In this document: piece by piece, positions 1 through 34,488 of the stretch
Layout: each line of letters opens with the position of its first letter
Position numbering within the stretch: the stretch's first letter is position 1
Assembly (NCBI GenBank): GCA_964463485.1
Contig: CAYXDO010000117.1
Location: forward strand, 1 to 34,488
Direction of reading: 5' to 3'
DNA length: 34,488 nt
From: an uncultured Myxococcales bacterium
GTDB lineage: Bacteria > Myxococcota > Kuafuiibacteriia > Kuafuiibacteriales > Kuafuiibacteriaceae
Position numbers and translations under genes: made by a program
Notes under the pieces: model-generated
What the model saw: the letters and a program-made list of their open reading frames with translations, nothing else
The model's database searches: none
Told to the model about the DNA's origin: nothing

Positions 1-54
1 GACGCAGACGATCTGACGCAGACGCAGACGATCTGACGCAGACGCAGACGATCT
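1..54. repeat. Tandem satellite at the window 5' edge: 20-bp unit gacgcagacgatctgacgca (14-mer core gacgcagacgatct) x ~2.7
   Basis: Direct reading: gacgcagacgatctgacgca repeated head-to-tail from base 1. Its reverse complement (agatcgtctgcgtc) recurs in the array at the 3' end of the window. Confidence 0.85.
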
Positions 55-332
55 CCTGCCGGTTACGTTGGCGACTCGGTCGACAGCCCAGCCCTCGGGG
101 CGGGCGATCCGAAGTCACCCACCTCGGAGCACCCTGATCGTGCTGGCGCTCGGACCGAGCTAGGCGCCTACGGCGACAGCGTGGTGGCGTCCTACGTTCG
201 TTGATCGCGCTCAGCGACGGAAGCGGCCGCTTTAGCGGCTTGCCACTCTTCGCGACCGCGGGACGCGCTCGCGAGGACGCTAGCGCGTTGGCGCGAGCGA
301 GGCCAGCTCAGCAACTTGTGCGACGCCTCGAG

Positions 333-3143
333 TCATGGCTTCTGAGTGCCGTTGGCGGGCTCTTCGGGCAGGAGGGTTTGGATGGTGCGTCCGAGTTTGG
401 TGCCGCCGACGACATCGCGGAAGATCGAAGCGACGTCCTGACCTTTGAATAGGCTGACGAGGTTCATGTTCTGCGCGACCTCGCCGAGCAGCACCTTGTC
501 GCCGACCGCCTGCAGCGCCTCCACGAGCGCCGGCTGCACGGCCTTCCGCTCGTCCACGGTGGCCTTGGCCTCGGCGTCGCGGAGCGCGATCTGGGTGTCC
601 GCGAGCGCGCGCTTGAAGGCCGTTTCCTCCTCGTGCAGGAGGCGATTGGCCCTCGCCTCGGCCTCGGATTCGGCGATGCGACGGGTGACCAACGCGTCGG
701 ACGCCCGCTTTTCGCGATCGATCCGCGCGTCCAACACGGTGAGCTCACGCCAAGCCTCGAGCTCGGCGGCGGCGCGTTTTCCTTCTTCGTCGCCTTTGAG
801 TACGGCGAGCTTCTGCGCCTGGCGCAGCCGCAGGAGCAAGTCCTCGAGCGCAGCGCGGCGCTCTTCGCTCTCGCGCTGGAGCTCGGTCCGCTCCCGATCG
901 ACGTCCTGACGCAGCTTATCCGATCTGAGTTGCTCGGTGACTTGACGATCTCCAATGACGAGCGCGACGGACTCGCGCTGCACGCGATCGAGCAGAGTCG
1001 CGATCTCTTCGTCGAGGATCACACTCTGAAGCACCTCGACCTCCGTCACCTTCATCCCGTTCTCGGGGAACGAGCGACCCTTGCGCCCAGCGTCCGTGCG
1101 CTCCCCGAGGATGATGTCGCGGAGCAACGACGGGACGTTCGGCCACAGGTCGATGAGTCGCATTTGACGGCAACGGCTCCGCACCAACGATCGCAGGTGG
1201 TCGGTGAGCACGCCGACGTAGTTTTCGTGGTTGAACCACCGGTCCTTGAGCGCGGACTCGAAGACCACCTCGTAACTCACTGTGACATTGATACGGACGA
1301 AGTCGGCGGTCTCGAGGGTGATGACGTCGGAGACTCGGTTGCCCGCGGTTCGCAAGAAACACGTGCGGAGCATCTTCGCGTCCGACTTCGGCGTCCCCGT
1401 CGAGAGAGTCATCGGCACGAGTCGCTCGTCGTACTCGAGGAGCGCGACACACGGCCCTTCGATCACGCGTTGACCGGCGGCCGAGGAAGCGAGGGCCGCG
1501 GTGTTGTGGGCGACCGTGATGGAGACGGCCCAGGGCGTAGTGGTCGGCTCGCGGGTCATCTTGTGCGGCTCTTGAGCGCCGACCCAGAGATTCCACTCGT
1601 CGGTGGGGACGGTGCGGGTGATGTGCACTTCTTTGCGTGGGTCGACGAGGTAACTCTGTTTGCCGCGCACGAGGCGGGCCTCACCGGTGCTGAGGTCGCG
1701 GACGTAGATACCGGACTTTTGATCGATCCCGATGGCTTCGATGAATACGTCGGAGTGATCGTTGCCGACGTGCGGCTGTCCGGTAGCCGGGTGCAGCACT
1801 TCGATTTCATTGAAGGGGAAGAAGAAGCAATTGACTCCCGTCAAGATGAGCTCGTCGCCCGGGTGATAGGTGGCCTCGGTGAGATCGATGCCGCGCGGGA
1901 GCTTGTGGGTGAGCTTCTCCTTGGGGATGGGGGCGATGAAGCGGACCCACAGGGCGCGCTGGGGGAGGAGCTCGAACGCGTAATAGATGCGATTGTTCGA
2001 GCCCTTGGTCATGAAAGAGTCATACGGGCCGGGAAAGACTCGGGCCGGACCCACTTTGATTTGGCGTTTGCCGTCTGCGTCGAGGATCACGCAGAATTCT
2101 TTTTCGCCGAGCACCACGGCTTGCCGAACGAGGCGAGCCTTCCTCATCTCGCGCTCGAGAGCTTGGCGGTGAATGTCACTCGACAGCACTTGCACGAGGT
2201 CCGCGCCGACGGGTTCCTCGCGCTTCTCCTCGGGCGCTGGTGGGGCGGGTCGCGCGGCCTGCTGTCGAAACCGAGCGCTTTGATCGATGGCGACCTTTGC
2301 GTCCTTTTCCTTCCTCCTCAGCGCCGGCTTGGCCTCGAGCTCGGCCATTTGGCTTTCGGCCGCGAGCTCGTCGTAGGCGCGTGCTGGCGCAGGCGGAGGT
2401 GCCGCGGCGACGGCGCCAGCGGCTGCTGTGCCCGGCATGGGTGCGGACGCCAGGATCTTTCGCGCCATCGCAGCGGTGACCTGAGTTCCGTACGCATCCA
2501 CCGCCAAATCAGGAACGACGTCGACTCCGGTCGGAGGGACGTAGAACTGAGTATCGAGCCCGCGGATCACGACGAGCTGGCCACGCTTGAGCTCGACCGG
2601 AGCGACGGTGGAGATTCCGGTTTGCGGAGTGTCACCGACGTCTTCGGCGGTCGCGGCGGTGATCGCCGCCGAGCGCGCGGTGATCTCGTAGTAGGGCGCG
2701 GCGCGATCGACCTCGCCATATACTTTGACCACCAAATACTGATTGGACGCCAGCTCGTGGGCGTCGCGGACCTCGACTCTCTGCCCGGGCCGCAGAAAGA
2801 AGCTGCAAGGGCCGGGAATCATGTGGCGGGTGCCGTTCTTCAGGACCTTCTGTTCGTTGCGACCCGATCGGAACTTACCGTTGGGCCCGCCATCATTCTC
2901 CGCCAATGGGTTGAACAAGACGGCATACTGCGAATCAGCGAGCTCGACCATTCGCTGAGGTTGTCCAGAGGGGTCCTCGACGAAGCCCCCTTGCCCGTCG
3001 TCGATCACCACCCGATCGGCCGCCGTGGGCGACACCATCGTGGGGCCCACGTGCAAGATGACTTCGCCTTTGTCGTCGTCTTGCACCCAGAGGAATTGGC
3101 GTTCGGTGACCGGGATCTTTCGGCTTCCTCGTTCGTTGCCCAT
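333..3143 (-). CDS. Major vault protein (MVP) homolog with Vault repeats, an SPFH-like shoulder and a cap-helix coiled coil; bacterial vault-like protein
   Basis: The ORF runs 333..3281 (982 aa). The likely start is the ATG at 3143 (MGNERGSRKIPVTERQFLWVQDDDKGEVILHVGP aligns with the MVP N-terminus IRIPPYHYIHVLDQ...VEVGP). Segments recognisable from eukaryotic MVP: GIYVRDLSTGEARLVRGKQSYLVDPRKEV (cf. [27 protein letters not shown]) and DVITLETADFVRINVTVSYEVVFE (cf. shoulder [24 protein letters not shown]). Repeated MVP-repeat-like blocks are present (MIPGPCSFFLRPGQRVEV, FCVILDADGKRQIKVGPARVF). The long C-terminal heptad region is rich in E/R/A/L (RESEERRAALEDLLLRLRQAQKLAVLK...), like the cap-helix. 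An Ala/Pro-rich insertion is specific to this protein. Confidence 0.8.
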   Translation of the reverse strand: MGNERGSRKIPVTERQFLWVQDDDKGEVILHVGPTMVSPTAADRVVIDDGQGGFVEDPSGQPQRMVELADSQYAVLFNPLAENDGGPNGKFRSGRNEQKVLKNGTRHMIPGPCSFFLRPGQRVEVRDAHELASNQYLVVKVYGEVDRAAPYYEITARSAAITAATAEDVGDTPQTGISTVAPVELKRGQLVVIRGLDTQFYVPPTGVDVVPDLAVDAYGTQVTAAMARKILASAPMPGTAAAGAVAAAPPPAPARAYDELAAESQMAELEAKPALRRKEKDAKVAIDQSARFRQQAARPAPPAPEEKREEPVGADLVQVLSSDIHRQALEREMRKARLVRQAVVLGEKEFCVILDADGKRQIKVGPARVFPGPYDSFMTKGSNNRIYYAFELLPQRALWVRFIAPIPKEKLTHKLPRGIDLTEATYHPGDELILTGVNCFFFPFNEIEVLHPATGQPHVGNDHSDVFIEAIGIDQKSGIYVRDLSTGEARLVRGKQSYLVDPRKEVHITRTVPTDEWNLWVGAQEPHKMTREPTTTPWAVSITVAHNTAALASSAAGQRVIEGPCVALLEYDERLVPMTLSTGTPKSDAKMLRTCFLRTAGNRVSDVITLETADFVRINVTVSYEVVFESALKDRWFNHENYVGVLTDHLRSLVRSRCRQMRLIDLWPNVPSLLRDIILGERTDAGRKGRSFPENGMKVTEVEVLQSVILDEEIATLLDRVQRESVALVIGDRQVTEQLRSDKLRQDVDRERTELQRESEERRAALEDLLLRLRQAQKLAVLKGDEEGKRAAAELEAWRELTVLDARIDREKRASDALVTRRIAESEAEARANRLLHEEETAFKRALADTQIALRDAEAKATVDERKAVQPALVEALQAVGDKVLLGEVAQNMNLVSLFKGQDVASIFRDVVGGTKLGRTIQTLLPEEPANGTQKP

Positions 3144-3267
3144 GCCTGGCTCTGTAGCACCGTCTCGGCGCGGCTGAAAGCGCCGATCGAGCTTGGTGCC
3201 CGATCCATCGAGGTGCCGGCGCGGCGGGGCGTTGATTGCGCCGCCACGACCCCGCACACTTCGTGCG

Positions 3268-4890
3268 ATGGTGACATCCAAGGGGCCGAGGCTCCACGTG
3301 TCGGAATCCGGAGGTGGGCGGCTCCGTCTTTTCGGCTCGCTGCTGGGCGTGCGAACGCTCCTGTCGGCGCTGTGGCTGTGGGCGTTGACGTTACCTTTGC
3401 TCGCGCTGGCGGTGTTCCGAACCTACGAGAACCAACTCGTGCGTCGTACGGAGGAGGCACTCATTTCGGAGGCCGTGGTCGTCGGCGAGTCCGCCCGTCA
3501 GGTCGTCGATCCCGGCGCGACGACCCAGCTCGAGACCCCTCAGGGCGAGCCGTTCGTGCCGCTGCAGCCCACGCTCGATCTCCGGATAGATCAGCTTCAC
3601 GGAGTCGCCCGCAGAGCTGGCACCGCGACGACCTCCATCGAAGAGCGGTGGCGTCCGCTCACGGCGCTGCTCGAGCGCGCCGAGCTACGCAACCTCACGG
3701 GCGTTCGCGTGCTGGACTCGTCGGGTGTCGTGGTGGCTTCTCCGAAGCGCGAGGTCGGATACTCCCTCGCGCACCTTCCGGAGGTTCGCGCGGCGATGGA
3801 GGGTCGCTACGAGCCGGCGCTCCACGAGCGAGGTCGGCATGCCTCCGAGCCGCACCCAAGCAGCTTGTCGCGAGCCAGCGCGATTCACGTCTCGATCGCC
3901 GTTCCAGTGTTTTCGAAGCCGCGAAGCCAGGCTGGCGACGACGACGAAGTCATCGCGATCGTCTACGACAGTCGAACGCCGATGGATGTGGAGAAGTCGA
4001 TTTGGCGCCTTCGAGAAGAGCTCGTCGTGCCTGCGTTGGCGAGCATTGTGCTGACTCTGGGGTTGATGTTGTTGCTGTCGCGTCTCATCGCCCAACCGCT
4101 CGTGACACTCGCCGGGGCGGCGCGGCGGGTGGCGGACGGCCACCGAGGCGTCGCTCTGACTCCGCGTGGGTTTGCTCCCAAGGAGGTCGGTTTTCTGAGT
4201 GAGAGCCTCGAGCGAATGCGGACTCAGCTCGAAGGGCGAGCCGAGTACGTGCGCACGTTCGCGGCTAACGCGGCCCACGAGCTCAAGAGCCCGCTGACTT
4301 CGATCCGCGGGGCCGCCGAGCTCTTGCTAGAGGCGGAGATGAGTCGGGACCAGGCGAGAAAGTTTCTGGAGAACGTGCTCGAAGATGCCGTTCGCATGGA
4401 CAAGCTCGTTCAGCGGCTGCTCGTGCTCGCGCGCGTGGAGTCGTCCTCCCCGAACCGCAGCGACGTCGAGCTCGGCGAGCTCCTCGACGCGATCGCGGAG
4501 CGCCACCGGCGCCGCGGGCAGCCTGTACAGGTGGCGCACCCAGAAGCACCTGTTCGGCTCTTTGCGGACCCAGAGCAACTCGAAGCCATGTTCGGGAGCC
4601 TGATAGACAACGCCGTACGCCACGGCGGACCCGAGCCGGTCGAGGTGACGCTAGAGGTTCAAGGAAGAGCGGCGATCACGCGGGTGCGAGACCATGGGCC
4701 CGAAGTGCCCGAGGAGCTCATGAGCAATCTCTTTGAGCGTTTCTTCACTACCGAGCGAGCGCGAGGTGGCACTGGTTTGGGACTCTCGATCGTTCGAGCT
4801 GTCGCTGAGGGTCACGGGGGTGAAGTGCACGCCGTGCGCAGGGACCGCGGCCTCGAGCTCGTCGTGCAACTCCCGGTCAAAGATCCGTAA
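3268..4890 (+). CDS. Sensor histidine kinase with two TM segments, a periplasmic sensor domain, HAMP, HisKA and HATPase_c
   Basis: TM1 LLSALWLWALTLPLLALAVF; TM2 VPALASIVLTLGLMLLLSRLI followed by HAMP (AQPLVTLAGAARRVADG). H-box AHELKSPLTSIRGAAELL; N-box LIDNAVRHG; G-boxes RDHGPEVPEE and GGTGLGLSIVRAVAEGHGG. The start could lie anywhere from 3193 to 3349 (TTG, ATG or GTG candidates); the ATG at 3268 was chosen. The gene is divergent from the MVP gene. Confidence 0.85.
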   Translation: MVTSKGPRLHVSESGGGRLRLFGSLLGVRTLLSALWLWALTLPLLALAVFRTYENQLVRRTEEALISEAVVVGESARQVVDPGATTQLETPQGEPFVPLQPTLDLRIDQLHGVARRAGTATTSIEERWRPLTALLERAELRNLTGVRVLDSSGVVVASPKREVGYSLAHLPEVRAAMEGRYEPALHERGRHASEPHPSSLSRASAIHVSIAVPVFSKPRSQAGDDDEVIAIVYDSRTPMDVEKSIWRLREELVVPALASIVLTLGLMLLLSRLIAQPLVTLAGAARRVADGHRGVALTPRGFAPKEVGFLSESLERMRTQLEGRAEYVRTFAANAAHELKSPLTSIRGAAELLLEAEMSRDQARKFLENVLEDAVRMDKLVQRLLVLARVESSSPNRSDVELGELLDAIAERHRRRGQPVQVAHPEAPVRLFADPEQLEAMFGSLIDNAVRHGGPEPVEVTLEVQGRAAITRVRDHGPEVPEELMSNLFERFFTTERARGGTGLGLSIVRAVAEGHGGEVHAVRRDRGLELVVQLPVKDP

Positions 4891-5117
4891 GTACCGCAAG
4901 GAATTTCTCGAAAGACCCTAACAGGCTGCTGAAAAAGTCGCGATCTGAGAAGTCTACCCAGAGGATCGGCCGTTGCCGTCGGCGTCGCCGCAACTCATGA
5001 TCCCGTTCATCCCGCCATCTTCACCAACACGGACACGATTCGGTGCAACAGCGTCTGCGTCGGATGAGTTTCCGCACTCTTGGTCGGTCGTCCGCTCTCT
5101 CATGCGACCCACTCCGC

Positions 5118-5171
5118 TCGGCGACGGCGACGGCGACGGCGACGGCAACACAACGACGGCAACGGCAACGG
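5118..5171. repeat. Microsatellite (GGCGAC)n degenerating to GGCAAC/GACGGC units
   Basis: ggcgacggcgacggcgacggcgacggcaacacaacgacggcaacggcaacgg, read directly. It lies inside the 640-bp HK–activator intergenic region. Confidence 0.85.
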
Positions 5172-5330
5172 TTTTCGGGACATGGGATTTGTCTAGGTGT
5201 TCGAAATGATCAAGGAAATCGGTTTCAGCAGCCTGCTGAGGCTCCGCAAGGAAATAACTTGCAGCATTCCTCGAGCGCCAACAGTCGATCCCGTCATTCC
5301 TTGACGAGCCCTAAGTACACGTCCGTGGAA

Positions 5331-5475
5331 GTTCGTGACCACGCTGAAACCACAGAGGACGCGGAGAGAAGACACAGAGGACACAGAGAAGTGCTCATTC
5401 CATCATCTGTGTGCTCTGTGGGCCTCGGCTCTGTGCTCTCTGTGGTTTCTCCCGCGGTCACGAATTTGCGGGGAC
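5331..5475. repeat. ~145-bp imperfect-palindromic interspersed repeat, copy A (MITE/REP-like; cacagag-rich arms flanking a ggaatgagca core)
   Basis: The arms ttcgtgacc...gaaaccacagag...cacagag...ctcattcc and ggaat...ctctgtggtttc...ggtcacgaa are mutually inverted. The element matches 15044..15176 (opposite orientation, ~85% by eye) and 18586..18690 (same orientation, left arm shortened). Confidence 0.7.
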
Positions 5476-5530
5476 CTGAACTAAGCGCAGTTCCCCAAGC
5501 TCGTGATCAACGAAGTGGGCTACGAGGAGC

Positions 5531-7141
5531 TTGTCTCGACGACCTGCTGCTGGTGTAGACTCCGTGTTCTTGAGTCGCCGTGGTTCGAAACGCGACCAGC
5601 TTTTCTCGGAGACGCTGGAGCAGCCACCGGAGCCAGCGGCAACGTCGGATCGAGCGACTCTCTTCTTGACCGTGGCTTTTCACCCGGACCTGTCGCGCGT
5701 CGGTGACGAAGCCGTTGTGGAACGCGAAATCCGATTGTGCCGAACCGAGCCGGATTTCGTCCCACCGAGGGGAGGTGAGGCTTGGCCTCTCGCCGACGCG
5801 TTCGTTTCACGGCGGCCGGCCACGATCCGGGCTGAGGGTGACGGAGGAGCTACGTTGATCCGCAGCGCCGACTCGGTCCCGCTCGCGATCGGAGGGGTTG
5901 CGGTCGCGCACGAGACGCGACTCTCGGCCGGCGATCTCCAGCGCGGAATCGCGCTCGAGGTCGCCCAGCGCGTGCTCCTGTTGGTGCACCGGAGGCCTGC
6001 GCGCCGCCCTTCGCCGCCCGAGCTTCGGCTCGTTGGTGAGTCCGTCGAGCTCGATGAAATCAGGCGTCAAATCCTTCAGGTCGCCGATCTCGGGGTTCCG
6101 ACGTTGATCCTCGGTGAGACGGGGACCGGCAAGGAGCTCGTGGCGGAGGCCATTCATAACGCTAGCCGTCGGAGCTCGCTGCCATTCGTGAGTGTCAACA
6201 TGGCGGCGATCGCGCCGACCGTCGCCGCCTCCGAGCTCTTCGGCCATCGTCGCGGTGCGTTCACCGGCGCGGTGGGCGACCGCGTCGGCTTTTTTCAACA
6301 GGCTCACGGAGGCACCATCTTCCTCGACGAAGTCGGAGAGATGCCCGTCGACGTGCAAGTCATGCTCCTCCGCACCCTAGAGAGTGCGACAATTCAGCCC
6401 GTCGGAGCTCCTTCGACGCAGCCCATCGACGCGCGAGTGCTCTCGGCGACTGACTCCGACCTCTCGAAGCTCGTGGCTGAGCAGCGATTTCGCCCGGCCC
6501 TCCTGCATCGGCTCTCCGGCTTCGAAATTTCATTGCCTCCGCTTCGAAATCGTCGTGACGACCTCGGACGCCTCCTGAGTCACTTCCTTCAGAAGGAGCT
6601 CGCGGGGACGGGAGACTGGGATCTGGTGGAGTCGCGTATGAAAGATGCCCGTCCGTGGATCTCGTTGGACGTAGTGCGTTCATTCTTCGACTACGAGTGG
6701 CCAGGCAACGTCCGGCAGCTCCGGAACCTGGTTCGCCAGCTCGCGATCGCAAACCGCGGGGCCGACACGGCGACGCTGCCGGCGGCCATTCAGAGGACAC
6801 TCTCCGAAGGGCTGCTCGAGGCGAGCCCAAGTCGTCCGGCGGCGCGGACGGAGCGCCGCAAGCCGTCCGACGTGGAGGGCGAGGAGCTGATCTCCGCGCT
6901 CAAGGCGCACCGGTTCAACATCCACGCGACCGCGGAGTTTCTCGGAATCACGCGGCCCTCGCTCTACATGTTGATCGAAAAGAGCGATCATCTCCGAAAG
7001 GCCTCCGACATTTCCGCGGTCGAAATCAGGTTGGCGCACGCGGAGGCGAACGGGAACTTGAACCTCATGGCTGAACGGCTGGAAGTTTCGCCGCGCGGAC
7101 TTCGACTCAGGCTGGGCTCGCTCGGGCTGACCGAGTCGTGA
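5531..7141 (+). CDS. Sigma-54-dependent transcriptional activator (bacterial enhancer-binding protein) with an N-terminal FHA-like domain, AAA+ domain and C-terminal HTH
   Basis: Walker A LILGETGTGKELVAEAIH; GAFTGA motif RRGAFTGAVGDRVGFFQQAHGGTIFLDEVGEM; R-finger region; C-terminal Fis-type HTH HRFNIHATAEFLGITRPSLYMLIEK. The N-terminus has an FHA-like pattern (DAFVSRRPATIRAEGDGGATLIRSADSVPLAIGGVAV...LSAGDLQRGIA) and no receiver aspartate region. The ORF starts at TTG 5531 and the true start is uncertain. Its stop overlaps the next gene's start (GTGA). Confidence 0.85.
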   Translation: MSRRPAAGVDSVFLSRRGSKRDQLFSETLEQPPEPAATSDRATLFLTVAFHPDLSRVGDEAVVEREIRLCRTEPDFVPPRGGEAWPLADAFVSRRPATIRAEGDGGATLIRSADSVPLAIGGVAVAHETRLSAGDLQRGIALEVAQRVLLLVHRRPARRPSPPELRLVGESVELDEIRRQILQVADLGVPTLILGETGTGKELVAEAIHNASRRSSLPFVSVNMAAIAPTVAASELFGHRRGAFTGAVGDRVGFFQQAHGGTIFLDEVGEMPVDVQVMLLRTLESATIQPVGAPSTQPIDARVLSATDSDLSKLVAEQRFRPALLHRLSGFEISLPPLRNRRDDLGRLLSHFLQKELAGTGDWDLVESRMKDARPWISLDVVRSFFDYEWPGNVRQLRNLVRQLAIANRGADTATLPAAIQRTLSEGLLEASPSRPAARTERRKPSDVEGEELISALKAHRFNIHATAEFLGITRPSLYMLIEKSDHLRKASDISAVEIRLAHAEANGNLNLMAERLEVSPRGLRLRLGSLGLTES

Positions 7142-15261: not shown

Positions 15262-16728
15262 ATGATGGGCAGAGTGGCGCGTCGCGTCCCTCATCGCTCT
15301 TCGACGACTTGGACTCGGCGGGAAATCCGGGTTGGTCTCGTCCGCGAAGCTCTTCTGGTCGCGACCTTCAGCTGCGTGTCTCCGATCGAGGTGCCGGACG
15401 CGCCTTGGACCGAGGGCGATCGAACGGTGCTGACGGTGCTGGACGACGGTGAGGATCCGCTCGCGGTGCTCGGGGGGCCGTCGTTTCGATTTGCCTATCG
15501 GCAGGTCAAGGCGAAGCCGTTCGAGTCGTGGGTGCTGAGTTGGCGCTGCGACTCTCCTGGAGCGCTTGGCTTGGCCGTCGATCAATCGGCGAGGTTGGTG
15601 CCAACCAAGGTGAGACCGCCAGACAGAGCGTTGCGGCTCACGGACGTCGAGGGCGAGCCCCGTTGGGAAGAGTCGACGGAGGTCGATGAGGCGATCTTGG
15701 AGCGGGTCGGGTTGGAGCTCGTGGGCGATCGCGGCTGCGCTCGTATGTCGATGGAGGTGCTGGCCGAGCCCATTCCGCGCGAAGAGGTGGCGTTTGCGGC
15801 GGAGACGCCTTCGGGTGACGTCCTGTTCGGGTCTCCAGGGCTCGGCATCTATCGAGTCTACGAGCAGGGGACGCCGACGCGGCTGACGGTGACTGCGACA
15901 ACTTCGGTCGAGCCGCTTGCGGGGTTCGTGACGGAGTCCGAGCGCTTGTTCGTCTATTCGCAAGGAGGGGCGCTCTTCGAGGGATCGCTGAACGGAGACT
16001 TTCGGTGGGTGGCTTCGAACTCCGACTGGGTGAGTTGTGCGAAGAAAGCCAACATCGGGCGTCGGGTCAGTCTGGTGGGTTCACCGAGCGGGGACGAGCT
16101 CTTGGTGGCCGCCGACGACGGGGGGGTCGCGCGATTCTCCGGAGCATTGGGTTCTTGGGAGAGAATCGTGCCTCCCGAGCCCGTTCGAGAGGGCGAAAAG
16201 TGCGCGTTCGAAGGAGCCACCGCGCTGTGGTTGGGACCGCTGCGAGGGATCGTAGTTCGAGACGACACCTCCACGATTCTGGCGCTCGAGGGTGGCACGG
16301 TGACGAGGGTCGAGCTCGACGACATCATCACTGCGTTGTGGCGGATGGACGCCGATTCGACTCTGGTGGGGACTCAGTTCGGACACGTGTGGCATTTGAG
16401 TGACAGCGGGGCAATGGACCGGTGGGTCGAGCGCACGCGGATCGGCTCCTACGTGAGTGATTTCGTGCCGTGGGACCCTGGTTTTCTGCTCAAGGGCCAA
16501 AACGAGCTCGTGCAAGTCGTCCGAAAGGACAACGCCCTGCTGCGTTGTGAGGAGCCGGCATTCCCTGGAGTCATTGGTACTCGGTTCAGTCGGAGAGTGG
16601 GTAGGGGCCTGGTCCTGCTTCCTTACTACGGGAGCTCGGGAAGGAATCCCATTCAACGGCTCCATCCGCGGGAGACCGAGGACTGCGAGCCCTACCTGAC
16701 TTGGGTCGGCGTCAATTCGAGGGAGTGA
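15262..16728 (+). CDS. Hypothetical protein, possibly exported
   Basis: The long ORF has consistent GC3-rich coding. The ORF track starts at GTG 15178, inside repeat copy B, so the first in-frame ATG-ATG (15262) was preferred. No recognised motifs. The 3' end overlaps the convergent gene by 17 bp. Confidence 0.5.
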   Translation: MMGRVARRVPHRSSTTWTRREIRVGLVREALLVATFSCVSPIEVPDAPWTEGDRTVLTVLDDGEDPLAVLGGPSFRFAYRQVKAKPFESWVLSWRCDSPGALGLAVDQSARLVPTKVRPPDRALRLTDVEGEPRWEESTEVDEAILERVGLELVGDRGCARMSMEVLAEPIPREEVAFAAETPSGDVLFGSPGLGIYRVYEQGTPTRLTVTATTSVEPLAGFVTESERLFVYSQGGALFEGSLNGDFRWVASNSDWVSCAKKANIGRRVSLVGSPSGDELLVAADDGGVARFSGALGSWERIVPPEPVREGEKCAFEGATALWLGPLRGIVVRDDTSTILALEGGTVTRVELDDIITALWRMDADSTLVGTQFGHVWHLSDSGAMDRWVERTRIGSYVSDFVPWDPGFLLKGQNELVQVVRKDNALLRCEEPAFPGVIGTRFSRRVGRGLVLLPYYGSSGRNPIQRLHPRETEDCEPYLTWVGVNSRE

Positions 16729-18550
16729 GCGTGCAGGTGACATGACCGGGGGAGTCTGGTCGGGGCGCGGCGGCGAGCTCGGCGCCCTCCGCGCAGGTCC
16801 AGCTTCGAGCGCGCAGACGGATCAGGACGCTCCCGCAATCGGGCCCGGTGATTTCGAGGGACTCGCCGGCCGGGTCGAGCTCCGCGTCGGCGGGGAGCTC
16901 GAGGAAGCTCATGACCTTGTCGCTCAGGATGTTCCGCGAGAGCTCGAAGCGGAGCGGCTCGGCGGCTGGCGTTAGACCGGGGACCGCGAGGATCGCGACC
17001 GTGCATGGGCGGGCGTGAGCGATCAAGAGCGGTCCGGCATCCAAGTCGAGTTGGTAGTGACGCTCGCTGAGCTTGTCTCTCACCGCTCTCGAAGCTGGGT
17101 ACAAGATGAGATCTTCGAAGCTGCGTCCCCAGATGGTGAGCCACTCGAGTCGCTCCTCGAGCGGTGGACACCCAGGAATATTTTCCTGACAATCCATCCC
17201 GCGGTAGGCGTTGCGCGGCGGGTGTGGCCCGAACAGTTTTCTGGGGGAGTCGACGAACAGGAGGGAGTCGGCGACGGGCCACTCGGCGAATAGGTACGGG
17301 CTCACGCCGCCCTGCGCGAGCAGGTAATAGTGCCCGAAATTGAGGGCGGGCTCGACATAGGGAAGGGGAGCGTCGATTCTCGAGAGCAGGATCGGAAGTC
17401 GCGGACCCTTTCTGTGAATCGGCGCTTCGAGCCCTGCGAAGGCGGGTCCGAGCTCACGATTCAGCCGAACGCCGAGGGTGGTCGCATAGACCAGGGCCAC
17501 GACCGAACACAAGAGCGAAAGGACCGAATGGACTCGAGCGAGTTTCTTGGGCGCGCCCACGGTCGGCAGGACGAGTAAGGCGAGCAGGGAGAGGCGTGGG
17601 GCGAAGAATGTCCAGAGCGCATTTCCCATGGGAAGGTCGAAAGGCGAGACGAGGAAGAGGAAGAGGGCGCTGATTCCGTAGGCGCCGAGTCCCCGCCCGC
17701 CGGGGTGAGGAGGAGTCGCCGTCCCTTTTCGACGCAGGGCGAGGGCTCCTAGCAGCGCCGGCGTGAGGAGGAAGAGCGCGAGCCAACGCGGGGCGCCAGC
17801 AGCAGTGTCGACCAAATCGCCGAAACGAAGGAGGATGGGTTTGAAATAGGTGGCCTTGGTCTCAGGCCCGCCTGGCCACGGGTGGTCCCCGTACAGAAGG
17901 ACCGAGCTGGCCACGTGCGCGACGGTCGGCAGACCCATCAGCGCGAGGAGGGCCAGGTCGCGGATCTTTCGGCGGCTCGTCGAGACGGTCACGGCGGCCA
18001 AAGCGAGCCCAAGCAGGGCGGCTGAGGTGACGTGAACGAAGGAAACGACCAGCACCCCGAGCGACACGGCCAGCGACGAGACCCACGAGGCTCGGGGCCT
18101 CACTGCATAGCCCAGAACCCAGAGTGAGAGTCCGGTCGCGAACGCAAAGTCAAAAAAACCCATGTACATCGACCACGGGATCGCCAACGAGAACCCATAA
18201 GTCATCGAGAGTGACCAGCCGTGCAACGCGTGGGACAAGTAGGCATAGCCGAGCGCGATGGAGAGCGAGATCAGAAAGAGAGTCACTGCCGACCCTAGCT
18301 TCCAACCAAACAACTCATCCAGGGGCAGACAGAGCATGTGAAAGCCCAGGTAAGTCGGTGGACCGCCCGGACGCAGAAACTCGCCGTAACCGAGGCTTCG
18401 ATCGCTCAGATGATTCGCCATGTGACAGTTGGCGACGTGATGGGGTCCGTCATGGGACGGAAAGATCGGATTGACCACGAAGACGGCTCCGAGGCCGATC
18501 GTGAGCGCGACGAGTACGATCGCAAGTGACTTGGGAAGCGGTTCCGCCAT
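16712..18550 (-). CDS. Polytopic integral membrane protein (more than 10 TM helices) with a C-terminal soluble domain; function unknown
   Basis: Multiple hydrophobic helices (LAIVLVALTIGLGAVFVV, AVTLFLISLSIALGYAYL, WVSSLAVSLGVLVVSFVHV, ISALFLFLVSPF...). The ORF track starts at GTG 18592, which lies inside repeat copy C. The ATG at 18550 (MAEPLPKSLAIVLV...) was preferred. Confidence 0.6.
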   Translation of the reverse strand: MAEPLPKSLAIVLVALTIGLGAVFVVNPIFPSHDGPHHVANCHMANHLSDRSLGYGEFLRPGGPPTYLGFHMLCLPLDELFGWKLGSAVTLFLISLSIALGYAYLSHALHGWSLSMTYGFSLAIPWSMYMGFFDFAFATGLSLWVLGYAVRPRASWVSSLAVSLGVLVVSFVHVTSAALLGLALAAVTVSTSRRKIRDLALLALMGLPTVAHVASSVLLYGDHPWPGGPETKATYFKPILLRFGDLVDTAAGAPRWLALFLLTPALLGALALRRKGTATPPHPGGRGLGAYGISALFLFLVSPFDLPMGNALWTFFAPRLSLLALLVLPTVGAPKKLARVHSVLSLLCSVVALVYATTLGVRLNRELGPAFAGLEAPIHRKGPRLPILLSRIDAPLPYVEPALNFGHYYLLAQGGVSPYLFAEWPVADSLLFVDSPRKLFGPHPPRNAYRGMDCQENIPGCPPLEERLEWLTIWGRSFEDLILYPASRAVRDKLSERHYQLDLDAGPLLIAHARPCTVAILAVPGLTPAAEPLRFELSRNILSDKVMSFLELPADAELDPAGESLEITGPDCGSVLIRLRARSWTCAEGAELAAAPRPDSPGHVTCTLTPSN

Positions 18551-18585
18551 GGGCGTGCGAAGCCGCGCGATTGTACTGTCGACGA

Positions 18586-18690
18586 AGGACACAAAGAACT
18601 CCTCATTCCATCATCTTTGTGCTTGGGCTACCGCTCTGTGGTCTCTGTGGTCTCTGTGGTTTCTCCCGTGGTCACGAGCTTGGCGGGACG
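18586..18690. repeat. Interspersed imperfect-palindromic repeat, copy C (right half conserved, left arm shortened)
   Basis: ctcattccatcatctttgtgcttgggctaccgctctgtggtctctgtggtctctgtggtttctcccgtggtcacgagcttggcgggac matches the right half of copy A (ctcattccatcatctgtgtgctctgtgggcctcggctctgtgctctctgtggtttctcccgcggtcacgaatttgcgggg). Confidence 0.65.
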
Positions 18691-18783
18691 TGTATTTGGC
18701 GATGAATCGGGCACGGGCGCGGGCACGCCATGAGTCTCGGCGCGACGTTGGGTCCAGATTGGGGCTCGACACGGACGGCTTAC

Positions 18784-21330
18784 ATGGGGAACACTTCAGG
18801 CGTGCGACCGTTTCTTCCTCTTGCTCTCTGCTCAGCGATCGGGTGCACCTCCGAGGAAGAGGTGAAGCCGCGCTTGCCGCTCGATGAAGTCTTGCCCGAG
18901 GCGGTCGCGAGGGCTGGGATCGTCGCGACGCCGAGCGAGCTTCTCACCGGAGACACCGCCAAGGGCCGTATCGGCGATCTGAAGATCTACAATAGCAAGG
19001 TCGCATTCATCGTTGGTCGAGCCGGGGATGGTCGTGGGTACGTGCCCTACGGAGGTGGAGTGATCGATGCCGACCTGGTGCGGGCGGTCGGAGAGCCCGG
19101 GCGTTCTACGTTCGGCGAGATCGTCACCACGCTCGACTTGGCCGTGCTGCACCCTCAGACCGTGGAGGTCGTCGCCGACGGATCCGGCGGGGGTCCGGCG
19201 GTCGTGCGGGCGACCGGGCGTGAGGACGCGTTTCCGTTGTTCTCAGTGATGTTGGCTTCGCTGTTCGGCGTGCAGAAGCACGAGCTGGTCTGGAGCGTCG
19301 ACTACATCCTCGAGCCCGGAGCTCAGGCGCTGAAGATCGAGCACACGTTGCAGAACGTCGGGAGTGAGAACATCGAGATCGGGCTGGTGCTGAATGGGTA
19401 CATGTTCGGCGACGGCGCCCGTCCGTTCTTGCCTGGCTATGGGTTTTCGTTTCCGGCCACCGGAGTCGTCGTGGACTACTTTGCGGCGATCGCCGACGAA
19501 GTGAGTTATCTGACGGGGGACTTGTCGGAGGAGCTCTCTTTCATCGTGACTCAGTCGGGGATCTCGATGGCCGGATCGCGCGGACCGATTCGGATCCGAC
19601 CCATCGAGAAGGTGACGTTCTCTCAAGTCATCATCGTCGGAGATGGAGATGTCGCCAAGGGGCAGTCGATCTGGCGCGCGCTCCAGGGCCCGAACGGGGC
19701 GGTCGCGAAGGTCGAGGGTCGAGTGTCGACCTCCGACGGAGCGAGCGTCGCGGGAGCGATCGTCCATGCGATCGAAGTCAGCCCGCGCAAGGAAGGCGTG
19801 GACTACGCGTCTCAGACGAGGAGCGCTCCCGACGGCTCGTATGCGATGAGCTTGCCGCACGGAGAGTATTCGCTGGTCGCGACCGCGTCGGGCTATCCGC
19901 CAAGCGAGGCCAAGCCGGTGAGTGTCTCGGCGGGCGCGACCGTGGACTTCCAGATCGGTTCGCCCGGGACCATCGAGTATTCGATCAAGGACGCGGCCGG
20001 CGCGCCCTTACCGGCGAAGATCTCGGTTCGCGCGGGTGTGGGCGCAGAGCGTCTACCTTCGAGATACGGGATCCGCGGGGAGCCGAGCGGTGTGCTCTTT
20101 ACCGAGTATGCCATCACGGGCAGCGGCACAATTTTGCTCCCGGAAGGTGAGTATGAGGTCATCGTCTCTCGTGGTCTCGAATACGAGATCCACGAAGAGC
20201 GGGTCCGAGTCGAGCCCGGAGGATCTCACGCGCTCGCTGCGATCTTGCCGCGGGTCGTCGACACGACGGGGTGGATGTCGACCGATACTCACATTCACTC
20301 GCAGCTCTCGCCCGACAGTCCCGACCTCTTCAGCTTCAAGGTCAAGGCGATGGTCGTCGAGGGCTTGGAGCTCCCGATTTCGACCGAGCACGAGGCGATC
20401 GGCGACTTCAATCCGGCGATCGAGGCGCTCGGGCTCGGGGCGTGGATGAAGGGTGTGATCGGCAGCGAGGTCACGACCTATGCTTACGGGCATTTCAACG
20501 CATGGCCGCTGTTGCTCGACCCGGAGCTCCCAGGAAATGGCCGCATCGAGTGGTATTTCAAGAAGCCGGCGGAGACCTTCGCGCTGATTCGAGCCCGTGA
20601 CCAACCGGTCTTGCAGGTGAACCATCCGCGGTCGCCTTCGATCGGTGGATATTTCTCGGCGATGGGTTTGGCTGCGGGGCGGCTCGAGGTGACCAGGACC
20701 GATCAATGGTCTGACGACTTCGATTTGATCGAGGTGGCGAATGGGTGTCCGGTGAGCTCGATCGAGTCAGAGACGATGCCCGACTGGTTTGCGTTCCTCG
20801 ACGCGGGGATGGCCAAGTTCGCGGCGGGATCGACGGACAGCCACAAGGCGTCCACGGGAGAGATGGGGATCCCGAGAACCTACGTGCGGATGGGCTCGGA
20901 CGATCCGAGAGCCGCGTCGCTCGACGTGTTCAAAGCGGCGACGCGCGCGGGCAAGCAGTTCGTGACGTGTGGGCCGTTCGTCGAGATTTCGGTCGGGAGT
21001 GCGGGGATGGGAGAGGTTGCGAAGCTCACCGGGGACCTGGTCGAGGTGAAGGTGAAGGTGCAAGCGCCGAGCTGGGTGGATGTGGACGAGGTCGAGCTCG
21101 TCGGGCGTGGGGGTGTGGTGGTCAAGCGTGCAGGCGTGCAGGCCTCTACGAATGTGCTCCGTTTCGAGGGTACGCTGACGGCGTCGGTGTCTCCGGGTCG
21201 GGATGGGTGGGTGATCGCGCGGGTTCGTGGGGATCGCCGGCATGAGGTGTTCGCGCGAGGGAGCTCTTCGTATGCGTTCACCAATCCGGTGTTGTTGGAT
21301 GGAGACGGCGACGGGAAGTTCGGAAGGTGA
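18784..21330 (+). CDS. Lipoprotein with a carboxypeptidase-regulatory-like beta-sandwich domain and a PHP/CehA-like metal-dependent hydrolase domain
   Basis: The ORF starts at 18730; the second ATG at 18784 gives MGNTSGVRPFLPLALCSAIGC (lipobox). CarbopepD_reg-like region: GRVSTSDGASVAGAIVHAIEV...DGSYAMSLPHGEYSLVATASGY. Metal-binding-like motif STDTHIHSQLSPDS and histidine/aspartate clusters typical of PHP/CehA hydrolases. The domain assignment is from motifs only. Confidence 0.55.
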   Translation: MGNTSGVRPFLPLALCSAIGCTSEEEVKPRLPLDEVLPEAVARAGIVATPSELLTGDTAKGRIGDLKIYNSKVAFIVGRAGDGRGYVPYGGGVIDADLVRAVGEPGRSTFGEIVTTLDLAVLHPQTVEVVADGSGGGPAVVRATGREDAFPLFSVMLASLFGVQKHELVWSVDYILEPGAQALKIEHTLQNVGSENIEIGLVLNGYMFGDGARPFLPGYGFSFPATGVVVDYFAAIADEVSYLTGDLSEELSFIVTQSGISMAGSRGPIRIRPIEKVTFSQVIIVGDGDVAKGQSIWRALQGPNGAVAKVEGRVSTSDGASVAGAIVHAIEVSPRKEGVDYASQTRSAPDGSYAMSLPHGEYSLVATASGYPPSEAKPVSVSAGATVDFQIGSPGTIEYSIKDAAGAPLPAKISVRAGVGAERLPSRYGIRGEPSGVLFTEYAITGSGTILLPEGEYEVIVSRGLEYEIHEERVRVEPGGSHALAAILPRVVDTTGWMSTDTHIHSQLSPDSPDLFSFKVKAMVVEGLELPISTEHEAIGDFNPAIEALGLGAWMKGVIGSEVTTYAYGHFNAWPLLLDPELPGNGRIEWYFKKPAETFALIRARDQPVLQVNHPRSPSIGGYFSAMGLAAGRLEVTRTDQWSDDFDLIEVANGCPVSSIESETMPDWFAFLDAGMAKFAAGSTDSHKASTGEMGIPRTYVRMGSDDPRAASLDVFKAATRAGKQFVTCGPFVEISVGSAGMGEVAKLTGDLVEVKVKVQAPSWVDVDEVELVGRGGVVVKRAGVQASTNVLRFEGTLTASVSPGRDGWVIARVRGDRRHEVFARGSSSYAFTNPVLLDGDGDGKFGR

Positions 21331-21378
21331 CTCGTCTCGATACTCGGTGCGCTTCGTGACGTAGGCCGCAGGTGTTTC

Positions 21379-22644
21379 TTGTCAGCGTGCGTCGTGTTTG
21401 CTACCGCCGCCGCGATGTCTTTTTCTCATTGGCTCCCCAGACCTCTCGCTGCCGGAGCGCTTTCTGCGTTGCTCGCAGGTTGCCCATCGGCCGAGAAGCC
21501 GGTTGCTCAGGATTCCGGCGTCGCGGCGGCGGCGGCTGCTGCGGACGAGGAGATCGTGCTTCCCAAGATCGAGGGGCCGGTCGCTCGGGTGAACGGGAAG
21601 GACGTTCCGCCGGACAAGTTTCTGCATGAGTACGAGCAGGCGTTGAGACGATACAAGAACGCCAAGCGGCCGGTGACGCCGGCCTTCGACTCGACGTTGA
21701 GGGCGAACATTCTCCGCCGGCTGATCGAGGCGCAGGTCGTGATGCAGAAGGCCGAGGAGCTGGGGGTGAAGCTGGACGACGCCGAGCTCGAGAAGGAGTG
21801 GTCGACCTTCAAGGCTCGATACGGTACGCCGGAGGCCTTCAAGGGCTTTTTGGAGCGGGCCGTTGCGACGGAGGCAGACCTGCGGGAGCAGCATCGATAC
21901 ACGACGATCCGAGGGCGGCTGTTCACCGCGGTGTCTTCCGACGTGACGGTTGAACCGGCGGAGGTCCAGGCTGAGTTCGAGGCCAACAAGATTCGCTTCA
22001 AGACACCGGAGCGAGTCAAGGTGAGCCATATCTTTCTTCGCGCGCCGAAAAGCCTCCCGCCCGACATGATGAAGGAGCGGAAGAAGCTCGCGGACGAGGT
22101 TTCCAAGCGGGCCAAGAAGCCCGGAGCTGATTTCGCTCAGCTCGCGACCGAAGTGAGTGAAGACGACGCGAAGGCTCGCGGAGGAGATCTCGGCTTCGTG
22201 ACTCGAGGGGCGATGCCGAAGCCTTTCGAAGAGGTCGCGTTCAAGCTCGGCGCGGGTCAAATTGGGATTGCGGAGACGGATTTAGGCATACACATCATCA
22301 AAGTCACCTCCCACGAGCCGGAGAAGCAGCAGAGCTTCAACGACGTGAAGGAGCAAATCGAGACGACGCTCAAGCTTCGCCGGCAAAATCAGAAGAAGAC
22401 CGAGACGCAGCGTCAGTGGATGGATGCGGCGAAGATCGAGTGGATCTTGATGCCGGAGCCCAAGGAGCCCCAGATGCCGATGCCTCCTGGGATCGGGGCG
22501 CCGCAGCCAGCGGCCGCGGCGCAAATCCAACGCGCCATGCAGGCTTCGGACAAGAAGCCGCTCGAGAAAATGGCGGTCCCCGCGCTCAAAGCCACGCCAG
22601 CAGGGCCGATCCCTCCGAACGCCGCGCCCGCGCCCCAGCATTGA
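21379..22644 (+). CDS. SurA/PrsA-like peptidyl-prolyl cis-trans isomerase (parvulin/PpiC domain) lipoprotein
   Basis: Lipoprotein signal ...ALSALLAGC. SurA-N-like chaperone region. Parvulin domain VKVSHIFLRAP...ADFAQLATEVSEDDAKARGGDLGFVTRGAMPKPFEEVAFKLGAGQIGIAETDLGIHIIKV. Pro/Ala-rich C-terminal tail. Start is among several in-frame Met codons (21379 or 21415). Confidence 0.8.
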   Translation: MSACVVFATAAAMSFSHWLPRPLAAGALSALLAGCPSAEKPVAQDSGVAAAAAAADEEIVLPKIEGPVARVNGKDVPPDKFLHEYEQALRRYKNAKRPVTPAFDSTLRANILRRLIEAQVVMQKAEELGVKLDDAELEKEWSTFKARYGTPEAFKGFLERAVATEADLREQHRYTTIRGRLFTAVSSDVTVEPAEVQAEFEANKIRFKTPERVKVSHIFLRAPKSLPPDMMKERKKLADEVSKRAKKPGADFAQLATEVSEDDAKARGGDLGFVTRGAMPKPFEEVAFKLGAGQIGIAETDLGIHIIKVTSHEPEKQQSFNDVKEQIETTLKLRRQNQKKTETQRQWMDAAKIEWILMPEPKEPQMPMPPGIGAPQPAAAAQIQRAMQASDKKPLEKMAVPALKATPAGPIPPNAAPAPQH

Positions 22645-22677
22645 CCGGTCGCTGAGAAAGTCGATTTCTCCGACCGC

Positions 22678-22786
22678 GACGGGCACGGGCACCACGTCCG
22701 TTCACCGAGCAGGATCGACACCGGGCACAGGCACGGACGGGCACGGGCACGGGCACGGACGGGCACGGGCACGGGCACGGGCACGG
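22678..22786. repeat. Microsatellite (GGGCAC)n with GGACGG variants
   Basis: gacgggcacgggcacc...gggcacggacgggcacgggcacgggcacggacgggcacgggcacgggcacgggcacggcatg, read directly. It lies in the convergent intergenic region between the parvulin gene and the amidohydrolase gene. Confidence 0.85.
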
Positions 22787-22819
22787 CATGAGCTTCCGAG
22801 CCTTTTCAGCCTGTTAGCG

Positions 22820-22900
22820 ATGATTCGGACTTTCGACTCGGACTTCCGACTGATTCCGATTCCGATTCCCGGACTGACTGACTAACTGACTAACTGACTT
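22820..22900. repeat. Low-complexity tract: gact/gattcc repeats ending in ctgactaa-type units that place stop codons in every forward frame
   Basis: tgattcggactttcgactcggacttccgactgattccgattccgattcccggactgactgactaactgactaactgactt. The amidohydrolase stop codon (TAA, minus strand) is within its last bases. Confidence 0.6.
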
Positions 22901-24005
22901 ACCGAACGGCCCCGGCCGTGGAGCTGGTTGGCGTGCCGAACAGGGCGATCGCATTCTCTCGATATACTCTATTCAGGACTTCGTCGGGGAGCTCTATTCC
23001 TTGCATGGGTTTTCGGCTCTGGATTGGAGTAACACTTGGAATTTGAGAGTCATCGGTCTCGAAGTAGCGCCAGTGACCTCTGAAGAACGGTGCGACTTCT
23101 TCTCTTCGGTTGGGTTCTTTTCCCGTCGATCCCAACATCAGCCCGTCGTGGCCCACGCCGAGGTCGGTCGCAAAGAGGATCCGGTCCTTGTGTCTCAGGA
23201 ACACGCGACGCACGAGCTTGGCTTCGTGTTTGCCGAGCTCGGGGAGTCGGGCGGCGACGTCGGCGTACAAGTTTGGGTGCTGATCCAACATTCGCCCAAC
23301 CCACTCTGGATCTTCGGCGTTGTTACCGAAGTGAACGGCGACGAAGCGAGTTTTCGGATGTTTCGCGACGACTCTCATCAGCGCGGCCAGCAGCTCGTCG
23401 AAGCTCGGCAGTCCTGGGACTCCGGCGTTGGACCAACCAGGGTGGGCGCGGAGCTCCTCGATGCGTTCGTTTTTCTCGTTCATGGGTAGCCAGAACGCTT
23501 TGGGGTCGGCGGTATGAATGACGACGGGGAGGCCCGTTTCTCCGGCGGCCTGCCAAATGGGGTCGAGCCAGGGATCGTCGACGCGGAGGAGCGATCCGTC
23601 GGGTTTGGGTACGCCCAAACCGAGCGCTTTTTCGATTTTGAGCGCGCGGGCGCCGAGCCTCTTGGCTTCCATGACCAGGCCCGCGCAGATGTTGGGGAAG
23701 TCGGTCGACTCGGCGGCGAGGCCCCACGGCAGCGTCGTGGCGACGAGGACGCGACCGGTGGCGTTGGCTGCTTCGAGTTGTTTTTCGAGGGGGCCGCCGG
23801 GCCAACGTCCGGAGAGGTTGAGTGCGTATCGGACTCCGACTTCGTCCATGATTTCGATGAGGGCAGGGATGCCGCGCGGTGCGGTGTGGACGTGGCTATC
23901 GAACACCCCGGAGGATCGGGCGGCGGGGACGTACTGGTCGTTCCGTTGGGCCTTCGGGCAGGCGGCGAGCAGGACCGCGAGGGAAGCAGCGAGGGCGCGC
24001 ACCAA
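22899..24005 (-). CDS. Amidohydrolase-2 (TIM-barrel metal-dependent hydrolase) family lipoprotein
   Basis: Metal-binding HxH (VFDSHVHTAP); later conserved HTADPKAFW, VAVHFGNNAEDP and FATDLGVGHD. The ORF extends to 24155, but the TTG at 24005 gives a clean lipoprotein signal (MVRALAASLAVLLAAC) and avoids overlap with the divergent gene. The start is uncertain. Confidence 0.65.
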   Translation of the reverse strand: MVRALAASLAVLLAACPKAQRNDQYVPAARSSGVFDSHVHTAPRGIPALIEIMDEVGVRYALNLSGRWPGGPLEKQLEAANATGRVLVATTLPWGLAAESTDFPNICAGLVMEAKRLGARALKIEKALGLGVPKPDGSLLRVDDPWLDPIWQAAGETGLPVVIHTADPKAFWLPMNEKNERIEELRAHPGWSNAGVPGLPSFDELLAALMRVVAKHPKTRFVAVHFGNNAEDPEWVGRMLDQHPNLYADVAARLPELGKHEAKLVRRVFLRHKDRILFATDLGVGHDGLMLGSTGKEPNRREEVAPFFRGHWRYFETDDSQIPSVTPIQSRKPMQGIELPDEVLNRVYRENAIALFGTPTSSTAGAVR

Positions 24006-24024
24006 TCCGTGGTACACGGGCGCG

Positions 24025-24747
24025 GTGGCCCGGACAACGGCTGCGCCTGGCGTCGTTTTCGTTCTCGCCTTTCCGTCGTGTGCCGCCTCGATCGATTTGG
24101 AGCAGCACACGCGTATCGTGGCGGACGAACGAGCCACTTGTGATCGCCAGACCAAGGCGCTCGACGCGGCGCGGGTGGCCGCGGAGCGTGAGCGCGATGA
24201 GCTCCTCGGGGCGAAGGACCGGGACGCGCTCGATGCCGCCGGGCGCGTGGACGCGTTGACGACCGCGCTCGCGGAGCGAGACCGCCGATTTCGTCAAGGC
24301 CCGATGGAAGGCGCTCCACCAGGACCGAGCGGGCTCTTGGCGGCCCGGGCACGATTCACCGCGAGCGGCATAGCGGCGGAGCTCCGCGGCGCGGCGCTCG
24401 TGGCGACCATCTCGGCCGATGCGCTTTTTGGGAGCCCTGGGGGCACGCGGCTCACCCACGAAGGCCGCAGAGCCGTATTGGCTTGGGTCGAGCTCGTGGG
24501 CCTCGATTCCGGCTTGTGCATCGAGGTCCACGTTCATTCCGATGATGCCGCGGTCGAGGACGCAAAGGAGAGCTTCGAGCTCACGGGTCGGCGTGCGTTG
24601 GAGATCATTGGAGCTCTGCTCGATTCTGGATGGCCTCCGTCGCGGGTGACGATGGCGGCGCACGGACGTTATCAGCCCAAGGATGTTGCGGCTTCGGAAG
24701 CCGCGCGACAGAGCAATCGCCGCGTGGAGTTGTGGATCGAGAGCTAG
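24025..24747 (+). CDS. OmpA/MotB-family peptidoglycan-associated protein with an N-terminal coiled coil
   Basis: C-terminal OmpA-like domain (…CIEVHVHSDDAAVEDAKESFELTGRRALEIIGALLDSGW…AHGRYQPKDVAASEAARQSNRRVELWIES). The preceding region is rich in A/E/R/D heptads. Candidate starts are GTG 24025 (MARTTAAPGVVFVLAFPSC, signal-like), TTG 24097 and GTG 24118. The ORF track's extension to 23518 is antisense to the amidohydrolase and was rejected. Confidence 0.6.
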   Translation: MARTTAAPGVVFVLAFPSCAASIDLEQHTRIVADERATCDRQTKALDAARVAAERERDELLGAKDRDALDAAGRVDALTTALAERDRRFRQGPMEGAPPGPSGLLAARARFTASGIAAELRGAALVATISADALFGSPGGTRLTHEGRRAVLAWVELVGLDSGLCIEVHVHSDDAAVEDAKESFELTGRRALEIIGALLDSGWPPSRVTMAAHGRYQPKDVAASEAARQSNRRVELWIES

Positions 24748-24864
24748 CGAGCGCTGCGGAGATCGGCGACCTGTTCGGTGCTCCAGAGTGTTACCGAAAC
24801 TCCCGATACCGGGCTTTCGGACAGTACGATGGGACGAGATTTGTCCGATCAGAAGGTCGTCCGG

Positions 24865-25160
24865 CGTCAAGTGGCCGCAGGCGCGATGGTCGCTCCCTGG
24901 GGTTCCGCGTTGAGTAGCGCAGGTCCCAGGGGCCCGGCCGCTCCAGGGGTCCAGCAGCAAGTAGCCGCGGGCGAGATGCGGACCCAGGGGTCCGGCCGCT
25001 CGCAGGGGTTCAGCACCAAGCAGCCGCGGGCGAGTTGCTTGGGGTTCAGCGTTGAGTAGCCGCAGGCAAGATGCCTGCGGTCCCAGGGGTCGCTCCGGGG
25101 TCGCTCCTTGGGGTTCAGCGTTGAGTAGCCGCAGGCAAGATGCCTGCGGTCCCAGGCTTC
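24865..25160. repeat. Array of ~5 degenerate 60–75-bp repeats, each with a GC-rich hairpin (REP/terminator-like), between convergent genes
   Basis: The modules caag(t/c)(g/a)gccgc(a/g)ggcg... recur. Two near-identical copies of ggggttcagcgttgagtagccgcaggcaagatgcctgcggtcccagg are present (~25033 and ~25108). Hairpin: ccgcaggca-aga-tgcctgcgg (9-bp stem). Confidence 0.65.
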
Positions 25161-25695
25161 AGTCGGCTAGGCGCGCGTCGGCCGGCGATCTCGTTTGAGC
25201 TGCAACGAAAGTGCGGAGTTTGCCGTCGCGAAGGCCGGCGAGCTCGAAGGCCGTGGCCAGCACCCGACATGCCTGTTCAGTGATTCCGGGCGCACCGCTC
25301 TCGCGAGGACCCGCCACGTTCAAGATCCGTGGCTTCGACTGGTGAAGCCAGGACGCAATTTTTTCGGCGACGACAGCCTCGCCGTAATCGAGATCGGCGA
25401 TGAGGACGGGGCGTCGAATCGATTGAGCGACCTCGACGGTGAAGCGCGTGCCGCCGGTGGGTGCGCCTCGGGTCACGACCAGGGTCGCGCTGCTCCCCTC
25501 GACGTTGCGCTGAGTTCGAACGTGGTATTCCGGCGATTTTGTCTCGGACAGCGGGTATTTGGCGGGAATGGTCCCGTCCTCGGCGAGGCGACCTTTCGGG
25601 CACCAACCGCCGCAGTCCAGGCCAAACGTGAGTGCCACGTCGAGCGCGGCGCGATCCACCCCCGTTTGCCCCCCTGAAACTACTTTGAAACGCAT
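25159..25695 (-). CDS. SLOG-superfamily / putative molybdenum-cofactor-carrier-like (YpsA/LOG-like) protein
   Basis: ATG at 25695 with a GGGGGA Shine-Dalgarno ~10 nt upstream. Family motif: KVVSGGQTGVDRAALDVALTFGLDCGGWCPKGRLAEDGTIPAKYPLSETKSPEYHVRTQRNVEGS. The ORF track starts 10 codons further upstream. Confidence 0.7.
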   Translation of the reverse strand: MRFKVVSGGQTGVDRAALDVALTFGLDCGGWCPKGRLAEDGTIPAKYPLSETKSPEYHVRTQRNVEGSSATLVVTRGAPTGGTRFTVEVAQSIRRPVLIADLDYGEAVVAEKIASWLHQSKPRILNVAGPRESGAPGITEQACRVLATAFELAGLRDGKLRTFVAAQTRSPADARLAD

Positions 25696-25804
25696 CTCAT
25701 CAATTCCCCCGGGCGTGAACACCACACCCGCAGCGATCGGCGTACTCCAACCAGGGGACTCGGTCTATGTTTTTCGGCAATTTTGTCGGTCGGTCGAAAG
25801 GAGG

Positions 25805-25869
25805 ATCTCGGCGAGCGTCTGCTCAGTGCGTCTGCTCAATGCGTCTGCTCAATGCGTCTGCTCAATGCG
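25805..25869. repeat. Perfect tandem 13-mer x5 (gcgtctgctcaat; first unit ...cagt) in the promoter region of the SLOG gene
   Basis: gcgtctgctcagt gcgtctgctcaat x4, read directly. It lies 110–175 bp upstream of the 25695 start on the gene's strand and immediately downstream of the pseudokinase-like gene's stop. Confidence 0.9.
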
Positions 25870-25874
25870 TCTGC

Positions 25875-26909
25875 TCAATGCTTTGAAACCAGCACCAACA
25901 GCAGCGCGGTCAGAAAGCCAGCCAGGAACCACAAAAGCCCGTCGAGCCGAGGCCTCGATCGCTCGGGAGGCAACGGTGTGGGGGCTGGCGACGCGAAGAG
26001 GTCCGGCAAAGAGCTCGGATCGACGAATTTGGGGGCGGTCGGCTCCCCAGCCGGCGCATCTTTTGCGGGCTCTTTCCGAGAGATCACCACCGGCCCTCCG
26101 AGCCACCCTGCGTGGATGGGCGGGGTGATGGCGGAGAGTCGGCCGGAATCCCGGTCGTCGTCGGCCAGCGGTTGAGGCACGACGGGCAGCGCGCGGGCGT
26201 CCAGGGCGCCGGTGAAGCTGCTCGGGATCGCCGTAGCGAGGAGCTTTGGGGCGGAGCGAGGGGGCGCTCGGACGAGCTCGGCCAGCACGGAGGCGACCTT
26301 TGCCGGATCGGCCCCGAGCTCCTTGAAGAACAGGGCTCCCAGCTTCGCGTCGAGGGCGTCGAGGTCGGCGACGGCGTCGGCAGGGATCGCGCCCGGCAAG
26401 AGCTCACGCGCGAGCTCGAGCAGCTGCTGAGCTTCGCTCGTGGGTCGAGCGTTGGTGGGCTCGAGACTCTCGAGCCCGAGCCCGATCAGCACGACTTCGC
26501 CGCGAGCGGTGATCAAGACGCGGGAGGCGCGCACCGAAAATTCGGCGCCTCGAAAGGCTCTGGTCTCGATGAGAGTTCGCGCGATCTCGCGCAGGACGTG
26601 GATCGCGGGCACTCTCGCCAGCGCACCGAGGCTCGACAGTAGGACCGCCTCGGCGTGTTCGAAGACGACGAAGTGTGCCTCGGCGTCGCTCACGAGCTCG
26701 AGGACTGGGAGCACGCCTGGGTGCAGCAGCTCCGCGGCGAGCTGTACGGCCGCGCGGGCCTGATCTGGATTTGCGGCGGCGCCGAGGCGAATGCAGATCG
26801 TGGGTTGGGAGAAGCGGCGTGCGCGGAGGATCGAGCCCAACGGATCCTCAGCGAGGGTCTCTTCTGGTTCGAAAACCTTGGGAGGGCCCGAGGTCGCCAC
26901 GAGCTCCAT
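25875..26909 (-). CDS. Hypothetical membrane-anchored protein with a degenerate protein-kinase-like fold (putative pseudokinase)
   Basis: ATG at 26909. Kinase-like order without the catalytic residues: G-loop-like DPLGSILRAR, beta3 ICIRL (Arg where Lys is expected), alphaC LAAELLHPGVLP, hinge HFVVFEHAEAVLLSSL, catalytic-loop position FSVRASRVLITARGEVVL (no HRD-K-N), and GLGL in place of DFG. C-terminal TM helix LLWFLAGFLTALLLVLV. The fold assignment is inference. Confidence 0.45.
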   Translation of the reverse strand: MELVATSGPPKVFEPEETLAEDPLGSILRARRFSQPTICIRLGAAANPDQARAAVQLAAELLHPGVLPVLELVSDAEAHFVVFEHAEAVLLSSLGALARVPAIHVLREIARTLIETRAFRGAEFSVRASRVLITARGEVVLIGLGLESLEPTNARPTSEAQQLLELARELLPGAIPADAVADLDALDAKLGALFFKELGADPAKVASVLAELVRAPPRSAPKLLATAIPSSFTGALDARALPVVPQPLADDDRDSGRLSAITPPIHAGWLGGPVVISRKEPAKDAPAGEPTAPKFVDPSSLPDLFASPAPTPLPPERSRPRLDGLLWFLAGFLTALLLVLVSKH

Positions 26910-26990
26910 CGCGGGATTTCAATAGCTCGGTTTCGGGCGTCGAATCCAGTCGCGGGAGTGACGGGCCGGCGAATTTCGCGAGAGCGCGAG

Positions 26991-28895
26991 CTACTTCGCG
27001 ATTTGTTCGAGGGCGGGGTCGGCGAGCTTTTTGAGCAAGCGATCGCCGGTCGTGGTGATTTCTTCGTGGAGCGCGCGCGAGCGGGGCTCGACGCGCTCGA
27101 GGAATCGCTCGAGCAACTCGGCGCGCTCGGGGAAGCGATTGCTTTGGGCGAGTAGGATTTCAGCGGCCGCTGCGTCGAACAGGAGCTTCGTGAGTCGAGC
27201 CGCGTGGAGCATCGCGAAGGCGAAGTCGCGCTTGGGATCCCACCCCGAGGTGATCAATTTGCTCCACTCGGACACGGGCTCACCGACCATGACCTTCACG
27301 CGATCTTTTGCGGTGCGTTGAAGCAGGTGCTGTTGAGCGGCGCAGGCGAGCGCGCGGACCTTGGCGACGCGTCGTTCGAGTGGGTTGCGCGCGGACATCG
27401 AGCGCCAGCGCGCTTGTGCCGATTTGGTGACGAAGTCTTGGGGCGACTTGAGCATGGCGCTGAGGTTGTCCTTCATCGCCATCAGGGCTTGGATTTGGCT
27501 CGTGCCCTCGTAGATCGGCATGACGAGCGCGTCTCGGAGCAGCTTTTCGGCCGGATACTCGGTCGTGTAGCCGTTGCCTCCGTGGATTTGCAGACAGCGA
27601 CGTGTGATCTCCACGGCCTTTTCGGAGGCTTGAAACTTCAAGAGCGGAGTGAGGAAGCGCGAACGACGCTTGTGGGCGTCGGCTTCGTTCAAGAGTCGTT
27701 GCCGCTCTAAGCTGTTGGCATCGTGTACGTACTCGGCGACGGTTCGCTTGCGCAGCGCGAGCTCCTCCTCGATGGCCGCTTCCATGGCGAGCGCTCGCAG
27801 GGCCTGGATCTCCGTCTCCATTTCGTCGAGGTCGTCTGCGATCATCTCGTGGCGATCGATGCTCTTGCCCATCGATGGGCGCTCGGAGGCGTAAGCCCGG
27901 GCGGCGCGCACGGCGGCTTCGGAGAGGCCGATGGCTTCGAAGCCCACCGCGAGGCGAGCTCCGTTCATCATCATGAGCATCTGCCGAAAGCCTTCTCCGC
28001 GTTGGCCGAGAAGCTCGCCAGGGGAGCGATCGAAGGTGATGGCGCAGGTCGCGGACGCGTGCATGCCCAGCTTCTCTTCGATGCGATCGACCGCGACGAA
28101 ACGCTTTCGGCCTTCTGGCGTGTCTTTGTACGCAGGGACCAAGAAGAGCGACAGCCCGGCGAGGCCCGCCGACTTGCCTTCGTTCGGCTCCGTTCGTGCA
28201 ACTACGAAGTGATATTTGCCGTGTCCCGACGTGATGAAGATCTTTTCTCCGGAGATCAGCCATACTCCGTCCACGAGCTCGGCCTTGGTGCGCAAGGCCG
28301 CCATGTCGCTGCCGGCGTTTGGCTCGGTGATATCCATCGAGCCCCAGGCCTCGCCGCGAGCGATTTCGAGGATGGCGTCTTTGAAGCGAGTGTCTTCGAT
28401 TTTTCCGGTCTCGCGGGAGTACCGCGTGGAGCCTTCTCCGAGTGAGTAGAGGATCATGGCGAGGGCCATGTTCCCGTGGAATCCGAGGTGAGCCATGACG
28501 CTGACGTCCGCGCGTGCGAAGAGCTCGGTCACGATCATGGAGATGAACAGGGGTTGGTTGAGGCCTTCGAGCTCGCGCGGGAGGCCCATCGCGTGGATGC
28601 CGAGCTCTTTGATGCGGTCGAAGATCTGTTTCATCTGCTCGGAGGGAACGACATCGCCGTTGGCGAATCGCGGCGGGTTGCGATCGAGGTCGCGGCTCTT
28701 GGGGGCGACCTCTTCGGCAACGAATTGACCCACTAGGCCGAGGACGTCTCGATACGACTCGACCGCCTCCGCGGCGTTGCTCGGGCCGTCGGGATCGCGG
28801 AATTCGAGCTCCACGTAGGAAGCGAGCGTAGTCAGATCCAGGCCGCGTTCGAGGTAGAATCGGAGATCATCGTTGTCGGACAGAAAGCTGGCCAT
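26991..28895 (-). CDS. Acyl-CoA dehydrogenase, long FadE-like form with a C-terminal extension
   Basis: ATG at 28895. ACAD N, middle and C domains: GSDMAALRTKAELVDGVWLISGEKIFITSGHG; QIHGGNGYTTEYPAEKLLRDALVMPIYEGTSQIQALMAMK; plus a ~180-aa C-terminal domain as in FadE/AidB-like enzymes. Confidence 0.9.
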   Translation of the reverse strand: MASFLSDNDDLRFYLERGLDLTTLASYVELEFRDPDGPSNAAEAVESYRDVLGLVGQFVAEEVAPKSRDLDRNPPRFANGDVVPSEQMKQIFDRIKELGIHAMGLPRELEGLNQPLFISMIVTELFARADVSVMAHLGFHGNMALAMILYSLGEGSTRYSRETGKIEDTRFKDAILEIARGEAWGSMDITEPNAGSDMAALRTKAELVDGVWLISGEKIFITSGHGKYHFVVARTEPNEGKSAGLAGLSLFLVPAYKDTPEGRKRFVAVDRIEEKLGMHASATCAITFDRSPGELLGQRGEGFRQMLMMMNGARLAVGFEAIGLSEAAVRAARAYASERPSMGKSIDRHEMIADDLDEMETEIQALRALAMEAAIEEELALRKRTVAEYVHDANSLERQRLLNEADAHKRRSRFLTPLLKFQASEKAVEITRRCLQIHGGNGYTTEYPAEKLLRDALVMPIYEGTSQIQALMAMKDNLSAMLKSPQDFVTKSAQARWRSMSARNPLERRVAKVRALACAAQQHLLQRTAKDRVKVMVGEPVSEWSKLITSGWDPKRDFAFAMLHAARLTKLLFDAAAAEILLAQSNRFPERAELLERFLERVEPRSRALHEEITTTGDRLLKKLADPALEQIAK

Positions 28896-29142
28896 CCGGC
28901 CGAGCTACGCGAGAGGGACGACTTAGGCAATCCGTGCAAGGTCGGAATTCGGCCGGGAGCACGCGACTCCCGCGACTTCGCGGTCCGCTTGCCCATTTCG
29001 GCGCAGCGAGGATACTTGGTGGGCGGCCGATGTCGAAGCCAAGGCGCATGTCCGTGACTCGCCCAAACTCCTCGTTGGAGATCGGCGTTGGTATTTCGGC
29101 GCGGACGAAGTTTGAGCACCAACTTCATTCGCCGTTGTCGCA

Positions 29143-30783
29143 TTGACGGGTGTGGCCGTGAGGAAGCTGCGATTTTGGTGCTCGTTGCTGTTGGCCTCGG
29201 GTTGTTTGGCCGAAGGGCAGGACGCCAACCCTCGGATGGTCGAGCCCCCGGCGCCCGCGCCTGTGTGTGTACAGGGTGCCGTCTCGCTCGAGTCGAGCCC
29301 ATCTCGACTGCTGACCACGTTCGAGTACGACAACACGATCGCGACGTTGTTCGGGGACGCGACTTTGCCGCGCGCGGCCTTTCCAGCGGAGAACCGCACG
29401 TTCGGGCTCGACAACGACGCCCGTAATCACTCCGTCAGCCCGCTGCTCGTGGACCAGCAAGTTCAAGCGGCAGAAGCCATTGCGAGCGCGGTGGTCGCTC
29501 TAGGGAAGCTGGAGGTCTTCGGGTGCCCGCCGGCCGAGATGAACCAAGCGTGCCTTGCCGGGTTCTTGGAGTCATTTCTGACGCGAGCGTTCAGACGCCC
29601 GCCGACACCGGAGGAAACTCGCGTTTTTTTGGATCTCTACGCGATGGGAGAGTCTGCCGAGGACAGCCTCGAGCTCGTGATTCAGGCCGCGCTGATTTCT
29701 CCTCAATTCTTGTATCGCATCGAGCCTGCGGCGGCGGTCGACGCCGACGTCTACGTGCCCGCCGACGCCTACGAGCTCGCGACTCGGCTCTCCTACTTCG
29801 TCACTGGCTCCATGCCCGACAGGCCGCTCCTCGCCAAGGCCAAGTCGAAGGAGCTGCTCTCCGACGAAGTGTTGGCCTCCGAGGCGCGCCGCCTCTTTCG
29901 AACGCTCGGAGCTCGCTCGACGGTGCGACATTTCGCCGAGTTGTGGCTCGGCGTGGACGAGCTCTCGCGGTCGGTGAAGGACGCCTCCACGTTCCCCGAG
30001 TGGGACCCTGCGATGAGATCACTCCTGCGGACCTCGATGGGTTCGTTCGTCGAGGACGTCGTCTTCCGGGTCGGGACCTTCGAAGGTCTGATGACCGATC
30101 GGGGCCTTTGGTTGAACGCGATGTTGGCGCCTGTCTATGGGTTCGAGGCGCCGACGCGGGCTGGTTTCTTCCGCTTCGAGGCCCCTCGCGAGCAGCGGGC
30201 AGGCATTCTTACTCAGCCCGCACTCATGACTCGATATTCTCTTCCGAGTCAGACTTCGCCGATCCAGCGCGGCGTGTTCGTGCTCGATGCCATCTTGTGC
30301 GACCCCGCGGAGCCTCCTCCCCCTGTCGCGGTCGTACCGCCGGACCCCGACCCGCGTGCGAGCACGCGAGAGCGATTTCGGCAGCACACCGCGAACGCGG
30401 CTTGCGCTCGCTGTCATGTGCGGATCGACCCGGTGGGTTTCGGGTTCGAGGCTTTCGACGGGATTGGGCGGTTTCGGGCGATGGAGAACGGAGCTCCGGT
30501 CGACGCGAGCGGCTCGATCGTAGAGGTGAGAGAGGACGCCATCGAGGGTGAGTTCGACGGGGCGGTGGAGCTCGCCGGCCGACTCGCTCATAGCCGTCAG
30601 GCGGCCTCGTGTTTCGCGACCCGTTGGTTCAGGTACGCCATCGGCCGGGTGGAGGGGCGGAAGGACTTCTGCAGCCTCGAGAACGTCAAGGCAGCGTTCG
30701 TGGACTCGGGGGGTCGATTCGAAGAGCTCGTAGTGTCGATCGTTCTGTCCGACGTTTTTCGGTTGAAGGCCAAGGGGGACTGA
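29143..30783 (+). CDS. DUF1592/DUF1588/DUF1595-family protein (PSD1 / planctomycete cytochrome-c-like family), lipoprotein
   Basis: The N-terminus has start candidates TTG 29143, GTG 29152 and GTG 29158, the last giving the signal MRKLRFWCSLLLASGC. Family-typical regions: …ETRVFLDLYAMGE…LISPQFLYRIE…LATRLSYFVTGSMPD…; Cys pair near the C-terminus (CARCHVRIDPVGFGFEAFDGIGRFR). The gene immediately precedes a DUF1552 gene, the usual pairing. Confidence 0.7.
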   Translation: MTGVAVRKLRFWCSLLLASGCLAEGQDANPRMVEPPAPAPVCVQGAVSLESSPSRLLTTFEYDNTIATLFGDATLPRAAFPAENRTFGLDNDARNHSVSPLLVDQQVQAAEAIASAVVALGKLEVFGCPPAEMNQACLAGFLESFLTRAFRRPPTPEETRVFLDLYAMGESAEDSLELVIQAALISPQFLYRIEPAAAVDADVYVPADAYELATRLSYFVTGSMPDRPLLAKAKSKELLSDEVLASEARRLFRTLGARSTVRHFAELWLGVDELSRSVKDASTFPEWDPAMRSLLRTSMGSFVEDVVFRVGTFEGLMTDRGLWLNAMLAPVYGFEAPTRAGFFRFEAPREQRAGILTQPALMTRYSLPSQTSPIQRGVFVLDAILCDPAEPPPPVAVVPPDPDPRASTRERFRQHTANAACARCHVRIDPVGFGFEAFDGIGRFRAMENGAPVDASGSIVEVREDAIEGEFDGAVELAGRLAHSRQAASCFATRWFRYAIGRVEGRKDFCSLENVKAAFVDSGGRFEELVVSIVLSDVFRLKAKGD

Positions 30784-30784
30784 G

Positions 30785-32104
30785 ATGGACCGAAGGAGCT
30801 TTCTTCGATCGATCGGTGGGCTCGCCGCTTCCGTGCCGTTGCTGTCTTCTTTGCGGGCTGCGAACGCGGGGGACCTTGTTTTTCCGCCGCGATTCGTCGT
30901 GTTTTTCCATCCGAACGGCACGATGCCAGGGGACTGGTGGCCCAAGCGGGCCGAGAGCGAGACTGACTTCGATCTGAATGTCATCCACGAGCCGCTCCAG
31001 CCGTTCAAGGACAAGCTCGTCTTGTTCCGTGGGATCGATCTCGCGGCGGGGAACGCCGGCCCTGGGGAGCCACACCAAAAAGGGATGGGTTCGCTGCTCA
31101 CGGGACGCGAGTTGCTCGAGGGCGAGTTCATCGGCGGCGACGGTTCGCTCGCTGGATGGGGAAGCGGAATTTCGGTCGACCAGGAGATCGCCAATCTCAT
31201 CAGCGGGCAGACGGCGAGGAAGAGCCTCGAGCTCGGCGTACGCGCGACCTCGGCGGAGGTGCGGGCGCGGATTTCTTATCTCGGCTCTTCGCGTCCTCTC
31301 CCGCCGCAAAACGACCCTACTCAGCTGTTCGAAGGGATGTTCAGTGATTTCAGCCGGCCGCAATCGGAGAACGAGCGGCACTGGGCCCGCCGAAGATCGG
31401 TGTTGGACGCGGCGACCAAGCAGATCGGTTTGATGATGCCCAAGCTGTCGAGTGAGGACCGGACGAAGCTCGGCCAACACCTGGAGCTCGTGGAGCAGGT
31501 GGAGCGACGGCTTCGTCCGGGCGCGGCCTCTTGCGAGGTCCCGGGCCGACCGGCGACGCTCGACCCGGACTCCGAAGAGACGATGCCGGCGGTGATGGAC
31601 TCCCAGATCGAGCTGCTCGTGATGGCGTTGGCCTGTGATCTCACGAGGGTTGCCTCTCTGCAGGTCTCGAACGCTCAGAATCAGATTCGATATCCTTGGC
31701 TCGACAGCGAAGGCGTCGGTCACTCGTTGTCGCACTCTGGTCCGAGCGATGTGAATGCTCACGACGAGTGGGTCAGGCGCGACACGTGGCTCGCCGGTCG
31801 GCTCGCGCACATGATGACGCTGATGAGCCAGATCCCGGAGGGCGACGGGACCTTGCTCGACCACACGCTGATTTTCTGGGGCAACGAGCTCTCGGTGGGC
31901 AATACTCACTCCCAGACGAACATGCCTTTTTTGCTGGCGGGAGGGGGATCCGGGCGGATCAACACGGGACGTTACCTTCAGCTGTCGACGGCGCGGCCCC
32001 ACAACGACCTCTTGGTGACGCTGCTACAGGCGTTTGGGAGCGAGGCCACGCAGTTCGGGAATCGCAATTTCAACACCGGATTGATCCCCGGATTGCTCAA
32101 GTGA
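30785..32104 (+). CDS. DUF1552-family protein with a twin-arginine (Tat) signal
   Basis: ATG at 30785, 1 bp after the upstream stop. Tat motif MDRRSFLRSIGGLAA. Family motifs FVVFFHPNGTMP, RGIDLAAGNAG…HQKGMGSLLTG, GVGHSLSHSG, FWGNELSVGNTHS. Confidence 0.8.
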   Translation: MDRRSFLRSIGGLAASVPLLSSLRAANAGDLVFPPRFVVFFHPNGTMPGDWWPKRAESETDFDLNVIHEPLQPFKDKLVLFRGIDLAAGNAGPGEPHQKGMGSLLTGRELLEGEFIGGDGSLAGWGSGISVDQEIANLISGQTARKSLELGVRATSAEVRARISYLGSSRPLPPQNDPTQLFEGMFSDFSRPQSENERHWARRRSVLDAATKQIGLMMPKLSSEDRTKLGQHLELVEQVERRLRPGAASCEVPGRPATLDPDSEETMPAVMDSQIELLVMALACDLTRVASLQVSNAQNQIRYPWLDSEGVGHSLSHSGPSDVNAHDEWVRRDTWLAGRLAHMMTLMSQIPEGDGTLLDHTLIFWGNELSVGNTHSQTNMPFLLAGGGSGRINTGRYLQLSTARPHNDLLVTLLQAFGSEATQFGNRNFNTGLIPGLLK

Positions 32105-34290
32105 GTTGGCGCTCCGCGATTCTGGTTTGTGGGTTGTCGTCCGCCTGCGGAAGTCAAGCTCCGGAACCCATCGAGATCGACCCTCTTGCTCACGTTGACC
32201 CGATGATCGGCACCGGAGGGTTGGGCTTTGGTGTTGGGAGTATTGCGCCGGGCCCGACTCGGGTCTTCGGTCTGGCGAAGCCTTCGCCGGACACTTCCAC
32301 GGGCGGGGGCGCGCCTGGGTTTTCGCACTGCGCGGGCTATTATTGGGAGGACCGAGAGATTCGCGGATTTTCTCAGATCCATCTCTCTGGAACGGGGGTG
32401 CCTGACTACGGCGCGCTGCTTTTCATGCCGATTCGGGAGGTCGAGCCTCCTTTGACGGAGCGCAAGTATCGGGCGAAGCTTTCGCACGAGCGCGAGTCCG
32501 CTGGGGTTGGGTTGTACTCAGTGGAGCTGGCGGAGGTCGAGACGCGGGTCGAGGTCGCGGTGACGCGCCGAACGAGTGTGTATCGACTCGGCTACGCGTC
32601 AGAGCGGCCGGCGCGCGCGCTCCTCGACCTTCGGCATGGATTGGGGGACGGTCATACTCTGGATGGGCTCATTCGTCGAGGTGAAGACGGCCGCTCGGTC
32701 GAGGGGTGGCTTCAGCATGCCGGGGACATCTCGGTTCGTTATGGCGGCTTCAAGTTGCACTTCGCGCTTCGAGCGGACACCGACATCGATCGCCTGATTT
32801 GGTTGAGCGACGGCTCGACCATCGCTGCGGATTCCCAGAGCGTCGGACCTGGAGCCGGGGTGGTGATGGACTTTGGAGCTGGCCCGAGGACGGTCGGCGT
32901 GCAAATCGGATTGTCTTTCGTGGACGTGGATGGCGCGCGAAGAAACCTCGAGGCTGAGTCGACCGGGCTGGATTCGGCGGTGGCGTCCGCGCGAAGTGAG
33001 TTCTCGGCGATCCTGGGGCGCGTCCGCGTCGAGGGCGGCGGCGCCGCCGAGTTGAAGAAGTTCTACTCGGCGCTCTATCACGTGTTCCAGATGCCTACTC
33101 TCCTGAGCGACGTGGACGGGAGGTACGTGGGGATCGACGGGAAAGTACACGTCGCCGATGGGTTCGAGTATTACTCCGATTTTTCGACGTGGGATACCTA
33201 TCGTACGCTCCATCCGCTGCTGACTTGGATCGCGCCCGAGTATCAGGAGGCCTTCGACCGGTCGTTGCTCGCGATGATGGACGCCACGGGGCACGTTCCC
33301 GAGTGGCCTTTGGCGACAGGAGAGACTTGGACGATGCTCGGATTCCACGGGGAGACTGTGCTCGTGGATTCGGCCCTCCGAGGGAGTCGCGCCGTCGAGG
33401 CGGGTGAATTGTTCGACCGGCTGCGACGGCTGGCCCTCGAGCCCGCGGAGGGTGAGCGGGCGAGTCGTGAGTGTTTGGCGAGCTGGAAGGAGCGAGGCTA
33501 CTGTGTCGCCGACGAAGGGACTGGGGCGGCGAGCCAGACCGTCGAGAACGCCTACAACGACTTCGCGCTGGCCGAGCTCGCCGCTCAGCTTGGGCGCTCG
33601 GACGAAGCCAGGGAAATTCGAGAGAAGGCGGCCCGATGGACCGGAACGGTCAACCCGCAAGGGTTCGTTCAGAGCCGTCGCGCGGACGGTTCTTTCCCGG
33701 GAGGATTCAGCGACGACTTGTTTCACGAGGACTACGTGGAAGGAAATGCGCGGCAGTGGACGCCGGCGGTGGCGCTCGACGTGGCGGGGCTGGAGCGGGC
33801 AGTGGGTCATGATCGTTTGATCGAGCAACTCACGAGGCTGTTCGAGGAAGCCGAGAAGGCCGAGGACACGCCACTGCCGGACCTTTGGTACTGGCACGGC
33901 AACGAGCCCGACATTCACGCCGCGTATTTGTTTCTGGACTTGGGGAGGCCCGAGCTCGCGGAGAAGTGGATTCGGTGGATCGAAACAGAGAAGTACAGGG
34001 CCGGGCCCGACGGGCTAGACGGCAACGACGACGGAGGCACCCTGTCGGCGTGGTACGTCGCGTCGGCGCTTGGGCTGTATCCGCTCGCCGGGAGCTCGCG
34101 ATGGTGGGTCGGCGTCCCGGCCTTTCCGAGGGCCCTCGTCGCGACGAGAGCTGGGACCATGGAGATTTCGACCGAAGGACCGATCGACGGGCACGTCGTG
34201 AGTGTGAAGTTGGGAGACGAGCAGCCGTTGGGACGGCAGGTCGAGCAAGGGCAGATTCTGAGTGGACGGCTGGAGTTCAGGCTAGAGTGA
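32101..34290 (+). CDS. Glycoside hydrolase family 92 (alpha-1,2-mannosidase-like)
   Basis: GTG 32101 overlaps the DUF1552 stop (GTGA). Signal/lipoprotein-like N-terminus MSWRSAILVCGLSSACGS. GH92 signatures: VDPMIGTGG…GSIAPGPTRVFGLAKPSPDT…GFSHCAGYYWEDREIRGFSQIHLSGTGVPDYGALLFMP; C-terminal WYWHGNEPDIHAAYLF and LDGNDDGGTLSAWYVASALGLYPL. The ORF track's 5' extension to 31696 overlaps the DUF1552 gene and was rejected. Confidence 0.85.
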   Translation: MSWRSAILVCGLSSACGSQAPEPIEIDPLAHVDPMIGTGGLGFGVGSIAPGPTRVFGLAKPSPDTSTGGGAPGFSHCAGYYWEDREIRGFSQIHLSGTGVPDYGALLFMPIREVEPPLTERKYRAKLSHERESAGVGLYSVELAEVETRVEVAVTRRTSVYRLGYASERPARALLDLRHGLGDGHTLDGLIRRGEDGRSVEGWLQHAGDISVRYGGFKLHFALRADTDIDRLIWLSDGSTIAADSQSVGPGAGVVMDFGAGPRTVGVQIGLSFVDVDGARRNLEAESTGLDSAVASARSEFSAILGRVRVEGGGAAELKKFYSALYHVFQMPTLLSDVDGRYVGIDGKVHVADGFEYYSDFSTWDTYRTLHPLLTWIAPEYQEAFDRSLLAMMDATGHVPEWPLATGETWTMLGFHGETVLVDSALRGSRAVEAGELFDRLRRLALEPAEGERASRECLASWKERGYCVADEGTGAASQTVENAYNDFALAELAAQLGRSDEAREIREKAARWTGTVNPQGFVQSRRADGSFPGGFSDDLFHEDYVEGNARQWTPAVALDVAGLERAVGHDRLIEQLTRLFEEAEKAEDTPLPDLWYWHGNEPDIHAAYLFLDLGRPELAEKWIRWIETEKYRAGPDGLDGNDDGGTLSAWYVASALGLYPLAGSSRWWVGVPAFPRALVATRAGTMEISTEGPIDGHVVSVKLGDEQPLGRQVEQGQILSGRLEFRLE

Positions 34291-34292
34291 GG

Positions 34293-34320
34293 TCGACCGG
34301 GCCTGACTGGCCCGGATCGA
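34293..34320 (+). terminator. Stem-loop downstream of the GH92 stop (tcgaccgggcc-tgact-ggcccgg(a)tcga)
   Basis: 7–11-bp GC-rich inverted repeat with a 5-nt loop, 3 bp after the TGA. No clear U-tract follows, as is usual in high-GC genomes. Confidence 0.45.
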
Positions 34321-34325
34321 ATCGT

Positions 34326-34488
34326 CCTGCGTCAGATAGTCCGCGTCAGCGTCAGATCGTCAGCGTCTGCGTCTGATCGTCAGCGTCTGATCGTCAGCGT
34401 CTGATCGTCAGCGTCTGATCGTCAGCGTCAGATCGTCTGCGTCAGATCGTCTGCGTCTGCGTCTGCGTCTGCGTCAGATCGTCTGCGT
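34326..34488. repeat. Tandem satellite array at the window 3' edge (13/14-mer units cgtcagcgtctgat and cgtctgcgtcagat), reverse complement of the 5'-edge array
   Basis: Read directly: ...gatcgtcagcgtctgatcgtcagcgtctga... followed by cagatcgtctgcgtctgcgtctgcgtctgcgtcagatcgtctgcgt. The terminal part is the reverse complement of gacgcagacgcagacgatctgacgca at bases 1..54. Confidence 0.85.

What the first reader, a model, noticed from the sequence alone, without database searches (positions are those of the whole stretch)
1..54. Window begins in a satellite array that is the reverse complement of the array at the window end
Bases 1..54 are tandem gacgcagacgatct(gacgca) units. The last ~160 bases of the window are tandem units whose terminal portion is the exact reverse complement (cagatcgtctgcgtctgcgtc...). 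Inverted satellite arrays at both ends of a 34.5-kb block are unusual. Possible explanations are a contig terminated at both ends by a dispersed satellite family, terminal inverted repeats of a large mobile or linear element, or a recombinogenic inverted-repeat pair that could flip the whole segment.
Basis: seen in the sequence. Interest (0 to 1): 0.55.

Follow-up and report, generated by a model that had tools for sequence, protein, structure and literature searches.

The report
Contig broken at a repeated satellite
The window is a stretch of ordinary myxobacterial chromosome whose two ends sit inside copies of a real, lineage-private short tandem repeat, because short-read assembly stops in such repeats; the mirror-image look of the ends is not evidence for a mobile or linear element.

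Summary
Bases 1-54 are (GACGCA GACGATCT GACGCA) repeated 2.7 times. Bases 34321-34488 are an imperfect array of the reverse complement (10 unit matches against 0.12 expected by chance).

The window matches a 74,359-bp contig of a Polyangia-like MAG (JACQYO010000043.1). It is 100% identical except for about 31 nt at the left array edge.

That longer contig runs through the left array (about 190 nt) into ordinary chromosomal genes (DUF1565-like, GNAT, AAA, SRP54/Ffh, Wzy_C). It also runs about 1 kb past the window's right end. There the array continues for about 800 nt, degenerates, and flips into the opposite orientation for at least 300 nt.

Three independent Logan contigs each stop 29-53 nt after entering the satellite. 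The 34.5-kb block carries housekeeping and signalling genes and no transposase, integrase, replication or telomere gene.

The satellite is built from GACGCW hexamers and GACGATCW octamers. It was not found as an array in 185,579 species genomes, 241 million metagenome records or 2.9 million viral contigs.

Best reading: a lineage-private intergenic minisatellite at two or more loci that breaks assemblies. Inversion of the block by recombination between the arrays cannot be excluded without long reads. Interest is low.

The parts
1..54 (+). Inner 54 nt of the left satellite array (GACGCA / GACGATCT modules, perfect 20-nt period). In the longer NCBI contig this array is about 190 nt and lies inside the contig.
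   Evidence: The full array is L031 13056-13245.
55..85 (+). A 31-nt non-repeat segment (CCTGCCGGTTACGTTGGCGACTCGGTCGACA) between the array and the flank shared with the NCBI contig. It is present in the window and in Logan contig L032. In the NCBI contig, array units of about the same length stand in its place.
   Evidence: 13 mismatches and 3 gaps, all in this stretch.
333..3143 (-). Major-vault-protein-like gene (936 aa). Its 3' end faces the left array.
   Evidence: Pfam MVP_shoulder and Vault_3. Exact protein P0001. Gene call in L031.
32101..34290 (+). Glycoside hydrolase family 92 gene (729 aa as called in the NCBI record). Its 3' end faces the right array.
   Evidence: GH92 N-terminal and catalytic domains; gene table for L028.
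34297..34315 (+). A 7-bp G+C hairpin (CCGGGCC tgact GGCCCGG) between the GH92 stop codon and the array. It has no T-run, so it is not a canonical intrinsic terminator.
   Evidence: Read from the sequence. The terminator scan found nothing.
34321..34488 (-). First 168 nt of the right satellite array, with units in the orientation opposite to the left array. Units are GACGCA/GACGCT plus GACGATCT/GACGATCA. In the NCBI contig this array continues for about 800 nt and is then followed by an inverted array.
   Evidence: The continuation is in L028 13543-14681.

Best explanation
The two ends of the window are the edges of two separate loci of one non-coding minisatellite family. The family is built from two modules, the hexamer GACGCW and the GATC-containing octamer GACGATCW, in varying order (14- and 20-nt periods). 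The host is the chromosome of an uncultured Polyangia-like myxobacterium.

The left locus is an intergenic array of about 190 nt downstream of a vault-protein-like gene. The right locus is at least 1.1 kb long and lies downstream of a GH92 gene. It consists of about 800 nt of array in one orientation, a short degenerate centre, and at least 300 nt of array in the opposite orientation (a head-to-head foldback).

The same k-mers occur in several arrays and on both strands, so a short-read assembly graph branches as soon as a k-mer lies wholly within the satellite, and contigs end there. The window is such a contig. Its inverted terminal repeats are a by-product of where the assembly stopped and of a 50:50 orientation outcome. 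They are not the ends of a genetic element.

Shown: the arrays, their module structure, the DNA beyond them, and the independent contig breaks. Inferred: the arrays arise and vary by replication slippage or unequal recombination and have no sequence-specific function.
For: 1. Source and continuation. Window proteins are encoded exactly on NCBI contig JACQYO010000043.1 (74,359 bp, GCA_016208175.1). Window 20785-34488 equals L028 1-13704 at 100%, and window 1-13143 equals L031 at 99.86%, with all differences in the left ~90 nt.

2. Left side. Beyond the array the contig carries a DUF1565-like gene, a 489-aa ORF, a GNAT acetyltransferase, an AAA ATPase, SRP54/Ffh and a Wzy_C protein. The far junction of that array is reproduced in Logan contig L083 from a third run, with 0 mismatches outside its first 6 array bases.

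3. Right side. The array continues over L028 13543-~14350 and then flips to the GACGCA orientation over 14382-14681, the end of the contig. The flip is not a perfect palindrome.

4. Contig breaks. Logan contigs end 29 nt (L032), 53 nt (L029) and 44 nt (L083) inside the satellite. The first 54 nt of the window occur twice more in the left array of the NCBI contig, while its first 55 nt are unique.

5. Coincidence argument. An arbitrary cut of a 74-kb contig would place both ends inside arrays with a probability of about 4e-5 (my arithmetic from the lengths above).

6. Gene content. The block encodes a histidine kinase, a sigma-54 activator, a Ser/Thr kinase, MatE, SurA, an acyl-CoA dehydrogenase, PSD/DUF1552 proteins and GH92. 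It has no transposase, integrase, Rep/Par, terminal protein or telomere resolvase. There is no match in plasmids or viral contigs.

7. Non-coding nature. The 14- and 20-nt periods break the reading frame. The GACGCA strand has stop codons in every frame, and the opposite strand has no ATG, GTG or TTG (the start-codon point is my reading of the repeat units). No Rfam or tRNA match was found.

8. Genome habit. Almost every longer intergenic region in the window holds some tandem array. Array density is 3.1 per 10 kb, against 2.1 in the sister MAG and 0.9 in more distant relatives.
Against: 1. Only two loci (three arrays) of the family were seen in about 45 kb of this genome, so "dispersed" in the sense of many sites is not shown.

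2. The join across the left array rests on a single assembly (the NCBI contig). That contig disagrees with the window and with Logan contig L032 over 31 nt at the array edge, so a local misassembly or misjoin there cannot be excluded.

3. The window's right end is not neatly explained by a k-mer of 55. Its terminal 41 nt and longer are unique within the DNA I could read.

4. GC skew is about -0.02 in the 9.7 kb to the left of the window and +0.09 inside it. The change is gradual, not a step at the array.

5. Synteny in relatives could not confirm the left join.
Confidence: 0.8

Rival explanations
1. Invertible segment. The left array and the oppositely oriented part of the right array act as substrates for homologous recombination that flips the 34.5-kb block, perhaps as a population polymorphism.
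For: The arrays are in inverted orientation, with perfect complementary tracts of 29-30 nt and 54 nt at 89%. A 45-nt prefix of the window recurs in inverted orientation inside the right array. The arms are about 190 nt and about 800 nt long. Mean GC skew differs between the left flank and the block.
Against: There is no direct evidence for either alternative arrangement. Recombination inside the arrays leaves all flank/array junctions unchanged, so the available contigs cannot show it. The GC-skew change is gradual and begins about 7 kb inside the block, not at the array. No site-specific recombinase is encoded nearby. The right locus also holds a directly oriented array, so the same logic predicts deletion as readily as inversion.
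Confidence: 0.07
2. The arrays are the terminal inverted repeats of a discrete 34.5-kb element: a composite transposon, a linear plasmid or prophage, or a circular replicon closed through the satellite.
For: The ends are inverted repeats. The GACGCA-oriented array at the end of the NCBI contig has the same orientation as the array at window base 1, so a circular join is geometrically possible. The NCBI join on the left differs by 31 nt from two other assemblies.
Against: The NCBI contig continues through the left array into chromosomal genes, including ffh. The far junction is independently confirmed. The cargo is housekeeping and signalling genes with no transposase, integrase, Rep/Par, terminal protein or resolvase. 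The arms are grossly unequal. The flip in the right locus is not a perfect palindrome, so it is not a hairpin telomere. There is no similarity to plasmids or viral contigs.
Confidence: 0.03
3. The satellite has a sequence-specific function. Examples are an array of binding sites for a DNA-binding or GATC/GACGC-recognising protein, or a foldback structure acting as a transcription or replication barrier. In that reading its placement after convergent or 3' gene ends is selected. This is compatible with the contig-break explanation for the window ends.
For: The two-module grammar is conserved across three arrays. The right locus can fold into a very long imperfect hairpin (-287.5 kcal/mol against -162 for shuffles, z = -17.6). 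A second inverted pair of hexamer arrays lies 1.3 kb beyond the left array (L031 14530-14604 and 14740-14814). Both loci lie downstream of gene 3' ends.
Against: No promoter or terminator consensus was found and no known RNA family. The family is absent from the sister MAG at the MVP locus and from all public collections scanned, so there is no conservation to argue for selection. Many unrelated tandem arrays fill the other intergenic regions, which points to a general mutational habit.
Confidence: 0.1

Closest known systems
Bacterial intergenic minisatellites / VNTR loci sharing a unit at several loci (for example mycobacterial MIRU-VNTRs); named from general knowledge
   Same: These are head-to-tail arrays of short non-coding units in intergenic DNA. 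The same unit family occurs at more than one locus. Array-edge and unit-order differences are seen between assemblies of otherwise identical DNA.
   Different: The units are much shorter (6 + 8 nt modules, against 40-100 nt for MIRUs). One locus is unusually long for a bacterium (at least 1.1 kb) and is arranged head-to-head. True copy-number polymorphism between strains was not demonstrated here.
Repeat-induced contig ends in de Bruijn graph assemblies (technical phenomenon, general knowledge)
   Same: Contigs from four independent assemblies stop a few tens of bases after entering the repeat. The 54-nt prefix of the window is repeated elsewhere, while the 55-nt prefix is unique.
   Different: The assembler and k-mer size used for the window are unknown. 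The right-hand break is not explained by the sequence I could see.
Foldback (FB) transposons of eukaryotes, whose long inverted arms consist of short tandem subrepeats (general knowledge, resemblance only)
   Same: The right locus has long inverted arms made of tandem subrepeats around a short non-repeated centre. The units are more degenerate near the centre.
   Different: There is no evidence of mobility, target-site duplication, multiple foldback copies or a transposase. The host is a bacterium, and one arm runs off the contig.
Terminal inverted repeats of linear replicons or transposons
   Same: Reverse-complementary sequence sits at the two ends of the window.
   Different: The DNA continues beyond both ends, the arms are unequal, and there is no end-processing or transposition gene.

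Membership tests
Bacterial intergenic minisatellite / VNTR family | Head-to-tail tandem copies of a short unit | tested here: met
   TRF finds periods of 6, 14 and 20 nt. The module parse gives GACGCW and GACGATCW in three arrays. L031 13059-13221 has 8.1 copies at 94% matches.
Bacterial intergenic minisatellite / VNTR family | Non-coding, intergenic position | tested here: met
   Both loci lie after stop codons (MVP stop at window 333, GH92 stop at 34290). The periods are not multiples of 3. One strand has stops in all frames and the other has no start codon (the start-codon point is my reading of the units). No gene is called over the 1.1-kb array.
Bacterial intergenic minisatellite / VNTR family | Same unit family at several loci of one genome | tested here: met
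   Two loci 34 kb apart hold three arrays. Genome-wide spread could not be measured.
Bacterial intergenic minisatellite / VNTR family | Copy-number or unit variation between strains | tested here: inconclusive
   Assemblies that are identical in unique DNA differ at the array edges (window and L032 against L031; L083 against L031). Assembly ambiguity explains this equally well.
Terminal inverted repeats of a transposon or linear replicon | The repeats lie at the physical ends of the element or molecule | tested here: not met
   The 74-kb contig continues 9.7 kb or more to the left and about 980 bases to the right.
Terminal inverted repeats of a transposon or linear replicon | The element encodes a transposase, integrase, terminal protein, telomere resolvase or replication functions | tested here: not met
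   Pfam scans of 19 ORFs covering the window show none. There is no plasmid or viral similarity.
Terminal inverted repeats of a transposon or linear replicon | Target-site duplication flanking the repeats | not tested
   The outer boundary of the right locus lies beyond all available sequence.
Hairpin telomere (covalently closed end read through as a palindrome) | Sequence after the turn is the exact reverse complement of the sequence before it | tested here: not met
   Around L028 14330-14400 the two sides differ in sequence and module order.
CRISPR array | Constant repeats separated by unique spacers, usually with cas genes nearby | tested here: not met
   The units abut without spacers, and no Cas domain appears.
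Foldback-type element (arms made of tandem subrepeats) | Long inverted arms composed of tandem subrepeats around a central loop | tested here: met
   This applies to the right locus only. The evidence is, and the fold with z = -17.6.
Foldback-type element (arms made of tandem subrepeats) | Mobility: several insertions with target-site duplications | not testable with these tools
   Only one such locus of this satellite is visible, and its outer arm runs off the contig.

The most novel reading that the evidence does not exclude
The satellite is not inert. The oppositely oriented arrays 34 kb apart would drive RecA-dependent inversion (or, with the co-oriented distal array, excision) of a 34.5-kb chromosomal block. 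The head-to-head array of at least 1.1 kb would then be a bacterial counterpart of foldback elements that structures the genome of this Polyangia lineage.
Probability: 0.06. Interest if true: 0.55.

Novelty: new member of a known kind. Interest (0 to 1): 0.15.

Why it matters
The main value is as a caution. Inverted repeats at the two ends of a short-read contig are expected whenever a repeat family occurs in both orientations, and they should not be read as element termini.

The biological residue is modest. It is a lineage-private, modular hexamer + octamer minisatellite in an uncultured myxobacterium, one locus of which is unusually long (at least 1.1 kb) and palindromically arranged. The genome also fills its intergenic regions with short tandem arrays.

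If long reads showed that these arrays mediate rearrangements, they would be a useful natural marker or driver of genome plasticity in Polyangia.

Tried and rejected
1. Collection scans with GACGCWGACGATCWGACGCW. Genome contigs gave 27 loci, metagenome contigs gave 45 loci and viral contigs gave 0. Every hit is an isolated single match in an unrelated organism. L079 is a trivial two-copy duplication. The scans therefore say nothing about spread within the source genome, which seems to be absent from or masked in those collections.

2. Protein search with the open-frame translation of the array, hoping to find spurious ORFs called over other arrays. It returned one irrelevant low-complexity hit. 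The negative result is uninformative because the array has no start codons.

3. Synteny test of the left join. The sister MAG (84% MVP identity) has a different downstream gene with no similarity to the NCBI left flank. More distant relatives have unrelated neighbourhoods. No conclusion is possible.

4. Looking for more DNA of the same organism through DUF1565 homologues. P0130 and P0147 come from unrelated samples.

5. GC skew as an inversion test. It was ambiguous.

6. Rfam, tRNA and promoter/terminator scans of the arrays and flanks found nothing.

7. Literature searches for myxobacterial intergenic tandem repeats and for contig-end repeats found nothing specific.

8. Hypotheses rejected: hairpin telomere (the flip is not palindromic), CRISPR (no spacers), and coding repeat (frame-breaking periods).

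Full report
**Observation**

The first 54 bases of the window are a perfect tandem of a 20-nt unit, GACGCA GACGATCT GACGCA (2.7 copies, 100% matches).

The last 168 bases (34321-34488) are an imperfect tandem array with 14- and 20-nt periods whose units are the reverse complement of those at the start. Perfect complementary tracts of 29-30 nt link the two ends, and 1-54 is 89% complementary to 34334-34387.

The 14-mer GACGCWGACGATCW (up to 1 mismatch) occurs 10 times in the window, all in the two terminal arrays: three on the + strand at the left and seven on the - strand at the right. Shuffled sequence gives 0.12 on average.

The complementarity is confined to the satellite and does not extend into the unique flanks.

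**What lies between the arrays**

The 34.5 kb between the arrays is 64% G+C. It encodes:
- a major-vault-protein-like protein
- a HAMP histidine kinase
- a sigma-54 activator
- a Ser/Thr kinase with a PEGA domain
- TPR proteins
- a MatE transporter
- a CarboxypepD_reg protein
- SurA
- an amidohydrolase
- an OmpA-like protein
- an acyl-CoA dehydrogenase
- a PSD/DUF1552 pair
- a GH92 glycosidase

Nothing resembles a transposase, integrase, replication or partition protein, terminal protein or telomere resolvase. The best homologues of the vault-like protein are from Polyangia/Myxococcota. There is no similarity to known plasmids, and the satellite is absent from viral contigs.

**Where the window comes from**

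Window proteins are encoded exactly on NCBI contig JACQYO010000043.1, which is 74,359 bp and belongs to MAG GCA_016208175.1, named "Deltaproteobacteria bacterium". They are also on short Logan contigs from runs SRR12113400 and SRR12113402.

Window 20785-34488 is 100% identical to L028 1-13704. Window 1-13143 matches L031 with 13 mismatches and 3 gaps, all within the left ~90 nt.

By coordinates the window corresponds to about 38895-73382 of that record. Both of its ends nevertheless fall inside arrays. For an arbitrary cut of a 74-kb contig I estimate a probability of about 4e-5. The window also differs from the record at one array edge. I therefore take the window to be an independently assembled contig of the same population that stops in the arrays.

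**Beyond the left end**

In the NCBI contig the left array is about 190 nt long (L031 13056-13245; 8.1 copies of a 20-mer at 94% matches).

Beyond it come a frameshifted DUF1565-like gene, a 489-aa ORF, a GNAT acetyltransferase, an AAA ATPase, SRP54/Ffh and a Wzy_C/TPR protein. This is ordinary chromosome.

The far junction of this array is reproduced in Logan contig L083 from a third run (SRR12113406). That contig is identical to the NCBI sequence except for its first six array bases.

One discrepancy remains. The window and Logan contig L032 have 31 nt of non-repeat sequence (window 55-85) between the array and the shared flank. The NCBI contig has array units of the same length there instead. 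This is either a local assembly or curation error, or real variation at the array edge.

**Beyond the right end**

After the GH92 stop codon (34290) and a 7-bp G+C hairpin, the array runs on in the NCBI contig for about 800 nt in the same orientation as in the window (L028 13543 to ~14350). It becomes progressively degenerate and passes a short non-repeat centre. At L028 14382 it switches abruptly to the opposite orientation (GACGCA...) for at least 300 nt, up to the end of the contig.

The two arms are not exact mirror images, so this is neither a hairpin telomere nor a simple foldback assembly artefact. As single-stranded DNA the region can form a very long imperfect hairpin (-287.5 kcal/mol, against -162 for shuffles, z = -17.6).

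The right locus therefore contains both orientations of the satellite. Whichever orientation the left array had, it would be "inverted" relative to one of them.

**Anatomy of the satellite**

All three arrays are built from two modules: the hexamer GACGCW (A, T, rarely G) and the octamer GACGATCW/Y, which contains GATC. They are mixed in varying order:

| Array | Module order |
|---|---|
| Left | 6+6+8 |
| Inner right | 6+8 with GACGCT / GACGATCA |
| Distal right arm | long (GACGCT)n runs |

The periods break the reading frame. One strand has stop codons in all frames, and the other is open but has no ATG, GTG or TTG (the start-codon point is my reading of the units). No gene is called over the 1.1-kb array. 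No Rfam family, tRNA, promoter consensus or terminator consensus was found.

**Contig breaks**

The Logan contigs stop after entering the satellite as follows:

| Contig | Distance into the satellite |
|---|---|
| L032 | 29 nt |
| L083 | 44 nt |
| L029 | 53 nt |

The window itself stops 54 nt into the left array. Its first 54 nt occur twice more in the NCBI version of that array, whereas its first 55 nt are unique. That is what a k-mer graph break looks like.

The right-hand break, 168 nt into an imperfect array, is less neatly explained. Suffixes of 41 nt or longer are unique in the DNA I could read. Either further copies exist elsewhere in the genome or the assembler stopped for another reason.

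**Distribution**

Exact scans with the degenerate 20-mer gave these results:

| Collection | Result |
|---|---|
| 185,579 species-representative genomes | 27 isolated single hits |
| 241 million metagenome records | 45 isolated single hits |
| 2.9 million viral contigs | no hit |

None of the hits was an array or came from a related organism.

The sister MAG (MVP 84% identical) has no array downstream of its MVP gene. The satellite is thus private to this lineage.

Its spread within the genome could not be measured, because only about 45 kb of the MAG was reachable. In that stretch it occupies two loci.

The genome is generally rich in intergenic tandem arrays. It has 3.1 per 10 kb, against 2.1 in the sister MAG and about 0.9 in more distant relatives. 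Several of the other arrays are also GACGNN-type hexamers or contain GACGCA (the rotations are my own reading). This suggests a general slippage-prone habit rather than a dedicated system.

**Interpretation**

The window is a chromosomal contig terminated at both ends by a repeated satellite family, and the inverted symmetry is incidental.

A mobile or linear element bounded by terminal inverted repeats is not supported, for these reasons:
- The DNA continues beyond both ends.
- The arms are unequal.
- The right locus carries both orientations.
- No mobility or end-processing genes are present.

Recombination between the inverted arrays could in principle flip the block. The tools here cannot detect that, because crossovers inside the arrays leave every flank/array junction unchanged. 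The GC-skew difference between the left flank (-0.02) and the block (+0.09) is gradual, not a step at the array, so it gives no real support.

A circular join through the distal right arm is geometrically possible. It is contradicted by the NCBI join and by the lack of any replicon functions.

**Comparison with known things**

The arrays meet the defining features of bacterial intergenic minisatellites: tandem, non-coding, and multi-locus. Strain-level copy-number variation is unproven.

The right locus resembles the architecture of eukaryotic foldback elements, with inverted arms made of tandem subrepeats, but nothing indicates mobility.

I file this as a new member of a known kind, of low general interest. 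The main lesson is methodological.

Noticed in passing
window 5348-5466 (+), 15052-15170 (-), 18582-18692 (+): Three copies (78-89% identical) of a dispersed element of about 125 nt. It contains CACAGAG/CTCTGTGG sub-repeats and folds into a hairpin of about 100 nt (-61 kcal/mol as RNA). All three copies lie in intergenic regions next to predicted gene starts (upstream of the sigma-54 activator, in the gap between MatE and the 516-aa ORF, and in the gap between the 626-aa ORF and the CarboxypepD_reg gene). It looks like a MITE/REP-like palindromic element or a small-RNA family. It has no Rfam match.
   Followed up: partly
window 333-3143 (-): A 936-aa bacterial homologue of the eukaryotic major vault protein (Pfam MVP_shoulder plus Vault_3). 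It has more than 200 homologues at 57-84% identity, nearly all from Polyangia/Myxococcota MAGs, and JGI names many of them 'major vault protein'. Its genomic neighbourhood is not conserved among relatives.
   Followed up: partly
L031 14530-14604 and 14740-14814 (about 1.3 kb to the left of the window in the NCBI contig): A second inverted pair of hexamer arrays (CGTCCA/CGCCCA units, which read as GACGTG-type on the other strand). The arms are 75 nt and 89% complementary, around a 135-nt centre. This is the same head-to-head architecture as the right satellite locus, on a smaller scale.
   Followed up: no
window 5119-5171, 22722-22899, 24925-25150, 25815-25881; L031 18839-19006: Nearly every longer intergenic region carries its own tandem array. 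Examples are (CGGCGA)n, (CGGGCA)11 followed by GATTCC and GACT repeats, 59-nt and 36-nt repeats, a 13-mer x5 that reads GACGCA+TTGAGCA on the minus strand, and a 13-mer x12.9 at 98% identity next to ffh. Array density is about three times that of more distant relatives.
   Followed up: partly
window 55-85 compared with L031 13056-13087: The window and a Logan contig carry 31 nt of non-repeat sequence where the NCBI contig has satellite units of about the same length. All other unique DNA is identical. The cause is either a local assembly or curation error in one version or real variation at the array edge.
   Followed up: partly
L031 13377-14443 (left of the window): The DUF1565 / right-handed beta-helix gene next to the left array is split into 268-aa and 87-aa ORFs. 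Its homologues are about 340-465 aa, so it is probably a frameshifted pseudogene or a sequencing error. The same 262-aa call appears in Logan contigs.
   Followed up: no
window 1-34488 compared with the 9.7 kb to its left (L031 13144-22811): Mean GC skew is +0.09 in the window (rising to 0.12-0.15 in its middle and at its right end) and about -0.02 in the left flank. The change is gradual over the first ~7 kb of the window.
   Followed up: partly

Follow-up and report, generated by a model that had tools for sequence, protein, structure and literature searches.

Vaults are abundant, conserved particles whose function has stayed elusive for 40 years. The closest described system is the eukaryotic major vault protein (MVP; rat, human and rabbit, PDB 4V60, 4HL8, 9BW5, 9Z4W), a soluble protein without a membrane anchor whose chain runs from nine repeats (R1-R9 in rat) through a shoulder and a cap helix (~155 residues) to a cap-ring segment, and whose particle is known. 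In human MVP, residues R507, P508, H509 and R511 belong to an NAD+/ADP-ribose pocket, the conservation of which is variable even among animals (PMC12280208). Bacterial or prokaryotic homologs of MVP have been discussed several times (PMC3762200; bioRxiv 10.1101/872010, 10.1101/2023.11.10.566534 and 10.1101/2024.07.03.601958), and Daly et al. 2013 (PMC3762200) listed MVP proteins of Saprospira, Microscilla, Flexibacter and Herpetosiphon. Asgard archaeal homologs, which belong to another domain of life, are known from prediction and are likened here by their published description, have the same order of shoulder and cap helix with five repeats, and were modelled as a far smaller 10-mer cup (bioRxiv 10.1101/2024.07.03.601958); according to the same work, the number of repeats varies among prokaryotic MVP homologs. 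In the membrane SPFH cages (HflK/C, flotillin 1/2, prohibitin 1/2, stomatin, QmcA and erlins), too, a long helix comes after the SPFH domain, and its lateral packing yields closed domes of 16-44 subunits; these proteins have N-terminal membrane anchors, no MVP repeats and shorter helices, their domes sit on membranes, and their likeness to the protein described here is at the level of the fold only.

We analysed an MVP-like gene in DNA from an uncultured Myxococcales bacterium; the window is the whole stretch of 34,488 nucleotides (34 kb) that was studied. An initial annotation, made from the letters alone, had proposed that the gene encodes a bacterial homolog of eukaryotic MVP, and from the evidence below we regard such homology, spanning the whole chain, as virtually certain. 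The features of the gene and its surroundings are collected in Table 1.

Table 1. Features of the MVP-like gene and its divergent neighbour, in positions of the window
Feature	Position	Strand	Details
MVP-like CDS	333..3143	minus	complete, 936 aa + stop; 103.6 kDa, pI 5.9
C-terminal helical segment	336..539	minus	residues 869-936; alignment with the cap ring of rat MVP reaches residue ~843
Cap helix	540..1010	minus	residues 712-868; predicted as a single unbroken alpha helix (157 residues); aligns with the rat cap-helix region
SPFH-like shoulder	1011..1343	minus	residues 601-711; PF11978; pLDDT ~97
Beta-repeat modules S4-S7	1344..2129	minus	residues 339-600; Vault_4/Vault_3 matches; aligned with rat ~275-519; pLDDT 93-98
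Flexible insertion separating S3 from S4	2130..2498	minus	residues 216-338, ~120 aa
Basic motif IDQSARFR in the insertion	2265..2288	minus	conserved; invariant columns in the alignment
Beta-repeat modules S1-S3	2505..3122	minus	residues 8-213; strands, pLDDT >90; profile positions 11-124 align with rat R1-R2
Divergent intergenic region, 205 bp	3144..3348		between the MVP-like gene and the histidine-kinase gene
HAMP/HisKA histidine kinase gene	3349..4890	plus	gene calls

The open reading frame of the MVP-like gene runs uninterrupted to its stop at 333 and offers two starts, a TTG at 3281 (982 aa) and an ATG at 3143 (936 aa). The TTG is merely the candidate furthest upstream. The true start is the ATG, since 60 homologs align from residue 1-8 on, residues 8-49 are almost invariant, and a MAG protein at NCBI, labelled hypothetical protein in GenBank, is 100 % identical over the same 936 aa. 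Coverage of 99-100 % against more than 100 full-length homologs shows that the gene is intact, and its GC3 of 0.79 lies inside the range of the neighbouring genes (0.73-0.85), with no compositional break; an intact gene without frameshifts and with consistent codon bias had been claimed from the start, rightly in both respects.

Evidence for homology comes from profile, sequence and fold comparisons. The Pfam model MVP_shoulder (PF11978) matches with 66.9 bits (cut-off 25; E = 2e-18) over profile positions 3-117 of 118, whereas Band_7 (PF01145) gives no match at E ≤ 1, so the likeness is not that of a generic SPFH/band-7 protein. None of the Pfam repeat models (PF01505, PF17794, PF17795, PF17796) reaches its gathering score: Vault_3 falls 0.1 bit short (28.7 bits against a threshold of 28.8), Vault_4 scores 18.2 against 22.9 and Vault_2 12.6 against 23.6, and PF01505 has no match in the protein; relatives of the protein do exceed the Vault_3 threshold. 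A search of NCBIfam gave no match. Direct sequence search of the PDB finds eukaryotic MVP as the best match, with rat MVP at 9e-22 (about 80 bits) over rat residues 378-843, and the family profile matches rat and human MVP at 1e-69, in pieces lying on R1-R2, on R6-R8 and on R9 through the cap helix.

An AlphaFold2 model based on a diverse alignment of 90 sequences has a pLDDT of 82 and a pTM of 0.63, with pLDDT above 90 at residues 10-215 and 340-600 of the N-terminal half. It replaced a first run on 60 close homologs (58-84 % identity), the N-terminal half of which was unusable (pLDDT 56). Among PDB entries, Foldseek matches the model best to full-length MVP of human, rabbit and rat, at 1e-36 to 1e-29, with a sequence identity of about 17-19 % in the structural alignment; a crystal of murine MVP repeats R1-R7 follows at 5e-14, and flotillin, HflK/C, prohibitin and stomatin are far weaker (1e-7 to 1e-4). 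The N-terminal half is thus an array of MVP-type repeats and not a set of unrelated beta domains, and the domain order of MVP, which the initial annotation had described as fully kept, is recovered by Pfam, PDB sequence search, structure model and fold search alike.

The beta-stranded part of the protein comprises seven segments (S1-S7), all of which are linked by internal repeat homology in hhalign (S1 with S4, 91 %; S1 with S6, 91 %; S2 with S3, 82 %; S6 with S7, 79 %; S3 with S5, 92 %). S6 and S7 are the counterparts of rat repeats R8 and R9. The best-conserved part of the whole protein is S1 (residues 8-61), with a mean column identity of 98 % at residues 21-40. Strand groups and hhalign together give a repeat count of about seven, compared with nine in rat MVP. 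The N-terminal Vault repeats named in the initial annotation are therefore present as repeats of MVP type, but their number is about seven rather than nine and their array is split by an insertion of ~120 aa that had been overlooked.

This insertion is specific to the subfamily. It is Ala/Pro-rich with charged helices, has a pI of 9.1, is poorly conserved, varies between 86 and 150 aa among close homologs, and is modelled with pLDDT below 50 at residues 237-257 and 269-309. Within it, a short motif of the form IDQSARxR stands out, in which Q288, R291 and R293 are invariant among 60 homologs. Canonical bacterial MVPs of ~810-870 aa, represented here by P0181, P0166 and P0194, form the group to which the proteins listed by Daly et al. 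2013 belong. They have 29-36 % full-length identity with ours, an identical domain order and a common Pfam signature (MVP_shoulder and Vault_3), but lack the insertion, and the PPTG..C anchors that lie 145 aa apart here are separated by only 23-25 aa in them. Eukaryotic MVP likewise has no such insertion.

The shoulder, cap helix and cap-ring segment are shared with the eukaryotic form. The shoulder motif DVITLETAD aligns with rat DVITIETAD, bearing out a shoulder pattern near-identical to the eukaryotic one, and the two proteins have in common the motifs DVIT(L/I)ETAD and STG.PK / SAGRPK. A cap helix of some 150 aa had also been correctly foreseen. The stretch that spans the helix measures 181 aa here, 178 in rat and 162 (about 19 shorter) in canonical bacterial MVPs; the model of the helix falls below a pLDDT of 50 at residues 749-752. 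Fourier analysis of the helix yielded no period of hydrophobicity or conservation beyond that of shuffled sequences, and therefore argues neither way. Residues ~861-910 align with the cap-ring segment of rat MVP (797-843), and within the subfamily column identity is 85 % at residues 861-900, while the last ~15 residues are variable. The strong purifying selection seen in these alignments on the N-terminal repeat and on the C-terminal segment is in keeping with homotypic interfaces. The NAD+/ADP-ribose pocket is not kept: in the alignment, human R507/P508/H509/R511 correspond to S/D/A/M.

The initial annotation had called bacterial MVP homologs rare, and this does not hold. We found bacterial homologs in 997 clusters at 50 % identity, and 6,516 clusters of the canonical form of ~830 aa from many phyla; as cited above, such proteins have been in print since 2013. 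The insertion-bearing subfamily alone is present in about 75 GTDB species, including cultured Polyangium and Minicystis, and is largely confined to Myxococcota/Polyangia; Polyangiaceae encode both the canonical and the insertion-bearing form. The gene is thus a further member of a known, uncharacterised family, and the locus itself adds little that is new. What is new is the description of a Myxococcota-specific subfamily with about seven repeats, a 120-aa insertion carrying a basic motif, a cap helix of vault length and a near-invariant N-terminal repeat. Its orthologs in cultured strains allow the cage hypothesis set out below to be tested there.

Could the gene have come recently from a eukaryote by horizontal transfer, or represent eukaryotic contamination of the MAG? 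Daly et al. (PMC3762200) raised transfer from eukaryotes to bacteria for cyanobacterial homologs that are 54 % identical to rat MVP. Here, however, GC and GC3 match those of the neighbours, typical myxobacterial genes flank the gene on a 74-kb contig, and the subfamily occurs in the ~75 species named above. Against rat MVP the score is only ~80 bits, whereas hundreds of bacterial clusters give 250-1100 bits, and the sampled bacterial clusters are all about equally far from rat, at 24-94 bits (a comparison of bit scores only, made with a rat MVP fragment reconstructed from the alignment). Composition, context and bit scores effectively refute a eukaryotic origin of either kind, and we consider it extremely improbable.

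From these observations, the best explanation, and one that we judge probable as a whole, is a soluble cytoplasmic protein of the MVP family, the branch of the SPFH superfamily that is not bound to membranes. Like MVP and all SPFH proteins of known structure, it would self-assemble, with its shoulders and long helices packed side by side, to give a ring or dome that closes on itself. The published regression for SPFH cages (subunits = 0.1782 × helix length + 10.22; PMC12624060), extrapolated to a helix of 157 residues, gives 38 subunits; a ring would hold about 38, near the 39 of the half-vault. The repeats would form the wall of the barrel, shorter than in rat, and with about seven repeats and a 120-aa insertion in the wall the geometry could differ substantially from that of rat MVP. 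We think it likely, by analogy with known cages, that some large ring or dome is assembled. Two such domes may pair through the near-invariant N-terminal repeat into a closed vault-like shell; a closed vault of two halves is a tentative proposal, plausible but short of an even chance. The flexible insert would be displayed in ~38 copies per dome, where IDQSARxR could serve to hold cargo or nucleic acid, or to regulate the particle, although a role of the insert as a tether seems to us distinctly unlikely. In its most complete form, the hypothesis would have the Polyangia subfamily build a closed cytoplasmic vault-like shell with ~38-fold rings, a barrel shorter than in eukaryotes, and an insert (~38 copies per half-shell, roughly double that per particle) tethering RNA or protein cargo; this full picture we hold to be doubtful.

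Two other arrangements have to be weighed against a soluble cage. Like flotillin, HflK/C, stomatin or prohibitin, the protein could instead form a single SPFH dome whose open end is attached to the inner face of the cytoplasmic membrane, with the repeats as a skirt and the insert touching lipid or membrane proteins. The shoulder does have the SPFH fold, and among the structural matches the proteins of SPFH cages come next after MVP; some canonical bacterial relatives are labelled 'SPFH domain-containing protein' by NCBI, and several match Pfam Band_7. Moreover, of the known SPFH assemblies only the vault does not lie against a membrane, and half-vaults exist (PMC12624060). The protein itself, however, contains no transmembrane-like or hairpin segment (maximum 19-aa hydropathy 1.36) and, as noted, no Band_7 domain; its N-terminal half is an array of MVP-type repeats in place of an SPFH1 or membrane-anchor module, and in Foldseek the E-values of full-length MVP are better by more than 20 orders of magnitude than those of any membrane SPFH protein. 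We consider attachment to the membrane quite improbable.

A bacterial MVP-like protein might also act without forming vaults, as Sokolskyi 2019 (10.1101/872010) suggested, in which case our protein would work singly or in small oligomers, perhaps as a scaffold or by binding nucleotides or other ligands, and its MVP-like fold would be an evolutionary precursor state. In agreement with the initial annotation, according to which no bacterial homolog had been demonstrated to form a particle, the literature that we searched contains no report of a bacterial vault particle, the PDB matches are eukaryotic vaults only, and we found no experimental paper or PDB entry on any bacterial MVP. The number of repeats and the insertion depart from the canonical form, and no signal of helical periodicity was detected. 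Against this stand the structures of comparable proteins: all proteins of known structure in which a long helix follows an SPFH domain form closed rings (PMC12624060), and a lone, solvent-exposed helix of 157 residues is unlikely to be stable. A helix-spanning length within 3 residues of that of rat, together with a conserved cap-ring segment, is difficult to account for unless the geometry of assembly is shared. A protein that builds no cage is thus, in our estimation, unlikely, and the soluble ring or dome is the reading we prefer.

If vault-like cages do form in bacteria, they would offer a model accessible to genetics and would inform the question whether vaults are older than eukaryotes. 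Were the closed-shell reading to prove true, the shell would be a nanocompartment of bacteria different from both encapsulins and BMCs, and it could be studied in myxobacteria that grow in culture (Polyangium, Minicystis rosea). As for a new class of bacterial organelle, as envisaged at the outset, it may exist, and it would not be peculiar to this locus.

The gene neighbourhood holds no specific hint of a cargo. Scans for sigma-70 and sigma-54 (-24/-12) promoters in the divergent intergenic region and for terminators gave nothing above chance, and the divergent histidine kinase is an adjacency common only to the nearest relative (84 % identical). Neither vault RNA nor any other Rfam family matches the 34-kb window, which also contains no tRNAs, and the models of PADLOC (anti-phage defence systems) and PHROGs (phage protein families) gave no match at E ≤ 0.01. 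No TEP1- or PARP4-like gene adjoins the MVP-like gene or recurs in 54 related loci. A survey of these 54 loci and five further look-ups for conserved neighbour or cargo genes found synteny only within the genus Polyangium, where a MutS-domain-V protein is encoded upstream and an unknown protein of ~330 aa downstream; Ser/Thr kinases occur near the related loci at about the chance rate. One of the related loci (L004) carries a DUF4062-AAA_16-WD40 gene at a distance of ~7 kb.

On the minus strand of the window, an uninterrupted open reading frame ends at 333; initiation at the first TTG, 3281, would give 982 aa, and initiation at the first ATG, 3143, gives 936 aa. The initial annotation had given the coordinates 333-3281 and the range of lengths correctly, without stating the strand. 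An identical 936-aa protein is deposited at NCBI from a 'Deltaproteobacteria bacterium' MAG (GCA_016208175.1, JACQYO010000043.1, 74 kb), and in an alignment of 60 homologs conservation starts at residue ~4, with residues 8-49 almost invariant; these two observations identify the ATG at 3143 as the true start. Because GC3 (0.79) and GC content resemble those of neighbouring genes and more than 100 homologs can be aligned across 98-100% of the protein's length, the gene is native to its genome and, as had been proposed, intact. Its product, which we call the MVP-like protein after the eukaryotic major vault protein (MVP), has a mass of 103.6 kDa and contains no hydrophobic segment (highest 19-aa hydropathy, 1.36).

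That this protein is a homolog of eukaryotic MVP is, in our view, scarcely in doubt. With a score of 66.9 bits and E = 2e-18, it exceeds the cut-off (25) of Pfam MVP_shoulder, and it does not match Pfam Band_7, so that the similarity is not a generic SPFH match alone; the repeat models match less well, with Vault_3 at 28.7 (cut-off 28.8), Vault_4 at 18.2 and Vault_2 at 12.6. In a phmmer search of PDB sequences, major vault proteins were the sole matches (E ~ 1e-21), residues 469-909 aligning with rat MVP 378-843, a stretch that runs from repeat R8 through R9, shoulder and cap helix to the cap ring. The shoulder motif quoted in the initial annotation is present, DVITLETAD pairing with rat DVITIETAD. 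A profile built from 90 diverse family members found rat and human MVP at 1e-69, with extra pieces on R1-R2 and R6-R8. An AlphaFold model built on a shallow alignment had a poor N-terminal half; a second, from a diverse alignment (pLDDT 82, pTM 0.63), is beta-rich at 10-215 and 340-600 (pLDDT above 90), followed by a shoulder at 601-711 (pLDDT ~97), one helix at 712-868 and short C-terminal helices. Searching the PDB with this model, Foldseek placed full-length human, rabbit and rat MVP at the top (1e-36 to 1e-29) and the crystal structure of murine MVP repeats R1-R7 next (5e-14), the latter match showing that the N-terminal half does not consist of unrelated beta domains; flotillin, HflK/C, prohibitin and stomatin ranked lower (1e-7 to 1e-4).

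Beta-repeat modules of the MVP-like protein
Module	Residues	Type	Basis
S1	8-61	beta module	strand groups in model
S2	62-118	beta module	strand groups in model
S3	119-213	beta module	strand groups in model
S4	339-394	beta module	strand groups in model
S5	395-468	beta module	strand groups in model
S6	469-533	beta module	strand groups in model
S7	534-600	beta module	strand groups in model

Profile-profile comparison connects all seven modules (S1 with S4, S1 with S6 and S3 with S5 at ~91% probability, S2 with S3 at 82%, S6 with S7 at 79%), and the N-terminal half is therefore a true repeat array of about seven units, compared with nine in rat MVP. The segment at ~216-338, between S3 and S4, shows little conservation, has a length of 86-150 aa in close homologs and is a low-confidence part of the AlphaFold model. 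In the canonical bacterial relatives of ~830-850 aa, the anchors PPTG and C(V/I)LLD are spaced 23-25 residues apart, whereas in the MVP-like protein they are separated by 145, which makes the segment a clean insertion of ~120 aa. The insertion is rich in Ala/Pro and mildly basic, and holds one invariant short motif, IDQSARFR, with Q288, R291 and R293 invariant. From the ENG motif of the shoulder to a conserved C-terminal Ala we count 181 residues, compared with 162 in most canonical bacterial forms and 178 in rat MVP (counted from the phmmer alignment). In the alignment of the bacterial family, the interval from the shoulder to the C-terminal motif, within which the cap helix lies, takes a set of discrete lengths (155, 162, 173, 177, 181 and 188) separated by steps of 4, 7 or 11 residues, each equivalent to whole helical turns, a hint that geometry constrains the helix. 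The NAD+/ADP-ribose pocket of human MVP (R507, P508, H509, R511; PMC12280208) is not conserved, since the corresponding residues are S, D, A and M.

An exhaustive phmmer search with the MVP-like protein against 1.84 billion cluster representatives retrieved 997 clusters at E <= 1e-3 and 489 at E <= 1e-30, the best 150 bacterial clusters scoring 250-1128 bits, compared with ~80 bits for rat MVP. The insert-bearing subfamily comprises about 75 GTDB species representatives, almost all Myxococcota/Polyangia, including the cultured Polyangium fumosum, P. jinanense, other Polyangium spp. and Minicystis rosea (complete genome), with a few MAGs binned as Planctomycetota or Thermoanaerobaculia. The canonical ~830-aa form accounts for 6,516 clusters (90% identity) from Bacteroidota, Chloroflexota, Eremiobacterota, Riflebacteria, Patescibacteria, Desulfobacterales, one gammaproteobacterium and Polyangiaceae, many of them already annotated either as 'major vault protein' or as 'SPFH domain-containing protein'. 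Homologs have been named in Corallococcus, Plesiocystis (two copies), Microscilla, Saprospira, Flexibacter, Herpetosiphon and cyanobacteria, with an in silico prediction that they could dock into vaults (Daly et al. 2013, PMC3762200); those of Myxococcales, Cytophagales and Oscillatoriales have been analysed (Sokolskyi 2019, 10.1101/872010), and preprints describe phage MVPs (2023, 10.1101/2023.11.10.566534) and Asgard homologs with five repeats (2024, 10.1101/2024.07.03.601958). Given these counts and papers, in print since 2013, such homologs are not rare, and the initial annotation, while right on homology, was wrong on rarity and novelty: the protein is a new member, in a describable Polyangia-specific subfamily, of a known bacterial family. 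Its statement that no bacterial homolog had been shown to form a particle agrees with our literature search, in which no experiment demonstrating a vault in bacteria was found, and with the PDB (sequences as of 2026, structures up to April 2026), whose vaults are all eukaryotic. Whether bacteria make vaults is a real question, testable in cultured relatives and not specific to the window.

Some Myxococcota genomes carry two insert-type paralogs (loci L012 and L062 of MAG BF4_93). Because Polyangiaceae also encode the canonical ~828-aa form (P0300, P0320, P0367, P0373), two types may share one cell, reminiscent of the two Plesiocystis copies (PMC3762200). The canonical proteins P0331 and P0194 are annotated in Patescibacteria/Parcubacteria MAGs, where mis-binning is possible; as these cells and genomes are very small, a cage of ~35-40 subunits of 95 kDa would be a surprising cost. 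An 802-aa 'prohibitin domain-containing protein' of Harvfovirus sp. (BFVD A0A3G5A4K1) can be aligned to the model across ~950 columns (E ~ 1e-11), far beyond the SPFH core, which suggests that a giant virus encodes a protein of MVP type.

A bacterial gene resembling a eukaryotic one could reflect recent acquisition from a eukaryote or eukaryotic contamination. The bacterial clusters sampled, whether insert-bearing or canonical, all lie about equally far from a rat MVP fragment (24-94 bits), none being eukaryote-like; this equidistance, the native composition and the typical myxobacterial neighbours exclude both explanations.

Upstream, a 205-bp spacer separates the gene from a divergent HAMP-HisKA-HATPase histidine kinase gene, beyond which lie genes for a sigma-54 enhancer-binding protein, a Ser/Thr kinase with a PEGA domain, a TPR protein, a MatE transporter and others; downstream, the source contig encodes a DUF1565-like protein, unknown proteins, an acetyltransferase, an AAA ATPase and SRP54. 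The histidine kinase neighbour is common to the nearest relative (84% identical) and no other. Across 54 related loci no neighbour recurs, save for synteny within the genus Polyangium, and the MVP-like gene thus stands by itself, neither cargo nor partner being encoded next to it. Rfam, including vault RNA, has no match in the window, models of defence systems and phage families do not match the protein, and no promoter motif upstream of the gene rises above chance. About 250 bp 3' of the stop codon, in the intergenic region ahead of the DUF1565-like gene, lies a 20-bp tandem repeat, CGTCTGCGTCAGATCGTCTG (8.1 copies, 94% matches; 13059-13221 of the source contig, L001), which occupies window 1-85 and runs on past the window start. 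Between the histidine kinase and sigma-54 activator genes, window 4891-5854 (~960 bp) has no called gene; the activator gene, as called on the source contig, spans window 5855..7141, with a frame extendable upstream to a TTG at 5531, and the ORF at 5043..5558 (+) encodes an odd, low-complexity product.

All structurally characterised proteins that combine an SPFH domain with a long helix form closed rings or domes by lateral packing, and the vault is the sole soluble member to close into a complete shell (PMC12624060). All the parts relevant to assembly are kept in the MVP-like protein (shoulder, a helix as long as that of the vault, conserved cap-ring segment), and it has no membrane anchor. 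From these features, we hypothesize that shoulders and long helices would pack side by side, so that assembly as a large ring or dome is somewhat favoured. Helix length and copy number are linearly related (y = 0.1782x + 10.22; PMC12624060). Extrapolation of this relation gives about 38 subunits for the 157-residue helix and about 35 for the canonical bacterial forms, with their helix shorter by about 19 residues. The former value is essentially the 39 subunits of a half-vault. The cap helix has no significant periodicity, which speaks neither for nor against assembly. The most conserved stretch of the protein is its N-terminal repeat (residues 21-40, 98% mean column identity); in the rat vault structure of Tanaka and colleagues from 2009, this repeat reportedly makes the waist contact between half-vaults, and its conservation thus fits a homotypic interface. 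Two half-shells might join through this near-invariant repeat, but we regard a closed particle of two halves as less likely than not. Each subunit would carry the insertion as a single flexible loop, with its basic motif, on one face of the wall; that this loop acts as a tether or in regulation is speculation, and we consider a tether as such unlikely.

Flanking synteny was observed in ten Polyangium loci (L003, L017, L018, L026, L028, L029, L033, L034, L043, L050). A MutS-domain-V protein (~620-770 aa) is encoded upstream, ending about 80 bp from the MVP-like gene, and in some loci overlaps its start or sits farther off; a conserved ~330-aa protein without a Pfam domain begins 35-92 bp downstream in seven of the ten, with a TetR regulator farther downstream. 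Either an operon particular to the genus or synteny alone could account for these flanks. At one locus alone (L004 19568-22814; GCA_016277765.1, JADHED010000002.1), a 1,782-aa gene with DUF4062, AAA_16 and WD40 propellers, a TEP1-like STAND architecture, lies ~6.7 kb downstream of the MVP homolog; within TEP1, a vault protein, DUF4062 forms the TIR-like NADase domain (10.64898/2026.05.01.722283). Since Myxococcota are rich in STAND/WD40 genes, this placement may be due to chance.

Follow-up and report, generated by a model that had tools for sequence, protein, structure and literature searches.

Three imperfect-palindromic intergenic repeats in an uncultured Myxococcales genome as copies of a possible MITE- or foldback-type element

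Three intergenic sites in the genome of an uncultured Myxococcales bacterium carry related, imperfectly palindromic stretches of DNA, and the question raised by this locus is whether they are copies of a mobile element, regulatory sites, products of local duplication or structured RNAs. The DNA analyzed (referred to here as the window) comprises 34,488 nucleotides with a GC content of 64%, for which a sequence-only reading had proposed a family of interspersed repeats with the behavior of MITEs and REP/BIME-like elements. The repeat family is real, consisting of three homologous, hairpin-type, non-coding copies, designated A, B and C, with a full length of ~176 nt. The best explanation of these copies, proposed here tentatively, is that all three derive from a single mobile element of the MITE/foldback type that is lineage-specific, non-coding and non-autonomous.

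The genes of the window, as assigned with Pfam, include those for a major-vault-protein-like protein, a histidine kinase, a sigma-54 activator, a Ser/Thr kinase with a PEGA domain and a TPR protein, as well as MatE, SurA, DUF1552, DUF1585-1595 and GH92 proteins. The vault-like protein (936 aa, 333-3143, minus strand) is a bacterial MVP homologue displaying the major-vault-protein Shoulder domain (PF11978, E = 2e-18) together with repeat domains, with Vault_3 slightly under the cutoff and Vault_4 weak. The gene content and the best MatE relative together suggest a Myxococcota-like organism. The lineage is thinly sampled, judging from its proteins: the best match of MatE among 185,579 species representatives (GTDB) is 47% identical, the best relative being a "Myxococcales" MAG, and the 612-aa protein encoded next to copy C has two homologues among 5.8 billion proteins.

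Pairwise comparison established the relationship among the three copies. Copies A and B, the latter lying in inverted orientation, are 88% complementary over 119 nt (BLAST E = 1e-41), while copy C aligns with B at 87% over 77 nt and with A at 78% over 110 nt, corresponding to a divergence between copies of 12-22%. Homology spans 116-176 nt and the flanks are unrelated. A profile search of the window with nhmmer retrieved A, B and C only, with no fourth match, and all three known copies are contained within 13.4 kb. The 14-nt core GATGATGGAATGAG occurs exactly three times in the window (5394-5407, minus strand; 15111-15124, plus strand; 18602-18615, minus strand), against an expectation of 0.15, and the heptamer CACAGAG occurs 12 times, always within A, B or C, against an expectation of 4.1, a count reached in none of 100 shuffles. 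The complementarity of A and B, the BLAST alignments and the core matches thus bear out the earlier claim of three related copies at these sites, and the confinement of 12 of 12 heptamers and three of three cores to the copies does the same for the description of cacagag-rich arms around a common center. The intergenic placement was also correctly recognized for all three copies. The sites given earlier stand; the length (~140 bp) does not, the elements being longer on remeasurement (Table 1).

Table 1. Extents and parts of the three repeat copies and the nearest downstream start codons (positions in the window)
Feature	Position	Strand	Description
Copy A	5311-5486	+	Full-length, best preserved, imperfect palindrome of ~176 nt; nhmmer envelope 5311-5485
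Copy A left terminal inverted repeat CTAAGTACACGTCCGTGGAAGTTCGTGACCACG	5311-5343	+	TCGTGACC-N5-GAAAC motif present
Copy A left arm	5346-5389	+	CACAGAG heptamers at 5351, 5373 and 5382
Asymmetric core TGCTCATTCCATCATC (GATGATGGAATGAGCA on the minus strand)	5392-5407	+	Hairpin loop of A in the predicted fold
Copy A right arm	5406-5449	+	CTCTGTG heptamers at 5414, 5429 and 5438
Copy A right terminus CGCGGTCACGAATTTGCGGGGACCTGAACTAAG	5453-5486	+	Identity among A, B and C drops to background ~30 nt past GGTCACGA
Copy B	15034-15209	-	Full length, inverted, left arm decayed; nhmmer 15209-15034, E = 6e-56
Copy C	18582-18697	+	Left-truncated; nhmmer E = 2e-32, model positions 62-171 only; inner left-arm remnant, core, right arm and right terminus present, left terminus and outer arm lost
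Start codon of sigma-54 activator (copy A)	5564		78 nt from the copy
Start codon of MatE gene (copy B)	14910		124 nt from the copy
Start codon of 822/848-aa CarboxypepD_reg gene (copy C)	18862 or 18784		165 or 87 nt from the copy

With the core read in the orientation of TGCTCATTCCATCATC, the full element consists of a left terminus, a left arm, the 16-nt core, a right arm and a right terminus. The full 16-mer differs in C, where it reads ...GAGGA instead of ...GAGCA. The arm heptamers are often phased 9 nt apart, with spacings of 9 and 15 nt in A and B and of 9 and 9 nt in C, whose right arm consists of three perfect CTCTGTGGT units that form a tandem 9-mer array at 18634-18664. The termini of the family are marked by TCGTGACC and GGTCACGA, the left one running CTAAGTACACGTCC...TTCGTGACC and the right one GGTCACGA...GGGACCTGAACTAAG, and together they constitute terminal inverted repeats of ~30 nt with the pattern AGTWCASGTCC...TTCGTGACC. 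In copy A, the complementarity of the outer 36-nt arms (5308-5343 with 5453-5488) is 75%. Four matches to the terminus motif TCGTGACC-N5-6-GAAAC are present, against 0.02 expected; two of them mark the two ends of A, while B and C have a single match each, at one end. Terminal inverted repeats of the kind that define MITEs are therefore present in the family, with C having lost its left end.

The right-hand limit of the element is sharp. When the three copies are anchored on GGTCACGA, identity in all pairs is 7-9 of 10 positions for 20 nt, then 5-7 of 10, and then background, which gives A, B and C a common right end, placed within about 3 nt, and unrelated flanks. The family thus comprises dispersed copies with identical boundaries and unrelated surroundings, three being known and all within 13.4 kb. 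Conservation is uneven along the element: A and B agree at 58 of 84 positions in the left half, counting gaps (69%), versus 83 of 94 in the core and right half (88%), and between 5392 and 5451, which covers the core and right arm, they differ at only two positions. Copies B and C have the inner-left-arm variants ACGAAGGACACAAAGAA in common, while A and B share a near-identical right arm, a mosaic that implies repeated copying, or else sequence exchange among the copies.

Folding of each copy set A apart from the others. The hairpin of A is a near-complete palindrome spanning 5308-5488 (DNA z -6.8), with an RNA fold of -76.1 kcal/mol and z scores of -6.4 and -6.9 on the two strands. Copy B keeps the palindromic layout with z scores of -1.3 to -1.9, and 11-19 of 200 shuffles fold equally well; copy C folds no better than chance (z +1.2 to +1.6). 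The long hairpin that had been attributed to every copy is accordingly found in A and not in B or C, so that secondary structure is not conserved across the family (z -6.4 for A, -1.3 to -1.9 for B and above +1 for C). The common right half yields a weak consensus fold on either strand (-9.7 and -4.7 kcal/mol). Neither a sigma-70 promoter nor an intrinsic terminator was found within any copy, and Rfam returned no match in the window at gathering thresholds; in E-value mode, the plant families MIR156 and MIR173 alone scored, far under their gathering scores, and represent noise.

Searches for further copies extended beyond the window. The sequence of this genome examined amounts to 44 kb, consisting of the window and a further 9.7 kb of the 74-kb contig JACQYO010000043.1 (74,359 bp; MAG GCA_016208175.1), part of which is identical to the window. 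Paralogues of the Ser/Thr kinase, followed as a route to other contigs of this MAG, proved to come from other organisms. No further copy was detected by BLAST or nhmmer in the additional 9.7 kb, and neither transposase Pfam domains nor a RAYT gene occur in the 44 kb. The copies are identical across three SRA samples and two assemblies, with no presence/absence polymorphism. Logan contig ends at 15101/15121 are accounted for by a 32-nt stretch that A and B have in common; another end, at 5449, can be taken as no more than a faint sign of additional copies.

An exact scan for the core pattern GATGATGGAATGAGNNNNTCTNTGTG gave no match in GTDB representative genomes, JGI metagenomes or IMG/VR, DNA collections from which the source assemblies themselves are absent. 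The terminus pattern TCGTGACCN{4,7}GAAACCACAGAG matched 74 times in JGI metagenomes, none of the matches being the element: ~70 represent one AT-rich (~40% GC), apparently protein-coding repeat, and the other four are due to chance. The contigs that carry these ~70 matches (Ga01539xx and Ga01573xx) contain TCGTGACC-N5-GAAACCACAGAG by chance in what looks like a eukaryotic copia-type retrotransposon. BLAST against plasmids and phages and a distant-mode blastn search of 5,426 E. coli genomes retrieved nothing similar to the element. A query concatenated from the four open reading frames that cross the three copies, aimed at spurious ORFs called over other copies, matched nothing at E <= 1e-3 in a database of 5.8 billion proteins, a weak negative given that no complete gene is called over the known copies either. 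A literature search yielded nothing relevant on the element.

The assignment to a MITE/foldback-type element is founded on homology, discrete common boundaries, palindromic anatomy, intergenic position and the lack of any coding or known-RNA signal, all of which are observed. In the proposed scenario, a transposase encoded elsewhere in the genome would have recognized the inverted termini, and copies would have been inserted by transposition into permissive, promoter-proximal intergenic DNA. These copies would now be old and decaying, with A intact, B having lost much of its arm complementarity and C lacking its left terminus and outer arm. Segmental duplication is disfavored because the right boundary is common within ~3 nt while no flanking sequence is shared. 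Moreover, the hairpin is not maintained in B and C, which fits the neutral decay of selfish DNA and not a selected structure. Also in favor are the absence of the element from three corresponding junctions of the nearest relative, described below, and a 5-nt CTAAG direct repeat (or TAA) flanking copy A. As a target-site duplication, this repeat can equally be explained as the outermost part of the palindrome, because its bases pair in the hairpin; the flanks of copy B (CTGAG versus CGAGG) do not match, and copy C is truncated. The earlier proposal of a discrete interspersed repeat with MITE-like anatomy is thus sustained by the common right boundary, the inverted termini, the palindrome, the intergenic position and the lack of coding or Rfam matches. 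Of the genome-wide abundance that had been thought probable, the additional 9.7 kb of the contig and 43 kb of the nearest relative give no sign, as neither contains a further copy.

Several observations weigh against a mobile element. Only three copies are known, within 13.4 kb, and none lies in the other 30 kb examined from this genome; the 44 kb contain no transposase domain, the three samples display no polymorphism, and no related sequence was encountered in any public collection scanned. Decay is also uneven, as the higher identity of A and B in the core and right half (88% versus 69% in the left half) indicates. Together with the fact that the same end of the element faces a gene start in all three copies, this unevenness hints at selection on the right half.

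Such selection would be expected if the core, right arm and right terminus constituted an iteron-like, protein-binding cis-regulatory module, a candidate reading that we consider rather unlikely but the most serious competitor to a mobile element. A shared regulator, possibly the adjacent histidine kinase/sigma-54 activator/Ser-Thr kinase system, would then co-control three genes, namely the activator itself, the MatE exporter and the CarboxypepD_reg protein, whose starts lie 78-165 nt downstream. The gene-proximal half is the better conserved one in A and B and the sole half kept in C, and the copies are clustered within 13.4 kb beside the regulator genes. The nearest downstream start codon faces the same end of the element in three of three copies, an arrangement with a chance probability of 0.25. 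Two copies occupy divergent intergenic regions, B between the MatE gene and a 484-aa gene (start 15274) and C between a 612-aa gene (start 18550) and the CarboxypepD_reg gene. The distance from copy A depends on the start of the activator (5564/5855-7141, plus strand), which measures 428 aa in the NCBI record versus 525 aa in a gene call made on a Logan or unannotated NCBI sequence; the upstream start at 5564 is supported by this longer call and by the orthologue in the nearest relative, which aligns from residue 9 of the 525-aa form.

The promoter evidence for such a module is mixed. Copy B lies ~30-200 nt upstream of a sigma-54-like site, TGGCACGACGAGCGCA (15239), that precedes the divergent 484-aa gene. 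However, sigma-54-like sites are not enriched in the window (7 versus 9.3 expected), and none occurs near A or C. Likewise, the GG-N10-GC spacing within the right terminus varies (10 nt in A, 9 nt in B, 11 nt in C), which leaves no conserved -24/-12 promoter there, and the spacing of the heptamers is not constant between copies. Finally, the orthologous activator gene and the 615-aa/SurA junction of the relative are without the module. Pattern scans for a sigma-54 promoter or enhancer (UAS) accordingly gave no support to this idea for A or C, a candidate promoter site being found only at B, with no enrichment in the window. The -24/-12 site itself (15239-15254, plus strand) is located 8-20 nt upstream of the candidate starts of the 484-aa gene and ~30 nt from B; it is the sole such site near any copy and may be a chance occurrence.

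Comparison with the nearest available genome, GCA_016183035.1, bears on how the copies arrived. Housekeeping proteins of the two genomes are 77-84% identical, and protein identity overall ranges from 47 to 84%. A profile search of the 43 kb compared in the relative detected no copy of the element. Two syntenic blocks were recognized there, one running activator-kinase-TPR-446-636 and the other consisting of 474-615 abutting SurA-amidohydrolase-OmpA-cpYpsA-345-ACAD, and each copy is positioned at the edge of a block (HK|activator, MatE|484-aa and 612-aa|822-aa), a placement that also speaks for keeping the cis-regulatory reading in view. By our own count, elements lie at three of five breakpoints versus none of ~10 conserved junctions (Fisher p ~0.02), an association confounded by the coincidence of breakpoints with larger intergenic regions. 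Copy C and the 822-aa gene together form a 2.86-kb indel relative to the other genome, inferred from the distance of 105 nt between the 615-aa gene and SurA in the relative, and ~40 nt of the SurA promoter region still align. At none of the three matching junctions does GCA_016183035.1 carry the element, although gene content differs there too.

These findings are compatible with the copies being local, non-transpositional duplicates, or recombination scars or substrates, which we regard as unlikely. According to this explanation, the palindromic repeat arose once, by slippage and template switching, and was then copied within this one locus as rearrangements introduced the MatE and 822-aa genes. 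In its favor are the position of all three copies at synteny-block edges, with three of five breakpoints occupied as against none of ~10 conserved junctions, the indel containing copy C and the 822-aa gene, and the failure to find a copy elsewhere in the sequence and collections searched. Unrelated inverted pairs of short tandem arrays are also present elsewhere in the lineage (4969-5171 in the window; 14530-14814 in L004, the upstream part of the 74-kb contig; 15742-15885 in L091, a section of the relative), which shows that such structures arise readily here. Against a local origin, the homology of the three copies breaks off at one common nucleotide and their flanks have nothing in common, unlike what segmental duplication leaves behind. 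Furthermore, the relative is so distant (47-84% protein identity) that breakpoints fall in most of the large intergenic regions anyway.

The inverted arrays just mentioned differ in motif from the element and from one another. Immediately upstream of copy A, GCCGTC/GACGGC hexamer arrays at 4969-4990 and 5119-5171 are inverted, 91-95% complementary and ~130 nt apart. Within L004 14484-14939, 75-nt arms of GTCCAC/GTGGAC hexamers (14530-14604 and 14740-14814) are inverted, 89% complementary and 135 nt apart, with 42-nt direct repeats of 88% identity on either side; the architecture is that of the element and the motif is different. In the relative, L091 15742-15885 holds an inverted pair of CCCGAT/ATCGGG hexamer arrays, and a 69-nt GGTCACCCTGAGCTTGTCGAAGGGCC-type hairpin occurs upstream of the 474-aa orthologue (L091 13415-13495).

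Other repeats were noted in the same sequences. The two ends of the window (1-54 and 34321-34488) carry the same tandem array of a 14/20-nt unit (GACGCAGACGATCT...) in inverted orientation, 34 kb apart; the window is a whole contig, from a second, unannotated assembly of the same organism, that broke within these arrays. The left end array measures ~200 nt in the 74-kb record (L004 13059-13258), which differs from the window at ~55-88. Another near-perfect tandem array, with the 13-nt unit ATCGGAGGTCTGA, is situated between AAA ATPase and SRP54 genes (L004 18839-19007). The intergenic region between SurA and the amidohydrolase (22680-22899) contains (CGGGCA)n followed by (GATTCC)3 and (GACTAACT)3.5 micro- and minisatellites, the first of which looks capable of forming a G-quadruplex, and a short (CGGGCA)3 array (18708-18727) abuts copy C. 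Downstream of the OmpA-family gene, at 24888-25156, a 36-69-nt unit is repeated four to five times in what looks like a REP- or terminator-like array, and the near-perfect hairpin CCGCAGGCAAGATGCCTGCGG is contained in two of the repeats. Five tandem GCGTCTGCTCAAT units (25815-25881) lie just past the stop of a 344-aa gene (minus strand; 3' end 25875), and this unit and the contig-end arrays have GCGTCTGC in common.

A broader proposal would unite these themes: the element, instead of being selfish DNA, would be the multi-copy representative of a lineage-wide "foldback" class of inverted pairs of 6-9-nt tandem arrays. The heptamer iterons of its gene-proximal half would then serve as a regulatory cassette, portable and orientation-specific, that is placed before newly acquired or rearranged genes (MatE, the 822-aa gene and the sigma-54 activator) and recognized by a DNA-binding protein particular to the lineage. 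This proposal is, in our estimation, improbable.

Very unlikely is a structured RNA, that is, a small RNA or 5'-UTR hairpin of the downstream gene acting on mRNA stability or translation in the manner of ERIC or Correia elements: the hairpin of A is very stable on either strand, the elements sit at the positions expected of 5' UTRs, and the innermost stem of C displays a possible compensatory change (CACAAAGA pairs with TCTTTGTG, where A has a G-G mismatch in that register), but B and C have no conserved hairpin, the right-half consensus fold is weak on both strands, promoter and terminator signals are absent, and Rfam gave only plant miRNA noise. The earlier suggestion that the elements may act as RNA structures is correspondingly weakened, because the hairpin is lost in B and C. 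A small protein is unlikely as well, since four frames are open only by virtue of the heptamers carrying no stops and the indels between copies shift the frame. Other candidates were rejected on the basis of the anatomy: a retron msr/msd (no reverse transcriptase gene), an integron attC site (no cassette spacing), parS (no consensus) and CRISPR (no repeat-spacer array).

How a MITE/foldback-type element of this design relates to known systems is best considered through its closest structural counterparts. The Correia (CREE) elements of Neisseria, the enterobacterial ERIC/IRU elements and the pneumococcal RUP elements are imperfect palindromes of 100-160 bp present in tens to hundreds of copies. 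The repeats described here resemble them in size class (~176 bp), palindromic form, terminal inverted repeats and a short asymmetric center, and are similarly non-coding, intergenic near gene starts and variously decayed or truncated. They differ from these families in that no TA or reliable target duplication is evident, only three copies are known, the arms are composed of phased tandem heptamers, and the element contains no recognizable IHF-like core or outward promoter. There is also no sequence similarity, as judged from 5,426 E. coli genomes, which carry ERIC, and from plasmids and phages.

Foldback (FB) transposons are eukaryotic, kilobase-scale elements associated with a specific transposase. 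Their long inverted arms of short tandem sub-repeats around a unique center, with variable numbers of sub-repeats, are mirrored in the present element (C has three 9-mers), a resemblance of architecture only and not of homology. REP units measure 20-40 nt and have a conserved 5' tetranucleotide, and REPINs are doublets of ~100 nt that occur in hundreds of copies, mobilized by RAYT (TnpA-REP). As with REP, BIME and REPIN sequences, the copies are interspersed, extragenic, hairpin-capable palindromes that include inverted pairs; unlike them, they consist of a single 176-nt unit with heptamer arms, possess no short REP unit and are accompanied by no RAYT in the 44 kb. The REP/BIME-like behavior that had been suggested is thus a poor fit, and membership in that class fails because the unit is of the wrong size (~176 nt, not 20-40 nt).

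Iteron- or enhancer-type binding arrays, such as plasmid iterons and the UAS of sigma-54 activators, offer a different comparison. UAS sites of sigma-54 systems are located 80-200 bp upstream of a GG-N10-GC (-24/-12) promoter. Like these arrays, the element presents several identical heptamers, direct and inverted, upstream of genes and adjoining the gene for a sigma-54 activator. Unlike them, it has no consistent -24/-12 promoter downstream, its spacing is variable and departs from helical phasing, and the array is missing from the orthologous promoter of the relative.

Taken together, the element is best regarded as ordinary in kind, lineage-specific and without sequence in common with anything searched, and its interest is modest unless it turns out to be regulatory. 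Neither outcome would alter what is understood about repeats in bacteria. If the copies are MITE-like, a Myxococcota-like groundwater lineage that has hardly been sampled gains a family of repeats. The element marks three junctions at which gene order differs from that of GCA_016183035.1 and thereby helps in reading rearrangements and assembly breaks in MAGs. If proteins instead bind the gene-facing half as an array, the three genes would make up a small local regulon beside a kinase and sigma-54 activator cluster, and the element would exemplify the inverted structures of short tandem repeats with which the intergenic DNA of this lineage is filled.
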